NCBI GenBank assembly: GCA_900539715.1
Contig: UQDA01000013.1
Span: 8,235-72,234 of the forward strand
Source: an uncultured Lachnospiraceae bacterium
GTDB taxonomy: Bacteria > Bacillota > Clostridia > Lachnospirales > Lachnospiraceae
Length of the DNA stretch: 64,000 nucleotides
Direction: 5' to 3'
The position numbers and the translations under genes are program-made. Positions 1 to 64,000 of this stretch are shown here, one piece after another; position 1 is the stretch's first letter, and every line of letters begins with the position of its first letter. The notes under the pieces were generated by a model. The model made no database searches. It was given only the letters and a program-made list of their open reading frames with translations, and had not been told where the DNA came from.

Positions 1-489
1 GAATGATACAGTAAGTACAACGCTTATTACAACCCTCTGCTATCTTCAAATAAGCAAAATGCCCTCCGGTTGTAACGCTTCTGGGCGTACCGTAAATACA
101 CGGTCTGTCGATATCCTCCAGATGGTTCTCTCCTTTGCCTGACAGTACTGCTTCTACAGTTTCTACAATGCTGTCAATCGCAGTCGTACCGATGATTGCG
201 TCCACTTCCGGGATTTCTGTCTGAATCTCATCCTGATAGCGCTGCGCCAGACAACCGCAGACGATCAGGGCTTTTAACTGTCCTTCATTTTTCAGTTCCG
301 CAAGCTGCAGAATGGTGTTGATACTTTCTTCCTTTGCATCATTGATGAAACAGCAGCTGTTCACCACAGCCACGTCCGCTTCGTTTTCATCATCTGTAAA
401 GGTATAGCCCTTTTCGGCAAGAAGTCCCAGCATCATCTCCGTATCCACAAGATTCTTGTCGCAGCCCAGGGATACAAATAAAATCCGCA
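1..489 (-). CDS. MiaB/RimO-family radical-SAM methylthiotransferase, N-terminal part (the gene continues past the window start). It starts MRILFVSLGCDKNLVDTE.
   Basis: Translation of the minus strand gives an MTTase N-terminal domain (SLGCxKN, DxE). The ATG lies at 487-489. It sits 17 nt upstream of rpoZ in the same orientation. Confidence 0.6.
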
Positions 490-506
490 TAAATTCTCCC
501 TTGTTC

Positions 507-749
507 TTATTCTTCCTCGTCTTCTCCGAGAATCTTTAATTCACCCTGACGCAGCTCTTCTACTGCGATGGAAAGGGGCTTTTCTCCCTGCTTTACCCTT
601 ACCATAGGCTCATGACCGCCGATTATCTGTCTGGCACGCTTTGCAGTTGCCATCACAATAGAATAACGGCTGTTGACGATTTTCTCCTCGCCGGGTTCAA
701 CCTCGCTGTTTACTACTTTCATCAAATCGGAATAAGAAGGATGTAACAT
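507..749 (-). CDS. rpoZ: DNA-directed RNA polymerase subunit omega
   Basis: 80 aa with an RpoZ-like sequence (SRYSIVMATAKRARQI). It sits in the conserved gmk-rpoZ context. Confidence 0.85.
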   Translation of the reverse strand: MLHPSYSDLMKVVNSEVEPGEEKIVNSRYSIVMATAKRARQIIGGHEPMVRVKQGEKPLSIAVEELRQGELKILGEDEEE

Positions 750-751
750 GT

Positions 752-1387
752 TTAATTTTCTCCTTTCGCAAGAGCGTCCAGCTCTTCTTTGAGTGTGTTG
801 ATAGTTTCTGTATTCAATGACGGCCAGCCGTGTGCAGCGGCAACGATACCGTTTATTCTGCCCATGCAGGCATCCAGATCGTCGTTGACCTCGATAAAAT
901 CATATCTGCCGATATATTCCGCCTCTTCTCGCGCTCTCTTTAAACGCTGCTCAATAACTTCAGCAGTTTCCGTCCCACGCTTCTCCAGGCGGTGCTTTAA
1001 CTCCTGTGCAGAAGGCGGCAAAAGGAACAAAAGCAACGCTTCCGGGAACTTTTCTTTTACCTTCAGCGCTCCCTGCACTTCTATTTCCAGAACAACGTCC
1101 CTGCCGCTCTCAAGCTGCTCCTCCACCCATGCTCTGGGCGTACCGTAATAATTGCCTACATAGCTCGCGTATTCTATCAGTCCGTCGTTCGCTATGGTTT
1201 CCTCAAACGTCTCCTTCTCTACAAAAAAATAAGAAACGCCGTCTTTTTCCCCATCTCTGGGCGCTCTTGTCGTCATAGAAACCGACAATGCATAATTATC
1301 ATAGCTGTCCACAAGCTTTTTCACAAGGGTGCCCTTGCCTACACCGGAAAATCCGGATATGACGATCAATAACCCTTTATGTTTCAT
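752..1387 (-). CDS. gmk: guanylate kinase
   Basis: P-loop GFSGVGKGT and the guanylate kinase signature (MTTRAPRDGE, YYG). I place the start at the internal MKHKG (ATG 1385-1387) rather than at the ORF-track start. Confidence 0.9.
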   Translation of the reverse strand: MKHKGLLIVISGFSGVGKGTLVKKLVDSYDNYALSVSMTTRAPRDGEKDGVSYFFVEKETFEETIANDGLIEYASYVGNYYGTPRAWVEEQLESGRDVVLEIEVQGALKVKEKFPEALLLFLLPPSAQELKHRLEKRGTETAEVIEQRLKRAREEAEYIGRYDFIEVNDDLDACMGRINGIVAAAHGWPSLNTETINTLKEELDALAKGEN

Positions 1388-1664
1388 CCTGCTGTTTCTC
1401 CTCCTCCAAAGCCGGCTGTGCCCCTTCCGGAAGCTGTGCCCGCGCTGCAATCGTCTCCGGCAGCAGCGCCGATAAGATCAGCTGGCTGTTTTCCATCACA
1501 AGGACAGCCTTTGTCCTGCGTCCCTGCGAAGCATCGACCGCGGTCCCCGCCTCTTTGGCCTTCTGTACCAGACGTCTTACAGGCGCTGATTCGGGGCTTA
1601 CCACTGCGATTATCTTATCCGTATTTACAATATTGCCGAAACCGATATGAATGAACTGACTCAA
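1377..1664 (-). CDS. remA: RemA/YlzA (DUF370) family regulator
   Basis: 95 aa with IGFGNIVNTDKIIAVVSPESAPVRRL, a RemA hallmark. It sits in the conserved yicC-remA-gmk-rpoZ arrangement. Confidence 0.8.
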   Translation of the reverse strand: MSQFIHIGFGNIVNTDKIIAVVSPESAPVRRLVQKAKEAGTAVDASQGRRTKAVLVMENSQLILSALLPETIAARAQLPEGAQPALEEEKQQDET

Positions 1665-1677
1665 TTCTCGACCGCCT

Positions 1678-2556
1678 TTACTCGATATTCTGTATCTGTT
1701 CGCGAACCTTCTCGATCAGGGTCTTTAATTCAATTCCCCTGTCGGATAACTCCAGATCAGTTGTCTTTGACAGGATCGTATTCGCCTCACGGTTCATCTC
1801 CTGCGCCAGAAAATCCAGCTTACGGCCAACGCAGCCTCCATCTGTCAGCGTTTTCTTTGTTGCTTCTATGTGACTTTTTAAGCGGACGATTTCCTCATCC
1901 ACGCACACCTTATCCGCAAATACGGTTACCTCAGTCAAAAGCCTGCCTTCGTCTGCCCTGACATCACCCAGAAGTTCCTGCACTCTCTCCAGAAGCTTCT
2001 GGCGATACTCTGATACAATCTGCGGAGAACGCGCTTCAATAAAGTCCACATGTCCGTGCATCTCATCCAGCTTTCCGCAAAGATCCTGCAAAAGATTTGC
2101 ACCTTCACGTACCCTTGTTTCCACAAATCCTTCTACCGCTCCCCGAACCGCTTTCTCCAGTGTCTTCCAGATGCCTTCTTCGTCTGTTTCTTCCTCTTCC
2201 ATGGAAAAAACCTCCGGCATCCGTGACAGTGTAGAAAGACGCACATCATTCTCCAGGCCGAATTCATCCGACATCTGTCTGAAATATTCCAGATATTTTG
2301 CCGCAGCTTCCCGGTTATAGCGGATGGCTGACTGTCCCTGTCCCATATCTTCATAGGTAATATACACGTCCACCTTGCCGCGCTGAATATATTCCTTCAA
2401 AAGAGAGCGTATTGCCGCTTCAAAAAAATTCAGCTTCTTTGGCATCTTCAGATTCACATCCAGATACCTGTGGTTGACTGATTTCATCTCTACCGTAAAT
2501 TTGCGGTCATCTTCGCAGACCTCACATCTGCCAAAGCCTGTCATGCTTTTTATCAT
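1678..2556 (-). CDS. yicC: YicC/YloC family stress-induced endoribonuclease
   Basis: The N-terminus MIKSMTGFGR is typical of YicC. The start is taken at the ATG at 2554-2556, which has a GGGAG RBS. Confidence 0.85.
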   Translation of the reverse strand: MIKSMTGFGRCEVCEDDRKFTVEMKSVNHRYLDVNLKMPKKLNFFEAAIRSLLKEYIQRGKVDVYITYEDMGQGQSAIRYNREAAAKYLEYFRQMSDEFGLENDVRLSTLSRMPEVFSMEEEETDEEGIWKTLEKAVRGAVEGFVETRVREGANLLQDLCGKLDEMHGHVDFIEARSPQIVSEYRQKLLERVQELLGDVRADEGRLLTEVTVFADKVCVDEEIVRLKSHIEATKKTLTDGGCVGRKLDFLAQEMNREANTILSKTTDLELSDRGIELKTLIEKVREQIQNIE

Positions 2557-2732
2557 CTGTTCTCCCATCCGTGTTTTCTAAAAAAGAAACACCAATGATT
2601 CCATAGTTCTCTTTATTATAATCGCCGCGACTGCTCCCGTCAAGTATTGTGTTTTCCGGACCGCTTCTGTTATACTTGTGATGCAATTTATCATTTGCTT
2701 CATACATCATTTCAAGAAAGAAGGAACCCCTC

Positions 2733-4472
2733 ATGGCATTTGACGGAATCACCATTTCAAATATTGTAAAAGACCTGCAGGACGTTCTCACAGACGGACG
2801 GCTTTCCAAGATAGCCCAGCCCGAACCGGACGAACTGCTCCTGACTATAAAAGGAAAAAACAGACAGCATCGCCTCTGCCTTTCGGCAAGCGCCTCTTTG
2901 CCACTGATCTATCTGACTGCAGACAACAAGCAAAGTCCCCTGACTGCGCCGAATTTCTGCATGCTTTTAAGAAAGCATATCCAGAACGGCAGGATAATTT
3001 CCATCACCCAGCCGGGGTTGGAACGCATCGTCATCTTTACCGTAGAGCATTTGGACGAACTGGGTGACCTGCGCCGCAAAAAGCTTATCGTGGAAATCAT
3101 GGGCAAGCACAGCAACATCATATTCTGCGATGAAAACGACATGATACTGGACAGCATCAAGCATATTTCCGGTCTTGTCAGCTCCGTGCGTGAGGTTCTT
3201 CCGGGCAAACCCTGGTTCATCCCGCACACGCAGGAGAAATTCGACCCTCTCACCGCCGACAGGGAACTTTTTATGGAACAGGTCTTTTCAAAGCCGACGG
3301 ATTGCTATAAGGCTCTCTATACCACCTTTACGGGCCTGTCCCCCGCCGTTTCCCACGAAATCTGTTACCGGGCAAAAGGCGGCGCGCAGGAGGCGACCGC
3401 CGCATGCTCCGACGCAGACAAAGAAGCGCTCTGGAATGCCTTTTCAAATGTAATGGACGATGTAAAAACTGGGAGCTTTTCTCCCTGTATCGTGTACGAA
3501 AACGGCGCACCCGCAGAATATGCCTCCATCCCGCTAACCTCCTACCCGGAAGCCGCACGCAGGCAATATCAGCATATTTCCGCCCTTTTGGAAGACTATT
3601 ACGCGGAAAAAAATCGCATTACCCGTATCCGTCAGCGTTCCTCCGATTTACGACGCATCGTTTCTACTGCGTTAGAGCGCAACGTCAAGAAATACGACCT
3701 TCAGCTAAAGCAGTTAAAGGACACTGAAAAGCGCGACAAATACCGTATCTGGGGTGAACTGCTGAATACTTACGGCTATAGCGCTGCACCGGGCGCAAAA
3801 TCTCTTGAAGCCGAAAATTACTATACGGGTGAAATGACCGTCATCCCTCTGGACCCTCAGCTTTCCGCCGTGGAAAATGCAAAAAAATACTTTGAAAAAT
3901 ACAATAAACTAAAACGAACGAACGAAGCGCTGACTGCCCTCACGCAGGAAGTCCATGCCGAGATAGAGCATCTGGAATCCGTCAGCAACGCGCTGGACAT
4001 CGCAGTGAAAGAGGAAGACCTCGTCCAGATAAAAGAGGAGCTTATTGAAAGCGGATATATCCGCCGCAAGGGAGGAACCAAAAAAGTAAAAATTACCAGC
4101 CGCCCCTTCCATTACATCAGCAGCGACGGCTTTTCCATCTATGTCGGCAAAAATAATCTTCAGAACGAAGAGCTGACCTTTAAATTCGCCGTAGGAAACG
4201 ACTGGTGGTTTCACGCAAAAGGACGTCCCGGTTCCCATGTCATCGTCCGTTCAGAAGGAAAGGAACTCCCCGATTCCACGTTCGAGGAAGCGGCCCGTCT
4301 TGCCGCCTACTATTCCACCGGACGCGGTCAGGAAAAGGTCGAGATAGACTATATCGAGAAAAAACATGTGAAAAAGGTAGCCGGCGCAAAGCCGGGCTTC
4401 GTCATCTACCACACCAATTATTCTATGGTGATCGATACGGATATCTCCGGCATTCTGCCTGCGCAGGACTGA
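2733..4472 (+). CDS. rqcH: NFACT-family RNA-binding ribosome quality control protein (fibronectin-binding protein A-like, RqcH/YloA)
   Basis: 579 aa with an FbpA/NFACT N-domain, coiled-coil middle and NFACT-R C-terminal domain. It is divergent from yicC, as in Bacillus yloA-yloC. Confidence 0.8.
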   Translation: MAFDGITISNIVKDLQDVLTDGRLSKIAQPEPDELLLTIKGKNRQHRLCLSASASLPLIYLTADNKQSPLTAPNFCMLLRKHIQNGRIISITQPGLERIVIFTVEHLDELGDLRRKKLIVEIMGKHSNIIFCDENDMILDSIKHISGLVSSVREVLPGKPWFIPHTQEKFDPLTADRELFMEQVFSKPTDCYKALYTTFTGLSPAVSHEICYRAKGGAQEATAACSDADKEALWNAFSNVMDDVKTGSFSPCIVYENGAPAEYASIPLTSYPEAARRQYQHISALLEDYYAEKNRITRIRQRSSDLRRIVSTALERNVKKYDLQLKQLKDTEKRDKYRIWGELLNTYGYSAAPGAKSLEAENYYTGEMTVIPLDPQLSAVENAKKYFEKYNKLKRTNEALTALTQEVHAEIEHLESVSNALDIAVKEEDLVQIKEELIESGYIRRKGGTKKVKITSRPFHYISSDGFSIYVGKNNLQNEELTFKFAVGNDWWFHAKGRPGSHVIVRSEGKELPDSTFEEAARLAAYYSTGRGQEKVEIDYIEKKHVKKVAGAKPGFVIYHTNYSMVIDTDISGILPAQD

Positions 4473-4509
4473 AAAATCCGATATCTTCCATGAAAAAAGT
4501 GTATTTAAA

Positions 4510-4545
4510 AAGCGGCGCAGGAAGGCAATCTCCCTGCGCCGCTCT
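4510..4545. terminator. bidirectional rho-independent terminator (stem GCGGCGCAGG/CCTGCGCCGC) between convergent rqcH and the coat-F-like gene
   Basis: A 10-bp GC-rich stem flanked by an A-run on one side and a T-run on the other. Confidence 0.7.
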
Positions 4546-4557
4546 TTATTTCTATAT

Positions 4558-4815
4558 TTACAGTGTCCCGGAAGTAAACAGGCTCTTTACATGCTCCACT
4601 TCCTCCTGCGTTGCCTTCGCAGCGGGAACATAGTAGGACTTTTCACGCGCCAGCTGATACAACTCCTCCTGCGACTGCTCGCATGCCGCACGGAACTGCT
4701 TCAGCGTCGTTTTCAATTCCTTATTTTCCGTCTGCGGTATCATCTCGCCGAAACGCACCAGCTCGCCGTTGATACCCGCCAGCGTATCCGCTACCATCGT
4801 CTTATCCTCAAACAT
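4558..4815 (-). CDS. Coat-F domain spore coat protein-like
   Basis: 85 aa with a CotF-like pattern (ELK..L, YY.PA.KAT.EE). Confidence 0.5.
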   Translation of the reverse strand: MFEDKTMVADTLAGINGELVRFGEMIPQTENKELKTTLKQFRAACEQSQEELYQLAREKSYYVPAAKATQEEVEHVKSLFTSGTL

Positions 4816-4831
4816 TTCGCATCCCCCTTTC

Positions 4832-5017
4832 TTAATTCAGAAAATCCATCAGCGTCCGCTTGTTATCCATCGCGTTTTTTGCCCCTTGTTCAAAAAACTG
4901 CTTCACCTTTTCATCCTGGGCGTAGCCTGCATACTCCTTCATCTTGCAGTGAGTCGTGTCGTAACCGCCGATCAAGTGGCGCAGATTCTGAAGCTCCAGC
5001 TCGGATAAATTTGCCAT
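4832..5017 (-). CDS. small hypothetical protein paired with the coat-F-like gene (possible spore coat associated)
   Basis: 61 aa ORF. A GGAGGAG RBS lies 7 nt upstream of the ATG. It is tightly linked to the coat-F-like gene. Confidence 0.45.
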   Translation of the reverse strand: MANLSELELQNLRHLIGGYDTTHCKMKEYAGYAQDEKVKQFFEQGAKNAMDNKRTLMDFLN

Positions 5018-5090
5018 CGTTTTCTCCTCCTTTTCGAGCGCCGCTCAACCCTTCTGCAGCGCTTCCGGTTTTAAGCATTCCCGAAACGGC

Positions 5091-6038
5091 TCATTTTATA
5101 CGCGCCTCTTCAAAAGGGACCGAAATCTCCACATATCCGGCGTCATACGGAGCGACCGTATACGGCGGCAAATAAAAGACAATGCCTCCGTCCGCAAAAT
5201 ACCAGCCTGCCTTTCTAAAATCAAATTGCTGCATGATTTCCTGCGCGTCCGCATAATATCCTTCTTCCTGCGATATCTTTTCCAGAAATCTTTCCCGCAG
5301 AAGCCGCTCCCATTCCCTCTGTGTAAGCCCGCTCATTTCTGTAAGCTCTGCTCTTCTCCCATCCGCCAGATCAAACGCATAGGTCTCCCGATAAGGCATT
5401 CCGTGAACGCTGCCCTCATACAGATACGAATCCATCAAAACGCTTACATATCCATTAAGGACACCGACAGAACTGACTTTATATTCCTCTCCCCACGGTC
5501 CTGCCCATCCCGCATCACGGCTTTCCCGATAAACTTCCAGTGCGGACTGTCGGGTAGAATTTTCATCCGACTCATATTCCCTGAGTTTTTCATCCGCCCA
5601 TCTTTCAAAAAAGCCGTTCACCTCACCGATTCCTTCCCCGCTTCCCAAAAGCACCGGGTAGGAAAGCTTCAGGACAAAAATTCCGGTTCCGTCATCTGCC
5701 TCATACTCTTTTTCCCGAAAATGTATCTCATAAGTTATCTTTCCGCTGCTCCCTCCGGAAATCCTGCCTTTTTTCTGTCCGTAAAAATTCGAAATTGCTT
5801 TCCCCTCGGTATTCCAGGCATCAGATTCTCCCTCTGTCCCTCCTTCTTCCGTCCTGTTTCCGCCTCTTCCTTCCGTCTCATTTTGCTGTTCCTGCCTGTT
5901 TCTTTCACCGCATCCCGCTGCCGCCGCTCCGCACATCATAAGAAGCGCCCCCGCCGCCACAAATGCCGTCCACACCGCCAGATCCCTGCCGTTTCTTTTT
6001 TTCCACTCTGCAATCTTTTGCCAGATATCCCTGTACAT
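5091..6038 (-). CDS. membrane-anchored DUF3298/DUF4163-like (RsiV/PdaC C-terminal-like) domain protein
   Basis: The start is taken at MYRDIWQ (ATG 6036-6038). It has one N-terminal TM segment, a low-complexity linker, and a C-terminal region with the YVEISVPF-type motif. Confidence 0.5.
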   Translation of the reverse strand: MYRDIWQKIAEWKKRNGRDLAVWTAFVAAGALLMMCGAAAAGCGERNRQEQQNETEGRGGNRTEEGGTEGESDAWNTEGKAISNFYGQKKGRISGGSSGKITYEIHFREKEYEADDGTGIFVLKLSYPVLLGSGEGIGEVNGFFERWADEKLREYESDENSTRQSALEVYRESRDAGWAGPWGEEYKVSSVGVLNGYVSVLMDSYLYEGSVHGMPYRETYAFDLADGRRAELTEMSGLTQREWERLLRERFLEKISQEEGYYADAQEIMQQFDFRKAGWYFADGGIVFYLPPYTVAPYDAGYVEISVPFEEARIK

Positions 6039-6185
6039 ATCTTTTTCACCTGCCTCCGATGCTTTTTTCCAGTATGCCCTCCGCAGGAAAAAATATGCAG
6101 TATCCCGAAAATGTGTGTGGCAGAATACAAAACCGCCGCAGAACGTTCCCATCCTGCGGCGGTCAAAATACTTTTATAAAAATTC

Positions 6186-7631
6186 TCAGCCAATCAGCCA
6201 GTCATACATCTCCTGATATTTCTTTGCGGAAACATGCCATGAAAAATCTGCCGCCATCGCGCGGTCTACAATCTTATTCCATTCACGTTTTTTATCATAA
6301 TAGATACTCTCCGCATACCGGATAGTTCCCAACATTTCATGCGCGTTATAATTGTGGAAAGAAAATCCTGTCCCGGTTCCTTCGTATTCATTGTAAGGAG
6401 CAACCGTATCCTTTAATCCGCCCGTCTCGCGCACGATCGGCACCGTGCCGTAGCGCAGGCTCATCAGCTGGCTCAGGCCACAGGGCTCGAACAGCGAAGG
6501 CATCAGGAACGCATCACAGGATGCATAAATCCTGTGTGACAGCTCTTCGGAATAATAAATCTGTGCGGAAACCTTTCCGCCGTACTTCCATGCAAAATGA
6601 CGGAACATATTCTCATAGCGCTCTTCGCCTGTGCCGAGCACTACGATCTGTACATTGTCCTGACACAGCTCATCCATCACATAAGCAATGAGGTCAAAGC
6701 CTTTCTGGTCTGTTAAACGGGACACGATGCCTATCATCATCGTCTTGTCGTTCTGCTCCAGCCCAAGATCTGCCTGCAGGGCACGTTTATTTTTAATCTT
6801 CTCCTTGCGGAAATTCATCGCATTATAACGGTTCACGATATAAGGATCCGTTTCCGGGTTAAAATCGCCATAATCAATGCCATTCAAAATGCCGCGCAGG
6901 TCATGCTGACGCGCCTGCAGCAGTCCGTTCAAACCTTCGCCGTAAAAATCAGTCTTGATTTCTTCCGCATAAGTCGGGCTTACCGTCGTGATGGCATCCG
7001 CATATACAAGACCGCCCTTTAACAGATTCGCATCCTTATACGCTTCCAGCTTATCCGGTGCAAAGTAATAATCAGACAGCCCCGTTATTTCCTGCACGTC
7101 TTTAATGCTCCATTTACCCTGGAATTTCAGGTTATGAATCGTCATTACAGTCTTGATGCCTCTGTAAAAATCGCCCGCTGAAAACCGCTCATGCAGATAA
7201 ACGGGGATAAGACCTGTCTGCCAGTCGTGACAGTGGATCAGATCCGGTTTAAAATCGATGACCGGCAATATCGAAAGCGCTGCTTTTGAGAAAAACGCAA
7301 ATTTCTCAATTTCAAATAATGCATTATCACAATATGGTTTGAAACCATTAAAATAATATTCATTATCAATAAAATAATATTTGATGCCTTCATACTCGGC
7401 TTCCAGAATTCCCACATACTCGTTCTTCCAGTGAAACTCCATATAAAAATGGTCTCTGTAACGGAGCATATCCTTCTTATTCTGGCTCATGCAATTGTAT
7501 TTCGGCAGGATAACACGCACATCGTAATGCTCCTTGTCAAGGCATTTCGGCAAAGAACCTACAACATCCGCAAGCCCTCCGGTCTTGATAAACGGCACGC
7601 CCTCTGACGCAACAAATAAAATCTTTCTCAT
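6186..7631 (-). CDS. glgA: glycogen (starch) synthase
   Basis: MRKILFVASEGVPFIKTGGLADVVGSLP is the canonical GlgA N-terminal KTGGL motif, on a GT-B fold. The start is at 7631 with a GGGAGG RBS. Confidence 0.9.
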   Translation of the reverse strand: MRKILFVASEGVPFIKTGGLADVVGSLPKCLDKEHYDVRVILPKYNCMSQNKKDMLRYRDHFYMEFHWKNEYVGILEAEYEGIKYYFIDNEYYFNGFKPYCDNALFEIEKFAFFSKAALSILPVIDFKPDLIHCHDWQTGLIPVYLHERFSAGDFYRGIKTVMTIHNLKFQGKWSIKDVQEITGLSDYYFAPDKLEAYKDANLLKGGLVYADAITTVSPTYAEEIKTDFYGEGLNGLLQARQHDLRGILNGIDYGDFNPETDPYIVNRYNAMNFRKEKIKNKRALQADLGLEQNDKTMMIGIVSRLTDQKGFDLIAYVMDELCQDNVQIVVLGTGEERYENMFRHFAWKYGGKVSAQIYYSEELSHRIYASCDAFLMPSLFEPCGLSQLMSLRYGTVPIVRETGGLKDTVAPYNEYEGTGTGFSFHNYNAHEMLGTIRYAESIYYDKKREWNKIVDRAMAADFSWHVSAKKYQEMYDWLIG

Positions 7632-7735
7632 GATATGTCCTCCCAATTCATGTATTCCCTAAACCCTCTCCTATGCCATGCATAGACATTATAATTATTA
7701 TACATCATTCTTTTCTATTAGGAAAGGGGTTCTTC

Positions 7736-7764
7736 TTGCATTATTTCCGTATCTGTGCTATCTT
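7736..7764 (+). promoter_or_regulatory. sigma-A-type promoter (TTGCAT-17-TATCTT) for the EIIC-like gene
   Basis: Hexamers with 17-bp spacing sit about 50 nt upstream of the RBS. Confidence 0.4.
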
Positions 7765-7774
7765 AGCTTCATTC

Positions 7775-7792
7775 ACCTGTCTTGTCAGGTGT
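7775..7792 (+). promoter_or_regulatory. palindromic operator-like site CACCTGTCTTGTCAGGTG at the predicted TSS (candidate NiaR box)
   Basis: An inverted repeat CACCTG-N6-CAGGTG. It lies immediately downstream of the -10 element and next to the niaR gene. Confidence 0.45.
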
Positions 7793-7815
7793 AAATGCAC
7801 GAGGAGGAAGTTCAA

Positions 7816-8883
7816 ATGAAACAAAAAAACACGTTTTTTAATTTTCTGGAACGGAAAAATATTATTTTTTCCGCAAAAAGATATGGTATCGACGCCCTCG
7901 GTGCCATGGCGCAGGGACTTTTCGCATCTCTGCTCATCGGAACGATAATCGGAACGCTGGGAGAACAGCTCGGTTCTCAGCTCCTTATCGATATGGGAAG
8001 CTATGCAAAGTCCGTATCCGGCCCCGCTATGGCCATCTCCATCGGATATGCACTCTGTGCACCGCAGCTCGTCCTCTTTTCCCTTCTGGCAGTCGGAGCT
8101 GCCGCAAACACGCTTGGCGGTGCAGGAGGTCCGCTGGCTGTGCTGTTCGTTTCCATCATCGCAACAGAATGCGGTAAAGCGGTGTCCAAAGAGACAAAGG
8201 TAGATATCCTTGCAACGCCTCTTGTAACCATCTGCACAGGCGTCCTTTTATCCGTCTGGTGCGCGCCTGCCATCGGCACAGCCGCAAGCTCAGTCGGACA
8301 GCTCATTATGTGGGCCACCGAACTGCAGCCTTTCTTTATGGGAATCTTTGTTTCCGTTATCGTAGGTATCGCTCTTACCCTTCCGATAAGCAGTGCAGCC
8401 ATCTGCGCCGCTTTAAGTCTGACCGGACTTGCCGGAGGTGCCGCTGTCGCAGGATGCTGCGCGCAGATGGTCGGTTTTGCCGTAATGAGCTTTCGCGAAA
8501 ACCGCTGGAGCGGCCTTATATCACAGGGACTCGGGACAAGCATGCTACAGATGGGCAATATCGTCAAAAATCCGAGGATATGGATTGCGCCGACCCTCGC
8601 ATCCGCTATCACAGGTCCTATTGCCACCTGCATCTTCAAACTGCAGATGAACGGTCCTGCCGTATCCTCCGGCATGGGAACCTGCGGCCTCGTCGGCCAG
8701 ATAGGTGTTTATACCGGCTGGCTCTCGGATATCGCCGCCGGGACAAAATCCACTATTACGCCGATGGACTGGATAGGTCTCATCCTCATCTGCTTTATCC
8801 TTCCCGCCGTCCTCAGCTGGGGCTTTGGTCAGTTTTTCCGCAAGATAGGCTGGATAAAAGAAAACGACCTGAAGCTGGATTAA
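7816..8883 (+). CDS. PTS-EIIC_2-like polytopic membrane permease (possible vitamin/niacin transporter)
   Basis: About 10 TM helices. The N-terminus YGIDALGAMAQGLFASLLIGTI is typical of the PTS_EIIC_2 family. GAGGAGG RBS. Confidence 0.55.
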   Translation: MKQKNTFFNFLERKNIIFSAKRYGIDALGAMAQGLFASLLIGTIIGTLGEQLGSQLLIDMGSYAKSVSGPAMAISIGYALCAPQLVLFSLLAVGAAANTLGGAGGPLAVLFVSIIATECGKAVSKETKVDILATPLVTICTGVLLSVWCAPAIGTAASSVGQLIMWATELQPFFMGIFVSVIVGIALTLPISSAAICAALSLTGLAGGAAVAGCCAQMVGFAVMSFRENRWSGLISQGLGTSMLQMGNIVKNPRIWIAPTLASAITGPIATCIFKLQMNGPAVSSGMGTCGLVGQIGVYTGWLSDIAAGTKSTITPMDWIGLILICFILPAVLSWGFGQFFRKIGWIKENDLKLD

Positions 8884-9386
8884 ATCAAATATCCCTTTTT
8901 ACGGAGCTGCATTTCGATTTCGTCCAAAACGGATTCGGATGCAGCTTCTACTGTATGGAGATGTATCCCGTCTGAAATCGGAAACAGCGGTCCCGAGGTA
9001 CTGCGGGCGAGCCTTGCACAAAAACTTTTTACATCTGCCACAGTCGCAAGATTTAAATCCGCTCTTATCTGTCCGTACACATCATGCTCCACAACCACGT
9101 CCAGCACCCTTCCGCCGCTTTCTACCATCGTAAGCAGCTCGTCCCCTATCTGTTCTGAGGAATGCTTCACCAGAAAACTTCTCCGGCAGCGTTCCTGTGC
9201 CTGTCCGTACAGTACATATCCCTGTGCAGTGGCAAGCACAGGATATTCTGTGCGTAAAAGCGCCACATCCTGAACAATGATCTGTCTGCTTACCGAGAGC
9301 TGCTTTGCAAGCCTGCTTCCCGATACCGGCTCCTTTGCCTGTGCCAAAATTCTGATTATCTCTTCTCTTCTTTCCGTATTATTCAT
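8880..9386 (-). CDS. niaR: NiaR/YrxA-type transcriptional repressor (HTH + 3H domain)
   Basis: 168 aa with an N-terminal HTH and a C-terminal 3H domain. It is convergent with the EIIC-like gene, overlapping it by 4 bp. Confidence 0.75.
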   Translation of the reverse strand: MNNTERREEIIRILAQAKEPVSGSRLAKQLSVSRQIIVQDVALLRTEYPVLATAQGYVLYGQAQERCRRSFLVKHSSEQIGDELLTMVESGGRVLDVVVEHDVYGQIRADLNLATVADVKSFCARLARSTSGPLFPISDGIHLHTVEAASESVLDEIEMQLRKKGYLI

Positions 9387-9482
9387 CTGATTCCTCTGCT
9401 CCTGCTACATTTTCCTTTCCGTTGCAATTCGCATAATCGTATTTTTTTATCCGACAAGAAAACAACTTTCCAATCAAACAAA

Positions 9483-9514
9483 AAAACACAGCCCTTCCGC
9501 TGTGTCTGTTTCCT
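9483..9514 (-). terminator. orphan intrinsic-terminator-like hairpin (ACACAGC-N6-GCTGTGT + T7) oriented for the minus strand, about 100 bp upstream of niaR
   Basis: A 7-bp stem followed by TTTTTTTG on the minus strand. No annotated minus-strand gene lies upstream of it. Confidence 0.4.
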
Positions 9515-9792
9515 AATCCTTCTTCCTGTCCGGAACACTTTCATATCAGCAAAATGTAAGGTAAACAAGCCACCGGTAAACGCCGCTGACTGTCAGACAA
9601 ATGACGCAGAATCGCATCATCCGTCCCTGCAATATCAAATTGCAAGATACTCCATTACATTTAATACAGACATAAGCCCTCCTTCTTGTTTTATCATTTT
9701 TATCCTAAACAAATTTCCTGCCGGTGTCAAGCGTTTTTCCAAACTGAAAAAGGGATGAACTGCAAATTTTGCATCTTTCCAAAACAGGATTT

Positions 9793-9821
9793 TTATTGAC
9801 TCTGCCATGCGGCGACCTTAT
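9793..9821 (+). promoter_or_regulatory. sigma-A promoter TTGACT-17-TATACT
   Basis: Near-consensus hexamers about 75 nt upstream of the 9897 start. Confidence 0.55.
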
Positions 9822-9896
9822 ACTGAAGACAAGGTCCTCAGTCAATAAGCTCAAACACGGCGGAGACCAAAACGCTCAATAAAGGAGTACAGAGTT

Positions 9897-10256
9897 ATGA
9901 AAAAGCTTGCTTATTGGATCACATTGGCAATATTTTTGATGATAGGATGTCCCTGGCTGACTGTCACATTTGCAGGTGTAAATGGAATGGCTGTCTGCCT
10001 TCTGTTATTTTTTATAATAAATCCGCTTTTTTGTGTTTTGTGCGGCATATTTGCCGGAAAGCAGCTCAGGAGGACATGGCTGCTCCCCTTTATTACCGTA
10101 ATACTGTTTGGAACAGGTGCAAGGATATTTTTTGAAATGGATGTACCGGCCATTTTATTGTATGGCGGATGTTATCTCCTCATCGGTATCGTTACAATGT
10201 CTGTCAGCGGATTTGTGTGCAGAAAAAGGTATAGCACGGAAAACAGTGCGCATTAG
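9897..10256 (+). CDS. small integral membrane protein (4 TM), hypothetical
   Basis: 119 aa and hydrophobic. AAAGGAG RBS. Confidence 0.55.
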   Translation: MKKLAYWITLAIFLMIGCPWLTVTFAGVNGMAVCLLLFFIINPLFCVLCGIFAGKQLRRTWLLPFITVILFGTGARIFFEMDVPAILLYGGCYLLIGIVTMSVSGFVCRKRYSTENSAH

Positions 10257-10395
10257 GCATTATACTGCAAAGTATTTAAAAAACAGAAAGAACGAACTAG
10301 AAGCATTAAAACTTGAAGTGATGAATAATATATCCGAAATACAAATCGCATGGTCTGGTCAGGTGCAGTGCTATGTGAGCAGGAGTTTGAGCCTG

Positions 10396-10590
10396 ACGAG
10401 ATGAAAAAATCTGTCTGCAATGATTGCAATTTATGCGTTGATATCTGCCCTGTCAATGCTTTGAGAAATTCAGAAATAGATCAACAATCTTGCTGGGATT
10501 TTGCATTTGGAGATGATGAAGGAAAACAAATCTGGAAAATATCCTGCCATATAGTCTGTAAACTTTTTCCTGCTTCTTCAAATTCACCAA
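10396..10590 (+). pseudogene. possible remnant of a 4Fe-4S ferredoxin-domain gene (CxxCxxCxxxCP)
   Basis: The frame encodes MKKSVCNDCNLCVDICPVNAL, but the ORF has no stop before running antisense into tpiA. A terminator follows at 10596. Confidence 0.25.
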
Positions 10591-10595
10591 AAAAC

Positions 10596-10621
10596 CAGCC
10601 GGTTTCCCGGCTGGTTTTTAT
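10596..10621. terminator. bidirectional intrinsic terminator CCAGCCGG-TTTC-CCGGCTGG flanked by A/T runs (ends the tpiA operon)
   Basis: A perfect 8-bp GC stem with a 4-nt loop and T5/A6 flanks. Confidence 0.8.
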
Positions 10622-10664
10622 ATCTCACACTCTGAAAAGGCTATTCCGCCTCAGCATGCGATTC

Positions 10665-11414
10665 TTATTTGTAGTTTACGATCTTACCGAAGTCAGCTTT
10701 CAGAGAAGCGCCGCCTACCAGACCGCCGTCGATGTCAGGCTGTGCAAACAGCTCTGCAGCGTTGCCTGCGTTTACGGAACCGCCGTACTGAATACGTACT
10801 GCCTCAGCGGTATCTGTATCGTACATCTCTGCGATGCACTCACGAATGCCCTTGCAAACCTCTTCTGCCTGCTCGGTAGTAGCGGTTTTGCCTGTGCCGA
10901 TAGCCCAGATAGGCTCATATGCGATAACAATACCCTTTACCTGTTCAGCGGTAACGCCAGCCAGGTCGGATTTGATCTGCAGACGAATCCAGTCCATAGT
11001 AACGCCCATCTCTCTCTGCTCCAGAGACTCGCCGCAGCAAAGAATCGGAACAAGACCTGCTTCCAGAGCCTTCTTCACTTTCTTGTTCAGAACGCAGTCG
11101 CACTCTTTGAAGTAGTCACGTCTCTCGGAATGACCGATGATAACGTACTTAACGCCTGCATCTACCAGCATCTCAGCGGAGATTTCGCCGGTGTAAGCGC
11201 CCTTATCTTCAAAGTACATGTTCTCTGCGCCTACTGCTACGTTAGTGCCTTTTACAGCCTCAACAACAGGGATGATGTCGATAGCGGGTACGCAGTAAAC
11301 AACATCTACATCGTCAGATTTTACAACATCTTTTAAAGTGTTGCACAGTTCTACAGCCTGGCTGGGAGTCATATTCATCTTCCAGTTGCCGGCTACGATT
11401 TTTCTTCTTGCCAT
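10665..11414 (-). CDS. tpiA: triosephosphate isomerase
   Basis: Signatures AGNWKMN, IGHSERR and [11 protein letters not shown]. The start is at ATG 11412-11414 with an AAGGAGAG RBS. Confidence 0.95.
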
Positions 11415-11444
11415 TGGAATCACTCTCCTTGTTTAAATATAAAA

Positions 11445-11642
11445 CTTGCTTTCCTTACGAGAAACTTCAGAATTCCTCAACAGAATTCTGAAGTAGCGCA
11501 CTAAATAAGCTTTGCTTTCCTTGCGGGAAACTTCTAAATTCCTTTCAGGAATTCAGAAGTAGCGCAGAAAATAAGCTTCGCTTTCCTTACGAGAAACTTC
11601 TAAATTCCTTTCAGGAATTCAGAAGTAGCGCAGAAAATAAGC
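11445..11642 (-). repeat. three tandem 66-bp repeats, each encoding a 12-14-bp stem-loop, in the pgk-tpiA intercistronic region
   Basis: Units lie at 11445-11510, 11511-11576 and 11577-11642, and a fourth partial unit abuts the pgk stop. Units 2 and 3 are nearly identical. Unit 1 has different but still complementary arms. Confidence 0.85.
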
Positions 11643-11658
11643 TTCGCTTATTTTCTGC

Positions 11659-12882
11659 TTATTTGTCGTCAGCTGCTGCTACGCCGGGAAGCTCCTTACC
11701 CTCTAAGAATTCAAGGGAAGCGCCGCCGCCGGTGGAGATGTGGCTCATCTGAGCTGCGAAACCAAGCTGGTTTACTGCTGCTGCGGAATCGCCGCCGCCG
11801 ATAATGGTGGTAGCGTCTGTCTCAGCCAGAGCCTTTGCAACTTCGATAGTGCCCTTTGCAAGCACAGGGTTCTCAAATACGCCCATAGGTCCGTTCCAAA
11901 CAACGGTCTTAGCTGTCTTTGCAGCCTCAGCAAACAGAGCTGCGGACTTAGGACCGATATCCAGACCGATCTTGTCAGCCGGAATCTTGTCAGCGTCAAC
12001 ATACTCTACAGCGATTTCAGCGTCGATGGGGTTCGGGAAGCTTTCAGCTACAGCAGCGTCAACAGGAAGCAGCAGCTTCTTGCCAAGCTTCTCAGCCTTC
12101 TCCATCATCTCTTTGCAGTAGTCAAGCTTCTCTTCATCAACCAGAGACTTACCGATTTCCAGACCCTGTGCCTTTAAGAAAGTAAATGCCATACCGCCGC
12201 CGATGATAAGAGTATCGCACTTCTCAAGCAGGTTGGAGATAACGTTTAACTTGTCTGCAACCTTAGCGCCGCCCAGGATAGCTACGAAAGGTCTAACAGG
12301 GTTCTCAACCGCATTGCCCAGGAAGTTTATCTCCTTCTGCATCAGGTAGCCAACAACGTTGGAGCCGCCCTTTTCTGTGATGAATTTGGTAACGCCTGCA
12401 ACGGAAGCATGTGCTCTGTGAGAAGAACCGAATGCATCGCAAACGTAATCGTCTGCCAGATCAGCCAGCTCTTTGCTGAACTCTTCGCCATTCTTGGTCT
12501 CTTCTTTGCCGCGGAAACGGGTATTCTGCAGAAGAACAACGTCGCCGTCCTGCATGTTTGCAACTGCCTCTGTAGCAGCTTCGCCTGTCACGTTGTAATC
12601 AGCAACGAATTTTACTTCCTTACCCAGCTTCTCAGACAGTCTTACAGCTACGGGAGCCAGAGACTCGCCTTCGTTGGGGCCGTTTTTAACTTTGCCCAGA
12701 TGAGAGCAAAGGATAACTCTGCCGCCGTCGTTGATCAGCTTCTCGATTGTAGGAAGCGCTGCAACGATACGGGTTTCGTCTGTGATAACGCCGTCTTTCA
12801 GCGGAACGTTGAAGTCACATCTTACCAGAACTCTTTTACCTTTTACGTTGATATCATCAACGGATTTTTTGTTTAAGCCCAT
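11659..12882 (-). CDS. pgk: phosphoglycerate kinase
   Basis: 407 aa, full-length Pgk ([15 protein letters not shown]). GGAGG RBS. Confidence 0.95.
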
Positions 12883-12953
12883 GATAGGAACCTCCTGATT
12901 TGAAAATATATAAACGTATTATTTTATTCGGCAGGAAATAAACTTTCCTATCG

Positions 12954-12991
12954 AACAAAAAAGAGGTCCGGTCCTTATCAGACCGGACCTC
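12954..12991 (-). terminator. intrinsic terminator/attenuator hairpin between gap and pgk (GAGGTCCGGTC-N7-GACCGGACCTC + T6)
   Basis: An 11-bp stem followed by TTTTTTG on the minus strand. Confidence 0.7.
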
Positions 12992-13027
12992 CAATGGCCT
13001 ATGTCTTTATGCGAAGCGTTCAGACAA

Positions 13028-14047
13028 TTAAGCGTTCAGCAGTTTGCCGAAGTGCTTGATGGTGCGAACCATCTGGCTTGTGTAGGAGTTCTCGTTGTCG
13101 TACCAAGAAACAACCTGAACCTCAGCAAGGTCATCGCTGATAGGCAGAACCATGGTCTGTGTTGCATCGAACAGAGAACCAAACTTCATGCCAACGATAT
13201 CGCTGGATACGATCTCGTCTGTGTTGTAGCCGAAGGACTCGTTAGCTGCAGCCTTCATAGCCTCGTTGATAGCTTCCTTTGTAGGGTTGCCCTTAACAAC
13301 AGCTGTCAGGATGGTGGTAGAACCTGTAGGGGTAGGAACACGCTGAGCGGAACCGATCAGCTTGCCGTTCAGTTCAGGAATTACCAGACCGATAGCCTTT
13401 GCAGCACCTGTGCTGTTAGGAACGATATTAACTGCTGCTGCACGGGATCTTCTCAGATCGCCTTTTCTCTGAGGGCCGTCCAGAGTCATCTGGTCGCCTG
13501 TGTAAGCGTGAATGGTGCACATGATACCGGACTGGATCGGGAATGCATCGTTCAGAGCCTTAGCCATAGGTGCCAGGCAGTTGGTTGTGCAGGATGCAGC
13601 GGAGATGATGGTATCTTCGTTTGTCAGAGCCTCATGGTTTACGTTGTAAACGATGGTAGGCAGATCGTTGCCTGCGGGAGCAGAGATAACAACGTGCTTA
13701 GCGCCTGCATCGATGTGAGCCTGTGCTTTAGCCTTAGATGTGTAGAAGCCTGTGCACTCCAGAACTACATCTACGCCGATTTCGCCCCAAGGAAGCTCTG
13801 CAGCGTTAGCCTTTGCATAAATTTTGATCTCTTTGCCATCAACGATGATGGAATCCTCACCTGCTTCAACCTTATCAGCCAGTGCATATCTGCCCTGTGT
13901 AGAATCATATTTCAGTAAGTGAGCCAGCATCGCGGGAGATGTCAGGTCGTTGATTGCAACGATCTCAAATCCTTCTGCGCCAAACATCTGTCTGAAAGCC
14001 AGACGACCGATACGGCCAAAACCATTGATTGCTACTTTTACTGCCAT
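13028..14047 (-). CDS. gap: type I glyceraldehyde-3-phosphate dehydrogenase
   Basis: [15 protein letters not shown] and [10 protein letters not shown] motifs. Confidence 0.95.
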
Positions 14048-14145
14048 TTTAGTTTCCTCCTAAAATTGTTTTAAAAATTCTTTCGCCATGCGGGGCTGTC
14101 CTAAAAAAGGGCAGAGTGCTTGACAAAATTTTATCAACACAGTTA

Positions 14146-14174
14146 TTCTACCTAATTTGATGCAAAATATCAAG
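14146..14174 (-). promoter_or_regulatory. candidate sigma-A promoter for gap (TTGATA-17-TAGAAT on the minus strand)
   Basis: Good hexamers about 95 nt upstream of the gap start. Confidence 0.45.
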
Positions 14175-14333
14175 ATGTAAAATCAAAATAATTGGAAAAC
14201 ATCGCCGAATTTGTGATATACTTGACGACAGGAATAAAAAAGTGCGGGCAGGCGGCGTCACTTTCTTTACGCACACACGCACAAACATGTTTTTTCAACT
14301 GTTTTACAACACAGAACACAGGAGGGTTTTCCC

Positions 14334-15152
14334 ATGCCAATCAAGGCTGATTATCACCTTCACTCTTACTTTTCGGGAGATTCCCAGGCGCCCATGAAAG
14401 AAATGATACAGCGCGCGGTCTCCCTCGGTTTTACGGAAATGTGCTTCACAGAACATATGGACATCGGCTTTCCGGTGTCCGAAGAGTATCCTGCCGGAAT
14501 GTTCGAGGTCGATACCGAGCCTTATCTGTCTGAGCTTTCAAAATACCGTGAACGTTTTTCCGACACCATCAAAGTCCGCTTCGGTATAGAGCTGGGGCTC
14601 CAGCCGGACCTCGCCCATCAGATAGAAGCGTACTCAAAAAGGTATGACTTCGACTTTATCATCGGCTCCACCCATATCGTACAGCACAGAGACCCCGGAT
14701 TCCCTTCTTATTATGAAGGCATCTCCACAGAGGAAGGCTATCGGGCTTATTTTCAGGAGATACTCGACTCCGTCCGCGCCTTTGACAACTTCGATATCTA
14801 CGGGCATATCGACTATGTGATACGCTACAGCAAGGAAAAGGATACCAACTATTGCTACGACCGGTATGCCGATATTTTTGACCGCATCATCGAAAGCCTT
14901 ATCGAAAAGGGCAAAGGCATAGAGATAAATACCGGCGGGCTCGATAAGGGCTTAAAGGAACAGCATCCCTGCACCGAATTTCTGCGCCGCTACCGCAAAA
15001 AGGGCGGCGACATCATCACCGTCGGCTCTGATGCACACCGCCCTGCGGATATCGGCAGGCACTTTGACCGCGCGGCAGAGGCTTTAAAGGAATGCGGCTT
15101 TAACTATTACTGCACCTTTGAAAAGCGTCTGCCTGTCTACCACAAAATCTGA
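14334..15152 (+). CDS. PHP-domain histidinol-phosphatase family (HisJ-like) phosphoesterase
   Basis: A HxH motif at the N-terminus (DYHLHSYFSGD), then the conserved His/Asp residues of the PHP fold. Confidence 0.7.
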   Translation: MPIKADYHLHSYFSGDSQAPMKEMIQRAVSLGFTEMCFTEHMDIGFPVSEEYPAGMFEVDTEPYLSELSKYRERFSDTIKVRFGIELGLQPDLAHQIEAYSKRYDFDFIIGSTHIVQHRDPGFPSYYEGISTEEGYRAYFQEILDSVRAFDNFDIYGHIDYVIRYSKEKDTNYCYDRYADIFDRIIESLIEKGKGIEINTGGLDKGLKEQHPCTEFLRRYRKKGGDIITVGSDAHRPADIGRHFDRAAEALKECGFNYYCTFEKRLPVYHKI

Positions 15153-15196
15153 CCCATAGGCGCTGATGTCACGAAAGGCTGCAGCGATATCAGCGT

Positions 15197-16030
15197 CTAC
15201 AGCGCCACAAATTCCCGATATTGCTGCTGCAGGACGCTGTTGCTTTCACCGACTATTTCCAAAATCTTTACAGCTTCTCCATTCTGCCCCTGCCGCGCAA
15301 GCTTTGAGGACAGAGCCCTTTCCTCGGACTCTTCCCATTCGGCGCGGCAGCTTTTCAGTTTTTCCTCAAGCGCCATGGAAATCTCATACAGCTCCGGGTG
15401 CTCCGCCAGAAAATCCACATATTCCTGCTCTGAAACAGACATGCGCAGCGCTGCCATATACTGTTCTGCACACCTTTTATCGCGCAGAAGCTTCCATGCC
15501 CGCTCGTAAAAAGATGCCGCCTGCTCAAACAAAAACAGCTTCGCATATGCCGTCCCTACATTGTGACAAACCTTTCCCACAAGCTCCGGCTTTACTCCGG
15601 TCAGCCCCTCCAGAAGAGTTTCGTATTCCCGGATCGCAAGCATATATTTTCCATTTTCCAGAAAATAATCTCCCCGCGCCTTTGCCCGTTCCTCTGCACT
15701 GCTGTTCTCATTGAGCGATAACGCCTTTTTTACCTGCACCGCCTCCTCGGCGCTGCAATATCCTGTATAGGCGAACAGCCTTTCTGCAAATGCTGCGACC
15801 GGATCGCTTTCCTGCAGCGCGCTACGCAGGGAAAGCGCCAGATTTTTGAGCATACACTGCTGTCCTATCCACTCTATAAGAGGCTCTCCCAGCATTCCTC
15901 TCTCTAAAAGCCACGCATTTTCCCTGATAAAATAACACAGCTCCTCCACGTTCCAGACATGGACCCTCGCTTTTTCAAAAAAATACGGAAGCTCCGCATT
16001 CCTTCCAAGACAAAGATAAACCCGTCCCAT
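15197..16030 (-). CDS. hypothetical helical repeat (TPR-like) protein, third gene of the uncharacterised operon
   Basis: 277 aa and all-helical with TPR-like stretches. AGGAG RBS. No recognisable enzymatic motif. Confidence 0.6.
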   Translation of the reverse strand: MGRVYLCLGRNAELPYFFEKARVHVWNVEELCYFIRENAWLLERGMLGEPLIEWIGQQCMLKNLALSLRSALQESDPVAAFAERLFAYTGYCSAEEAVQVKKALSLNENSSAEERAKARGDYFLENGKYMLAIREYETLLEGLTGVKPELVGKVCHNVGTAYAKLFLFEQAASFYERAWKLLRDKRCAEQYMAALRMSVSEQEYVDFLAEHPELYEISMALEEKLKSCRAEWEESEERALSSKLARQGQNGEAVKILEIVGESNSVLQQQYREFVAL

Positions 16031-16107
16031 CCTGCACTCCTGTTTCCGCTGTAAGCGTCAGGGCAGACATTGCCCGAAGGCGGCTGTGCGCCAGAGCCCG
16101 CACTGCT

Positions 16108-17421
16108 TTACAGCTCGATATTTTCTTCCCAAAATTTATGGGTCGCCGGAAAAAATTCTCCGAACCCCAGGTCCTCCATACTGATACGCACCGTTGAAAC
16201 ATCCGTCATATCTGCTTTCAGGTGTATCCGCGTCGTCCTTGCCGGACGTTTTGGAATCCCCGAAAGCGTCACCAATACTTCCCGCACCGATTTTCCATCA
16301 AGCGGGGTGATACGCAGCGAAAAGCTTTCCTCATCCTCCAACAGAAATTCAGTCTCCGCCGAAACCTCATACCAGTTGACGCCCGCGTCCAACAGCGCCA
16401 GGTACCTGTCCTGCCCCTGAACTGTCACCGGTATCCCTACGTTGGCTTTTAACATATCCTTCCCCAGAAAGGCATATCCATCGGAAATTCCTCCCGGCAC
16501 AAGACGCTGACGCGCTGCATAGCACGCTCCCTTGCTGTAAAGGTTGCTTCCCAAAAATACGCGTCTGTCCTGACACAAAAACTGCAGCGAGCCCTGATAC
16601 CACTCGCCGTCAAATCCGTCACCTATCAGATAAACGCAGCTTACATTTCTTCCTTCAAGTACCTCCCCGACAGCAGCCTGAAACCTGCGGTCAAGAAATA
16701 TCTTTTCATTCTCCGCTGATTCCTTCTCCCGGCTCAAAGGGCGTACCTCGGGCCAATCCTTTTCTTCTACAAAACAAGCCACCGGTGTCGTTTTTTTATT
16801 TGCCATAAATATAAGCGTCCTTAAATGGCTTCCTGTGAAATCGCACAAAAGCACATCCCTGCGCCACAGCTCCTCCGGTTGGCTGATATTATAGTAAAAA
16901 AAGCTCTCCGCCCTGCCTATCACATAAATCTGCGCCTTCGGTAATCCCAAAAGCTTTGCTGCTTCTCCGAGCGCTTCTAAAATCTGCGGCGTCACCTGCT
17001 CAACAGAGAACACGAGCGCATCCATCCTTTCCGCCCGCACCGACGGCGCCAGCAGGGACAATACCCGCTTTAAGAACAAAGACAACAGTCCGACCGCCTC
17101 AAAGCGTTCCTCACCGACCTCGATATCCTGCCGTCGCACCGCATGCTCCAAAAGTCCGGAAACCAGAAGCGCCTCTCCATTTTCTGACGCCTCCAGCGCC
17201 TTTTCCCCAAACAGCCACACATCCCTCTCGGCACACCGCGCAAGGACAGCCGGAATCCGATATTGCTCCTCATCCGCCCGGCAGCTCACAGTTTCCGGCT
17301 GTCTGCCCGGCAGACAATAGCTGAGCAGGACACCTCCATCTGTCAGATCGAGCCCCGCTGCAGTCACATCCTCGCCTTTTTTCCCTTCGCCACGATGTTT
17401 TTCCCTGTAATCCAGAAACAT
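16108..17421 (-). CDS. hypothetical actin/Hsp70-fold ATPase-like protein
   Basis: 437 aa. The N-terminus AGLDLTDGGVLLSY resembles the Hsp70/actin phosphate-1 motif. VLLCDFTGSHLRTLIF resembles phosphate-2 (DxGGGT). AAGGAG RBS. The gene is translationally coupled to the upstream gene by a 12-nt gap. Confidence 0.65.
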   Translation of the reverse strand: MFLDYREKHRGEGKKGEDVTAAGLDLTDGGVLLSYCLPGRQPETVSCRADEEQYRIPAVLARCAERDVWLFGEKALEASENGEALLVSGLLEHAVRRQDIEVGEERFEAVGLLSLFLKRVLSLLAPSVRAERMDALVFSVEQVTPQILEALGEAAKLLGLPKAQIYVIGRAESFFYYNISQPEELWRRDVLLCDFTGSHLRTLIFMANKKTTPVACFVEEKDWPEVRPLSREKESAENEKIFLDRRFQAAVGEVLEGRNVSCVYLIGDGFDGEWYQGSLQFLCQDRRVFLGSNLYSKGACYAARQRLVPGGISDGYAFLGKDMLKANVGIPVTVQGQDRYLALLDAGVNWYEVSAETEFLLEDEESFSLRITPLDGKSVREVLVTLSGIPKRPARTTRIHLKADMTDVSTVRISMEDLGFGEFFPATHKFWEENIEL

Positions 17422-17433
17422 CCCATCAACTCC

Positions 17434-20400
17434 TTACTCCAAAATGCCAAACAGCCTCTCCGCACAAAAAGACTGATACAGGTAACGCACAAGCCCTTCT
17501 GATGCCTCCCGGGCATTCCGGGAAAGCTTCGCCTGCGCAACGCTGCAAAGCTGCCCGTATCTGCTGTCCTGCGCGGATGCCGGACACCCCTCGGCCTTTA
17601 ACAGACCGCTTTCCAGAATGGTCCCGGGCTCATCTGCCGCCGTCACGAAATACTGCAGATTTTCCCCCGGAAACAGGATAAATGCAGCCGTATAAATACA
17701 GCCGCCCGCGCACAAAAATTCCCTTGTCTCGTAATCTCCTGCTGGCGTCTGCTCCGATACCGTACGCCAATGAAGCAGCGGACGCTTTCCTTCTTTTCCA
17801 TAATAAACCACAAAGGTCTTATCCTGAAGAAGCCCCGCCTGTGCAGTCAGATCGCCCAGTTCTTTTAAAACCGGCACAATGCAGTTTCCGGCAAACAGCT
17901 GCTCTGCTGTCTCACACAGAAGCCCTCTGTCCTTTTCCGAAAAAAGCTGACGGTTTTTCGCATAATATTCCAGAACCGCAATTCGGCACAGCTCACTGAC
18001 CGGCTCCTTTTGCCCCAGCTGCTTCAAAATAGCATGTATCGCAGCGGTATGAACGGGCATATGCTCCACCACGCCGCTGTAGGCGCAACGATGCAAAAAT
18101 GCCAGAAGGAGCTGTCCATGCCCGCCCCCCTTCATGTACTGGCGCAGGATATCCATCCGCTCCGTCACGTCTATCCCCGCAAAAAGCATCTGTCCCATCA
18201 TGCGCCTGCAAAGCTGCCAGGTATCCACGCCAAATCCTTCCGCCTCGCGCTTTATTACTTCCAGCTCCGCAATGCTCCCTTCATACCAGTCCGTCAGCTC
18301 CTGCAAAATACGCGCGTCATATTTTCCTCCCAGCGCCGCCTGCGCACACAAAGCCGTCATCCGCTTCTGCCCGGAAAAAAGTCCCCGCTCTAAAAGTCCC
18401 GTCCCCAACCGCAGCAAAATCCCCGGTTCCAGACGAGACAGCTCCTCTCCTTCCAGCCATTGATATGCCTTTTCATAAAAACCCTGCATCACCAGCATGC
18501 CTGTCACGCTCAAACATTCCTCAGAGCTGACCTGTTCTTTTTCCAGATTTCTCAAAAAGCTGCGAAGCTGTTTTTCTCTGCCTGCTTTTTGCAGATATGC
18601 TGCCAGCCTGCCCCTTACTTTACGGGCATAATATTCTTCCAGACGGGGTTCTCCTGCAAGCGCTTCATAGCAGCTTTCGTTTTCTGCGCATATCTCCCCC
18701 TGTCCTTCCGCAGCAGAAATGCGGAACACAAGGCTGTCCTTCCCCCATTCCAGAAGCTCCTGCTCATTCCATACCGCAAGGATCTCCTTTTTTTCAAAAA
18801 GAGGGGTTAACTGCGCCTTTTCGTTTACCACACAGCGATTCTGTTCTTCATCCTCCGTGAGTAAAAGCATCTCTCCGCCATATCTGCTGATACACGCCCT
18901 TCCCTTCTGGAGAAGCCATACTTCCTCACCCTTTATCTGCCTGTGCAGAACCACCAGTTTTTTGCCCCGGCGGGCATTCTCCTGCTCCGGCACAAAAATC
19001 TCTTCACTCCCAAAGAGCTCTGCCAGCATGGCTCCCTGCGCTGCTTCCACCCTCCCGCTCTGCAGATTACGACGGTACAGCCATGCCAAATCCCTGTTTA
19101 CTCTTCCTTTGTAAAGACAATCCTCCAAAAATCTGTCTATCTGCGGCTTGTATGTGATATAAAGCTCTGTATCCTCATCCCTGCGCTCATCCACGCAGGC
19201 ATACAGATACGCCGCGTATTCCCAGTCAAGATTGCTCTGGTAGGCAAAATACAAAAGAACGCTTTTGGGAAGCTCTCTCCGCTCCGACAGATCCATTGTC
19301 ATCAGATAATATTCATAAAGCCTCGTCACACGCAGCCGGTTTTCCACACCCCGTTCATACCACACATGATATGCTTTTTCACGCACGCCCCCTTTTATCA
19401 AAAGAGTACATATCGCCCACAGAATATCCGTATTCCTGTCTTTTTCCCAGATAAGGCGCAGTATTTCAAACAGCGTCCGGTCAAAATATTTCTCGCGTCC
19501 GGCGAGCTCTGCCAGCTGCCCTTCCAGATTCTCAGAAACTATCCCCTGCCTTGCGCCGTAGGCCAATATCTGCTTCACAACGCCGTCAAATCCCGTCAAA
19601 AGAGCCGGTTCCGCATTTAAAAGCTGCATTGCTTCCAGATACATCACCGGACTTTTACAGCCCTTTTCAAACTGTTCCATCAAAAACTGCCACTTCCGGG
19701 ACGCGCTGTGATTTAAGTTCCGGGACAAAAACAGCAACAGCCACGCTATCCGCCATTCCCGGGGATGCTGTGCAAATACTTCTTCAACCTTTGCGCATAC
19801 CCTGCGCGTATATGTTTCATCTTTTTTATAGAGGGAAACAAGATACAGATAATAACATCCCGTCACGACGTCCGCTTCTTCTACAAAAGGCTTTGCCTGC
19901 TTTAAGACCCATCCTGCCTCCTCATTTTTTTGCTGTGTCAAAAGAAGCTGAGCCAAAAAAAGTTTAGATACAGCGCGTTGTCTGTCGCAGTGGGCCATCC
20001 GTTCCACGCATTCCTGTGTTTTTGCCTGCCAGGATGCCGCATCCGTCTTTTTCATCCGAAACTGCTGATACAACGTTACAAGTTTTAAGATACATGCCTT
20101 AAACTCCCGATCTCTCCGATCCTTTATCTTACGCTGCATCGTGCTGCGCCGTGCCTCCACCTCGACCGCAAAGCTGCCGCCCTTCCAGGAAAAGCATATC
20201 CGCCCGAAATTATTTCCGTCATGCATCCTTTCTTCATTCAAAAAAACCGGAATGCGGCACAAATTTCCCAGAAAATCATCCTCGCCTATCCTGCTTTTTT
20301 CCAGCGTTAAAAAATCGCCCTGTGCCTCTACGGTCAGATGCACCGGCCCCCATCCGTTTTTTAGTACCTGTATCTCCTCGCTCATTGTCTCCCGGATTTC

Positions 20401-21066
20401 AGGAATCTGTATCCGGCTTCTTACCGCAGAAAAACCGACAGGCTGCTTTTTGCCGAGCGCCGCCAGAAATTCCTCCACATTCGCTTCATTTCCAAAACTC
20501 ACGGACAAACCTCTGTAGAGCAGGGCTGTTTCTTCCTCCCCCTCACACAGCCGCGCAAAGTCCTTCGTATAAAAGAGCTTTACCGCCTCCTGCCAGTTAT
20601 TGCGGGCAAGTCCTGCAAATTCCGTCATGTCCCGTATCTCGCCCTGAGAGGAAATGACCGCCTCCTCCCGCACGATGACCTGCCATGGAACTTCATATTC
20701 CCCATAATTTGACAGCACAAAAAAACGCCCGCTGCGGCTCTCCCCCGGCTCCATACCGGAAGCATCGAACCGATAGACTATCTGCTCCTGCATCCCGTTA
20801 AACCGCGGAGACGGACACGTCATCCTCTCATCTCCTGTAGAAATAATCCCGACAGCCGGCTGCTCTGCCCCCGCTGCTGCCGCAAAGCTCCCCTCTGCAA
20901 CCTGACCCGGACGCACAAAAAGCTCCGCCTGCTTCACCGAAAAATATAACTTTCCCTCTATCCTGCGATAACCCTCTGCCAAAATCTGTTCTTCCAGTTT
21001 CCTCACAGCGCGGAACTCTCCTTTCTCGTGCCACAAACGGCAGGCGTTTGAGGCTGCAGCGAACAA
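17434..21066 (-). CDS. hypothetical 1210-aa protein with an N-terminal beta-sandwich-like region and a roughly 850-aa C-terminal helical repeat region
   Basis: A long uninterrupted ORF. The ORF track starts at a TTG, but the likely true start is the GTG at about 21015, preceded by AAAGGAGAG. There is no TM segment or signal peptide. Confidence 0.65.
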   Translation of the reverse strand: MFAAASNACRLWHEKGEFRAVRKLEEQILAEGYRRIEGKLYFSVKQAELFVRPGQVAEGSFAAAAGAEQPAVGIISTGDERMTCPSPRFNGMQEQIVYRFDASGMEPGESRSGRFFVLSNYGEYEVPWQVIVREEAVISSQGEIRDMTEFAGLARNNWQEAVKLFYTKDFARLCEGEEETALLYRGLSVSFGNEANVEEFLAALGKKQPVGFSAVRSRIQIPEIRETMSEEIQVLKNGWGPVHLTVEAQGDFLTLEKSRIGEDDFLGNLCRIPVFLNEERMHDGNNFGRICFSWKGGSFAVEVEARRSTMQRKIKDRRDREFKACILKLVTLYQQFRMKKTDAASWQAKTQECVERMAHCDRQRAVSKLFLAQLLLTQQKNEEAGWVLKQAKPFVEEADVVTGCYYLYLVSLYKKDETYTRRVCAKVEEVFAQHPREWRIAWLLLFLSRNLNHSASRKWQFLMEQFEKGCKSPVMYLEAMQLLNAEPALLTGFDGVVKQILAYGARQGIVSENLEGQLAELAGREKYFDRTLFEILRLIWEKDRNTDILWAICTLLIKGGVREKAYHVWYERGVENRLRVTRLYEYYLMTMDLSERRELPKSVLLYFAYQSNLDWEYAAYLYACVDERRDEDTELYITYKPQIDRFLEDCLYKGRVNRDLAWLYRRNLQSGRVEAAQGAMLAELFGSEEIFVPEQENARRGKKLVVLHRQIKGEEVWLLQKGRACISRYGGEMLLLTEDEEQNRCVVNEKAQLTPLFEKKEILAVWNEQELLEWGKDSLVFRISAAEGQGEICAENESCYEALAGEPRLEEYYARKVRGRLAAYLQKAGREKQLRSFLRNLEKEQVSSEECLSVTGMLVMQGFYEKAYQWLEGEELSRLEPGILLRLGTGLLERGLFSGQKRMTALCAQAALGGKYDARILQELTDWYEGSIAELEVIKREAEGFGVDTWQLCRRMMGQMLFAGIDVTERMDILRQYMKGGGHGQLLLAFLHRCAYSGVVEHMPVHTAAIHAILKQLGQKEPVSELCRIAVLEYYAKNRQLFSEKDRGLLCETAEQLFAGNCIVPVLKELGDLTAQAGLLQDKTFVVYYGKEGKRPLLHWRTVSEQTPAGDYETREFLCAGGCIYTAAFILFPGENLQYFVTAADEPGTILESGLLKAEGCPASAQDSRYGQLCSVAQAKLSRNAREASEGLVRYLYQSFCAERLFGILE

Positions 21067-21079
21067 GTAATATCATTTT
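21028..21079 (-). promoter_or_regulatory. 52-bp repeat copy A containing the palindrome CCACAAACG-N5-CGTTTGAGG and an extended -10-like TGaTATTAC, immediately upstream of the RBS of the 1210-aa gene
   Basis: A direct repeat of 21178-21229. The inverted repeat is seen directly in the sequence. Confidence 0.5.
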
Positions 21080-21177
21080 GTTACTGTTCACCGGCAAGCC
21101 AGTAAGCAGTAACTTTCGCGGGCCCATTTAAAGTTTTTGCTACGCAAAAGAGGCCCGCTCACTCCCGAATCACGTTC

Positions 21178-21229
21178 TTACGCCACAAACGGCAGGCGTT
21201 TGTGGCTACAGTGAACAAGTAATATCATT
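21178..21229 (-). promoter_or_regulatory. 52-bp repeat copy B with the perfect palindrome CCACAAACG-GCAGG-CGTTTGTGG and TGaTATTAC
   Basis: See copy A. The two copies are separated by a roughly 100-nt segment that has two stem-loops. Confidence 0.5.
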
Positions 21230-21258
21230 TTACCCTATTTCACTTTATCGCGCAAGAT

Positions 21259-21287
21259 GGCTTGACAGCATCAGCTTCTTGTAGTAT
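21259..21287 (+). promoter_or_regulatory. sigma-A promoter TTGACA-17-TATTGT for gntR, followed by the imperfect palindrome TTGTATTAACTCAATAGTACAA
   Basis: The hexamers and palindrome are seen in the sequence. Confidence 0.4.
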
Positions 21288-21347
21288 TGTTGTATTAACT
21301 CAATAGTACAAATATATTGCCGCATCTGCGGAAGAAAGGAGAACGCT

Positions 21348-21722
21348 ATGGCATGGGAACTGGACTCTGACCGTCCCATCTACGCCCAGCTCGTAGAACG
21401 TTTAAAGCTTGAAATCGTTTCAGGCCTTTATCCTCCGGGCGCAAGGCTTCCAAGCGTCCGGGAGCTCGCCGCTACAGCCGGGGTCAACCCAAATACGATG
21501 CAGAAGGCTTTTTCCGAACTGGAACGTACCGGGCTCATCATCACACAGCGCACCAGCGGAAGGATCGTCACGGAGGACAGACAGATGATACTCGATACGC
21601 GCATGGAGCTTGCCGAGGAGCAGATCGTCCTGTTTTTAACAAAAATGCAGAGCCTCGGCTTTCAAAAAGACGATATCATACGGCTTTTATCCGAAAAAAA
21701 GGAGGAGGAACATCATGAATGA
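21348..21722 (+). CDS. GntR-family (YtrA-subfamily, short C-terminus) transcriptional regulator
   Basis: 124 aa with a GntR winged HTH (SVRELAATAGVNPNTMQKAF) and a short C-terminal tail. It heads an ABC exporter operon, like ytrA. Confidence 0.8.
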   Translation: MAWELDSDRPIYAQLVERLKLEIVSGLYPPGARLPSVRELAATAGVNPNTMQKAFSELERTGLIITQRTSGRIVTEDRQMILDTRMELAEEQIVLFLTKMQSLGFQKDDIIRLLSEKKEEEHHE

Positions 21723-22428
21723 ACTTTCTGCCGACAGCCTCGTGTCCGTCCGCGGGCTCACCAAACGATACGGTAAGAAGACGGCACTCGACCATCTGGA
21801 CTTAGACATTCCTGCCGGGCGCATCATCGGCCTGTTAGGCCCCAACGGCAGTGGGAAATCCACGCTCATCAAGCTCTTATGCGGGCTCCTGGTACCTTCC
21901 TCCGGACAGATACGGATTGCGGGGAATGCTCCCGGCATCGCCACCAAGGCCTGCGTCTCCTACCTGCCGGAGCGCACTTATCTGCCCGACACTATCCGCA
22001 TCCGGGAGCTGGTTTCCTTTTTTGCGGATTTTTATGAAGATTTTGACCGCCAGAAGGCGCTCGATATGCTGGATGTGCTCAGGCTTTCCCCGGACAGCCC
22101 TTTAAAGACACTTTCTAAAGGCTCCCGCGAGAAGGTCCAGCTCATCATGGTCATGAGCCGACGTGCAAAGCTCTATATTTTGGACGAGCCTATCGCCGGC
22201 GTTGATCCTGCCGCAAGAGATTTCATTTTAAAGACCATCATCCGGGATTATCAGGAGGACGCATCCATACTCATTTCCACGCATCTTATCTCCGATATCG
22301 AGCCTATACTTGACGACGTTATCTTTTTAAAAGAAGGCAGGCTCCTGCTGTCTTCCAGTGTAGAAGATATCCGCGACGCCGAACGCAGGTCGGTGGACGC
22401 ATATTTCCGGGAGGTGTTCTCATGTTAA
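21715..22428 (+). CDS. ABC transporter ATP-binding protein
   Basis: Walker A GPNGSGKST, signature LSKGSREK and Walker B ILDEP. It overlaps the upstream gene (ATGAATGA). Confidence 0.9.
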   Translation: MNELSADSLVSVRGLTKRYGKKTALDHLDLDIPAGRIIGLLGPNGSGKSTLIKLLCGLLVPSSGQIRIAGNAPGIATKACVSYLPERTYLPDTIRIRELVSFFADFYEDFDRQKALDMLDVLRLSPDSPLKTLSKGSREKVQLIMVMSRRAKLYILDEPIAGVDPAARDFILKTIIRDYQEDASILISTHLISDIEPILDDVIFLKEGRLLLSSSVEDIRDAERRSVDAYFREVFSC

Positions 22429-23258
22429 ACAAACTTATCCGTCATGAATGGAAAAATACATGGAAGATTCCCTGCATCATCTTCGGCGTTTTTCTCGCGC
22501 TCTCTGCGGCATGCTTTTCCTATTTCGGGCTCCGTCCGAACGCTCCTGAAGGTGTCGAGATCAACATGGGGGAAATGCTTATCTTCATCGGTTATATGCT
22601 GGCCATCAGCGCATTTTCCATTTTCATCCAGATTTATTTTGCAATACGCTTTTACAAAAACCTGTATACCGACGAAGGCTATCTGATGCACACGCTCCCG
22701 GTAAAACCCTGGATGCTCATCGCATCCAAAACAGTCGTGGCAACGTTCTGGTATTATCTTACCTCTATCCTTACCACGGCTCTGTGCTTCCCGGTCATTT
22801 TCCTTTCTCTCCCGAAAATGGTCTATCTTTCTCCGGAAGCCCTTGAACAATACCATCGTTTCGTTTCCCATATTCCCGGCATGATGCTGGAAGAACCGCT
22901 GAAGGTCTTTTTCGTAGCAGTCCCCTTCTCCCTGCTCTCCAGCGCTTTTTCCGTTTTGCTCATCTACGCCGCGGCTTCTTTAGGACAGCTGTTTTCGCGT
23001 CACAGGGTACTTGCGTCCATCATGTGCTACTTCGGTTTGAACGCCCTTGTTTCAGCCGTTTCCATGCTCGTCATGCTTCCTTCGATGGGAGGCCTTGTCA
23101 TCACGCATGCCGATGACCTGGCACAAAACCCTACCGCTCTCTTCCCGCCCGCCATGTGGACTGCCTTTGGCTCATCCCTTGTCGTTTCCATCATCTGCGG
23201 CGCGGCATCCTTTTTCCTGAGCGATTATATCATGCGTCACAGTCTGAATCTGGATTAG
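22422..23258 (+). CDS. ABC-2-type exporter permease
   Basis: 278 aa with 6 TM segments. It overlaps the ATPase gene. Confidence 0.7.
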   Translation: MLNKLIRHEWKNTWKIPCIIFGVFLALSAACFSYFGLRPNAPEGVEINMGEMLIFIGYMLAISAFSIFIQIYFAIRFYKNLYTDEGYLMHTLPVKPWMLIASKTVVATFWYYLTSILTTALCFPVIFLSLPKMVYLSPEALEQYHRFVSHIPGMMLEEPLKVFFVAVPFSLLSSAFSVLLIYAAASLGQLFSRHRVLASIMCYFGLNALVSAVSMLVMLPSMGGLVITHADDLAQNPTALFPPAMWTAFGSSLVVSIICGAASFFLSDYIMRHSLNLD

Positions 23259-23387
23259 AGCCGGCACATACGCTGTTTTCTCAAACATACGAACACACTT
23301 TTTAATATCTCCCGCATATACTGGTATCACAGATGCCGCCAGCGCTTTTCTTTCCGGCGGCAAAATCCAGACTGCGGGAGGTTTTTT

Positions 23388-24659
23388 ATGTCCGTTCCTT
23401 TTTACGCCGCCCAGAACGGCTCTCTTTCCTATACCGGTTCGCTGCAGGTAAATGTCACTTCTTCTGTCGGCTTTATTCCCATTCCTGATGCTTCCATCAC
23501 AATTTCTGACAGCAGTATGCCGGAACAGACGCTCGAACAGCTCATGACCGATGAATCCGGACAGACTGTCCCTGTTTCTCTTCCTGCACCTGACCCGGAA
23601 TATTCGCAGGAGCCCGACCGTCCCCGTCCCTATACGGATTACACCATCGAGGTAGAAGCGCCCGGCTATGAACCCGTGCGCGTGACAGGTTCCGAACTTT
23701 TACCCAACGAGCTGAGCATCCAGCCCATCTCTCTGAATCCCATTGAAGTTTCAGACAACCGTCCCGAAGAGGATATCGATATTCCCGACCATACCCTGTA
23801 CGGAGAGTATCCGCCCAAAATACCGGAGGCAGAGATAAAGACCGATCCCGAGACCGGTGAAATCGTTTTAAGCCGCGTCGTCATCCCTGAATACGTCGTC
23901 GTCCATGACGGCGTCCCCGATGATACGTCCGCCCCCAATTATTATGTTCGCTATAAGGACTACATCAAAAACGTGGCTTCCTCTGAAATCTATGCGACCT
24001 GGCCGGAAAGTTCCATTTACGCAAACATCCTTGCGATACAGTCCTTTACGTTAAACCGGGTGTATACGGAATGGTACCGCGCCAAAGGATATCCCTTTAC
24101 CATTACCTCTTCTACCGCCTATGACCAGAAATTCATTTATGGGCGCAATATTTACAGCAATATCAGCCGTCTTGTGGATTCTATCTTTGCAAATTACCTG
24201 TCCCGTCCCGGCGTCCGACAGCCTATTTTTACAAGCTACTGCGACGGCGACCGAGTCACCTGTCAGGGGCTTTCCCAGTGGGGATCAAAATATCTCGGTG
24301 ATCAGGGCTATTCCGCCATTGATATCATCCGCTACTACTATGGAAACGATATGTATATCAATTCTGCCTCTGCCATCAGCGGAGTCCCCTCTTCATGGCC
24401 CGGCTATGACCTTGGTATCGGCGCCTCCGGCGGAAAGGTCCGGCCGATGCAGGAACAGTTAAACCGCATTGCCCGGAATTACCCGGCCATACCGCGCATT
24501 ACCCCCGATGGCATCTTCGGCCAGCGCACTTCGCAAGCCGTAAAAACCTTCCAGCGGATATTCGGATTAAATCCCACCGGGGTCGTGGATTATCCCACAT
24601 GGTATCAGATTTCCAATATTTATGTGGCTGTATCCCGTATTGCTGAGCCGGGAACATAA
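23388..24659 (+). CDS. SpoIID/LytB-like domain protein with a C-terminal peptidoglycan-binding (PG_binding_1) domain
   Basis: The middle region is SpoIID-like. The C-terminus DGIFGQRTSQAVKTFQ...PTGVVDYPTW is a PG_binding_1 motif. Confidence 0.55.
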   Translation: MSVPFYAAQNGSLSYTGSLQVNVTSSVGFIPIPDASITISDSSMPEQTLEQLMTDESGQTVPVSLPAPDPEYSQEPDRPRPYTDYTIEVEAPGYEPVRVTGSELLPNELSIQPISLNPIEVSDNRPEEDIDIPDHTLYGEYPPKIPEAEIKTDPETGEIVLSRVVIPEYVVVHDGVPDDTSAPNYYVRYKDYIKNVASSEIYATWPESSIYANILAIQSFTLNRVYTEWYRAKGYPFTITSSTAYDQKFIYGRNIYSNISRLVDSIFANYLSRPGVRQPIFTSYCDGDRVTCQGLSQWGSKYLGDQGYSAIDIIRYYYGNDMYINSASAISGVPSSWPGYDLGIGASGGKVRPMQEQLNRIARNYPAIPRITPDGIFGQRTSQAVKTFQRIFGLNPTGVVDYPTWYQISNIYVAVSRIAEPGT

Positions 24660-24701
24660 GCCCTGTATGAAAAATTTTATATATCCTTTAGAAAAGGACG
24701 C

Positions 24702-24736
24702 AGTTGACATGCCGGCTGGTTATCTGTATAATTTCT
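24702..24736 (+). promoter_or_regulatory. consensus sigma-A promoter TTGACA-17-TATAAT
   Basis: Perfect hexamers with 17-bp spacing, 50 nt upstream of the 24786 ATG. Confidence 0.7.
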
Positions 24737-24785
24737 CTCCGCTTTGTCTTTGACAATTATCTTCGAGCGTAAAGGAGAGATTTTT

Positions 24786-25853
24786 ATGAACATTTATGAT
24801 GAACTGCAGCTCAATCAGGCAGGTTCAAAGCAGCTTATCAAAAAAGCGCAGAGCCGGAAGGATAAGCTGCGCCATCTGCTTATCTACCTGTTCAAGATTT
24901 TTATCACCGTAGCCTTCTGTATGGTCTTTGTCATGGCGTACGGTGCAATTTTTCAAAATGACAACAGTATCGTAGGCGTTGTCGTCCTGCTCTGTCTTCT
25001 TGTTTTCCGGCAGGCTGACCTTGGCATAGACGCGAAACATTCTCTGCTGTCGCTTTCCGTTATCTTCGGCATTCTCGCATTTGCCCCGAAAGCCGCAAAT
25101 ATGGCAGGACCTGCCCTTTCCTTTTTCATCCATCTGGGAAGCATTTTTGCCCTCATGTTCCTGGGCTGTCACAATGTCGTCATGTTCAATCATGCGACCC
25201 TTGTGCTGTCCTATCTGCTGCTGTTTGGCTATGATGTTTCCGGGACTGCCTACCTGTACCGGCTGGCAGGGCTTTTATCCGGTCTGGTTCTGACCTCGGC
25301 AGTTTTTTACCGCAATCACAAAAACCGGCCTTATAAAAGGAACATGCAGCATCTGTTTGAAGAATTTGACCTGACCTCTTCCCGGACTCGCTGGTATCTG
25401 ACTCTGACCTTCGGAGTTTCCACACTGCTTTTTGTATCCCGCATCTTCGGCCTTCCCCGTCCCATGTGGGCAGGTATCGCCGCGATGTCGGTACTCGCCC
25501 CCTTCCGTCAGGACCAGAAAGCAAGGGCATTTGCCCGGATTCCCGGCAATCTGGCGGGCGGCGCGCTGTTTTTCCTTATCTACTCTGTCATGCCCGTTTC
25601 CCTGCATCCATTCATCGGGCTTTTGGGCGGCGTCGGAGTCGGATTATCCGCAACCTATGGCTGGCAGTCTGTCTTTAACTCCCTTGGAGCCATCTATGTG
25701 GCGACAGAGCTTCTGACGCTTCCCGGCGCTATCTTCTTCCGTATTTTCAACAATGTTCTGGGCGCCGTCTACGCCCTCGCTTTTGCGTGGTTCTTTGAAA
25801 AAGCGCTGGAAAAGATAGCTGACCGGGCTTCTTCCCAGACCGCTGTAAAATAA
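24786..25853 (+). CDS. polytopic membrane protein (FUSC/ArAE-like exporter family, tentative)
   Basis: Multiple TM helices. AAAGGAGAG RBS. Confidence 0.45.
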   Translation: MNIYDELQLNQAGSKQLIKKAQSRKDKLRHLLIYLFKIFITVAFCMVFVMAYGAIFQNDNSIVGVVVLLCLLVFRQADLGIDAKHSLLSLSVIFGILAFAPKAANMAGPALSFFIHLGSIFALMFLGCHNVVMFNHATLVLSYLLLFGYDVSGTAYLYRLAGLLSGLVLTSAVFYRNHKNRPYKRNMQHLFEEFDLTSSRTRWYLTLTFGVSTLLFVSRIFGLPRPMWAGIAAMSVLAPFRQDQKARAFARIPGNLAGGALFFLIYSVMPVSLHPFIGLLGGVGVGLSATYGWQSVFNSLGAIYVATELLTLPGAIFFRIFNNVLGAVYALAFAWFFEKALEKIADRASSQTAVK

Positions 25854-25879
25854 ATCCATTACAATCATGCAAAAAGCTC

Positions 25880-25918
25880 CCCTCCGCAGTATAAATACGC
25901 GTCGGGGAGCTTTTTATG
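25880..25918. terminator. bidirectional terminator AAAAGCTCCCC-N21-GGGGAGCTTTT
   Basis: An 11-bp stem including A/T runs, between convergent genes. Confidence 0.7.
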
Positions 25919-25933
25919 CGATAAGAACCTCTG

Positions 25934-27979
25934 TTATTTTGTTAAAAGCATCATGATGTCATTGGAGCGTGTCACAAACTTGGTCATCGCCTCGGGAGAC
26001 AGCGGAGCATTCTGGAGCTTTGCCAGATCATAGAGCTGCTCGCATATCATCTTTGTGTTGTCATCCTCTTCATGCTCTGTAATGTAGCCTACGAGCGGAT
26101 GGTTCGCATTCAGCACAAGCGTCTCGCCCTCTGCGCCGAACATATCCATACCGCCGCCGTACATCTTCATCATATCCTGCATTCTGCGGGTCTCCTCTGA
26201 GACTGTCAGGACGGAGGATACTTTTTTATTTTTCAGCTTCTCTATCTTTACTTTTATCTTGTCATTTTTCAGTGCCTTCTGAACGAGCTTTTCCACCTTC
26301 TCCGCCTGAGCGTTCATCTCTTCCTGCGCCTTCTTGCTCGTCTTTGCCTTGAACGCCTCGGTCAGGTCCGCATCAATGCGTGCAAAGTGGATGCCTTCAT
26401 TTTTAGCCTCCAGCTGAGAGATGAAGGGCTGGTCGATACGCTCTGTCAGCATCACCGCATCCATCTTCGCAGATCTGAACATGTTGATGTACTGGCTCTG
26501 CTGATTTTCATCGGTCACATAATATATCGTCTTTTCCTTCTTTTCTTCTTCGGAATCCTCGCCGTCTTCCACCTTGTCCTCTACAACCTCAGCTTCCACC
26601 TTTTCGCCGTTTTCATCCACAGCAGACTCGGAAACTTCGTCAGGATCGCTCTTGCCTACTTCCAGGCACTCGGGCAGTGTCATATATTTGCCATCCAGAT
26701 TCTTAAAGAGGATATAATCCGTCATCTTCTCGCAGAACTTCTCGTCCTTTAAGCAGCCGAACTTGATAAACGGAGCGATATCGTCCCAATACTTCTCGTA
26801 CTCTTCCTTGTCGGTCTTGCACATGCCGGACAGCTTATCCGCCACCTTCTTCGTGATATAATCGGAAATCTTCTTCACGAAACCATCGTTCTGCAGCGCG
26901 CTTCTGGAAACATTAAGCGGCAGGTCCGGACAATCTATCACACCCTTTAACAGCAGCAAAAATTCCGGAATGACTTCCTTGATATTGTCCGCTACGAACA
27001 CCTGATTGTTATACAGCTTTATCTGGCCTTCGATGGACTCGTATTCCATATTGATCTTCGGGAAATACAGGATACCTTTTAAGTTGAACGGATAATCCAT
27101 ATTCAGATGTATCCAGAACAGCGGCTCCTTATAATCCATAAATACTTTGCGGTAAAAGTCAACGTAATCCTCTTTTGAGCACTCGCTGGGATTTTTCATC
27201 CACAAAGGATGAGTATCGTTTATCAGCTCAGGACGTTTTACTATCTTTACCTTGTCCGGATCTTCTTCTTTCTCTTTTTTAATCTCTTCCACAACCTGGT
27301 CGGTATCCAGCTTCTCGCTCAACAGAATCGTCTCTGTATCTGTTGTATTCGCTCTGGAAAGATAGATTTCAACCGGCATGAAGGAACAGTATTTCTTTAC
27401 GACCTCTCTGGCCTTGTATTCATTGCAGAACTGCAGGCAGTCCTCATTTAAAAACAGCGTAATGCAGGTGCCGACCTGATCCCATTCTCCGTCCTTCATA
27501 TCGAATTCCGTACCGCCGTCGCACTCCCAGTGAACCGGCTTTGCATCCTTCTGCCAGGAAAGCGTATCGATATGTACTTCATCCGCGACCATGAACGCAG
27601 AATAAAAGCCCAGACCAAAGTGTCCGATTATCTGGTCATCGTTCGTCTTGTCCTTGTACTTTGCGATGAAATCGGTCGCGCCGGAAAATGCTATCTGGTT
27701 GATGTACTCTTCCACCTCGTCCGCCGTCATGCCGACGCCGTTATCGATGAATCTTATTGTCTTTTCATCAGGGTCAACGATTACCTGTACCTTTGCCTGA
27801 TAGCCTTCAGGCAGCTCGTATTCGCCCATCATATCCAGCTTTTTCAGCTTGGTGATAGCATCGCAGCCGTTAGATATCAGCTCTCTGTAAAAAATGTCGT
27901 GGTCAGAATACAGCCACTTCTTGATTATCGGAAAAATGTTTTCGCTGTTGATTGATAATGCTCCATGCTTATTTGCCAT
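25934..27979 (-). CDS. htpG: molecular chaperone HtpG (Hsp90)
   Basis: GHKL ATPase N-domain (ELISNGCDAITK) plus Hsp90 middle and C-terminal domains. The start is at MANKHG. Confidence 0.95.
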   Translation of the reverse strand: MANKHGALSINSENIFPIIKKWLYSDHDIFYRELISNGCDAITKLKKLDMMGEYELPEGYQAKVQVIVDPDEKTIRFIDNGVGMTADEVEEYINQIAFSGATDFIAKYKDKTNDDQIIGHFGLGFYSAFMVADEVHIDTLSWQKDAKPVHWECDGGTEFDMKDGEWDQVGTCITLFLNEDCLQFCNEYKAREVVKKYCSFMPVEIYLSRANTTDTETILLSEKLDTDQVVEEIKKEKEEDPDKVKIVKRPELINDTHPLWMKNPSECSKEDYVDFYRKVFMDYKEPLFWIHLNMDYPFNLKGILYFPKINMEYESIEGQIKLYNNQVFVADNIKEVIPEFLLLLKGVIDCPDLPLNVSRSALQNDGFVKKISDYITKKVADKLSGMCKTDKEEYEKYWDDIAPFIKFGCLKDEKFCEKMTDYILFKNLDGKYMTLPECLEVGKSDPDEVSESAVDENGEKVEAEVVEDKVEDGEDSEEEKKEKTIYYVTDENQQSQYINMFRSAKMDAVMLTERIDQPFISQLEAKNEGIHFARIDADLTEAFKAKTSKKAQEEMNAQAEKVEKLVQKALKNDKIKVKIEKLKNKKVSSVLTVSEETRRMQDMMKMYGGGMDMFGAEGETLVLNANHPLVGYITEHEEDDNTKMICEQLYDLAKLQNAPLSPEAMTKFVTRSNDIMMLLTK

Positions 27980-28071
27980 GAAAATCACGATCCTTTCTTT
28001 CTGTACATATGCCTGACCAATCAGGCTTTATCCTCAGTTTAGTCCCAGACTTCCAAAAAGTCAACAGAAAA

Positions 28072-28098
28072 TTAGCACTCGTTTAAAACGAGTGCTAA
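28072..28098. promoter_or_regulatory. perfect CIRCE element TTAGCACTC-N9-GAGTGCTAA (HrcA operator) upstream of htpG
   Basis: An exact match to the CIRCE consensus. A TTGACT-17-TAAACT promoter lies immediately downstream on the minus strand. Confidence 0.85.
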
Positions 28099-28161
28099 TA
28101 ATCATCCTCAAGCCCGCATACTTACTGGCTTTCCGGTATTTATAAACTTTTTATGAACTGT

Positions 28162-29193
28162 TTACTGCTCTACCTGAAAATACGTATTATATACTTCAAA
28201 AAATGCGGATGTCGTCACATTTTCCTTGTGTATCATCGTCACGCTGTCCCACAGCTCCTCGTTCAGCTGACGTACGAGCGTCCCTTCAAACGTCTTATAT
28301 TCGCTGTCGAACGCCTCGCTTCGGCGCTGCTGGAGTATCTTTTCCTTATTTGCCTGCGTCTGCGCCTCGTCGAAGGTGCTGATACATTTCAGGACATAAA
28401 AGCTGCCGCCGTCTTCCACAACACCGCTGATCTCATCCTTTCCAAGATCGAATGCCGCTGCCTCGAGCGCCTCGCCTACCTCCCCTTTTCCAAAGGATAT
28501 CGTCACAAAAGGATCTTCACTGTTTGCCTGTGCCAGCGCTTCAAAATCCGTTCCCTCTTCTTTCGCAGTCCGACACAGCTCCTGTGCCTTTGTGCGGTCG
28601 CTGACCCGTATCGCCTCCACTGTGATAGTGCGGGCTTCGTCGTCGCTTATCTCGGGGTTTACATTTTCAACGATCTGCCGGTAGACCTTTGATGCAAGCG
28701 CATATTCCCCGTACATCTTCGCAAGCAGCTCCTCCGTTACGTTCAGGGAAGAAATCTCCGTCTCACTCAGTGAAGAAAAATACTCCTTTGCCGCCGCTGC
28801 CGCGCGCTCCTGTTCCTTTTCATCCAGTTTAAGTTCTTTTTGCTTTGCCAAAAGGTTCATAACCTTTATCTGCGCCAGCTCCGTCAGAACCTGCTGCTTC
28901 GCCTCCTGCTCCAGCGACTTTCCGTTTTCCTTCGCCGCCCATATCTCACTTCCGTAAACGGCCTCATACTGATTCTGGAGGTTTGTCAGATAGACCATGG
29001 CTTCCGGCAGCGTGCAGGATGCCCCTTCAATGCGGAATACCTCGTTCTTTTTCAGTCCTGCTGTCAATACAACCTTCGTGCCTTCTCCACACCCCGCCAA
29101 AAAAGATACCGCCATTACTGCCGCACACAGAAATGCCGCCATTTTTGCCGCTGCTTTTCCAAATCCTTTTTTTCTTCCTGCTTTTTTAATCAT
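28162..29193 (-). CDS. PrsA/SurA-like peptidyl-prolyl isomerase lipoprotein (foldase)
   Basis: Signal peptide plus lipobox LAGC. It has a SurA-N-like domain and a PpiC-type rotamase-like domain. Confidence 0.6.
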   Translation of the reverse strand: MIKKAGRKKGFGKAAAKMAAFLCAAVMAVSFLAGCGEGTKVVLTAGLKKNEVFRIEGASCTLPEAMVYLTNLQNQYEAVYGSEIWAAKENGKSLEQEAKQQVLTELAQIKVMNLLAKQKELKLDEKEQERAAAAAKEYFSSLSETEISSLNVTEELLAKMYGEYALASKVYRQIVENVNPEISDDEARTITVEAIRVSDRTKAQELCRTAKEEGTDFEALAQANSEDPFVTISFGKGEVGEALEAAAFDLGKDEISGVVEDGGSFYVLKCISTFDEAQTQANKEKILQQRRSEAFDSEYKTFEGTLVRQLNEELWDSVTMIHKENVTTSAFFEVYNTYFQVEQ

Positions 29194-29216
29194 AATACCT
29201 CTTCATTTAATATGAT

Positions 29217-29432
29217 TCAGGCCACACCCACACCCTTTTCAATCGTGCGCAGCTCTTTATTACCCGTTTCATTCTTTCTTGCCCCATATAGATTTTTATT
29301 CAGAAACTGCATTTTGCATTTTCTCATCGCCTGCCGGGCACAGCCGCCCTTTATTATATCATTTCCGCCCAAAATGTCAATTTCACAGTCCTTGTCTCCG
29401 CCCGCAGTAATATCGTGCTTTTGCCTTGACAT
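29217..29432 (-). CDS. small hypothetical protein (71 aa, Gly/Cys-containing)
   Basis: An ORF with an AAGAGGGA RBS, 23 bp upstream of the prsA-like gene. No family recognised. Confidence 0.3.
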   Translation of the reverse strand: MSRQKHDITAGGDKDCEIDILGGNDIIKGGCARQAMRKCKMQFLNKNLYGARKNETGNKELRTIEKGVGVA

Positions 29433-29506
29433 TCCCTCTTTCCGGTCGTATTCTTTTAGTACTTTAATCTAGTAACACAAAGTCAGCACCCGAAAGGAGT
29501 CCCCCC

Positions 29507-30862
29507 GTGAAAACCGCCTCACAGCATCTTTTCAGCAATAAGGATTTACGAAAGCTTCTAATCCCTGTCATGATGGAACAGCTGCTCTCCTCTCTGATGG
29601 GCACAATCGATACTATGATGGTCAGCAATGTAGGCTCTGCAGCCATTTCTGCCGTCTCTCTGGTAGATTCCATCAATATTTTAGTCATCCAAGCATTATC
29701 TGCCCTCGCTGCCGGAGGCGCGATCCTCTGTTCTCAATATCTGGGCAGTAAAAATGAGGAAGAAGCAAACCGCTCCGCCGGCCAGGTAATTCTTGTCATG
29801 ACCATACTTTCTACTGTCCTGGCTGTCATCTGCCTTCTTCTTCGCGATCCTATGCTGCGTCTTATTTTTGGCAAGGTTGATCCGGATGTTATGAATAACT
29901 CCCGCACTTATTTTCTGTTCACCCTGCTGTCCTTCCCATTCATAGGGCTTTATGATGCAGGGGCCTCCATTTTCCGGGCAGAAAACAACACGCGGACTCC
30001 CATGATCATTTCTGTCATTTCCAATGTGATGAACATCGCCGGAAACGCAATCCTTATATTCGGCTTTGATCTGGGTGTTGCCGGTGCCGCGATCTCTACG
30101 CTGATCTCCCGCGCTTTCTGCGCCGTTGTCGTTCTCTGGCAGCTCAGAAGTCCCTTACAGCCCATCAGTGTGCGCCATTATGCGAACATACGCCCTGATT
30201 TTTCTCTTATCAAACGTGTGCTTTTGATCGGCATCCCATCCGGAATCGAAAACAGTATGTTTCAGTTTGGTAAACTGGCGATCCAATCCACAGTTTCCAC
30301 CCTCGGAACAGCCGCAATCGCCGCACAGGCAATGACAAATATCCTGGAGGCTCTAAACGGTGTCGCAGCCATGGGGGTCGGAATCGGTCTGATGACGGTT
30401 GTCGGACAATGTATCGGGGCAGGACGGAAGGACGAGGCGATTTACTATATCAAAAAACTGTCCTGGCTTGCAGAAATCGTCATCATCATCTGCTGTCTTA
30501 CCGTTCTTGCTCTCACAAAGCCGATCACCGTTATCGGCGGCATGGAACCGGAAAGTGCGCGACTCTGCTTCCAGATGGTCGTTTTCATCACGATCACAAA
30601 ACCCATCTCATGGGTTCTTTCCTTTATTCCTGCCTATGGGATGAGAGCCGCCGGAGATGTAAAATTTTCCATGATCACCTCCTGCCTGAGTATGTGGCTG
30701 TGCCGTGTAAGTCTCTGCGTTTTCTTATGCCGTGTCCTCGGCTTTGGTCCGATCGCAGTCTGGATCGGCATGTTTGCGGACTGGTCTGTACGCGCCGTCG
30801 TCTTTTCCTGGCGCTTCCATTCCCGCAAATGGCTGAACCACAATATAATCAGCAACCCGTAA
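29507..30862 (+). CDS. MATE family efflux transporter
   Basis: 451 aa with 12 TM helices and MATE motifs. It has a GTG start with a GAAAGGAG RBS. Confidence 0.85.
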   Translation: MKTASQHLFSNKDLRKLLIPVMMEQLLSSLMGTIDTMMVSNVGSAAISAVSLVDSINILVIQALSALAAGGAILCSQYLGSKNEEEANRSAGQVILVMTILSTVLAVICLLLRDPMLRLIFGKVDPDVMNNSRTYFLFTLLSFPFIGLYDAGASIFRAENNTRTPMIISVISNVMNIAGNAILIFGFDLGVAGAAISTLISRAFCAVVVLWQLRSPLQPISVRHYANIRPDFSLIKRVLLIGIPSGIENSMFQFGKLAIQSTVSTLGTAAIAAQAMTNILEALNGVAAMGVGIGLMTVVGQCIGAGRKDEAIYYIKKLSWLAEIVIIICCLTVLALTKPITVIGGMEPESARLCFQMVVFITITKPISWVLSFIPAYGMRAAGDVKFSMITSCLSMWLCRVSLCVFLCRVLGFGPIAVWIGMFADWSVRAVVFSWRFHSRKWLNHNIISNP

Positions 30863-30923
30863 TACTTGATTCCATATATAGCAAAGCTGATATCCTTCCC
30901 ATACGGACTTTACCAATACTTCC

Positions 30924-31373
30924 TCACCCTGCAAGCTGTCCGACCCAGTATATCACCCCCAGCACCCAGCTGGTAAAAATCCCGTACAAAATCACCGGTC
31001 CTGCGATTGTGAATATTTTACATCCCACGCCAAATACCTGCCCTTCTTTTTTAAACTCAATCGCCGGAGCTGCCACCGAATTTGCAAAACCGGTAATTGG
31101 CACGAGAGCCCCTGCACCGCCCCATTTTACTATGGACGGGTAAATATTAAGTCCCGTCAGAATTACGCTGATCAATACAAGCAAAAGAGAGCACAGGCTT
31201 CCCGCAGCATCCTTTTCCATTCCCATCGCAGCCGCCCGATTCAAAATCACCTGTCCGATCGTACAGATTGCTCCGCCCGTCAGAAATGCCCTCAGCAACT
31301 GCTTTATCAAACTGTGCGCCGGCGTCACCTGCTTTACATACTCCCGATACTCTTTTTGAACATTTTCTTCCAT
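30924..31373 (-). CDS. spoVAC: stage V sporulation protein AC (SpoVAC/SpoVAEb family)
   Basis: PITGFANS and FKKEG...AGPVI motifs. 149 aa. Confidence 0.8.
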   Translation of the reverse strand: MEENVQKEYREYVKQVTPAHSLIKQLLRAFLTGGAICTIGQVILNRAAAMGMEKDAAGSLCSLLLVLISVILTGLNIYPSIVKWGGAGALVPITGFANSVAAPAIEFKKEGQVFGVGCKIFTIAGPVILYGIFTSWVLGVIYWVGQLAG

Positions 31374-31458
31374 TTTCCAATCCCTTCCTATAGATTATGA
31401 TTTTCTTTTCCGTCCCTCATGTAGGCAAAAACACTCCTCTGACAGTCGCTGTCAGTCC

Positions 31459-31962
31459 TCATCCGCCCGTAAAAATCCGGCAGCCAAAATACAGCAGGCT
31501 TCCCGTCAGCTTTCCCAGCGCGACTGCCAGCACCATCAATCCCAGACCGTGACGATAACCTATCCTTCTTGTCAATATCGGGATAGAATCCAGCATCTCC
31601 GCCACCGCCAGCGCCAGACAGCCTACAAATACGCCTGCAAACAGCCCGAGCAAAATATATAAAACACCGACCGCACTCCCCCGGAAGCCTTCTCCAAAAG
31701 CCCTGCCAAGCCACCTTCCGGCAAGCCAGAATCCCTTCCGTGATATTTCCGGATAAACGCTCCAGAAGCATCCCGTCAGCGTTCCCAAAACAATCATTTC
31801 TTCATATAAAAATATTTTTTCGCCGGTATGCGTCTTTCCCGCAAACCTCGGTACAAGTCCCACAGAAAGCAGCACCGTAAACACCCCAGCCGAGACGAGT
31901 ATCCCCGCTCCCAGCCCTGCAATGCATACAATTGTCTGCCGCCACAATCCAATGTCCGCCAT
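31459..31962 (-). CDS. spoVAB: stage V sporulation protein AB
   Basis: The start is at MADIGLW (31962). The sequence shows SpoVAB-like features (EMLDSIPILTRRIG, LGKLTGSLLYF). Confidence 0.65.
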   Translation of the reverse strand: MADIGLWRQTIVCIAGLGAGILVSAGVFTVLLSVGLVPRFAGKTHTGEKIFLYEEMIVLGTLTGCFWSVYPEISRKGFWLAGRWLGRAFGEGFRGSAVGVLYILLGLFAGVFVGCLALAVAEMLDSIPILTRRIGYRHGLGLMVLAVALGKLTGSLLYFGCRIFTGG

Positions 31963-32187
31963 ATTTTTCAGCCTTTCCTGATATGTTCTTCTGCCCTTAC
32001 CGGATATAGCCCTTTTTCTTCTCTCAGTATGCACCATGCCGCTTCCGATTATGCATGTGACAATTCCGCAAAAAATTTGACAAACTTTCTTCCCCACGTT
32101 ATGATAACCCTTGCTTCTGCGCATAATTATCATAAAAAGATACGCATCATTATATTGTTTGTAGTGTTTGATATAGGAATGAATAAT

Positions 32188-32718
32188 ATGGATTTGATCC
32201 GAAAAAAATTTTTGCAGATTTCATCTTCACGCCCCGGATGCCTTGTCCTCATCGCTTTTTCCTTTGCCCCGGCACTGGCTGTCATGGGACTGATCTTCTA
32301 TTTTTCCAGCCAGAACGCTGCCCTTTCCAGCCAGCTGAGCTATCCTGTCACAGAAGGGCTGATCACTGCCTTGGACAGACTCTTTTCACTGGAGCTGTCC
32401 GAAACGGAGCTTATCGCCGCCTCCGGCATCTATCATTCGTTCGTGCGCAAGCTGGCTCATATGACGGAATATGCCGCCCTCGCTGTCACACTCTTCCTGC
32501 CGTTCCGGCTCTGGCATATCCCATGTCCGCGCATCAGCGCATGGTGTTTCTGCCTTGTCTATGCGGCGCTGGACGAATTCCATCAGCGCTTCTCTTTCGG
32601 CAGGAGCCCGTCTTTTGGAGATGTGTTCATCGACGTCTCTGGTGCGATCATCGGACTGCTCCTTGTCTCCGCTGTACTTGCTTTGTTAAAAAAACGGCAG
32701 CCACGAATCTCTTCGTAA
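32188..32718 (+). CDS. VanZ-like family membrane protein
   Basis: The true start is MDLIRKKF. The motifs H...EYAALAV and LDEFHQ.F..GRS...DV are typical of VanZ. Confidence 0.6.
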   Translation: MDLIRKKFLQISSSRPGCLVLIAFSFAPALAVMGLIFYFSSQNAALSSQLSYPVTEGLITALDRLFSLELSETELIAASGIYHSFVRKLAHMTEYAALAVTLFLPFRLWHIPCPRISAWCFCLVYAALDEFHQRFSFGRSPSFGDVFIDVSGAIIGLLLVSAVLALLKKRQPRISS

Positions 32719-32739
32719 GCTGCCGCTTTTTTTAATCCT

Positions 32740-33387
32740 TTATTCCCAGACCGCCGTCAAAACATGCTCTCCGGTCATCGTCACGACCGTCTCCGCCGTA
32801 ATCTTTTCACCGCTGTAATACCAGCCGGCAAATTCAGCTCCCTCTTTTTCAGGGACCGGCAGCTCCCCATAGCTTTCCCCAAAAACCACCTCTGCCATTT
32901 CCACTGTTTCAGAGCCGTTTACCGTTCCGCCGTCCGTATCAAAACGCACCGGAATCTTTGCCGGAGTCCACACCGCGGTCAGCGTCATATCCCCCTGTAC
33001 CTTATCCGCCCCAAAATCCCAGAAAAGGGGTTCTTCGCCGCCAACTGACCAGCCGCCGAAATCATATCCCGGGCGCATCGGTTCTTCCGGTTCTGTCACA
33101 AGCTCGCCGTGACGCAGCTTCTGCTGCGCAACCTCGCTCCCGCCGCCCGTTTCAAAGGTTACATAAAATCCACCAGTAATCGTAAAAAAGATTATCATCC
33201 CCACTATTACAACGACCACGACTGCAATAAATCCGTCCAACAGTCTGATGGGGACATCCTTGCTCCCGTATATCCCACGTCCGAACCAGCGTTTTTTTAT
33301 CATCGGATTTTCTTCCGGAACGCTTTGTACGTCAGATATTTCCTCTTTTTCTTCCAGTCCGTTTTCTTTCAAATCCATTTTCATCAA
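32740..33387 (-). CDS. membrane-anchored protein with two Listeria-Bacteroides (InlB B-repeat, Flg_new) repeats
   Basis: One TM segment, then two GYxFxGW....LTAVW repeats. Confidence 0.65.
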   Translation of the reverse strand: MMKMDLKENGLEEKEEISDVQSVPEENPMIKKRWFGRGIYGSKDVPIRLLDGFIAVVVVVIVGMIIFFTITGGFYVTFETGGGSEVAQQKLRHGELVTEPEEPMRPGYDFGGWSVGGEEPLFWDFGADKVQGDMTLTAVWTPAKIPVRFDTDGGTVNGSETVEMAEVVFGESYGELPVPEKEGAEFAGWYYSGEKITAETVVTMTGEHVLTAVWE

Positions 33388-33503
33388 ACTCCCAGCCGTT
33401 TCTCTTTTTGCATCAAACGCCGCCGCATTGTGCGGACCGGCTTATCGAATCAAACAGACTCCGGAGTCTGCATTCCTTGCGCTCCCCGGAGTCTGTTTGA
33501 TTT

Positions 33504-34574
33504 TTACTTTCTTACCAGATACTTTCTCATATCGATTGCACAGGCAACCAGAATGATAAGACCCTTTATCACATACTGCATGTTCATGTTGATGGACAGG
33601 AAGTTCAGCGCAACGAAGATGATACGCAGCAGGAACACGCCCATCACGACGCCGCTTATCTTACCGGTACCGCCGACGAACGATACGCCGCCGATAACAC
33701 ACGCCGCAATCGCGTCACACTCATAGTTTAATCCGGTAGCAGCCGTATTGGAACCGATACGCGCAGACTCGATAAAACCTGTGATACCGTACATCATACC
33801 AGCCAGCATATGTACAAGGATAGTCGTGCGCATTACATTTACGCCGGATACGTTTGCAGCTTCCGGATTGGAACCCACTGCAAACATGTTCTTACCAAAG
33901 GTCGTCTTGTTCCAGATAAACCACATCAGCACAACGACTGCAAGACCCATCCATACATAGTTCGGAATCGCAACTCCGCCCACTTTCAGAATACTTCCGT
34001 TTACGAACTGCTTAAAGGAATCATCCAGACCGGAAAGAGGCTGTCCGTTATTACCGTTGATCATGATATACATCAACAGGATACCATATACTATCAACTG
34101 TGTTGCCAGCGTTACAATGAATGGATGCAGCTGGAACTTTGCCACGAAAAATCCGTTAACCCATCCGACGATTGCACCGACTGCGATAACCGCCAGAATA
34201 ACAAGCGGAATCGGCAGAGGCTTCATGTTCGGAAACATCTTTGACGCATAGTCCAGAGACTGCAGTAAAGATGCACTGATACATGCTGTCAGACCTACCA
34301 CACGTCCTGCAGAAAGGTCTGTACCTGTCAGAACGATACATCCTGCAATACCACAGGCGATCGGCAGGTTTGCCGCAGAAAGGCTGATAATGTTTACAAT
34401 AGAGTTCGTGGACAAAAACTTATGATTCTGTGTAAAGGTATAAATGATCGCAATGATCAGCAATACATACATTGCATTATTGATCGCGGTCTCTTTCCAG
34501 AAGGTCCTTTTGTCCTTAGCGTCAAGACTTTTATAATTGCTGTATTTCAGTTGCATATTTTTGATCGCATTCAT
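33504..34574 (-). CDS. sugar ABC transporter permease (MglC/RbsC family)
   Basis: 356 aa with about 10 TM helices. Confidence 0.85.
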   Translation of the reverse strand: MNAIKNMQLKYSNYKSLDAKDKRTFWKETAINNAMYVLLIIAIIYTFTQNHKFLSTNSIVNIISLSAANLPIACGIAGCIVLTGTDLSAGRVVGLTACISASLLQSLDYASKMFPNMKPLPIPLVILAVIAVGAIVGWVNGFFVAKFQLHPFIVTLATQLIVYGILLMYIMINGNNGQPLSGLDDSFKQFVNGSILKVGGVAIPNYVWMGLAVVVLMWFIWNKTTFGKNMFAVGSNPEAANVSGVNVMRTTILVHMLAGMMYGITGFIESARIGSNTAATGLNYECDAIAACVIGGVSFVGGTGKISGVVMGVFLLRIIFVALNFLSINMNMQYVIKGLIILVACAIDMRKYLVRK

Positions 34575-34589
34575 CCTGAAAAACCCCCT

Positions 34590-36092
34590 TTATACATATT
34601 TCGCAGCAAGCGTCATGATTTCCTCCTGAGAGGTCGTTGCCGCGTTGACTTCACCGGCAAGCCTGCCGCCGGACATGACAAGGATTCTGTCGCAGATGCC
34701 CAGAAGCTCCGGCATTTCGGAGGATACCACCATCACGATCTTTCCTTTGTTCGCCAAATCAATGATCAACTGATAAATTTCGTATTTTGCGCCCACATCG
34801 ATACCTCTTGTAGGCTCGTCCAACAGAAGCACCTCCGGCTCCGTCAAAAGCCAGCGTCCAAGGATGACCTTCTGCTGGTTACCTCCGGAAAGTGTCCGTA
34901 TCTTGGTCTGCTGTGTCGGCGTCTTCGTATGCATCGCGTCGATAGACCACTGCGTATCTTTCGCCATCGACTTGTCGCTCAGGACAAATCCTCCCCGCAA
35001 ATGCTTTTTCAGACTGGATATTACTGTATTTTCCCGAATATCCAGAATTCCGAAAATACCGGTCGCACGCCGTTCCTCCGTCAGCATCGCAAATCCATTC
35101 CTGATGGATTCCCGCGCATTACGGTTTTTCACCTCTTTACCGTCCAGACGGATGGTTCCGCTCTTTCTCGTAGCAATACCGAAAATATTTTCCAGTGTCT
35201 CGGTTCTGCCGGAACCATCCAATCCTGCCAGACCGACAATCTCGCCTCTCTTTACTTTAAAGGACACATCGTTTAACAGCGAGTACTGTGCTGTAAGATG
35301 CTCTACCTCCAACGCAACCTCTCCGGGCTTGTTTGTTTTGGGAGGGAACTGATTGTTCAGCTCGCGCCCTACCATAAGACGGATGATTTCTTCTGTCGTC
35401 AGCTCTGCCGCAGGCCTTGTTGCAACCCATGTTCCGTCTCTCATAACGGTCACATCGTCCGCTATCCGCAAAATCTCCGCCATTTTATGTGAAATATAAA
35501 TGATACCGCAGCCTCTGTCCCTGAGCATGTTGATAATCTTGAACAGATGCTCTACCTCCTGCTCCGTCAGGGACGATGTAGGCTCATCAAATACGATAAC
35601 CTTGGAATGGAAGGATACCGCTTTTGCAATTTCAGCCATCTGTCTCTGGGATACGGGCATCGTGCTCATGACCCTTTTCGGATCCACATCTATCTCCAGC
35701 TCCTTGAACACATCCTTGGTATCCTGATACATTTTTTTCTCATTTACCATCACGCCCGCCACTTTCGGATAGCGGCCGAGCCAGATGTTGTCCATAACAT
35801 TTCTTTTCAGCGCCTGATTTAATTCCTGATGTACCATGGCAACGCCGCTCTCCAGCGCTTCCTTGGAATTTTTAAAGTTTACTTCTTTCCCCTCCAGCAA
35901 AATCTGTCCGCTGTCTTTCTGATAGATACCGAACAGACATTTCATCAGGGTGGATTTGCCGGCTCCATTTTCTCCCATCAGCGCATGTACAGTTCCCCGC
36001 CTCACTGTCAGGGATACATTATCCAGCGCCTTTACGCCCGGGAATTCTTTACAGATATCCTTCATTTCCAGCAAAATATCCTGTCCCATCAA
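34590..36092 (-). CDS. sugar ABC transporter ATP-binding protein (MglA/RbsA type, duplicated ABC domains)
   Basis: 500 aa with two Walker A/signature sets. Confidence 0.9.
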
Positions 36093-36235
36093 AAATGCGC
36101 CTCCTTTCCGTATAAAATAGTGCGTATGGCTATATTCTTTTATACGCGAGAAGCATTACACTTCCTCTCGTATAAAAGAACGGCTGCCGTCCCCGACAGC
36201 CGTTCTCCTTTTGACACTTCAATATTGGATTACGG

Positions 36236-37435
36236 TCATTCTCCCGTATAAGCTGCATAAGGGATGAAAATCTTGTTGCTTACTTTTTCAGAGATATTGA
36301 AATCTTCTGTTTCAGCCATCAGCTCTTTGCCTGCGCCTACATTGCCTACCAGGTGAGCGATGCCGTTTGCCATACCTTCTGCATCCTGTTTGATGGTACC
36401 TGTCATCTTGCCGTCAGCGATCAGCTGTTTTGCAGCATCAGTAGCATCTACACCAAATACAGGAATTGTTGTGCAGTCTTCTGTTCCAAGGTTATAGCCC
36501 TTATCATTTAATGCGGAGATTGCACCTTCTGCCATACCATCGTTATTGCAGATGATCAGCTCGATCATGTTGCCGTTCTCTTCATTGTACTGAGCCAGGT
36601 TTGTGTTCATGTAGTTGTTTGCAGCGGTAGCGCTCCAGTTACCATCCTGGTCAACCTGATAGCAGTCAGTATTGGAAGCATCGAAGTACTCCAGTTCAGG
36701 CTTGCCGTTCTCAACCAGCACTTTGTTTGCATCCTCTACGCCGTACTGGGTTCTGTAAATCGCCTCAACGTTGCCCAGCTGACCCATGAACATTGCATAG
36801 CTGATCTTGCCGTCGCCGTTTAAATCAACTGTATCAAAATTCTCAACCAGGTAGTTACCGATCATTTCGCCCTGCATATGACCTGCTTCAGGAGCATCTG
36901 TTCCAACGAATGCACACTTGTCATAGCTGCCAAGTACTTTGCCTTCGTCCTCATCACCTTCAACCGCACGGTTAAAGAAGATTACCGGAACGCCTGCTGC
37001 GCTTGCCTTGTCAACGATAGACTGAGAAGCGTCAACAGAACCGGAGGTTACAATATTAACTACCAGCAGATTGCAGCCCTGAACGATAGCGGTATCGATC
37101 TGCTCGTTCTGTGTTGTCTGGTTGGAGTTACCGTCAAAGTTCTGGAATGTGATGCCTGCATCTGTCAGAGCTTTATCCAGTGCGGTACGAACGCTTGTGA
37201 TGTAAGTATCGCTGTATGTGTAGTAGAACACGCCTACATTTAAGTCTTCCACCTTCTCTGCAGCCTCAGAAACCGCTTCTGCTACAGACTCAGCCTCGCC
37301 TGCTGCTGTAGAAGCTGCTGCCTCTGTTTCAGCGGGAGCCGCGGAATTACCTGTGCTCTGTGCGTTGCCGCCGCAGGCTGCAAGTCCCATTACCATGGCT
37401 GCTGTCATAACCAGTGCCAAAACTTTCTTTTTCAT
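36236..37435 (-). CDS. sugar ABC transporter substrate-binding lipoprotein (MglB-like periplasmic binding protein)
   Basis: Lipobox LAACGG, a Thr/Ala-rich linker, and a type-I PBP fold. Confidence 0.8.
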   Translation of the reverse strand: MKKKVLALVMTAAMVMGLAACGGNAQSTGNSAAPAETEAAASTAAGEAESVAEAVSEAAEKVEDLNVGVFYYTYSDTYITSVRTALDKALTDAGITFQNFDGNSNQTTQNEQIDTAIVQGCNLLVVNIVTSGSVDASQSIVDKASAAGVPVIFFNRAVEGDEDEGKVLGSYDKCAFVGTDAPEAGHMQGEMIGNYLVENFDTVDLNGDGKISYAMFMGQLGNVEAIYRTQYGVEDANKVLVENGKPELEYFDASNTDCYQVDQDGNWSATAANNYMNTNLAQYNEENGNMIELIICNNDGMAEGAISALNDKGYNLGTEDCTTIPVFGVDATDAAKQLIADGKMTGTIKQDAEGMANGIAHLVGNVGAGKELMAETEDFNISEKVSNKIFIPYAAYTGE

Positions 37436-37479
37436 ATACTATGTCCTCCTTGATATTTTGCGGGGATTCCCCGCTGTTT

Positions 37480-37535
37480 TCTAAAAAAAATGACCTGTAA
37501 GATGCGTCTTTTGCGTTCTTGCATCTTACAAGTCA
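37480..37535 (-). terminator. strong intrinsic terminator (16-bp stem, 15-nt loop, U8) between the sensor operon and the ABC operon
   Basis: The stem ATGACTTGTAAGATGC/GCATCTTACAGGTCAT is followed by TTTTTTTT on the minus strand. Confidence 0.8.
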
Positions 37536-37683
37536 TATTATAAAAATTGTATGAAAAAAAGTAAATTGAATAATCCACAACCTTTTTTATAAATTTCAAT
37601 GATTTGTTCATATTTTGGAAATATTTTGTTTAAAATTCTCCTATGACCAGGTCGGGAGTGGTGTTTTTTACACCTCTCTCTCA

Positions 37684-38667
37684 CTAATCGAACGCGAACA
37701 GTATTTTCTGACACTCCTCTGAAAACATATTATCCCTGTTTACCATCGTCGTGGCCGTGTCCAGCTTCTCACCTGAAAGCTTCTGCCCCGTCAGAATCTG
37801 ATATGCCTTTTCCACGCCAAGATAGCCCATCGCGTAGGGATTCTGCACGATAAGCGCGTCCACCTCGCCGGTCTCCAGCATTCCGACGCTGACTACATTT
37901 GAATCAAACGCCACCACCGTCGTCTTGTCTTTTATCCCCAGATCCCGAATCGCCCAGCCCACTCCGAGGCTCGTCCATTCGTTAAAGGTCGCGATAACGT
38001 TTATCTCCGGGCGCTCACGCCAAAGCTCCGATGTCTTTTGCCGCGCATCCTCCGTCGTGGAAAGTACGTTTTTGGTTTCGATATACGCTACTCTTTCATC
38101 CTTTTCCACCACATCGCGAAAGCCCGCCTCCCGTTCCTGCCCATTTGCAGTCTTTTCATCAAAATTGACGATTCCAACATACAGCTTTTCCTCCGGACAC
38201 AAAAGTGCTGCCCTGCCTGCCATCTGTCCCGCCGCATAATTATCCGTACTGATGCGGCACGATACCGCATCAGAATTCACATCGCTGTCGATCACCACGA
38301 TCTTTATCCCTTTTTTTGCCGCTTCATCAATGGCCTTTGCATTTGCATTGTAATCCACCGCCGAAAAAACGATTGCCGAAACGCCGTCAGCAACAGCCTG
38401 CTCTATCATCCTGTTCTGCGTTTCATAATCCTCTTCCGTCTCCGGTCCCTGAAAGCTGAGTTCTACATTATATTCCGTTCCTGCCGCATTTGCGCCTGCA
38501 AATACAGATTTCCAAAATGCCGATTCCGTAGATTTTGCAATGACCGCCACCTTATATTTCTGAGCCGCCTGTCCTGACTTTTTCCGGACATAACCGAACA
38601 GGACCAGAGCGCAGGCCATCAGCAGCACTATGATGAACAGCAGCTTTGCTGCCCTCTTTTTATTCAT
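37684..38667 (-). CDS. membrane-anchored sugar-binding sensor protein (PBP type I, XylFII-like) of a three-component system
   Basis: An N-terminal TM segment, then a LacI/RbsB-like binding fold. It is cotranscribed with the kinase and regulator (4-bp overlap). Confidence 0.75.
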   Translation of the reverse strand: MNKKRAAKLLFIIVLLMACALVLFGYVRKKSGQAAQKYKVAVIAKSTESAFWKSVFAGANAAGTEYNVELSFQGPETEEDYETQNRMIEQAVADGVSAIVFSAVDYNANAKAIDEAAKKGIKIVVIDSDVNSDAVSCRISTDNYAAGQMAGRAALLCPEEKLYVGIVNFDEKTANGQEREAGFRDVVEKDERVAYIETKNVLSTTEDARQKTSELWRERPEINVIATFNEWTSLGVGWAIRDLGIKDKTTVVAFDSNVVSVGMLETGEVDALIVQNPYAMGYLGVEKAYQILTGQKLSGEKLDTATTMVNRDNMFSEECQKILFAFD

Positions 38668-40382
38668 TCAACTGTATCCTCCCTTATCTTTGGCATATTG
38701 ATGATTATTTTTGTCCCTTCGTCCAGCTCGCTCTCTATTGAAAGTCCGTACTGCTCCCCGAAATATATCCTTATCCTGTCATTCACATTTTTAATGCCGA
38801 TGCCCGACTTATCTCCGGGTTCGTGATGCAATATCTGGCTGCACTGTTCCTCTGTCATCCCGACGCCGTTATCTTCCACTTCAAAGATGACTTCGCTGCC
38901 CCTCTCGTAAATGCGCACGATTATCTCCCCCTCATCTATCATGCGGTTTATCCCGTGATAGATCGCGTTTTCAATGAGCGGCTGCAATGTTATCTTATTG
39001 CAGTAATAGGATAAACAGTTTTCATCCACCTCAAATGAATAGGTAAATTGATTTTTGTAGCGGTAATTTTGTATTTTCAAATAACTGCGGGCATGCTCCA
39101 GTTCCTTCTCGATGGGGATCAGCTCATGACCTTTGCTGATGCTGATACGGAACAGGCGCGCCAGGGCATTGACCATTTCTACAGCCTCCCTGCTTCGCTC
39201 CTCTTCACACATCCATGCAATGGAGTCCAGCGTATTATATAAAAAGTGCGGATTTATCTGCGCCTGCAGCGCCCGCAGCTCCGTCTTGCGCAAAGTTACC
39301 TCTTCATTTCTTACCTGCTCCATCAGCTTTTGTATTCTCGTCACCATGTGCGCAAATGATACGGACAGCGTTTCTATCTCGCTTGCTCCTCGCACCGGCG
39401 CATAGGAAAAATCCTCCGCATTGGATTCAAACTGCTGCATCGCAGACGCAAGTCCCCTGATGGGATGGAATATCATCCTTGAAAATACGAGACTGCTCAC
39501 AAATGCCGCCAGTAAGACTGCCAGCAGAAGCGCTGCCACAAGAGCCGTCACTTCCCACAGCTTATCATTTACCATTTCACTGACAAAGCTGATTCCGACT
39601 ACCTTCCATCCATTTCCCTGTGCATCGGATACTGTACATATCGTCCCGTTTTCCGTCAGTGTCTCCCCTTCATAATCCTCAAGGAGTGTCCACTGCTCTT
39701 CCTTAAGCCCCGCATAGATAAGCTGCTGCTGCGGATGATAAATAAGATTTCCGTCCCTGTCCATGATAAAGCAGTAGCCATGATATCCGATACCCACGTT
39801 GTCCACATATCCTGCAATAGCGGAAAATTGTGCATCCATCACTACAAGACGCTCCGTGCCGTCCGGATCCTTCATCCGTTTGCAAACCGAAACAACCCAC
39901 GGATAATGATTGACCAGAAGGCTTTCCGCATGTGGTCTGGAAACATAAAGGCTGCCGTTTTCCGTCTTCTCCGCCATTTCCGGCCCCCAGGAAAGATTAC
40001 TCAGCAGCACTTCTTTCTGCTTCTGCTTTCCTGTCCAGCTCTCCAAAAGCCTGCCTGTTTCCAGATCATAGCTCGTGACCGCCACCACATCCGTCCTTGA
40101 CGAGACCAGATGGTTCAGCTCCTCCTGCCGGTTTTCGGACTGTGAAAAAATGCTTTCCGCCAGACCTATCCCATCCTCCAGCTCTTCCATATAGTTGTCA
40201 ATGATGCCGGATACCTGCTTGACCGCCTGCTCTCCTGAAATTCTGGCGTTTTCCGTCACGCTCGTCCGGTATACTGCGAGAAATACGAGCATCCCGACCA
40301 AAAGCGATACGGATACCATCCCCATCACAAGAAGTATCATGACTGCCGAACTGGATATTTTTTTTCTTCCTTCTTTTTTCAT
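38664..40382 (-). CDS. sensor histidine kinase (LytS/YesM family; 2 TM + HAMP + His_kinase + HATPase_c)
   Basis: HEL...NPHFLYN H-box and HATPase motifs. Confidence 0.85.
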   Translation of the reverse strand: MKKEGRKKISSSAVMILLVMGMVSVSLLVGMLVFLAVYRTSVTENARISGEQAVKQVSGIIDNYMEELEDGIGLAESIFSQSENRQEELNHLVSSRTDVVAVTSYDLETGRLLESWTGKQKQKEVLLSNLSWGPEMAEKTENGSLYVSRPHAESLLVNHYPWVVSVCKRMKDPDGTERLVVMDAQFSAIAGYVDNVGIGYHGYCFIMDRDGNLIYHPQQQLIYAGLKEEQWTLLEDYEGETLTENGTICTVSDAQGNGWKVVGISFVSEMVNDKLWEVTALVAALLLAVLLAAFVSSLVFSRMIFHPIRGLASAMQQFESNAEDFSYAPVRGASEIETLSVSFAHMVTRIQKLMEQVRNEEVTLRKTELRALQAQINPHFLYNTLDSIAWMCEEERSREAVEMVNALARLFRISISKGHELIPIEKELEHARSYLKIQNYRYKNQFTYSFEVDENCLSYYCNKITLQPLIENAIYHGINRMIDEGEIIVRIYERGSEVIFEVEDNGVGMTEEQCSQILHHEPGDKSGIGIKNVNDRIRIYFGEQYGLSIESELDEGTKIIINMPKIREDTVE

Positions 40383-41995
40383 ATCTCCTCCCCAGCGCTC
40401 TCCGCCATCTGTCTGCGCAGCGCATTGGGAGACAGTCCCGCATATTTTTTAAAGCAATAACTGAAATAATGCTGATCGCTGTAGCCGCAGCTTTCCGAAA
40501 TCTCCCGTATTTTTTTGTCCGTATGTAAAAGCTGCTGCCGCGCCTGTTCCATCCGCTGTCCGGTCAGATAATCCACAAAGCTCGAACCCGTCCGCTTTTT
40601 AATAAGGGCGCTCAGATAGTTCGGGCTCACCCCTATCTGCGAGCTCACGGAAACAAGGGAGATGTCCGGATCTGCAAACCCGTTCCGTATCATCAAAAGC
40701 GCCCGGTCGCAGGCATCCATACTGCTCTTTTGCTTTTCCTCGTCTATCTGTTCCATTGACATCAGACAAAACTTCTTAAATGCCTCTGCCGCCTCCGGAA
40801 ACGGTCTGTCCAGAAGTGTCAGCTGACGCGCCAGCAGTTCGCCCGAAAGCCCTCTGCCTTCCGTTTCACTGGAAACCGCATACTGCACGCGGCACACCGC
40901 CGACAAAAGCTCCAAAAGCAGGTAGCTTCTTTTTTCCCGCGCCGCCTTTTCCGTGGAAAGCTTTGCAAATTCCCGGTCCAGAAGCTCTTCTAACGCTTCC
41001 CTGTTTCCCGCACGCAAAAGCTCCTCTGCCAGAGCCGCTATCCGCATGACCTCTTCCATATCCGTTCCGCCGAAAGGCTCCTCGTCCGCGATGTAACGTA
41101 TTCCTCCGCCTGTACGTCCCGTATAGCGCATCGCATTGACCGCCTCACGATAGGCTTCGTTAAGCCCTCCCAGCTCCGCAGTCTCACGACTTACGCCCAT
41201 GCAACACGACAGACCCAATATCCTCTTTACGCTCTGCAAAATATCGTCGCACAGAATATGCAGATACTTTTCAAAAGAAGCGGGTGTTGCGATCAGAAGC
41301 GCCACGATACGGTTTTCCGCAAAAAACACCTTATGCCGCGCATATTTTTCCAGTATCGTATCCATCGCATGCACATGCCCCGTCTCCGTACGGTTTGACC
41401 CGCTTTCATCCAAAAGCGTTACCGCCATGACAACGAAGCGGTTGACCCGCTCTCCCGCCTGTACAAGCCCCAGCTCCCGCGCTGTCTTATAAAGACGTTC
41501 TTCCCGTTCCTTATCCGAGCTGTCCTGAGACGAATCCATCAAAAGCGGCAGCAGGAATTCCTCTGCGCCCCCGGACTCTTTTTTACGCTGTGCAAACTCC
41601 GCAAATATCGTATCCAGCCGCCTCTTTATCTGCACGAGTTCCGCCGTCAGCTCTGCCATCGTGATAGGTTTTAACAGATAGCTGATAATGTTGTACTGTA
41701 TCGCCTGCTGTGCATAGGTAAAATCATCATATCCGCTCAGAAAAGCAATCTGGGTCGCAGGACGCACTTCCCTTACCTGCCGCGCCAGCTCTATCCCTGA
41801 AATAAACGGCATCCTGATATCCGTCAGCAAAAGATCCGGCTCCAGCCTGTCCACCAGCTCCAGCGCCTCGATTCCGTTTTCCGCTTCCCCGACTACCGAA
41901 AATCCTATCTCTTCCCAGTTGATACGCCGCACGATCGCACTGCGCAGTTCCTCTTCATCATCTGCAACTACAATTGTATACATCTTCCCTCTCAT
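40379..41995 (-). CDS. response regulator, CheY receiver + AraC-type HTH (YesN family)
   Basis: Receiver domain with DLLLTDIRMP, and a C-terminal AraC HTH. Confidence 0.85.
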   Translation of the reverse strand: MRGKMYTIVVADDEEELRSAIVRRINWEEIGFSVVGEAENGIEALELVDRLEPDLLLTDIRMPFISGIELARQVREVRPATQIAFLSGYDDFTYAQQAIQYNIISYLLKPITMAELTAELVQIKRRLDTIFAEFAQRKKESGGAEEFLLPLLMDSSQDSSDKEREERLYKTARELGLVQAGERVNRFVVMAVTLLDESGSNRTETGHVHAMDTILEKYARHKVFFAENRIVALLIATPASFEKYLHILCDDILQSVKRILGLSCCMGVSRETAELGGLNEAYREAVNAMRYTGRTGGGIRYIADEEPFGGTDMEEVMRIAALAEELLRAGNREALEELLDREFAKLSTEKAAREKRSYLLLELLSAVCRVQYAVSSETEGRGLSGELLARQLTLLDRPFPEAAEAFKKFCLMSMEQIDEEKQKSSMDACDRALLMIRNGFADPDISLVSVSSQIGVSPNYLSALIKKRTGSSFVDYLTGQRMEQARQQLLHTDKKIREISESCGYSDQHYFSYCFKKYAGLSPNALRRQMAESAGEEI

Positions 41996-42027
41996 TCCGC
42001 TGCCAACGCAGCTGTTCCTTTGTACTT

Positions 42028-42657
42028 TTATTCCACATCCAGCGTCTTTTTCTCTCTGTCTGCCGTTTCTGCCAGCGCATTATTTACATCGTCTTCATAA
42101 TTGCGCATCTCCACCTCTATCGGCGTCGGGTCCTTTGTGATGCGCCTGCCTCCGATGTGATTAAAAAAGAGAATGATGCCCAACGCCAGCCCGACCGAAT
42201 AGGAAATCTCCAAAGCCGTGATTTTCCCGGCTCTTTGCCCGGAAATAAGCTCATATACCTGTCCGAACACTTCCCGTATCCCGATATCATTATGAAACGC
42301 CATGATGGTAAATGCCGCTCCGAAAAAACAGATGCCGCACACGAATAATATCTTCCCGTATCTGAGCAGCCCGTTTTTCCTGTCCGTTCTGACCAGCTCT
42401 GCGATCACCTGAGCTTCCCCGATGCTCTCCACCTCCAGATTCGGAAATTCCCGCTGCAAGAGCCGTATCACATACAGCGCGCTGATGACCTTCCTTCCGC
42501 CGTCTTTTTCCCGAAACCGGCATACCTTCATTACTTTTATCCTCGCAAGTATCTTTTCATCCCGACAATAAAATTTCCCGAGATTTTTCATGCACACCTC
42601 TTCCGAGGGCAGCTTCACATTTCGTTCCAGCTTCAGATACAGCGTTTCCTTCTGCAT
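42028..42657 (-). CDS. spoVAA: stage V sporulation protein AA
   Basis: AFHNDIGIREV, YSVGLALGIILFFNH and DPTPIEVEM match SpoVAA. The start is at MQKETLY with a GGAGGTG RBS. Confidence 0.7.
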   Translation of the reverse strand: MQKETLYLKLERNVKLPSEEVCMKNLGKFYCRDEKILARIKVMKVCRFREKDGGRKVISALYVIRLLQREFPNLEVESIGEAQVIAELVRTDRKNGLLRYGKILFVCGICFFGAAFTIMAFHNDIGIREVFGQVYELISGQRAGKITALEISYSVGLALGIILFFNHIGGRRITKDPTPIEVEMRNYEDDVNNALAETADREKKTLDVE

Positions 42658-42734
42658 TTTCACCTCCATGCCGGAGCTAAAACGCTCCGGCACAAAACTG
42701 TTGATTGAAAATAAGCCATCGGGTTTATTTTCAA

Positions 42735-42765
42735 TCTTATATCCCTTCCATCCATTTCTTTCTGT
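42735..42765 (-). promoter_or_regulatory. sigma-G-type forespore promoter candidate (GAATA-N18-CATACTA) upstream of spoVAA
   Basis: On the minus strand: GAATATTGATAACCCCATCCGTCCATACTA. Confidence 0.45.
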
Positions 42766-42790
42766 CTCATAGTATGGACGGATGGGGTTA

Positions 42791-43621
42791 TCAATATTCT
42801 TTCATCTTATCCTGCACGCCGTGTACCACAAACCTCTGCGTACCTCCCGCTTTCCCATAACAGGTAGATAATGTTACGACCGGCGCATCCTCAGGCAGAA
42901 CCTCCCTGCATCGATACAGCGATGCTGCCATTGCCTTTTCCAGATACTTTTCAGCCTGCTCCGCACTTTCCGGCAGCATATATGCGTCACTCCCGTCCTC
43001 CGTCACATAAAATGCCGCGATGCGGTAACGGTATGCAGCTTCTTTTGTAAACAGGTAAAAATAAGGGTCGCTGTCACACAGGCTGCCATCCCGTATCAAT
43101 TGCTTTAATCTGCCGAACATGCTTCCGTTTTTCATATTATGTCCGTACAGAAACGTATTCCAGTCCGAAAAGTCATCAGCCGCACCCTTATTCATAAAAA
43201 TAGCCCCTGAACTGTTCTCCTTTTTTTCAAAGGTATGAGTCAGATAATACAAGTCATCCTTCCCCTGTACAACCGGATATCCCAGAGAAAGCACCGGAAC
43301 CTCCAGCCATGCCCGAAAATCTCCGTTCACCGACTCCAGTGCGTCAAAATCTATCCCGACCGCCGGAAAATCTCCCGCCTGCTCTCCTGCGTCAGCCGTC
43401 TTTTTTTCTTCAAACTGCACGTACTCTTCCGCCAGTTTTTCGTACTCGGAACTTCCCTGTTTATATTCTCCAAATATCAGCAATAGCTGAACAGCGCTGA
43501 ACACAAATATTCCCGCAAAGATAAACATCAGGACAGCTTCTGCCGGACGTCTCCTTTTTCTTCGTCCTCTCTTTTTTTTGCCATATTTCAAATTCTTTTT
43601 ATCTTTCCCGGAATCTGCCAT
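42791..43621 (-). CDS. srtB: class B sortase
   Basis: N-terminal TM segment, LYGHN, and the catalytic TLSTC motif. Confidence 0.8.
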   Translation of the reverse strand: MADSGKDKKNLKYGKKKRGRRKRRRPAEAVLMFIFAGIFVFSAVQLLLIFGEYKQGSSEYEKLAEEYVQFEEKKTADAGEQAGDFPAVGIDFDALESVNGDFRAWLEVPVLSLGYPVVQGKDDLYYLTHTFEKKENSSGAIFMNKGAADDFSDWNTFLYGHNMKNGSMFGRLKQLIRDGSLCDSDPYFYLFTKEAAYRYRIAAFYVTEDGSDAYMLPESAEQAEKYLEKAMAASLYRCREVLPEDAPVVTLSTCYGKAGGTQRFVVHGVQDKMKEY

Positions 43622-43855
43622 CAGTCCCGCTCCTCTTCATCTCAAATAAGTGTCTGTATCGTTCCTTTGATAACAGCATCCGCCTATCCTTCTTTTTTTC
43701 TGCTTTCTTTCAGTATATCATACCGAAGCCACTGCCTGCAATCAAACTGAAACTATCCTGTTAACAACTTATCAGAACAACTGCTCACTCCAATATAAAA
43801 CAGCTTGCTTCGCAACGCTTTTTATACTGCGTCTCAATCTATCTCTAAAAATCAG

Positions 43856-43895
43856 AAAACGAATGGATACAAACCATATCCACTCGTTCCTAACC
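43856..43895 (-). terminator. intrinsic terminator ending the cobalamin operon
   Basis: On the minus strand a hairpin GAACGAGTGGATA/TATCCATTCGTT is followed by TTTCTGATTTTT. Confidence 0.65.
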
Positions 43896-43902
43896 GCTTA
43901 TA

Positions 43903-44145
43903 TTACTTTCTGTTTTTCAAATACTCTATCACCACATCATAATTTCCCGGTTGATGCGGAAAACTACAATTCGTACATATTTTAATCTTTTTACCTTCTT
44001 TCTCTTTATAAACCGGATTGCCCGGGCAATTCTCCAAATGATATAACGGGCAATAACAAAACAGACAATTGAACTCATCCGCTCCCTCATGACAGGGGAA
44101 ATATTTACATTCTCTATTTTCAAAAAAGCGATATGAATTTTCCAT
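43903..44145 (-). CDS. cysteine-rich small domain (zf-like) protein
   Basis: 80 aa with 9 Cys in CxxC/CP spacings. It is the last gene of the cob operon. Confidence 0.5.
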   Translation of the reverse strand: MENSYRFFENRECKYFPCHEGADEFNCLFCYCPLYHLENCPGNPVYKEKEGKKIKICTNCSFPHQPGNYDVVIEYLKNRK

Positions 44146-44146
44146 T

Positions 44147-45541
44147 TTACACTGCTTTCCTTTCTCTATATTCTCTGACCTTCTTTACAAATTTTTCTGC
44201 AAACACAGGATTAGAGGGATAATACAAATGCGGAAATCCGGCAAAACAGTTTCCTTTTTCTATGATACAGGGGTAACTTTTTCCTGTCACCGGTTTTACC
44301 GCCAGACAATCCTCTCCATTATCTTCACTGTCATAATAATGAAATTCATGCCCCCGTATCATTTCGCCTTTCGGTAAAAAATCACCATTTACCCCTACCA
44401 ATTCTATGTATCCGAAACGAACCAGCTTCCCGGTATTATAACATTTTGCAGGCAAAACTTCCGTCATTGTATACTCCTTGTTTTCTTTATCTGCAATGGC
44501 TGAATGAAGGTACATAAATCCGCCGCATTCTGCAACAATAGGCATATTATTTTCCGCTGCCTTTTTGATAGCATGGAGCATCGTTACATTTTGGCCCAGT
44601 TTATCTGCATACAGTTCCGGGTATCCCCCACCAAGCAGAATTCCGCAGCAGCCATCCGGCAAACCATTATCATGAAGCGGCGAAAAATACTCTATTTTTG
44701 CACCGCATTCTTTCAGCAAATCCAGATTATCCTCATAGTAAAAACAAAAAGCCTCATCCTTTGCCACCGCTATCACAGGTCTGTTTTCCCCCTCTGCCGC
44801 ACCTGCCTGCGTATCTGTAATCACAGGGAAGCCTTCCAGCTCTTCCGCATTTTCTGCCAGTTGAAGCACTGCATCTAAAGAAACAGTTTTTTGCAACTGT
44901 TCAGAACTCTCCTGCAACTGCTCTCTGATATCCGCTATCTCATCCGGCATCATCAATCCCAGATGTCTGCTTCCTACATGAAACTCTTTATGATCAGGAA
45001 AATATCCTAAAACAGCAATTGATAATTCCTGTTCTATCAAGGGCTTTATCATTTCATAATAGGACTTGGACATTCTGTTTAAAATAATACCTTTGATCAG
45101 CTTCTCCTTATCATACGCAAGAAATCCCGCAATCAGAGAAACCACGGAGCGCCCCATTCCTTTGGCATCTACCACTAAAATAATCGGTGTTTTCGTAACC
45201 TTCGCCAAATGATACGATGAAGCTTCCTCCCTGATGCCCCCCAGTCCATCAAAAAGCCCCATAACCCCTTCCAGTATGACGACCTCATCTTCTTTTCTGT
45301 TTTTCAGAAATAACTTTCGCGTTGTTTCCTCATCCGTAAAAAACGTATCCAGATTTTTAGCCGGAACATCAATCACCTTTTGATGGAACATCGGATCAAT
45401 ATAATCCGGTCCGCATTTATAGGAGATCACTTTTCTCCCTGCATTCTTAAAAGCCTGCAACAGACCGCAGGTAATGGTTGTCTTTCCGCTCCCGCTCCCG
45501 GGTGCGGCAATCATAACCCGATCCAGTTTCATTTCAAACAC
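44147..45541 (-). CDS. cbiA: cobyrinate a,c-diamide synthase
   Basis: An AAPGSGSGKTT P-loop and a C-terminal GATase domain. Confidence 0.9.
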   Translation of the reverse strand: MFEMKLDRVMIAAPGSGSGKTTITCGLLQAFKNAGRKVISYKCGPDYIDPMFHQKVIDVPAKNLDTFFTDEETTRKLFLKNRKEDEVVILEGVMGLFDGLGGIREEASSYHLAKVTKTPIILVVDAKGMGRSVVSLIAGFLAYDKEKLIKGIILNRMSKSYYEMIKPLIEQELSIAVLGYFPDHKEFHVGSRHLGLMMPDEIADIREQLQESSEQLQKTVSLDAVLQLAENAEELEGFPVITDTQAGAAEGENRPVIAVAKDEAFCFYYEDNLDLLKECGAKIEYFSPLHDNGLPDGCCGILLGGGYPELYADKLGQNVTMLHAIKKAAENNMPIVAECGGFMYLHSAIADKENKEYTMTEVLPAKCYNTGKLVRFGYIELVGVNGDFLPKGEMIRGHEFHYYDSEDNGEDCLAVKPVTGKSYPCIIEKGNCFAGFPHLYYPSNPVFAEKFVKKVREYRERKAV

Positions 45542-45586
45542 TCCTCCTTTCCTATACCCGGCATCTGTAATATCCCTTCCGGTCTT

Positions 45587-47614
45587 TTATCCGCAAAAAT
45601 CAAATGAACAAATCCACACGGGATTTTCTGCCTGCATCAAATGATACGTTCCAACACGCTTTGCCCTGCTTGCCTGTATTTGTACCACATCCTCATTTTG
45701 AATGGGAAACGCAGACAAAACCTCTTTAATTTCACAAATCGTTTCCATGCTGATCGCATTGATCACGACACGCATTTGAGAATTCTTCTGATATAATGCC
45801 GAAAGAATTTCTTTCATCCTCCCACTGCTGCCACCGATAAATGCATGCGTTGGTACCGGCAATTCTTCTAATCCATCCGGGGCTTTACCTGAAACAATTT
45901 CTATATTATCCAGCCCAAATTTTTCTTTATTTTGAGCAATCAGGGAAACCGCTTCCTCCTTATATTCCACGGCAAATACCTTAATTTCATCAGAAAGTCC
46001 GGCAATCTCTGCCGCAACGGAACCTGTTCCGCTTCCGATGTCATATACCACCGCGCCCTCATATAATTTTAACTTGCAAATACTTACTTCTCTTACCTCT
46101 TCTTTGGTCATAGGAACCTTATCCCGTATAAACTCCCCATCTTTCCTTCCATGAGTCAGCGTCTTTCTTTCCGGATCTGGATTTTTGATACAGCAGATAT
46201 ACAAACCATCCTCCTGTAATTGCATACATTCTTCCGGTCTAAGTTCCATGATCCGTTGTTCCGGGTATGACAACTGATATCCCGCGGTCACCGTACACTC
46301 CGTCAATCCGGCATTCAGCAACAGCTTTCCCAGTTTATGAACGTCTCTCAGTCCCGACATTAACAAAAAGAGCCTCTTTCCCTTGCGGATTTTTTTTGCC
46401 AGATCAGGCAACTCTTTTCCATGCATGCTGCAAATCACCGCATCCTGATAATTCTCCCCCATGCATGCCGCTAAGTAGGCAACAGAAGAGATTCCCGGCA
46501 TAACCGTAACGTCCGCCTGCAGTCTGCCATCATTTACCGCCCTTAGCAATGCGTCATACAGCTTCTGACAGCCACTATAAAAACCGGTATCTCCGGAAAA
46601 AAGAATCACGGTTTTTATATCATCCCTGCCGATTGTTCCTTTTGACATTTTCTCCAAATAGGGAATGATCTGTTCTGAGGTATAATATGGCATCTTCTCT
46701 ATTTTAGGCTGATACCCTGCAATCATTCTGTCTGCTCCAAGCAAAATATCTGCTTCTGCGATTGCCCTTTCAACCTCTTTGGTCAGACAATCCGGATTTC
46801 CCATCCCGATACCTGCAAGAGTTATCCGGAATCCGGTTTTTCTCCTGATCACCTGACCGCAAATCTTTTCCAGCTGCCCGCAGACTTCTTCAAACGTATG
46901 ACATTCCTGTTCTGCCGGACACCCTATCACAAATACCGGAATATCCAGATTTTGTGCCGCATCCAGTTTTTCCTGATATCCTCCGGCATTTCCGCTTGCC
47001 TTTGTCACCAGCCATTTTATCTGATACTGCCTCAGCATCGCTTCATTCATCTGCGTAGAAAACGGTCCCTGCAACGCTAAAATCTGCCTGCCTGCAATTC
47101 CGCAATCCATACAAAGCTGCAAGCTCTCTATTCCAGGTAAAACCCGGGCATAGAGTCGTTCCTTTTTGTCGATAAACTTAACAAAAACAGAAAGTTCTTT
47201 GCTGCCTGTTGTAAGTAAAATATTTCCATCTGTTTTTTCCAAAGCCCTTGCACAGGAAACGCTATCTTTAAAATACTGTATTTTTTCATAAGAGCTGGTT
47301 ACATTGCTTTCTCTCTTTAAACGCAAATAAGGAATATCCATATCCTGCATGGCACGTCTGATATTCTGTGTTACCACTTCCGCATAAGGATGAGTGGCAT
47401 CTACTACAGCCCCGAAATTGCCGTTCTTAATATAGATCTCCATTTCCTCCCGGTCCATCCTGCCTTCATGGACTTTTACACAGGGATGCTCCTTTAACAC
47501 AATTTTACCATATTCGGTAGCCACGCACAGGGTATGTGCGATTCCTGCCGCCGCCAAATACTCCGATAATTCTCTACCTTCCGTTGTTCCTGCAAAGATC
47601 AGTATTTCTTTCAA
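45587..47614 (-). CDS. cbiJET: fused precorrin-6A reductase / precorrin-6Y C5,15-methyltransferase (decarboxylating) CbiJ-CbiE-CbiT
   Basis: An N-terminal CobK-like domain (IFAGTTEGRE), a central tetrapyrrole methylase domain, and a C-terminal CbiT class-I methyltransferase (DIGSGTGS). Confidence 0.8.
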   Translation of the reverse strand: MKEILIFAGTTEGRELSEYLAAAGIAHTLCVATEYGKIVLKEHPCVKVHEGRMDREEMEIYIKNGNFGAVVDATHPYAEVVTQNIRRAMQDMDIPYLRLKRESNVTSSYEKIQYFKDSVSCARALEKTDGNILLTTGSKELSVFVKFIDKKERLYARVLPGIESLQLCMDCGIAGRQILALQGPFSTQMNEAMLRQYQIKWLVTKASGNAGGYQEKLDAAQNLDIPVFVIGCPAEQECHTFEEVCGQLEKICGQVIRRKTGFRITLAGIGMGNPDCLTKEVERAIAEADILLGADRMIAGYQPKIEKMPYYTSEQIIPYLEKMSKGTIGRDDIKTVILFSGDTGFYSGCQKLYDALLRAVNDGRLQADVTVMPGISSVAYLAACMGENYQDAVICSMHGKELPDLAKKIRKGKRLFLLMSGLRDVHKLGKLLLNAGLTECTVTAGYQLSYPEQRIMELRPEECMQLQEDGLYICCIKNPDPERKTLTHGRKDGEFIRDKVPMTKEEVREVSICKLKLYEGAVVYDIGSGTGSVAAEIAGLSDEIKVFAVEYKEEAVSLIAQNKEKFGLDNIEIVSGKAPDGLEELPVPTHAFIGGSSGRMKEILSALYQKNSQMRVVINAISMETICEIKEVLSAFPIQNEDVVQIQASRAKRVGTYHLMQAENPVWICSFDFCG

Positions 47615-48344
47615 GTTGATAACCTCGTTTCGTAATCAGTTTTCCGTTTACGAGCTCTGAACCGGAATTGCCTATAAAAACCGTGGTAAACATATTCACC
47701 TGTGTTTCTCTTAATTCCTTCAAGGTGCAGGTTACTGCCTTTGTCCCTTCCCTGCCAATATTTTCCACATATCCGCAGGGTCTGTCCTCCTCTATCACAC
47801 GAAGCAGAATATCGCAGGCCCGCATTAAATAATCTTTTCTTTTATGACTGGACGGATTATAAATTGCCATGGCAAAATCACCCTCTGCCGCAGCTGTCAG
47901 CCGTTTCTCTATTTTCTCCCAGGGTGTCAGCAGATCGCTTAAACTGATCACACAAAAATCATGATTCAGCGGCGCCCCCAAAACTGCCGCTCCGCTGTTC
48001 GCTGCAGTAATACCGGGAATTACAATAAGCTCCGTTTCCGGATATTCTTTTCCCATCTCATACATCAAAGATGCCAGTCCATAAATTCCTGCATCGCCGC
48101 TGCAGATCAATGCTACCCTCTTCCCTTTCGCCGCTTCTTCAAAGCATAGCCTGCAACGCTCCGTTTCCTGCCGCATGGGCGTGACCAGCATTTCTTTTCC
48201 TGCAAAACGCTCCCCCAGTAACTTCACATAAACAGTATAGCCGATGATAACATCTGAATTCTCCAGACCCCAAATTGCTTCTCCGGTCATCATTTCTTCT
48301 TTTCCCGGGCCTATTCCTATGATATATATCTTACTTTTCATCAA
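47574..48344 (-). CDS. cbiH: precorrin-3B C17-methyltransferase
   Basis: Tetrapyrrole methylase fold (IIGIGPG). Confidence 0.8.
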   Translation of the reverse strand: MMKSKIYIIGIGPGKEEMMTGEAIWGLENSDVIIGYTVYVKLLGERFAGKEMLVTPMRQETERCRLCFEEAAKGKRVALICSGDAGIYGLASLMYEMGKEYPETELIVIPGITAANSGAAVLGAPLNHDFCVISLSDLLTPWEKIEKRLTAAAEGDFAMAIYNPSSHKRKDYLMRACDILLRVIEEDRPCGYVENIGREGTKAVTCTLKELRETQVNMFTTVFIGNSGSELVNGKLITKRGYQLERNTDLCRNNGR

Positions 48345-49470
48345 ATCTTACGCTCCATTCTCTTTTCGCAACGGCAATGGTCATGCCATCCTCGGCATGC
48401 TTTTTATATACAAGACTGCCGCCATCCTGACAGGCAAAAAGCGCCGCCCGCTCACACACATTATCCACTCCTACCTGCTCCATTACAAAGTCTGAAGCGC
48501 TAAAGTCACCATCCGTCTGCTGTAACTGCTCCGCAGTATAAGTCCAAAATGGAATTTGTTTTTTTCTGCACCATGCAGTCAATCCTGCCTCATCCTTTTT
48601 CTTATCTATGGACGCCACTGCCATAATCTGCTCTGTCAAAATCCCGCAATTGTCCAGATTCTTCAAAATGAACTGATTTATTTTCTCTTCTTCTTTTCCT
48701 CTTTTACATCCTATTCCAATGATATATTCTTTCGGCTTTAAGGTTAATAATGCTCCCTTTGTCTCCGTTTTTACAGAAATCACCACATCTGCCTTCCTGT
48801 CTTCCATAGTTTGAAACTCAGAAACAACGATTCCATCCGGTATTCTGATATTCTCAGCCAAATGTCCCTGCTCTACTGCCAAATGAATTTCTTTTCCGGA
48901 CAACACTTTAGACGATACCTTTGCAATCCCGTCTCTATTCTCAATATGTAACCCGTTTCTTTTCGCAAATAAATCCACTGCAAATTTACAGTTTATATCC
49001 GTTGCCGTTGTAATTACAGGAATGGCGCCCATTTTTTCTGCAATCTTTATCGCTATTTCATTCGCTCCTCCCACATGCCCCGATAGAATCGGAATAATAT
49101 AATTTCCGTCCTCATCCATTACCAGGACAGCGCTGTCATGCAATTTATCCACGACACCCGGCGCAATTGCTCTGACGGCAATCCCACAGGCTCCAACAAA
49201 CAGCAACGTATGCTTTTCTGTCATCTGTTTTCCTGCCCACTCCACCACATTTTCTTCTACATATTGTGTCATGGGCAGATTTGTCCTTTCCTTTGCCGCA
49301 GAGCATTTTGTAAACAGTTCTACATTATCATCGTTCAAAACCTCTGCTACCTTTTGCGACAACCTTATTCCTTTTTCTGTAAAGCTGATGCATCTGATCT
49401 CCATAAAGCTATTCCTTTGCCTGTCTGAATTCTGTCGAAAAATCCGGAGCATACAATCTGGATTTTTCAT
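48331..49470 (-). CDS. cbiG: cobalt-precorrin-5A hydrolase
   Basis: CbiG N-terminal and C-terminal domains. This is the anaerobic-pathway marker. Confidence 0.75.
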   Translation of the reverse strand: MKNPDCMLRIFRQNSDRQRNSFMEIRCISFTEKGIRLSQKVAEVLNDDNVELFTKCSAAKERTNLPMTQYVEENVVEWAGKQMTEKHTLLFVGACGIAVRAIAPGVVDKLHDSAVLVMDEDGNYIIPILSGHVGGANEIAIKIAEKMGAIPVITTATDINCKFAVDLFAKRNGLHIENRDGIAKVSSKVLSGKEIHLAVEQGHLAENIRIPDGIVVSEFQTMEDRKADVVISVKTETKGALLTLKPKEYIIGIGCKRGKEEEKINQFILKNLDNCGILTEQIMAVASIDKKKDEAGLTAWCRKKQIPFWTYTAEQLQQTDGDFSASDFVMEQVGVDNVCERAALFACQDGGSLVYKKHAEDGMTIAVAKREWSVRFDEK

Positions 49471-50167
49471 ATCCCCGATGCGCTATCACATCACCAACTA
49501 ATATCAGCGCTGTTTTTGTGATCCCATGTGCCGCTGCCGTTTCTTCCAGACCCTCAATCGTACAAATATAGCTTTCTTCCTCAGGCCAGGTTGCCTTATA
49601 CACAATTGCTGCCGGGGTATCCTTTCGGTAACCGCCTGCTATCAGCCTTTTGCTCAGTTCCCCCAGCATCCCCGTACTTAAATAAATCGCCATAGATGTC
49701 TGATGCGCGGCAAAGCTTTCGATACCTTCTTTATCCGGCACCCTGGTTTTTCCTTCCATACGGGTAATGATCAAAGACTGTGAAACCTCCGGCAGAGTAT
49801 ACTCCAAATTAAGAGAGGCTGCTGCTCCGAAGCAGGCGCTGACTCCCGGACAACTTTCATACGCAATTCCTAATCTGTCCAATTCATCCATTTGTTCCCG
49901 TACCGCTCCATAAATGCTTGGATCGCCGGTATGCAGCCGAACAATCTTTTTATTCTGTACCGCTGCTTTATGCATTATATCGATCACTTCATCCAGCGTC
50001 AGCCTCGCACTGTTATAAATCTCACAGTTCTCCCTGGCATATTTTAAAAGCTCCGGATTTACCAAGGAACCGGCGTAGATGATCACATCTGCCTGCTCAA
50101 GCAAGCGCATTCCTCTTACTGTAATCAGATCTGCTGCTCCTGTTCCTGCTCCAACAAAGAAAACCAT
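49409..50167 (-). CDS. cbiF: precorrin-4 C11-methyltransferase
   Basis: VFFVGAGTGAADLIT and GDPSIYG. Confidence 0.85.
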   Translation of the reverse strand: MVFFVGAGTGAADLITVRGMRLLEQADVIIYAGSLVNPELLKYARENCEIYNSARLTLDEVIDIMHKAAVQNKKIVRLHTGDPSIYGAVREQMDELDRLGIAYESCPGVSACFGAAASLNLEYTLPEVSQSLIITRMEGKTRVPDKEGIESFAAHQTSMAIYLSTGMLGELSKRLIAGGYRKDTPAAIVYKATWPEEESYICTIEGLEETAAAHGITKTALILVGDVIAHRGYEKSRLYAPDFSTEFRQAKE

Positions 50168-51261
50168 TCTGATGCCTCCTCACTTTTCGCCAATTCTCCA
50201 AATTCATTGGCATACATAATACAATCTATCTTCATTTTTCCTTTTGACCGTTTATTCAAATAGTAACAAATACGCTCCATCGCATAATCCATTACTTCCT
50301 GCCGCTTTCCACACTCGGTTAAAATGCGCACCGCCTCTTCCGTAGTCACACATTCCAGTATCTGATTCAGATATTTTACTTCCACCCCGCATTTTACGGC
50401 TGATGACACAAGCAGTTCCATCCTGCAGTCCCCTTCTTTAGAATGGGTGTTCATGATACCTCCTGACAGCTTGATCAGTTTTCCGATATGGCCGGTAAGT
50501 AACATTTTTTGAAATCCCAATTCCACCGCCATGTCAATGGTATTTCCAATAAAGTTGCTGCACTTTACGCTTTTGTCCAAATCATATCCATAGGTTCTCT
50601 TCATAAAATCCAGCCCGTAATTTCCCGGAGAAACCACTACATGATCAAATCCCTGTGCCTTTCTCTGGTTTAACTCTACCCTGATCGTATCCAGAATTGC
50701 CTGATCACTCATAGGTTCTACAATTCCACTGGTTCCCAGTATGGATATACCGCCCACAATTCCAAGTCTCGGATTAAAAGTATGCTCTGCCAGATTTTCT
50801 CCCTCAGGGACGAAAATCTCTACCATAAGGCTTCCCGTATAATCCACCAGAGAACATACCTGTAATACTTCTTTTTCTATCATTTCTCTGGGCACATGAT
50901 TGATCGCAGCATTTCCTACCGGCTGATCCAGTCCGGGTTTGGTAACTCTTCCTACCCCCATGCCTCCATCTATCACGATTTGAGACCTTTCCTGCTTTTC
51001 TTTCAAAGGCAAAGCGCCATAAGAAACTTTTGCATAAATCAATGCTCCTGTCGTAATATCAGGATCATCGCCCCCGTCTTTTTCCACCGCACAGCTTACT
51101 TCCTTCTCATTCCTGACAATATCAATGAGCTGCGCTGTATAGGGGATTCCTTTGGGTGTTTCTATTGTAATTTCTGTTTTTCTTTTTCCGGTTAATAACA
51201 TATATGCCGCCGCTTTTGATGCCGCCGCCGCACAACTTCCCGTTGTAAAGCCATACCGCAT
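50125..51261 (-). CDS. cbiD: cobalt-precorrin-5B (C1)-methyltransferase
   Basis: MRYGFTTGSCAAAA is the characteristic CbiD N-terminus. Confidence 0.85.
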   Translation of the reverse strand: MRYGFTTGSCAAAASKAAAYMLLTGKRKTEITIETPKGIPYTAQLIDIVRNEKEVSCAVEKDGGDDPDITTGALIYAKVSYGALPLKEKQERSQIVIDGGMGVGRVTKPGLDQPVGNAAINHVPREMIEKEVLQVCSLVDYTGSLMVEIFVPEGENLAEHTFNPRLGIVGGISILGTSGIVEPMSDQAILDTIRVELNQRKAQGFDHVVVSPGNYGLDFMKRTYGYDLDKSVKCSNFIGNTIDMAVELGFQKMLLTGHIGKLIKLSGGIMNTHSKEGDCRMELLVSSAVKCGVEVKYLNQILECVTTEEAVRILTECGKRQEVMDYAMERICYYLNKRSKGKMKIDCIMYANEFGELAKSEEASEWFSLLEQEQEQQI

Positions 51262-51287
51262 AGCCTTCCTCCAACATCCTGCGCGCT

Positions 51288-51935
51288 CTAATCTCTGCCC
51301 AGTTCATACATCAAAGCATTACAGATTGCTGCCGCAACGTTACTGCCGCCTTTTCTTCCCCTGTTTACAATATGCGGCACATCTGTCCCTATAATCAATT
51401 CCTTTGCGGCTTCCACGTTCACAAAGCCCACCGGTACACCAATAATAAATGCCGGTTTCCATATTCCTTCTCTCATCATCTCATATAGCCGGATCAATGC
51501 GGTAGGTGCATTTCCAATGGCAAAAATTACCGGTTTTTTTATCATAGAAGCCATCTCCATGCTAATTGCCGCCCGGGTAGTCCCTCTCTCTTTTGCTATT
51601 TGCGCAACCTTCGCATCTGCCATAAAACAATGTGCTTCTCCGCCAAACCTTGCCAACGTTTTCTTATTGACCCCTGCTAATGCCATGTTCGTATCTGTCA
51701 CTATATCGGCACCGCTTATCAGTAACTCCCTTGCGATCTGTACCGCATTTTCAGAAAATACAAGAGTCTTTGTATAGTCAAAATCCGCGCTGGTATGAAT
51801 GACTCTTTTCGTCACCATTTCCTGCTCTTTTGGTATTTTTATTCCTTGTATCTCCAACTCCCTGGAGATAATCTCAAAACTTCTTTTTTCAATTTCTTCC
51901 GGCAATAAATGCTCTATATTATGCAAGACACTCAC
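51288..51935 (-). CDS. cbiC: precorrin-8X methylmutase
   Basis: HTSADFDY motif. Confidence 0.85.
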   Translation of the reverse strand: MSVLHNIEHLLPEEIEKRSFEIISRELEIQGIKIPKEQEMVTKRVIHTSADFDYTKTLVFSENAVQIARELLISGADIVTDTNMALAGVNKKTLARFGGEAHCFMADAKVAQIAKERGTTRAAISMEMASMIKKPVIFAIGNAPTALIRLYEMMREGIWKPAFIIGVPVGFVNVEAAKELIIGTDVPHIVNRGRKGGSNVAAAICNALMYELGRD

Positions 51936-52950
51936 CTATCTCTCTCAGTAATATTTTATTTTCTTCTCTGCTTTTTACAGCGAGTCGATAATACCCCTTT
52001 TTCAATCCTTTAAAGTTCCGGCAATCCCTTATTAAAATCCCCCTTTTCAGTAATAACTCATACAAAGGTTTTTCTGTATACAGCAAAATAAAATTTCCCT
52101 CTCCGTCAAATACTTCCAGCCCCATCTTTTGCAGTTGCTCTGTTAAAAATGCTCTCTCTTTTTGCACATACCATACCGTTTGCTCTACAAATTCTTTTTC
52201 CTTTGCACATGCTATCCCTGCCTCCTGTGCAAAAACGGATAAATTCCACTCCGGAAGCTGCCGTCCAATCTTCTGAACAAGCCCTTCATTACCGCTAACC
52301 AAAAATCCCAGTCTTACTCCGGGAATCGCATATAGTTTTGTAAAAGCCTGTACCAAAAGCAAATTAGGGTACTCCTCTATCTCTGATACAAAGGAGGCAT
52401 CCCCTTCACAAAAGGAAATAAAACATTCATCCAAAACAACATAGATGCCCTTCTCTCTGCATACAGTGAGCACTTTTCCAAGATAATCGCGCTCCAGCCG
52501 TTTTCCTGTCGGATTATTCGGCTGCGCCAGGAAGAGAATATCGATATCTTCCGTCAACATCATAAATAAATCTTCGCCCGGCAAAAAGGAATTTTCTTTT
52601 TTCAGAAAATAATAGCTGATTTTACTTTCCACTGCTTCTGCAGCATATTGATACCCGTAAAAGCTGGGTACCGGAATCAGGACATTCTCCGGCTTAAGGG
52701 CATGCATGATCCCCATAAAAATTTCTGAAGCGCCGTTTCCAAACAGTAAATATTCCTTTGGAACCGCCAGCTGCTTTGCCACCGCTTCTGTCAATTCAAG
52801 AGCTCGTATATCCGGATATTCCTGACATCGCACCACCGCCCGATGCAGAGCCTCTTCTACCCCTTTGGGGATTCCGAGAGGATTCACATTGACCGAAAAA
52901 TCCAGTTTTACTTTATTCGTATAAATATCTCCGCCGTGTATAACCTGCAC
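51919..52950 (-). CDS. cobD: threonine-phosphate decarboxylase (class I/II aminotransferase fold)
   Basis: PLP aminotransferase fold, in a cob cluster next to cbiB. Confidence 0.7.
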   Translation of the reverse strand: MQVIHGGDIYTNKVKLDFSVNVNPLGIPKGVEEALHRAVVRCQEYPDIRALELTEAVAKQLAVPKEYLLFGNGASEIFMGIMHALKPENVLIPVPSFYGYQYAAEAVESKISYYFLKKENSFLPGEDLFMMLTEDIDILFLAQPNNPTGKRLERDYLGKVLTVCREKGIYVVLDECFISFCEGDASFVSEIEEYPNLLLVQAFTKLYAIPGVRLGFLVSGNEGLVQKIGRQLPEWNLSVFAQEAGIACAKEKEFVEQTVWYVQKERAFLTEQLQKMGLEVFDGEGNFILLYTEKPLYELLLKRGILIRDCRNFKGLKKGYYRLAVKSREENKILLREIGECLA

Positions 52951-52968
52951 CAGCCGCTCACTTCCCTT

Positions 52969-53943
52969 CTATAAACAAATCAAACCTGCCATCAATGTTA
53001 AACAAATCATTTCACACAACCACGCGGTTATATACATTAACTTGTTTACTCTCTTTATATCTTCATACTCTACGCTTCTGCATGCATCGCCTATAAATGG
53101 TTTCTTTACTGTTTTTCCAAAATAGCAGGCATCTCCTGCCAGGCGTATTCCCAATGCTCCGGCACATACCGATTCCGTCTGGGCAGAATTAGGACTGGCA
53201 TGCTTTCGATTATCCCTCTTATATATTTTGTAAGCCTGTCTTCCGCTATAACTTTTTCCGCCTATAAAAGCTGCACATATCATAAGCCAGGCGCTGATTC
53301 TGGATGGTATGTAATTAACCAAGTCATCCAGTCTGGCGGCCGCTCTCCCAAAATACAGATACTTCTCATTTTTATATCCCACCATAGAATCCATGGTATT
53401 CACAGCCTTGTAGAAAAACCCTGCTATAGGGCCTCCTAATGCAGTATACAGCATGGGAGCTATGACTCCATCCGAGGTATTTTCCGCAACAGTTTCAATA
53501 GCGGCTTTCGCAACTCCCTCTTCATCTAAAACAGACGTATCTCTGCCCACAATCATAGAGACTGCTTTTCTTGCCGCTTCCAGCCCTTCTGTTTGCAGAC
53601 AATGACAGACTTTCATACTCTCCACCTTCAGGCATTTCGTTGCCAGAATCTGATACGTCATAATCGTTTCTGTCAGGACCCCAAAATATGGATGGATATG
53701 ATACGCTGCAAATATAAGAATTGCAGTTACGCAAACAGTTATGGTAAGCACTGAGAAAACCAGCAGCGCTCCATCTTTTAATTCATTCCTGCTGTTTCTC
53801 TCCGCCTTCCCGTTTCGCAGTTTCTTTTCCAAACCACTTATCAAACTGCCTATCAAACGTATAGGATGAGGCAGCCAATAAGGATCTCCCAAAAGTAAAT
53901 CCAAAAGAAAACCAGAGAAAAAAGCTAATATATGATATTTCAT
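52969..53943 (-). CDS. cbiB: adenosylcobinamide-phosphate synthase
   Basis: CobD/CbiB family membrane protein. Confidence 0.85.
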   Translation of the reverse strand: MKYHILAFFSGFLLDLLLGDPYWLPHPIRLIGSLISGLEKKLRNGKAERNSRNELKDGALLVFSVLTITVCVTAILIFAAYHIHPYFGVLTETIMTYQILATKCLKVESMKVCHCLQTEGLEAARKAVSMIVGRDTSVLDEEGVAKAAIETVAENTSDGVIAPMLYTALGGPIAGFFYKAVNTMDSMVGYKNEKYLYFGRAAARLDDLVNYIPSRISAWLMICAAFIGGKSYSGRQAYKIYKRDNRKHASPNSAQTESVCAGALGIRLAGDACYFGKTVKKPFIGDACRSVEYEDIKRVNKLMYITAWLCEMICLTLMAGLICL

Positions 53944-53951
53944 TTATTTCC

Positions 53952-54581
53952 TCACACTCTATCTTGTCCTATTTTCTGAACATCCGCCATTCTGAGATAT
54001 CCCTGTATCTCTTTTAGGGTACAGATATATCCCTGTCCGTTTTCTGCCTGATAATCAAAATATCCGCCACCACAAAAAGTACTCAGCAAAGCCATGATTG
54101 TTCCGCCATGCATCACTCCTCCTATTGTCATGGCGCTGTTGAGCCTGCTCTGACATTTCAGCTGTAATAACATTTTATAAAATCCCTGTTTGCAGCGTTC
54201 TGTAAAATCTTCCCTGCTCTCTCCATTTGGAAAAGGCAATGTACCATTACTGTCAATCCATTTCTGATAATATTCATTTCCTTTTAATTCCACATAATTT
54301 TTTCCTTCAAAATCTCCAAAATCCATTTCCGCCCACTCCGGTATCATAAAAATTTCCTGTTCAGGATAGAGTATCCGGGCAGTTTGCGCACAACGTCTCA
54401 TTGGACTCGAAAAAAGATGATCAACATGCGGATAGGTATTCCTGGCTTTATATAATGCCTGCTCTCCCTCCTTGCTTAATCCTTCATCTGTTCTTCCAAG
54501 GTATCTATGCTCTTTATTGGAAGGAGTAGCTCCATGGCGAATCATTACTAATTTCACTTGATTCTCTGACCGATTCCACAT
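53952..54581 (-). CDS. cobC: alpha-ribazole phosphatase (histidine phosphatase family)
   Basis: RHGxTxxN motif (VMIRHGATPSN). Confidence 0.75.
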   Translation of the reverse strand: MWNRSENQVKLVMIRHGATPSNKEHRYLGRTDEGLSKEGEQALYKARNTYPHVDHLFSSPMRRCAQTARILYPEQEIFMIPEWAEMDFGDFEGKNYVELKGNEYYQKWIDSNGTLPFPNGESREDFTERCKQGFYKMLLQLKCQSRLNSAMTIGGVMHGGTIMALLSTFCGGGYFDYQAENGQGYICTLKEIQGYLRMADVQKIGQDRV

Positions 54582-54961
54582 ATCACCCGCACCACCTCAT
54601 CTGCCTGCTCCGCCAGTTTTATCAGAATCCTTCCTGTCCGCTCTCTGTATTCCCGTTCAAAACTGTCTATAGGCACAATTCCATTTCCAATCTCATCACT
54701 AATCACAATACAGCCGGGAGCATTGCTTATAAATTCCAGTACTTCCTGCTCTATATTTTCCCCCTGCCTGATACCTGCCTTCATCCACTCATGAAAGTGA
54801 TTCAGAATGACGGTCTTTCCGTTATCCTTTGATTCCTGTAATTGTTCTGCATCCGGAAATTCACCGTCTACAATACAAAAATCTGTTACTCTTTTTCCCT
54901 CAAGTACATAATCCAATTTTCCTTGAGCATATCCGCCAATTACCAGCTTCATCTGATCCAC
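54554..54961 (-). CDS. truncated CobU-like protein (degenerate P-loop GGYAQGKL)
   Basis: 135 aa. The N- and C-termini align to CobU, but it lacks about 45 internal residues and the Ser/Thr of Walker A. Confidence 0.5.
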   Translation of the reverse strand: MDQMKLVIGGYAQGKLDYVLEGKRVTDFCIVDGEFPDAEQLQESKDNGKTVILNHFHEWMKAGIRQGENIEQEVLEFISNAPGCIVISDEIGNGIVPIDSFEREYRERTGRILIKLAEQADEVVRVICGIGQRIK

Positions 54962-54968
54962 CTCTTCC

Positions 54969-55736
54969 TTACATACAAACCACGTTTATTACCGCTGCTG
55001 CAGCCAGCATGCCGCACTCACAAAGCAATACAAAATATCCTGCCGTATCACCGGTAATTCCGCCCAATTCTTTTTTACTGCGATAAGCGTAATACACAAA
55101 CACACCAAGTGCCGCTGCTGCCACGATCATCCCTCCGGTCAAGGAACGCCATAACATAAACAACACACACAATGCTCCCTGCAGACAAAGGACTATCTTC
55201 ACAGTATTCTTCCCCGCCTTACTGGCAAAAGAATAAAGCAAGCCTTCCTTTTTTGCCGACGGGAATGATACTACACTGATTCCGCTCAGACATCTGGATA
55301 AGAAAAAGCCGGCGCAAACAATCTGTAACAAATTTTTGTCCTGTATTTCGGAAAAAGCAGCCATATACAATAGTCCATAGACAATAAGCCCGATAACTGC
55401 AAATGCACCAATATGGGAATCTTTTAATATTTCCAGCTTCTTTTCCCGCAGCTGATAAGAACAAAAGGCGTCCATGGTATCCATAAATCCATCTGCATGA
55501 AATCCCCCTGTAATCAATAAAGGAATTGCTGTTCCTATCAATGTATAGCACAGCAGACTAATTTCATATTTTTCACAAATCATTCCCCAAAAATAAATAC
55601 AGCCGCCGATCACTGCCCCTATCCATGGAAAAAAACAAAGCATATATTTCATATCCTCATCCTTCCACTCAAACTGTGGCATAGGAATTTTGGAATACAT
55701 TGAAAATGCGATTATCATTGCTTTTACAATCCGCAT
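54969..55736 (-). CDS. cobS: adenosylcobinamide-GDP ribazoletransferase (cobalamin synthase)
   Basis: CobS family membrane protein. The start is at MRIVKA with a GGAGA RBS. Confidence 0.85.
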   Translation of the reverse strand: MRIVKAMIIAFSMYSKIPMPQFEWKDEDMKYMLCFFPWIGAVIGGCIYFWGMICEKYEISLLCYTLIGTAIPLLITGGFHADGFMDTMDAFCSYQLREKKLEILKDSHIGAFAVIGLIVYGLLYMAAFSEIQDKNLLQIVCAGFFLSRCLSGISVVSFPSAKKEGLLYSFASKAGKNTVKIVLCLQGALCVLFMLWRSLTGGMIVAAAALGVFVYYAYRSKKELGGITGDTAGYFVLLCECGMLAAAAVINVVCM

Positions 55737-55823
55737 ATGAATCTCCATTCCGGAGCGCAGGAGGCAACGAGCCGTTTGTGACGCTCCGGCACAAACAGCT
55801 GTGTGAAAAATAAGCTGTCAGGC

Positions 55824-56372
55824 TTATTTTTCTTCTTTCACTATGATTGGAATCCCGACAACCACCTCAATCACCCTGTCCGCCATCTTGGCCAGTTCCT
55901 GATTGATACATCCCATCGTCCTGATATAATTCATGGTTGTTTCATCATAAATAATTCCGTCTTCAAACACATTATTTGTAACAATAATAAAATCTTTTAT
56001 CGTTTTTAATACCTCTTTTATTCCGCCGATAATACTTTTCTGTACCAATTTGCCGTCCCTTATCTCATCCTCACGGAACATCTCATTTGCCACCAGATTG
56101 GACATACACTCCAGTAATCCGGCATTCTCTATGGCAGTTTTCTTTTCCATTTTATGCGCAGCCTGCTGAATATCCGTTGACTGTTCAATGGTTAAAAATC
56201 CTTTTCCTTCCCTCATTTTCCGATGCCTGAAAACCTTTTCCCGTCCTTCCGCATCATACACCTGCATGGTGGCAATATAATATTTTCTGCAATCTCCGGA
56301 AAGTTTCGTAATATAATCTTCTGCATAAGACGATTTACCGCTTCCACTTCCCCCCATGATCAATACCAACAT
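55824..56372 (-). CDS. cobU: bifunctional adenosylcobinamide kinase / adenosylcobinamide-phosphate guanylyltransferase
   Basis: GGSGSGKS P-loop and the CobU fold. Confidence 0.85.
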   Translation of the reverse strand: MLVLIMGGSGSGKSSYAEDYITKLSGDCRKYYIATMQVYDAEGREKVFRHRKMREGKGFLTIEQSTDIQQAAHKMEKKTAIENAGLLECMSNLVANEMFREDEIRDGKLVQKSIIGGIKEVLKTIKDFIIVTNNVFEDGIIYDETTMNYIRTMGCINQELAKMADRVIEVVVGIPIIVKEEK

Positions 56373-57467
56373 TTAACTCAACCTTTCATACTGTCCTATT
56401 TTTACATCATCAAAGGTTATTTTTCCCTGATAGATACTCAGCGCTGCATCCAGTAAAGCAAACATCATTACCGCACCGGTTCCTTCCCCTAACGCCATAT
56501 TCCCATCAATCACCGGCTCCAGATCCAATTCTTTTGTAAGCATTGCAATCGCCGGCTCCTTCCCCTTATGAGAAGGAATATAATACTCTTTTGTCCCCGG
56601 CACCAGTCGCTCTGCCAACAAAGCAGCTACCATACTAATGACTCCATCCAAAACAACAGGAATACGGCACATCGCTCCGCCCACACAGAGCCCTGCAAGA
56701 CCTGCAATATCCAAACCTCCTACTGTACAGAGTATCGTTAAGGCATCTGCATGGTACAAGCCGTATTTCTGAATTGCTTCTTCAATTACTTTCTGCTTTC
56801 TGATCAGACCGGTATCATTTAATCCTGCCCCTCTTCCTGTCACTTTTGATACTTCACATTTTAACAAAGCTGCAGCAGCCGCACTGCTGGTTGTCGTATT
56901 TCCAATCCCCAGCTCTCCCGTGGCAAGGATTTTATATCCTGCTTTTTTGCACCAAAATGCCATATCTATTCCCGTTGCCATAGCCCGGATTGCTTCTGAT
57001 TCCAGCATGGCAGGCTCTTTACTGAAATTTCTTGTACCACATCTTATTTTTCTGGAAACAACTCCAGGAATCGTATCCTTTATGTTAATACCAATATCTA
57101 CCGGAATCGTATCTGCTCCTACCGCCTTCGCCATCTGCCCTACGCAGGACTGTCCTTTTCCCATGGATTTTGCTACCGCTGCTGTAATCTCCTGCCCGGA
57201 CTGACTGACATTTTCCTCTACGATCCCGTTATCGGCACACATAATAACGACAGCCTTTTTGGTAATATCAATCTCTTCCGTTCCTGTAACGGCACCTATC
57301 CTTGCAATAAGCGTTTCAAATTTTCCCATTCCATCCAAAGGTTTTGCAATGGTATCCCAATTCTTCAGTACCTTCTTCCTGCATATTTCATCCGGTTTGT
57401 CAACCTTCAGCTTTTTCAGTTCTTCCCGTGTATAATCATTCCAGATGGGCTTCTCCAAGCATTCCAT
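56373..57467 (-). CDS. cobT: nicotinate-nucleotide--dimethylbenzimidazole phosphoribosyltransferase
   Basis: ELGIGNTT motif. Confidence 0.9.
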
Positions 57468-58902
57468 AAATCTCCTCCATATTCAGATACATACGCAGAG
57501 TATCCGCCAACTTGTCATACTGTTTATCTTTAAAAGTCCGGTAATCTTCGAACTCTCCATTTTCCATCTCAATCCCTTTTTTCTCTGCAAGCGCCTGTAC
57601 CATTGCATTGGCAATCATTCCCTCATCAAATAGTCCATGAACATAGGAACCATAAATGTTTTCATTCTTATCTGATGTCACCACAATCCTTTCTTCTGTA
57701 CCTGTCCTTCCCATATGTATTTCATAGCCTTTAAAAGTACAATCGGAAAGTACATGGAACAGTCCGCTTAATCTTTCAATCCTGCCCTCAATCTGACAAC
57801 GTTTTTTTTCCGGCATCAGTACCGTTGACACAGGGAGCAATTCCATTCCGCGCATTTGTCCACCCTCTTCCACACCTTCCGGGTCGAAAATCTCCTGCCC
57901 TAACATTTGATAGCCACCACAAATCCCAAATACCGGAATCTCTTCTGCCAGCTTCTTAACAGCAGCTTCCAGACCATTCTGACGCATCCACTTCAAATCA
58001 CCCATGGTATTTTTACTTCCGGGCAAAAAAATCATATCCGGATGGCGCAATTCACTAATGGATGTCACATATCGCACTGCTGTTTCAGGCATTTGTTCAA
58101 ATACATTAAAATCCGTAAAATTAGAAATTCTGGGATATCGGATCACCGCAATATCGATCAAACCTTCGCTTTTTCTATCAAATCTCTCTGTCAGACTGTC
58201 CTCATCCTCTAAAGACAGCTCCATGTATGGGACAACTCCTACCACCGGAACATTCCCCTTTTCTTCCAGCATTTCAATTCCCGGATCAAGAATGGATTTA
58301 TCCCCGCGAAACTTATTAATGATCAGTCCCTTTACTCTCCTTTTTTCTTTTTCCTCAAGCAACATCAAAGTTCCCAAGAGCTGTGCAAACACGCCTCCTC
58401 TGTCAATGTCTCCCACCAAAAGGACCGGCGCATCCACCATTTCAGCCATTCCCATATTTACAATATCATTCTGTTTTAAGTTAATTTCCGCCGGACTTCC
58501 CGCGCCCTCTATCACGATAATATCGGCATATTCTTCCAGCTTTTTGAAAGACTTTTTAATATCCGGAATCAATGTCTTCTTAAAGGCAAAGTAATCTCTG
58601 GCACTCATATTTCCAAGTACCTCACCATTTACAATTACCTGTGAGCCTGTATGATTGGTAGGTTTTAACAAAACAGGATTCATGCACACCATCGGTGGGA
58701 TTCCCGCTGCTTCCGCCTGCATCACCTGCGCTCTGCCCATTTCCAGTCCTTCTGATGTAATAAAGGAATTTAACGCCATATTCTGAGATTTAAAAGGAGC
58801 CACCCTAAATCCGTCCTGCTTAAAGATCCTGCATAAGCCAGCTACCAAAAGGCTTTTGCCTGCATTAGACATGGTTCCCTGTACCATGATCACCTTTGAC
58901 AT
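57436..58902 (-). CDS. cobQ: cobyric acid synthase
   Basis: [12 protein letters not shown] plus a C-terminal GATase domain. Confidence 0.9.
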
Positions 58903-58924
58903 AGATTCTTCATGCCTTTCTTCA

Positions 58925-60070
58925 TCATTTACAATTCATTTCTATTTCCTTGCCGGATTCTTTTGCAAATTCCAACAATTTGCAATTCACCTGCTCCAAT
59001 GTGCCAAAATTTTCTTTACAGCAAATAATCTTTTCACAAACAGCCAGTTTTTTTCTTGCTTTCTGCATATGTTCTTCCGTAATCGGTTCAAAAGCCTCTG
59101 CTGCGATCACGTCTGACGCCAATGCCCTTGCTGCCGGATAGTCCAGATCATTTTTCGGTAAAACCCCGGTAATAAAAGGAATCCCCTGTCTTTGCAATCT
59201 GCGGTATACATTTCTTCCGGTTCCTCCCCCGGCTATCACAAAAACTTTTGCCTCCCCTTTTGCAGGCTCCAGCTCCATACTTCCGTTTTCTTCATCAAAA
59301 CTGCCTGATTCTATAGAAAACAGCCTTGATATGTATCCCTGTTCAAAAACTTCCTCCGGCTTTCCAAAACGGTCTACGCACTTTCCGTCAATACACAAAA
59401 TTTTATCAGAAACTCTGGCCGCCAATTCCAGTTCATGAAGAGACATAATTACTGTCAGTCCTTTTTTCTTCCTCATTTCCTGTAAAATAGAAAGAAATTC
59501 CAGCTTATACTTTACATCCAGATAAGAGGTCGGCTCATCCAAAATAATAATTTCCGGCTCCTGGCAAATTGCTCTGGCAAGCATTACACGCTGTCTCTGC
59601 CCGTCGCTGATACGAGTAAAATCCTGATCTTTAACGGCTGTCACATGCACCAGCTCCATTGCTTCTTTTACCACCCGACGATCCGCCTCAGACAAAATGC
59701 CAAAATACCCGGTATAAGGATATCTGCCCGTTGCTACTACATCTTCACATGTCATCATTTCCGTTCGCAGTTTCTCGGTCAGTACCACTGCCATATTCTG
59801 TGACAGTTCTGTCCCCGACATATTTTCCACACTCTGTTCATTCAGATAAACTGTTCCGGCAATAACTGCAAGCTGTTTTGCTATACTTTTTAAAACCGTG
59901 GACTTTCCCGCACCATTAGGGCCTATCAGGGTCAGTATCTCGCCTTTCTCCAGACCAATTTCAATATCCTTTATAATGGGATTTTTATGATAACCTACGC
60001 TTAAATGCTCTGTCTTGAAATAATATTTCATCATGCCCGCTTCTCCCTGCTTCGCCTTATCATAACCCAC
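58925..60070 (-). CDS. ABC transporter ATP-binding protein (FecE/BtuD family) with a roughly 130-aa C-terminal extension
   Basis: Walker [10 protein letters not shown], signature and Walker B, then an additional Cys-containing C-terminal domain. Confidence 0.8.
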
Positions 60071-61047
60071 AGTACTACCGGAGCTCCAAACACTGCTGTA
60101 ACCGTACTGATACTAAGCTCTGTAGGTGCAAACAAAATTCTTGCCAACAGATCACAGAGCAGGCAAAATACACTTCCTCCAAGAAAGCAGGCCGGGATCA
60201 TCAGAATCGGCTTTACGCTTCCCAAAAGGCTTTTTACCAAATGAGGTACTGCAACACCCACAAAAGAAACGGGACCTGCAAACGCTACAATACATGCCGA
60301 CAAAATACTGGATAAAATGACCAACGCTGCTCTTAACAGTCTGATATTTACTCCCATATTCTGCGCGTATGATTCTCCCAACTGATATGCATCAAGCGGC
60401 TTTGACATAAAAAAAACGATAACAAATGTTACTGCTATGACCACTGCCATAACAAACACGTTGTCCCATGTCATTCCGGAAAAACTGCCCCTTGACCAAT
60501 TATGCAGATTTACAATTTCCGCATCATTTGCAAAGGTCACCACCAGCTCTGTAACAGCCGAACAAATATAACCGATCATTACACCGCTTACCACCAGCAT
60601 GGACATATTATCCACCTTACGGGACATCAGAAGAACAAATCCCATGGATATCATCGCTCCCAAAAAAGCAGCGGCGATCAATATCACTGAACTTACCCGG
60701 ATAGCCTGTCCCATCAAAAACACCATCACAAGCGCTACAACCATTTTGGCTCCAGAAGAAATTCCCAATACAAAAGGACCCGCTATAGGATTGTGAAAAA
60801 AAGTCTGCAATAAATATCCAGCCAAACCCAATGCTCCCCCCAAAATCATTGCGGCCATGGTTCTGGGCATTCGAATATCCCACAGGATTCTGCCATTGTT
60901 AATTTGCTGACCGCTTATCGACGCCTTGATATCTTCCAGCGAAATTTTTACAGTTCCAATACATACGTTTATGGCTGCAAAAACAAGCACACCAATGCCA
61001 AGCAAAAGAAATGCAATAATATATCTCTTTTTTCTGCTATGCTGCAT
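60031..61047 (-). CDS. iron-siderophore/cobalamin-type ABC permease (FecCD/BtuC family)
   Basis: 338 aa, FecCD topology. Confidence 0.85.
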   Translation of the reverse strand: MQHSRKKRYIIAFLLLGIGVLVFAAINVCIGTVKISLEDIKASISGQQINNGRILWDIRMPRTMAAMILGGALGLAGYLLQTFFHNPIAGPFVLGISSGAKMVVALVMVFLMGQAIRVSSVILIAAAFLGAMISMGFVLLMSRKVDNMSMLVVSGVMIGYICSAVTELVVTFANDAEIVNLHNWSRGSFSGMTWDNVFVMAVVIAVTFVIVFFMSKPLDAYQLGESYAQNMGVNIRLLRAALVILSSILSACIVAFAGPVSFVGVAVPHLVKSLLGSVKPILMIPACFLGGSVFCLLCDLLARILFAPTELSISTVTAVFGAPVVLWVMIRRSREKRA

Positions 61048-61059
61048 ATAATTCCTCCT

Positions 61060-62265
61060 CTACTCTAAGCGGAACAGGTATTCCATTTCTCCTTCCTCGT
61101 CCCCTTGAAGCATAGTATGTATATCTTCAATCAAATAGCCAATAGACATGGATTGTTGATACATATCATTGGTGGTGCACCATACGTTACCATTCTGCAC
61201 TGCCTTAAAATCTTCCAATACTGCACATTTATCCAACAATTCTTCTATCGAATTCACCCCGCCATCAATAGAACTGTTATAAATGATAAAATCAACATCT
61301 TTTGCACTGTTATAGAACTCTTCTACCTGCATATTCATGGTAGAACGGCTTGACTCCGGATCGCCTAAATTCTCAAATATATACTTTCCGCCTGCCAGTT
61401 CGATCATTTTAGGTACATAATCTGAACTCTGTCTTACCTGCACCAAACCGTTGGAAGTAATAAAGAAAAACGCAACTGTCTGATCTGTTTTTTCATCCGC
61501 GGTTACTTTTTCCAAAATGGCAACCTGTTTTTCGAATGCTTCTTCCGCCTCTGCTTCTTTTCCCAGCAATGCTCCAAAAAATTTAATCCATTCCACTCTT
61601 CCGAGCGGATGAGATTCATAACTGGAATACTCTATCATGACGGGGATTCCAAAATCCTCCATCATTTCAATTACCTCCGGTGAATGAGAAATCATCATAT
61701 TCTCGATGGCAAGAGAACAGTTCTCGGAAACAATCAGCTCATAATCCGGTTTGTTATATTTTCCGGCGTACAACATCTTGCCATCAGCCATTGCTTCATT
61801 TGCAGATTCAATATACCAATTACCTTCTTTTTGTCCGGAAAGTCTGATGGTATCAACTGCATCCAGGGAATCAAACATGTCCATTGCCGCAGTTGCCACC
61901 AAATACAGGTTTTCTACAGGCTGCCGCATTATGTACATATCTTCTTCCAGATTTTCCGGAACCGCTTTCCCTTCCGGGACAACCAGAAGTTTTGTCCCAT
62001 CCATTACCGTCAGAAGCTTATAACCGCCTGTATAATAATCAACAGAGAAATTCTCTGCATATTTCAGTTCCATGCTGCTTTCATATACAAACTCTGCACT
62101 ATTTTCATCAATACTTTCTGTTGATCCCGATACTGCGGAATCCTCACTTATATCGGATGAAATATTTTCCACAGAATCGGAAGAAGGACTGCCACAGCTA
62201 CATAGCCCAAGCAGTCCCATCAAAAGTAAACAGCATATTGTTGTTATCCTTTTTCTTCCTGTCAT
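61060..62265 (-). CDS. ABC substrate-binding lipoprotein (class III/BtuF-like periplasmic binding protein)
   Basis: Lipobox LCSCGS plus a PBP type 2 fold. Confidence 0.75.
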   Translation of the reverse strand: MTGRKRITTICCLLLMGLLGLCSCGSPSSDSVENISSDISEDSAVSGSTESIDENSAEFVYESSMELKYAENFSVDYYTGGYKLLTVMDGTKLLVVPEGKAVPENLEEDMYIMRQPVENLYLVATAAMDMFDSLDAVDTIRLSGQKEGNWYIESANEAMADGKMLYAGKYNKPDYELIVSENCSLAIENMMISHSPEVIEMMEDFGIPVMIEYSSYESHPLGRVEWIKFFGALLGKEAEAEEAFEKQVAILEKVTADEKTDQTVAFFFITSNGLVQVRQSSDYVPKMIELAGGKYIFENLGDPESSRSTMNMQVEEFYNSAKDVDFIIYNSSIDGGVNSIEELLDKCAVLEDFKAVQNGNVWCTTNDMYQQSMSIGYLIEDIHTMLQGDEEGEMEYLFRLE

Positions 62266-62277
62266 TGATTCATCCTC

Positions 62278-63195
62278 TTATTGAACCGCCTCTATTGTAT
62301 CTGAGCAGAAAGTAATTGAATACTCTATCTCATGCGGTCTGCTCATTGCTACCGTATCACCTATAACACTTATCGCTTCATCAAAAACTGTAACAGGGAT
62401 TTCAAATACCGAATCTCCTTCTTTATTAACAGGCAGATATTTTTCATCTCCGACGAGCATATAATCATAATTCGGACTATTCCACTTCAAAACAGCAATT
62501 ACCTCATCACCTGATACCGTAATAATAGCCGGTGATAAAATCTCAGCCTTTCCGCTTCCGCCTTCAAAAATAATATCAATCGCATAACTGCCGTCTTCTA
62601 AATCTATCTGTGTTTCGTTACCACTTACTTCAGATGTATCTGCGGAGTCTAAAGGCTGCGGATCAGAAACTACTACTTTATGGTCATACCATTTTCCCTT
62701 TTTTCCAATTAAGGCAACATCAAATTCTTCTCCAATCATCGGAACAGGAACATCAAAACCATATACCTCATCTGTCAGGCCATCGCTATAAGTAACGCTG
62801 TCCACCGACGGTTCTAAAAGTACGGCATTTTCTTTTTCGGCATCCTCCGCAAGTCCCGGATAAAGGTTTACGATATTCTTAGAACCAAGTGAAATATGGA
62901 TCGTCATTTTCCCATCTTCCACCGTTAACGTTCCTTTGCCATCATGGGCTTCATTCACCCGAAACATGGAACTGTCGGTATCAAATGCCGCCAGATAAAT
63001 TCCATCCGGCAGTGCATTTTCTTCTGCTTCTGCTTCTGTTACCGCCTCTGTTGCTGTTTCTGTTACCGCCTCTGTGTAAACGGCAGAGTCTGTTTCAAGC
63101 GCAGACTCCATTTCACTGTCCTTATCGGAACATCCTCCGAATATAGTACTTGCTAATACCAGTGTCCCTATGATTAAAATGTGTTTTTTCTTCAT
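62278..63195 (-). CDS. lipoprotein of unknown function with two internally repeated domains
   Basis: Lipobox FGGCSD, an acidic linker, and two similar roughly 100-aa segments (DGIYLAAFDTDSS... and DGSYAIDIIFEGGSG...). Confidence 0.55.
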   Translation of the reverse strand: MKKKHILIIGTLVLASTIFGGCSDKDSEMESALETDSAVYTEAVTETATEAVTEAEAEENALPDGIYLAAFDTDSSMFRVNEAHDGKGTLTVEDGKMTIHISLGSKNIVNLYPGLAEDAEKENAVLLEPSVDSVTYSDGLTDEVYGFDVPVPMIGEEFDVALIGKKGKWYDHKVVVSDPQPLDSADTSEVSGNETQIDLEDGSYAIDIIFEGGSGKAEILSPAIITVSGDEVIAVLKWNSPNYDYMLVGDEKYLPVNKEGDSVFEIPVTVFDEAISVIGDTVAMSRPHEIEYSITFCSDTIEAVQ

Positions 63196-63208
63196 AATGA
63201 TATCCTTA

Positions 63209-64000
63209 TTATTTTAATACTGCGCCTGTATGATCTACATATATCTGCTGAATCGCTTCAATCTGGCCAAGACCTTTAATCTGTGTGTCCACATTTTCAA
63301 ATTTTCCTGATGCTGTAAACATCGCATACCAGGAATCTTCCTCTGTACCTGCCATGTCATTATTCGCATGGTCACCTGCTACTACCATTAAAGGACGCAG
63401 CACCACTTTGGTATAACCTGCTGCCGCAACTTTCTCAATAATCGCATCTGCCGAAAATGCCTCGTCGCCTTCCACGGTTCCGATAAATACGTTATCATAA
63501 CCAAGCTCATTCATCTGCGTCTGCATCTGGGCATATGTAACCATTGCCGTATGATGCGTGCCATGTCCCATAAATACAAAGGCTGTCTTATCTTCGTTTG
63601 CCGCTTCTATATTGTCGTAACCGGCATCTTTTACAGCTTCAGCAGTAACAATTTCAGCAACCGCTTTCTTATCTTCGTTAATTACAGTTGCATCATTTCC
63701 CACTTCACCAAGCAAAGGTTCTGCTACGCTTACAGTTTCAAACTTGTCTCTATAGGTATCTACTGTTTCCATTACTTCATCATATTCTGCCCCATGCATT
63801 AAATGGGTTGGCTGAATCACAAGATTTTTCACGCCGTTAGCAGCCGCACGTTCTAATGCCTGCTCTACATTATCAATGCATGCGCCTTCACGTGCCTGGA
63901 TATGATTGATAATGATCTGCGCTGTAAATGCTCTTCTTACCGACCAGTCCGGATATGCTTCCTGTAATGCATCTTCTATTCCTTTGATATCCGCAACACG
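63209..64000 (-). CDS. cbiK: sirohydrochlorin cobaltochelatase (anaerobic), N-terminus beyond the window
   Basis: CbiK-like NLVIQPTHLMHGAEYDE and a C-terminal VAGDHANNDMAG motif. The frame stays open to the window edge. Confidence 0.8.
   Translation of the reverse strand, partial: RVADIKGIEDALQEAYPDWSVRRAFTAQIIINHIQAREGACIDNVEQALERAAANGVKNLVIQPTHLMHGAEYDEVMETVDTYRDKFETVSVAEPLLGEVGNDATVINEDKKAVAEIVTAEAVKDAGYDNIEAANEDKTAFVFMGHGTHHTAMVTYAQMQTQMNELGYDNVFIGTVEGDEAFSADAIIEKVAAAGYTKVVLRPLMVVAGDHANNDMAGTEEDSWYAMFTASGKFENVDTQIKGLGQIEAIQQIYVDHTGAVLK

Follow-up and report, generated by a model that had tools for sequence, protein, structure and literature searches.

Among the steps of bacterial vitamin metabolism, the uptake of niacin belongs to the less well understood, and the locus analyzed here poses a question that bears directly on it. 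Namely, what does a permease of the PTS_EIIC_2 family do in a place where a niacin-responsive repressor is encoded right next to it and a palindrome of the type recognized by that repressor lies in front of it? The locus is found in a stretch of 64,000 nucleotides (64 kb) from an uncultured Lachnospiraceae bacterium, which we call the window throughout. The best explanation of the evidence, and in our judgment quite probably the correct one, is that the permease is a putative niacin transporter of the NiaY type, repressed by NiaR and operating independently of the PTS. The features on which the discussion turns are the following, in the coordinates of the window:

6186-7646, minus strand: glycogen/starch synthase gene, divergent from niaY
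7736-7741, plus strand: -35-like hexamer TTGCAT, predicted by direct reading, agreeing with TTGACA at 3 of 6 positions
7756-7764, plus strand: extended -10 element TGcTATCTT (TGn followed by TATCTT), predicted by direct reading
7772-7793, no strand assigned: predicted 22-bp type I NiaR operator, TTCACCTGTCTTGTCAGGTGTA, from matrix score and published motif
7801-7807, plus strand: ribosome-binding site GAGGAGG, by direct reading, 8 nt before the ATG at 7816
7816-8883, plus strand: niaY, encoding a 355-aa polytopic membrane protein of family PF13303 (PTS_EIIC_2), from Pfam, BLASTP and an AF2 model
8880-9386, minus strand: niaR, encoding a 168-aa niacin-responsive repressor (HTH_11 and 3H domains), from Pfam and the match to solved NiaR
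9484-9507, upstream of niaR: hairpin ACACAGC-CCTTCC-GCTGTGT, flanked by an A-run and a T-run

The palindrome is where the first-pass annotation had placed it, at the predicted transcription start: direct reading gives a perfect inverted repeat with arms CACCTG (7774-7779) and CAGGTG (7786-7791) around TCTTGT, the arms spanning 7774-7791, inside a 22-bp box with the core TGTCTTGTCA. Taken by itself, a repeat of six plus six letters is not rare, since six inverted pairs occur within the 191-bp intergenic stretch that was searched. What chance does not explain is its agreement with the NiaR motif. In particular, a scoring matrix built from 30 distinct sites, all of them from other genomes, has the consensus TACAGGTGTCTTGTCACCTGTA, equal to the published type I NiaR motif, and in a scan with it the window box reaches 24.8 bits, whereas no other position in the 64 kb scores above 11.7. 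The palindrome thus conforms, as a predicted site, to the published type I NiaR operator, which is what had been claimed for it. The operator of S. pneumoniae niaX, TACWRGTGTMTWKACASYTRWAW (for example, TACAATTGTCTTGACAATTGTA), has been verified by mutagenesis, as has the repression of niaX by NiaR, and the window box matches it at 17 of 22 positions in a hand count against the quoted consensus; the core TGTCTTGTCA, in turn, is identical to that of the published F. nucleatum nadABC site. The 18-mer palindrome has no second copy in the 64-kb window with up to 3 mismatches allowed, and neither the mismatch search nor the matrix scan reveals a second NiaR site there. A riboswitch or other RNA leader was also considered and set aside, Rfam giving no match in the 64-kb window.

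The elements around the box suggest how it might act. TATCTT (7759-7764) follows TTGCAT after a 17-nt spacer and is preceded by a TGn extension (TGc, 7756-7758), and the box begins 8 nt past this -10 element and thus spans the predicted transcription start. That said, the promoter had been described as near-consensus, and this wording was too strong. The two hexamers and their spacing are indeed present, but TATCTT agrees with TATAAT at 4 of 6 positions, the two hexamers together reach 7 of 12 consensus matches, and the pair was not among the calls of a consensus promoter scan. The nearest genome locus (L001) keeps the block CTGTGCTAT-TT and has TTGAAA as a TTG-type -35 element at the equivalent position and with the same 17-nt spacing. 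Because of the TGn in front of the -10 element and this conservation, the weak hexamer pair is still a plausible promoter, and we take it, together with the transcription start, as the predicted one for niaY. Translation most credibly begins at the ATG at 7816, which lies 8 nt after the ribosome-binding site and agrees with the N-termini of homologues; the longest open reading frame opens upstream, at the ATG at 7795, and this ORF-maximal start was dropped on the same two grounds. The promoters of glgA and niaY both lie within a common intergenic region of 170 bp. On its other side, the niaY-niaR pair is also flanked by a row of glycolytic genes, gap-pgk-tpiA (10665-14047, minus strand).

Is the neighboring gene really niaR? 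Its product consists of HTH_11 and 3H domains by Pfam and matches the solved NiaR of T. maritima (1J5Y/9EBR) with an E-value of 1e-43 and that of B. halodurans (7CV0) with 2.9e-38. What is more, the alignment to 1J5Y/9EBR shows that the KH...E and HLH ligand positions have been retained, and it is the His/Glu/His-x-His residues of NiaR that bind metal and nicotinate (PMC7713382), nicotinic acid being the effector of this repressor (PMC2330245; PMC7713382). Judged by its domains, its matches and these residues, the gene adjoining niaY is a bona fide NiaR, just as the first-pass annotation had named it. Also as described there, the two genes end convergently: the stop codon of niaY occupies 8881-8883, and the genes overlap by the 4 bp TTAA at 8880-8883. 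As for autoregulation, no box was found upstream of niaR in the window. The hairpin at 9484-9507 is the minus-strand terminator of the preceding small ORF, and the niaR promoter is therefore confined to about 9387-9480, a stretch that holds no NiaR box.

Turning to the permease, PF13303 covers its full length (1.4e-91; 307 bits against a Pfam cutoff of 28.9), so a PTS_EIIC_2-like permease does lie downstream of the palindrome; no NCBIfam model matches it, and hydropathy distinguishes about nine separate hydrophobic segments. [quoted passage not shown] NiaY was assigned there as a candidate niacin transporter, a prediction made from genomics only (PMC2330245), and later genomic work counts it among three "known" B3 transporter families (PMC6593275). 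In the published data, NiaR sites precede niaY in B. clausii, Exiguobacterium and C. difficile, A. metalliredigens has the cluster nadABC-niaR-niaY, and every genome with niaY also has pncB but neither niaP nor niaX (PMC2330245).

The A. metalliredigens cluster provides the link to the window. Starting from an Alkaliphilus MAG, a search for homologues recovered a PF13303 protein of A. metalliredigens QYMF whose gene lies 16 bp behind nadA, nadB, nadC and a regulator with HTH_11 and 3H domains. Since this context equals the published nadABC-niaR-niaY cluster, we identify the QYMF gene as niaY. The window protein is 44% identical to its product, end to end over 347 aa (BLASTP, E 5e-84), and on account of this identity to the protein at the A. 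metalliredigens niaY position, the window gene belongs, by homology, to the NiaY family. The link runs via the A. metalliredigens orthologue rather than the prototype BH3254, and no B. halodurans protein is among the matches listed in the homologue searches. Further afield, a homologue is found in Fusobacterium, a genus on the published NiaY list, and in Acetoanaerobium noterae and in one of the loci compared below (L043, with pncB-niaR-niaY) the homologue is clustered with niaR. It had been suggested that the permease may represent an uncharacterised vitamin-transporter family. As regards a new family, this does not stand, because the family is NiaY of 2008; in the experimental sense it does, since the literature we searched contains no transport or binding assay of any NiaY. 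Put differently, the NiaY family and its predicted role are already known, and what is new here is one more member.

Does NiaR control extend beyond this one genome? The test that suggests itself is whether the palindrome also precedes other promoters of NAD metabolism. The window has neither a second site nor NAD genes (no nad or pnc gene, and no niaP or niaX, among its Pfam-scanned ORFs), and the test was therefore moved to relatives. We compared the 80 closest genome loci, with homologues 67-84% identical and 895,710 bp in all, which are mostly MAGs of Lachnospiraceae and other Clostridia and also include Coprococcus comes, Butyrivibrio and Flavonifractor. A search of these 895,710 bp for the 10-bp core TGTCTTGWCA gives 31 occurrences, of which 28, spread over 27 loci, fall within 300 bp upstream of a homologue, which amounts to an enrichment of about 300-fold. 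In a matrix scan of the same loci, 29 of the 80 upstream regions score above the 99th percentile of the background. Of the remaining three occurrences of the core, the first is found 59 bp before nadA in a nadA-nadB-nadC-niaR operon of Coprococcus comes (L007), the second before pncB, where the cluster reads pncB-niaR-[box]-transporter (L043), and the third upstream of niaR (L014). A. metalliredigens and an Alkaliphilus MAG likewise have the box in front of nadA, and in Acetoanaerobium noterae it lies between niaR and the transporter gene. Moreover, in 14 of the 80 loci a niaR gene lies no more than 6 kb from the homologue, often in the arrangement niaR-[box]-niaY. In relatives, then, the palindrome does stand before other NAD-metabolism promoters, those of nadA and pncB.

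That said, about 50 of the 80 closest homologues lack a recognizable NiaR box within 300 bp upstream by the matrix scan, and none was seen upstream of the PF13303 homologues in Photobacterium, F. vincentii, B. thuringiensis, Listeria and L. eligens. NiaR control therefore marks only a part of the family. Within that part, a box conserved before the family, before nadABC and before pncB, together with a bona fide niaR alongside, supports the proposal that the permease is under NiaR control as a putative niacin transporter. As a separate observation, six loci (L006, L016, L020, L026, L027 and L031) with 74-76% identical NiaY genes are titled as MAGs of Bacteroidaceae, Bacteroidales or Eggerthellaceae, but the contigs are probably mis-binned Clostridia and not true transfers. 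One representative at 50% identity (P0151) sits in a Bacteroidota-like context without NAD genes and was set aside as uninformative.

What, then, is the relation of the permease to the PTS? A confident AlphaFold (AF2) model built on 25 homologues (pLDDT 86.5, pTM 0.79) is all-helical and membrane-like, and its three best matches in the PDB are glucose-type PTS EIIC domains, namely 8QSR (PtsG; TM 0.60, probability 1.00), 9LGT and a PtsG model, after which the next structural match falls to a probability of 0.30. As far as the model can tell, the permease has an EIIC-like fold. A sequence search against solved chains gives no significant match of the permease, EIICs included. In agreement with the claim that PTS partners are missing nearby, neither the permease itself nor the Pfam-scanned ORFs of the window contain EIIA, EIIB, HPr or EI; the ORFs scanned are those of at least 150 aa, that is, the main non-overlapping ORFs across the 64 kb, and smaller ones within about 5 kb. 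The inspected Alkaliphilus clusters are likewise free of PTS components. Since no such genes are fused or nearby, the partnership with EIIB and EIIA, which is the defining trait of an EIIC, is not seen here; for all its likeness to EIIC, the permease ought not to be classed among the components of a sugar PTS. The NCBI product name across the family is nevertheless "PTS sugar transporter subunit IIC". One could go a step further and propose that NiaY is an EIIC-fold protein that has departed from the PTS altogether and become a stand-alone carrier for a vitamin that cannot be phosphorylated, nicotinate or nicotinamide. We would give this proposition an even chance; if it is true, the blanket label is wrong for a large clade of gut Clostridia.

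The mechanism that we propose for the locus is as follows. When niacin is plentiful, a dimer of NiaR, a protein that binds zinc and nicotinate, would take up nicotinate as corepressor and bind 7772-7793; sitting just past the -10 element and over the predicted start, it would block transcription of niaY. When niacin is scarce, NiaR would leave the operator and NiaY would be made. With about 9-10 helices in a PTS-EIIC-like fold, NiaY would then import nicotinate and/or nicotinamide without phosphotransfer, presumably as a facilitator or a secondary carrier, and the substrate would be trapped by PncA/PncB and converted to NaMN. Facilitated or ion-coupled transport is presumed because niacin cannot be phosphorylated by the PTS. 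The comparison of genomes lends good support to the regulatory half of this model, whereas the transport half is carried over, by inference, from the prediction of 2008.

The junction of the two genes may add a further layer. Namely, no terminator is present between the convergent genes in the window, and with the 4-bp overlap each transcript should therefore run antisense into the other gene. Transcriptional interference between the repressor and its target is thus possible in the window, and one possibility is that derepressed niaY transcription, running antisense through niaR, would reinforce its own induction. In the closest relative (L001), niaY and niaR lie 77 bp apart (7060-7135), with a strong bidirectional hairpin between them (AATGAGGTA...TACCTCATT).

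Would a different reading account for these observations equally well? One may grant NiaR control of NiaY and still suppose that its cargo is another NAD-related compound (nicotinamide only, nicotinamide riboside or mononucleotide, quinolinate or a pyridine analogue), or that the protein is an exporter. After all, only the regulatory link is the established part of the case, NiaR regulons elsewhere include pnuC, a nicotinamide riboside transporter, and the literature, in its discussion of NiaX, is openly unsure about the substrate specificity of the predicted niacin transporters. However, the effector of NiaR is nicotinic acid itself, niaY has in the published genomes pncB for constant company and neither niaP nor niaX (PMC2330245), and one of the loci compared (L043) has pncB-niaR-niaY. 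An exporter fits poorly: silencing of the gene by its repressor at high niacin is what an importer calls for. We therefore hold a different cargo or direction to be unlikely, albeit not negligibly so. Another alternative would be a genuine sugar PTS enzyme IIC with EIIA and EIIB encoded elsewhere, the NiaR box being incidental or a case of cross-regulation. The Pfam family name, the EIIC-like fold, which PtsG matches best, and the NCBI annotation all speak for it, as does Lachnospira eligens, where a fruA (fructose EIIC)-HPr-ptsP cluster is followed after about 1.3 kb by a homologue with 69% identity (L089). Yet this copy has no NiaR box, and between it and the PTS genes come a gene for peptide deformylase and a gap of 555 bp; neither EIIB nor EIIA is fused to the protein or encoded beside it in the window or in any inspected neighborhood, the Alkaliphilus gene is embedded in operon-like nadABC-niaR clusters, and the roughly 300-fold enrichment of the box upstream of the family is hard to square with an incidental site. 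Given, in addition, a TM-score of only 0.60 and no sequence match to any solved EIIC, we consider a sugar permease very improbable.

The close relatives of the protein carry yet another label, since JGI and UniRef name them "regulatory protein (pfoS/R)", and one could accordingly think of a PfoR-like membrane regulator or sensor that transports nothing. These database labels suggest that PfoR of Clostridium perfringens, as we presume, falls into the same Pfam family as NiaY. The gene pfoR was first proposed as a regulator of perfringolysin O, but a pfoR mutation is reported to have had no effect on pfoA expression (Awad and Rood 2002, via PMC4448169). The window protein, for its part, consists almost entirely of membrane helices in a transporter fold, with no DNA-binding or signaling domain, and a regulator or sensor in its place is hardly credible. 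Finally, the palindrome could have arisen by chance or serve some other regulator, with niaR next to it by coincidence. Short inverted repeats are indeed common in this intergenic region, and the window offers no second site for comparison; against this stand the distance in matrix score between the box and the next best position, its retention at the same position in many genomes and its presence before nadA and pncB, all of which make this reading extremely improbable. We thus return to a NiaR-repressed, PTS-independent putative niacin transporter as the reading that we prefer.

Two other parts of the window deserve mention as observations in their own right:

16108-21066, minus strand: two adjacent large genes, encoding DUF5716_C (437 aa) and DUF5717 (1210 aa, 807 bits) proteins
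44147-63832, minus strand: cobalamin biosynthesis/salvage cluster, running off the window end

The cobalamin cluster comprises CbiA/CobQ, CbiJ-CbiE/T, CbiF/H/L-type methylases, CbiG, CbiD, CbiC and CobD, and further CbiB, CobC, CobS, CobU, CobT and CbiK, along with a FecCD/ABC/periplasmic-binding-protein transporter. No cobalamin riboswitch is found in the window by Rfam at the gathering threshold; as the cluster runs off the window end, its leader may lie outside.

The interest of the niaY locus goes beyond a single genome. A 2019 reconstruction of the gut microbiome found a B3 transporter (NiaP, NiaX or NiaY) for only about 25% of the predicted B3 auxotrophs (PMC6593275). Homologues of NiaY are common among Lachnospiraceae and other Clostridia of gut and rumen, with more than 8000 candidates scored per homologue search, and the widespread copies in gut Clostridia are, as a matter of routine, wrongly annotated as parts of a sugar PTS. 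With a perfect NiaR operator and an adjacent niaR, the window locus supports a correction of this annotation. It is also a convenient construct for a first experimental test of NiaY, and such a test would show whether the EIIC fold can serve as a PTS-independent vitamin carrier.

It is instructive to place the locus among the systems that it resembles. PfoR differs in context, adjoining a toxin gene and not NAD genes, and is a protein without demonstrated function (PMC4448169). EIIC of the PtsG type (8QSR) is the best structural match to the window permease, and Pfam names PF13303 an EIIC family; unlike PtsG, however, the permease has no EIIB or EIIA fused or neighboring and no match to it in sequence, its presumed substrate offers no hydroxyl to phosphorylate, and it is accompanied by a vitamin repressor and not by sugar regulators. 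The niacin transporters NiaP (MFS) and NiaX (an ECF S-component) share with NiaY the same regulatory logic and the same type of operator, whereas their protein families and folds are unrelated to it. Experimental support exists for NiaP and NiaX only, the role of NiaP in niacin uptake having been verified in B. subtilis (PMC2330245). From NiaY as published, the window locus differs in three respects. Its host is an uncultured Lachnospiraceae-type organism outside the 2008 set, its niaY is convergent with niaR with a 4-bp overlap and does not form an operon with it, and Pfam and the present model put the family with PTS EIIC, whereas in 2008 it was described as having "no detectable similarity" to proteins then known (PMC2330245). 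The likeness to NiaY (BH3254) lies in a polytopic protein with about nine hydrophobic segments, a type I NiaR box in front of its gene and niaR alongside. The box itself, finally, finds its counterpart in B. subtilis nadB, where the NiaR site overlaps the -10 element and the transcription start: the geometry is the same, the window box starting 8 nt after the -10 element and lying over the predicted start.

What the first reader, a model, noticed from the sequence alone, without database searches (positions are those of the whole stretch)
11445..11660. Three tandem 66-bp stem-loop repeats with compensatory base changes inside the gap-pgk-tpiA operon
The pgk-tpiA intercistronic spacer is built from 3.2 head-to-tail copies of a 66-bp unit. 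Each unit contains a stem-loop. Unit 1 has arms ACTTCAGAATTC/GAATTCTGAAGT (perfect 12 bp). Units 2 and 3 have different arms, ACTTCTAAATTCCT/AGGAATTCAGAAGT. Their single mismatch becomes a G-U wobble specifically in the minus-strand (mRNA-sense) transcript, so the structure is maintained at the RNA level. The partial fourth unit fuses to the pgk stop codon. This is not a CRISPR array, because the units are contiguous with no spacers. The repeats could act as an RNase-processing or stability platform that uncouples pgk and tpiA levels, or as binding sites for an RNA-binding protein.
Basis: seen in the sequence. Interest (0 to 1): 0.7.

Follow-up and report, generated by a model that had tools for sequence, protein, structure and literature searches.

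The report
Copy-variable hairpin repeats between pgk and tpiA
The gap between two glycolysis genes of a gut Eisenbergiella bacterium is filled by 2-4 tandem copies (depending on the strain) of a 66-base hairpin-forming unit found nowhere else we could search. It is a young, single-locus minisatellite that probably acts as a modest mRNA-decay barrier, not a conserved regulatory RNA.

Summary
Window 11445-11642 (minus strand is the mRNA sense) holds three head-to-tail 66-nt units between pgk (11659-12882) and tpiA (10665-11414). A perfect 13-bp hairpin (11630-11658) precedes them, directly after the pgk stop. Each unit carries a 13-14 bp AU-rich stem-loop.

In 13 other contigs of the same species (at most 1.5% SNPs) the array has 2, 3 or 4 units, giving 7 alleles and 7 unit variants. 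It is therefore a VNTR that repeatedly gains and loses units.

Stem changes preserve pairing. Two pairs changed on both sides, and three one-sided changes are G-U/G-C only in the mRNA sense.

The unit was found only at this locus. There was no other copy in about 75 kb of the genome, and none in GTDB representative genomes, JGI metagenomes, IMG/VR, plasmids or phages. Rfam gave no match.

The closest relatives found (88% nucleotide identity) have unstructured 10-37 nt spacers. More distant Lachnospiraceae carry unrelated hairpins at the same position, and one of these is Clostridiales-1-like.

Best reading: a lineage-specific, slippage-driven hairpin minisatellite that is co-transcribed with pgk-tpiA. 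It likely blocks 3'-to-5' decay and uncouples the two cistrons. Adaptive value is unproven, and neutral expansion with template-switch repair is a strong rival. Interest is modest.

The parts
11659..12882 (-). pgk (407 aa), upstream cistron; stop codon TAA at 11659-11661
   Evidence: ORF; Pfam PGK 3e-154
11630..11658 (-). Lead hairpin directly after the pgk stop: GCAGAAAAUAAGC-GAA-GCUUAUUUUCUGC, a perfect 13-bp stem. Its 3' arm is the first 13 nt of the first unit.
   Evidence: Inverted repeat I4; fold -17.5 kcal/mol, z -6.3
11577..11642 (-). 66-nt unit, first in mRNA order (variant u1)
   Evidence: TRF; unit decomposition; nhmmer 76.6 bits
11511..11576 (-). 66-nt unit, second in mRNA order (variant u2)
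11445..11510 (-).
   Evidence: (I5)
11596..11626 (-). Main stem-loop H1 of unit 1: 14 bp including one G-U, GAA loop
11530..11560 (-). Main stem-loop H1 of unit 2
11464..11494 (-). Main stem-loop H1 of unit 3: 12 perfect bp plus a U-G pair, 5-nt loop
11583..11595 (-). Small hairpin H2 of unit 1 (UUCU-CGUAA-GGAA, 4 bp as counted; a fifth U-A pair would need U47, which H1 uses). The same feature lies at 11517-11529 and 11451-11463 in units 2 and 3. Weakly supported.
   Evidence: One-sided U-G/C-G change at columns 51-57. It competes with an alternative basal stem that variation does not support.
11415..11444 (-). Unstructured A/U-rich tail with the tpiA ribosome-binding site AAGGAG (11425-11430); identical in all strains examined
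10665..11414 (-). tpiA (249 aa, ATG at 11414), downstream cistron
   Evidence: Pfam TIM 3.9e-96; exact protein found on 24 contigs
12962..12992 (-). Canonical terminator-like hairpin (13 bp, 8 G-C, followed by TTTTTT) between gap and pgk. Included as context: the operon already has a conventional attenuation point, unlike the pgk-tpiA array.
13028..14047 (-). gap (type I GAPDH, 339 aa), first gene of the cluster
   Evidence: Pfam Gp_dh_N/Gp_dh_C

Best explanation
This is a species-specific, single-locus minisatellite (VNTR) of a 66-nt hairpin-forming unit. It sits in the pgk-tpiA intercistronic spacer of a gut Eisenbergiella species (Lachnospiraceae).

Shown: the ancestral-type spacer in the nearest relatives is 10-37 nt and unstructured. 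In this species it is 178, 244 or 310 nt, made of a lead hairpin, 2-4 units and an invariant RBS-bearing tail. Units are gained, lost and reshuffled among strains that differ by no more than 1.5%. No promoter-like or terminator-like site was called inside the spacer on the coding strand. Each unit folds into a stable 13-14 bp stem-loop (-23 to -26 kcal/mol per unit). Its pairing is preserved through every common substitution, with G-U pairs only in the mRNA sense.

Inferred: the array arose and changes length by slipped-strand mispairing or unequal recombination between the short direct repeats at unit boundaries (AAGCRAR / GCTTATTTT). On the pgk-tpiA transcript the row of hairpins acts as a barrier to 3'-to-5' exonucleases and/or as a processing zone. 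This would stabilise the pgk segment and physically and translationally uncouple tpiA, which keeps its own accessible RBS. That is how REP/BIME hairpins work in E. coli malE-malF and how the intercistronic stem-loop works in the Zymomonas gap-pgk operon (from my own knowledge). Copy number would then modulate this effect only mildly.

My estimates: the anatomy and the VNTR nature, about 0.95. A measurable effect on mRNA processing or stability, about 0.5. The array being maintained by selection for that effect, about 0.25.
For: The repeat and hairpins are real. Gene identities are confirmed. No minus-strand promoter-like or terminator-like site was called inside 11415-11658, whereas canonical terminator-like hairpins flank the unit after gap and after tpiA. 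No ORF runs through the units.

The spacer folds better in the mRNA sense (-91.5 kcal/mol, z -7.8) than in the antisense (-77.3, z -6.2). A single unit gives -24.4 against -16.4.

The same species shows 2, 3 or 4 units: 7 alleles from 7 unit variants in 13 contigs plus the window. Copy numbers are interleaved among closely related strains.

For H1 and H2, 96.8% of cells are paired, against 25-64% when partners are slid. Two pairs changed on both sides (22-42 U-A/A-U; 30-34 U-A/C-G). Three one-sided changes are all G-U/G-C in the sense strand.

The unit is found only at this locus in 1.13 Mb of held sequence. It is absent from GTDB representatives and from JGI metagenomes except the same locus, L107. 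It is also absent from IMG/VR, plasmids and phages and Rfam.

Relatives have short unstructured spacers. Other Lachnospiraceae carry unrelated hairpins at the same position, consistent with a recurrent tolerance or use for a post-pgk hairpin.
Against: There are no expression data, so co-transcription and any effect on decay are inferred. Absence from the nearest relatives and copy-number instability argue against an essential or ancient function. One strain allele (u4 in L001) carries a U.U mismatch in the stem.

Covariation rests on only 7 related unit variants. The shuffle control is suggestive, not conclusive: 7 of 500 shuffles reach the observed score, and 44 of 500 reach the observed number of double-change pairs. 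The strand signature (3 of 3 wobble changes on the sense strand) has p of about 0.125 under random orientation.

The whole source genome could not be scanned. The genome-contig scan did not even recover the source locus, so dispersal elsewhere in the genome is not fully excluded.
Confidence: 0.55

Rival explanations
1. The array is a neutral (or slightly deleterious) minisatellite with no function. A short hairpin-containing segment duplicated by slippage and now expands and contracts. Stems stay paired because replication template switching within quasi-palindromes, together with gene conversion among units, repairs arms against each other, not because RNA structure is selected.
For: The array is absent in the nearest relatives. 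Copy number is polymorphic and units are shuffled within one species. It is a single locus. A mismatch-bearing allele is tolerated (u4). Template switching is documented to create perfect stems and to mimic compensatory substitutions (PMC8794818).
Against: Template switching gives perfect Watson-Crick arms, yet three independent differences are G-U wobbles that pair only in the mRNA sense. All 14 arrays examined keep at least 2 units and an invariant tail. Stable hairpins in an mRNA have physical consequences for exonucleases whether or not they are selected (REP-containing mRNAs need RNase R/PNPase; PMC12320835).
Confidence: 0.35
2. The unit is a local amplification of a dispersed mobile palindromic element of the host genome (REP/BIME-, BOX- or MITE-like).
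For: The unit is largely self-complementary (63-nt arms 71% complementary; rod-like fold). The spacer looks like an insertion relative to related species. An unrelated dispersed palindrome family with the same ACTTC-GAATTC core exists in environmental metagenomes.
Against: No second copy, even a diverged one, appears in the 64-kb window or in the flanks of 13 strains (nhmmer --max, E up to 10). One JGI co-assembly that contains this species gave only the pgk-tpiA locus. There were no hits in GTDB representatives, IMG/VR, plasmids or phages. There are no terminal inverted repeats, target-site duplication or nearby transposase. Similarity to the environmental palindrome does not extend beyond the bases imposed by the search pattern.
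Confidence: 0.07
3. The array is a multi-site binding platform for a protein. It could be an RNA-binding regulator, since each unit has two invariant GGA-containing motifs (AGGAA/AAGGAAAG), reminiscent of CsrA sites. Or it could be a dimeric DNA-binding protein that recognises the 14-bp dyad repeated every 66 bp.
For: G35 G36 A37 and A55-A61 are invariant in all 7 unit variants. The spacing is regular. Dyad symmetry would equally preserve 'compensatory' changes at the DNA level.
Against: The GGA motifs are predicted to lie in stems, not loops. G-U/A.C asymmetry argues against a DNA dyad. There is no match to the cre or CggR operator consensus on inspection (my own knowledge). No conserved partner gene is nearby, and the array is absent in sister species that share the same regulators.
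Confidence: 0.05
4. The hairpins are partial intrinsic terminators or attenuators that lower tpiA transcription relative to pgk.
For: Each H1 stem is followed by UUUCUCGU or UUUCCCGU (read), a weak U-rich tract.
Against: The stems are AU-rich (4 G-C of 14) with no proper U-run. The terminator scan called none on the coding strand, while it did call the canonical ones after gap and after tpiA. tpiA is an essential glycolytic gene, and no promoter-like site of its own was called in the spacer.
Confidence: 0.03

Closest known systems
REP/BIME palindromes acting as intercistronic mRNA stabilisers (E. coli malE-malF), and the intercistronic stem-loop of the Zymomonas mobilis gap-pgk operon (both from my own knowledge; REP-mRNA decay by RNase R/PNPase cited from PMC12320835)
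   Same: One or more stable stem-loops lie between two co-transcribed genes, with no terminator U-tract. The expected effect is protection of the upstream segment from 3'-to-5' exonucleases and a different level for each cistron. The Zymomonas case is in the same pathway.
   Different: REPs are dispersed in hundreds of copies and mobilised by RAYT transposases. This unit was found at one locus only. The Zymomonas element is a single hairpin, not a copy-variable array. No stability effect has been measured here.
MIRU-VNTR loci of Mycobacterium tuberculosis (40-100 bp tandem repeats inside operon spacers; own knowledge)
   Same: Tandem direct repeats of tens of bases occupy an intercistronic spacer, with strain-to-strain copy-number polymorphism. 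The unit length is a multiple of 3 (66).
   Different: MIRUs occur at about 40 loci and carry small ORFs that overlap the flanking stop and start codons. Here all three sense frames of the unit contain stops (and direct reading). The unit is a hairpin, and only one locus is known.
Pneumococcal BOX elements (boxA-boxB(n)-boxC; own knowledge)
   Same: A modular element whose middle module (boxB, 45 nt) is tandemly repeated a variable number of times. It folds into stable RNA structure and is often co-transcribed with neighbouring genes.
   Different: BOX is dispersed (more than 100 copies per genome) and has distinct terminal modules. There is no sequence similarity, and dispersal was not seen here.
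Clostridiales-1 RNA motif (Rfam RF01699; Weinberg et al. 2010, PMC2864571)
   Same: It is a hairpin-rich structured element of gut Clostridiales. A sub-threshold Clostridiales-1-like element (38.3 bits against a gathering score of 48; E 3e-7) occupies the same pgk-tpiA spacer in another Lachnospiraceae species (L151).
   Different: The window's array gives no RF01699 hit even at E up to 10. It is a tandem repeat of one hairpin unit, not a four-stem junction.

Membership tests
Bacterial VNTR / minisatellite | Head-to-tail direct repeats with a unit of 10-100 bp | tested here: met
   Period 66, 3.1 copies, 89% matches; spacing 66/66
Bacterial VNTR / minisatellite | Copy number differs between strains of one species | tested here: met
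   2, 3 or 4 units in contigs with identical TpiA/Pgk and at most 1.5% SNPs
REP/BIME (or other dispersed palindromic element: BOX, MITE) | Many copies dispersed in extragenic sites of the same genome | tested here: not met
   No other copy in the 64-kb window or strain flanks. Only the pgk-tpiA locus was hit in a JGI co-assembly holding this species. No hits in GTDB representatives. Caveat: no complete genome of the species could be scanned.
REP/BIME | Imperfect palindrome of about 30-40 nt able to form a stem-loop in RNA | tested here: met
   31-nt hairpin, 13-14 bp
REP/BIME | Cognate RAYT (TnpA-REP) transposase in the genome | not tested
   The whole genome is not available; none was looked for in the window
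MIRU-type intercistronic repeats | The unit carries a small ORF that overlaps the flanking genes' stop and start codons | tested here: not met
   No ORF through the units; stops in all three sense frames (read)
CRISPR array | Repeats separated by unique spacers of similar length | tested here: not met
   Units are contiguous at 66/66 spacing with no unique spacers
Intrinsic terminator | G+C-rich stem followed by a run of U on the transcribed strand | tested here: not met
   None was called on the minus strand within 11415-11658, while the sites after gap and after tpiA were called
Any Rfam 15 family, including Clostridiales-1 (RF01699) | Score at or above the family's gathering threshold | tested here: not met
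   0 hits at gathering thresholds in the window. Only chance-level miRNA/snoRNA hits at E up to 10.
Selected structured RNA element (generic) | Base pairs maintained by compensatory and wobble changes beyond what relatedness gives | tested here: inconclusive
   2 double changes, 3 wobble switches and 1 broken cell among 7 variants. 7 of 500 shuffles reach the covariation score and 44 of 500 reach the count of double-change pairs. Template switching is an alternative source.
Intercistronic mRNA stabiliser / processing site | Transcript ends or half-life differences mapped to the hairpins | not testable with these tools
   No transcriptome data are available

The most novel reading that the evidence does not exclude
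The array could be a heritable, slippage-driven 'rheostat'. By adding or removing hairpin units, strains of this gut species would tune the pgk:tpiA expression ratio, or the processing of the operon mRNA. That would make it a contingency-type locus inside central carbon metabolism. More broadly, the pgk-tpiA spacer of Lachnospiraceae may be a recurrent home for fast-evolving structured RNAs: a single hairpin in L147, three hairpins in L165, a Clostridiales-1-like element in L151 and the array here. That would give the orphan Clostridiales-1 motif a first functional context.
Probability: 0.12. Interest if true: 0.6.

Novelty: new member of a known kind. Interest (0 to 1): 0.3.

Why it matters
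If the hairpin array really changes the stability or processing of the pgk-tpiA transcript, it would be a natural, population-level example of tuning enzyme stoichiometry in glycolysis by repeat copy number. It would also be a ready-made modular insulator or stabiliser part for Clostridia engineering. Even if it is neutral, it has uses. It is a clean strain-typing marker (2, 3 or 4 copies, 7 alleles) for an uncultured gut Eisenbergiella. It is also a compact natural test case for separating selection on RNA pairing from template-switch repair of palindromes.

Tried and rejected
1. Rfam at gathering thresholds over the whole window, and at E up to 10 on the spacer: nothing meaningful.
2. Coding potential: no ORF through the units.
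3. Terminator or promoter inside the spacer: none was called on the coding strand. A weak TATATT in the tail lacks a -35 on inspection.
4. Dispersed element. Mismatch searches of the window and an nhmmer profile against 1.13 Mb of held loci found only this locus. The genome-contig scan with GAAGTTTCNCGNAAGGAAAGC gave 5 chance hits in unrelated phyla and did not recover the source species, so it says little about the source genome itself. IMG/VR, plasmids and phages gave nothing.
5. The metagenome scan with the hairpin pattern returned 117 stretches. All but L107 belong to an unrelated environmental palindrome family whose similarity is limited to the bases imposed by the pattern. It was rejected as a relative.
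6. A rod-like fold of the whole unit (a basal stem pairing GCUU..UUCUGCG with CGU.AAGG..AAGC) is predicted. It has no covariation support and is broken in the u3-type units.
7. cre, CggR-operator and parS resemblance was checked by eye against consensus sequences from memory: no match.
8. TpiA hits with N-terminal extensions (P0001, P0006, P0007) were inspected as possible read-through of spacers. They are chimeric or misassembled proteins.
9. Literature search for a described pgk-tpiA intercistronic repeat or the Zymomonas case in the held library found nothing usable. A search of the Weinberg 2010 supplements for pgk or tpiA context of Clostridiales-1 found nothing.

Full report
OBSERVATION. 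The window's minus strand carries gap (14047-13028), pgk (12882-11659) and tpiA (11414-10665). Pfam confirms all three. Tandem Repeats Finder reports one long-period array in the whole 64 kb: 11448-11649, period 66, 3.1 copies, 89% matches, score 318. The repeat finder shows three copies at 66/66 spacing, the perfect 12-bp arms 11464-11475/11483-11494, and a perfect 13-bp inverted repeat 11630-11642/11646-11658. The 31-nt hairpin of the two upstream units is identical in both (11530-11560 and 11596-11626), against 0 expected by chance.

ANATOMY (mRNA sense). The order is: UAA stop; a 16-nt lead GCAGAAAAUAAGC-GAA; three 66-nt units (11642-11577, 11576-11511, 11510-11445); and a 30-nt A/U-rich tail holding AAGGAG (11430-11425) and the tpiA AUG (11414). 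The lead and the first 13 nt of unit 1 form a perfect 13-bp hairpin with a GAA triloop (-17.5 kcal/mol, z -6.3). So the sequence next to the stop codon is better described as the 5' arm of a hairpin than as a 'partial fourth unit'.

Each unit has a 13-14 bp AU-rich stem-loop (H1) and a possible 4-5 bp hairpin (H2). A unit alone folds at -23 to -26 kcal/mol (z -4.3 to -5.1), but only -16.4 in the antisense. The whole spacer folds at -91.5 kcal/mol (z -7.8) in the mRNA sense, against -77.3 (z -6.2) for the other strand.

No ORF runs through the units. No promoter-like or terminator-like site is called inside the spacer on the coding strand. Canonical terminator-like hairpins are called after gap (12992-12962) and after tpiA (10612-10593). 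Rfam has no match.

POPULATION DATA. The exact TpiA and Pgk proteins occur on many ENA, Logan and NCBI contigs, named 'MAG: Eisenbergiella sp.' where a name exists. In 13 independent contigs plus the window, the pgk-tpiA spacer is 178 nt in five arrays, 244 nt in eight (seven contigs plus the window) and 310 nt in one. That corresponds to 2, 3 or 4 units with identical lead and tail (one lead has a loop variant). There are 7 alleles built from 7 unit variants, and in one strain the unit order is rearranged (L008).

The strains differ by 2-104 SNPs over 6.9 kb of flanking sequence. Copy numbers are interleaved among close strains, for example window (3 units) against L006 (2 units) at 24 SNPs, and L007 (2 units) against L010 (4 units) at 26 SNPs. 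Gain and loss of units is therefore recurrent and recent. The array appears in long-read, MEGAHIT and JGI assemblies, so it is not an assembly artefact.

PAIRING. On the gap-free alignment of the 7 variants, H1 plus H2 are 96.8% paired, against 25-64% when the partners are slid. Three one-sided changes (23-41, 29-35, 51-57) all switch between G-C and G-U in the mRNA sense. They would be A.C mismatches on the other strand or in a DNA dyad. One allele (u4, L001) has a U.U mismatch (-18.6 kcal/mol).

The shuffle control is suggestive only: 7 of 500 shuffles reach the covariation score and 44 of 500 reach the number of double-change pairs. Three of three wobbles on the sense strand has p of about 0.125. 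A longer rod-like fold of the whole unit is predicted but gets no support from variation.

DISTRIBUTION. No second copy, even a diverged one, exists in the window or in the strain flanks. This rests on mismatch searches and on nhmmer --max at E up to 10 over 1.13 Mb of held loci. A 21-nt degenerate pattern from the unit hit only 5 chance sites in unrelated phyla among 185,579 species representatives. That scan did not recover the source species either, so it cannot speak for the source genome.

A hairpin pattern that matches all variants found the unit once in JGI metagenomes: L107, the same locus with the same allele as L016. No other contig of that co-assembly was hit. It found nothing in IMG/VR, and blastn found nothing in plasmids or phages. 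As far as could be tested this is a single-locus repeat, not a REP/MITE family. A complete genome still needs scanning.

RELATIVES. The nearest species found (tpiA and pgk 88% nucleotide identity; L026, L155) have a 20-nt spacer. Others at 79-85% identity have 10, 20, 28 and 37 nt. The four of these that were folded (L026, L028, L029, L155) are unstructured. The array is therefore an insertion or expansion specific to this species.

Three more distant Lachnospiraceae carry unrelated hairpins in the same spacer:
- L147: one 17-bp hairpin with a C-GAA-G loop directly after the stop (-22 kcal/mol).
- L165: three hairpins (-36.5 kcal/mol, z -5.2).
- L151 and L150: a 234-nt multi-stem element with a sub-threshold match to Rfam Clostridiales-1 (38.3 bits against a gathering score of 48; E 3e-7).

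Hairpins after pgk therefore recur in the family, but they are not homologous in sequence.

MECHANISM. Shown: the repeat, its hairpins, its copy-number polymorphism, its restriction to one locus and one species, and the preservation of pairing with a sense-strand wobble signature.

Inferred:
(a) Origin and length changes occur by slipped-strand mispairing or unequal recombination. The unit boundaries carry the short direct repeat AAGCRAR/GCTTATTTT, and the tail begins with a degenerate copy, TTTTATATTT.
(b) The array is co-transcribed with pgk and tpiA.
(c) The row of stable hairpins impedes 3'-to-5' exonucleases and/or offers processing sites. This would stabilise the pgk segment and uncouple tpiA, which keeps its own open RBS. 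It would act as REP/BIME hairpins do in E. coli and as the intercistronic stem-loop does in the Zymomonas gap-pgk operon (own knowledge). REP-containing mRNAs require RNase R/PNPase for decay (PMC12320835).

I put about 0.5 on a measurable RNA-level effect and about 0.25 on the array being maintained by selection.

RIVALS. The main rival (0.35) is a functionless minisatellite whose stems stay paired through replication template switching and inter-unit conversion. That process is documented to create hairpins and to mimic compensatory substitutions (PMC8794818). The persistent sense-strand G-U pairs argue somewhat against it, because template switching gives perfect arms. The other rivals are local amplification of a dispersed mobile palindrome (0.07), a protein-binding platform (0.05) and an attenuator (0.03). 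Each has specific evidence against it, given in the rival entries.

COMPARISON AND NOVELTY. Functionally the array most resembles intercistronic REP/BIME or stem-loop stabilisers. Structurally and genetically it most resembles intercistronic VNTRs such as MIRU, or the variable boxB module of pneumococcal BOX elements. It fails the defining dispersal criterion of REP, BOX and MIRU, lacks the MIRU ORFs, and is not a member of any Rfam family. It is a new member of a known kind: a hairpin minisatellite in an operon spacer. Interest is modest (0.3). The copy-number polymorphism in a core glycolytic operon and the population-scale compensatory changes are neat. But the element is young, unstable and absent from sister species, and no function has been demonstrated.

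LIMITS. There are no transcript data. No whole-genome scan of the source species was possible. Covariation rests on 7 closely related variants. The comparative sample is 10 related species.

Noticed in passing
L030-L146 except L107 (JGI metagenome contigs), e.g. L095 1198-1226, L062 1583-1611 and 2628-2656: A different, widespread perfect palindrome, AG-ACTTCCGAATTCT-N5-AGAATTCGGAAGT-CT (15-bp stem, variable loop, sometimes extended to about 26 bp), occurs at 114 sites in lake, peat, soil and sediment metagenomes on contigs of 33-68% G+C. 87 of 114 sites lie within 60 nt downstream of an ORF stop and 31 lie between convergent ORFs. One cluster of 13 follows a gene whose C-terminus looks, by eye only, like a VapC/PIN toxin (not run against Pfam). 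No Rfam family and no IMG/VR hit. It looks like an undescribed REP-like or terminator-like 3'-end element. It shares only the pattern-imposed core with the Eisenbergiella hairpin.
   Followed up: partly
L151 1391-1505 (GCA_054290725.1) and the identical spacer in L150: In another Lachnospiraceae species the 234-nt pgk-tpiA spacer holds a multi-stem element with a sub-threshold match to the orphan Rfam motif Clostridiales-1 (38.3 bits, gathering score 48, E 3e-7). It is in the sense orientation between the two genes. This is a possible first consistent genomic context for that motif.
   Followed up: partly
L147 1529-1600; L165 313-401: Other Lachnospiraceae have unrelated strong hairpins directly after the pgk stop. 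Several are capped by C-GAA-G or AAA triloops, like the window's lead hairpin (GCAGA...CGAAG...UCUGC in both L147 and the window). This hints at an older single post-pgk hairpin from which the array may have grown.
   Followed up: partly
window 12962-12992 (minus strand): A canonical strong terminator-like hairpin (13 bp, 8 G-C, then TTTTTT) sits between gap and pgk. The 'gap-pgk-tpiA operon' is therefore probably attenuated or split after gap.
   Followed up: no
downstream of tpiA: window about 10257-10664; L001/L004/L007/L010 about 10912-11620; L008 10890-14776: The region just after tpiA varies between strains. Some strains carry an extra 235-aa Fer4-like gene. One strain (L008/L019) carries a DDE transposase plus glutaminase and PNP_UDP genes. 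The window has the short form, as in L002.
   Followed up: no
window 63021-63075: A 24/12-nt tandem repeat (TCTGTTGCTGCTTCTGTTACCGCC, 2.2 copies, 89% matches) lies near the window's end. It is probably a coding repeat and was not examined.
   Followed up: no
window 1-64000: No Rfam family reaches its gathering score anywhere in the 64-kb window: no tRNA, rRNA, riboswitch or leader.
   Followed up: no
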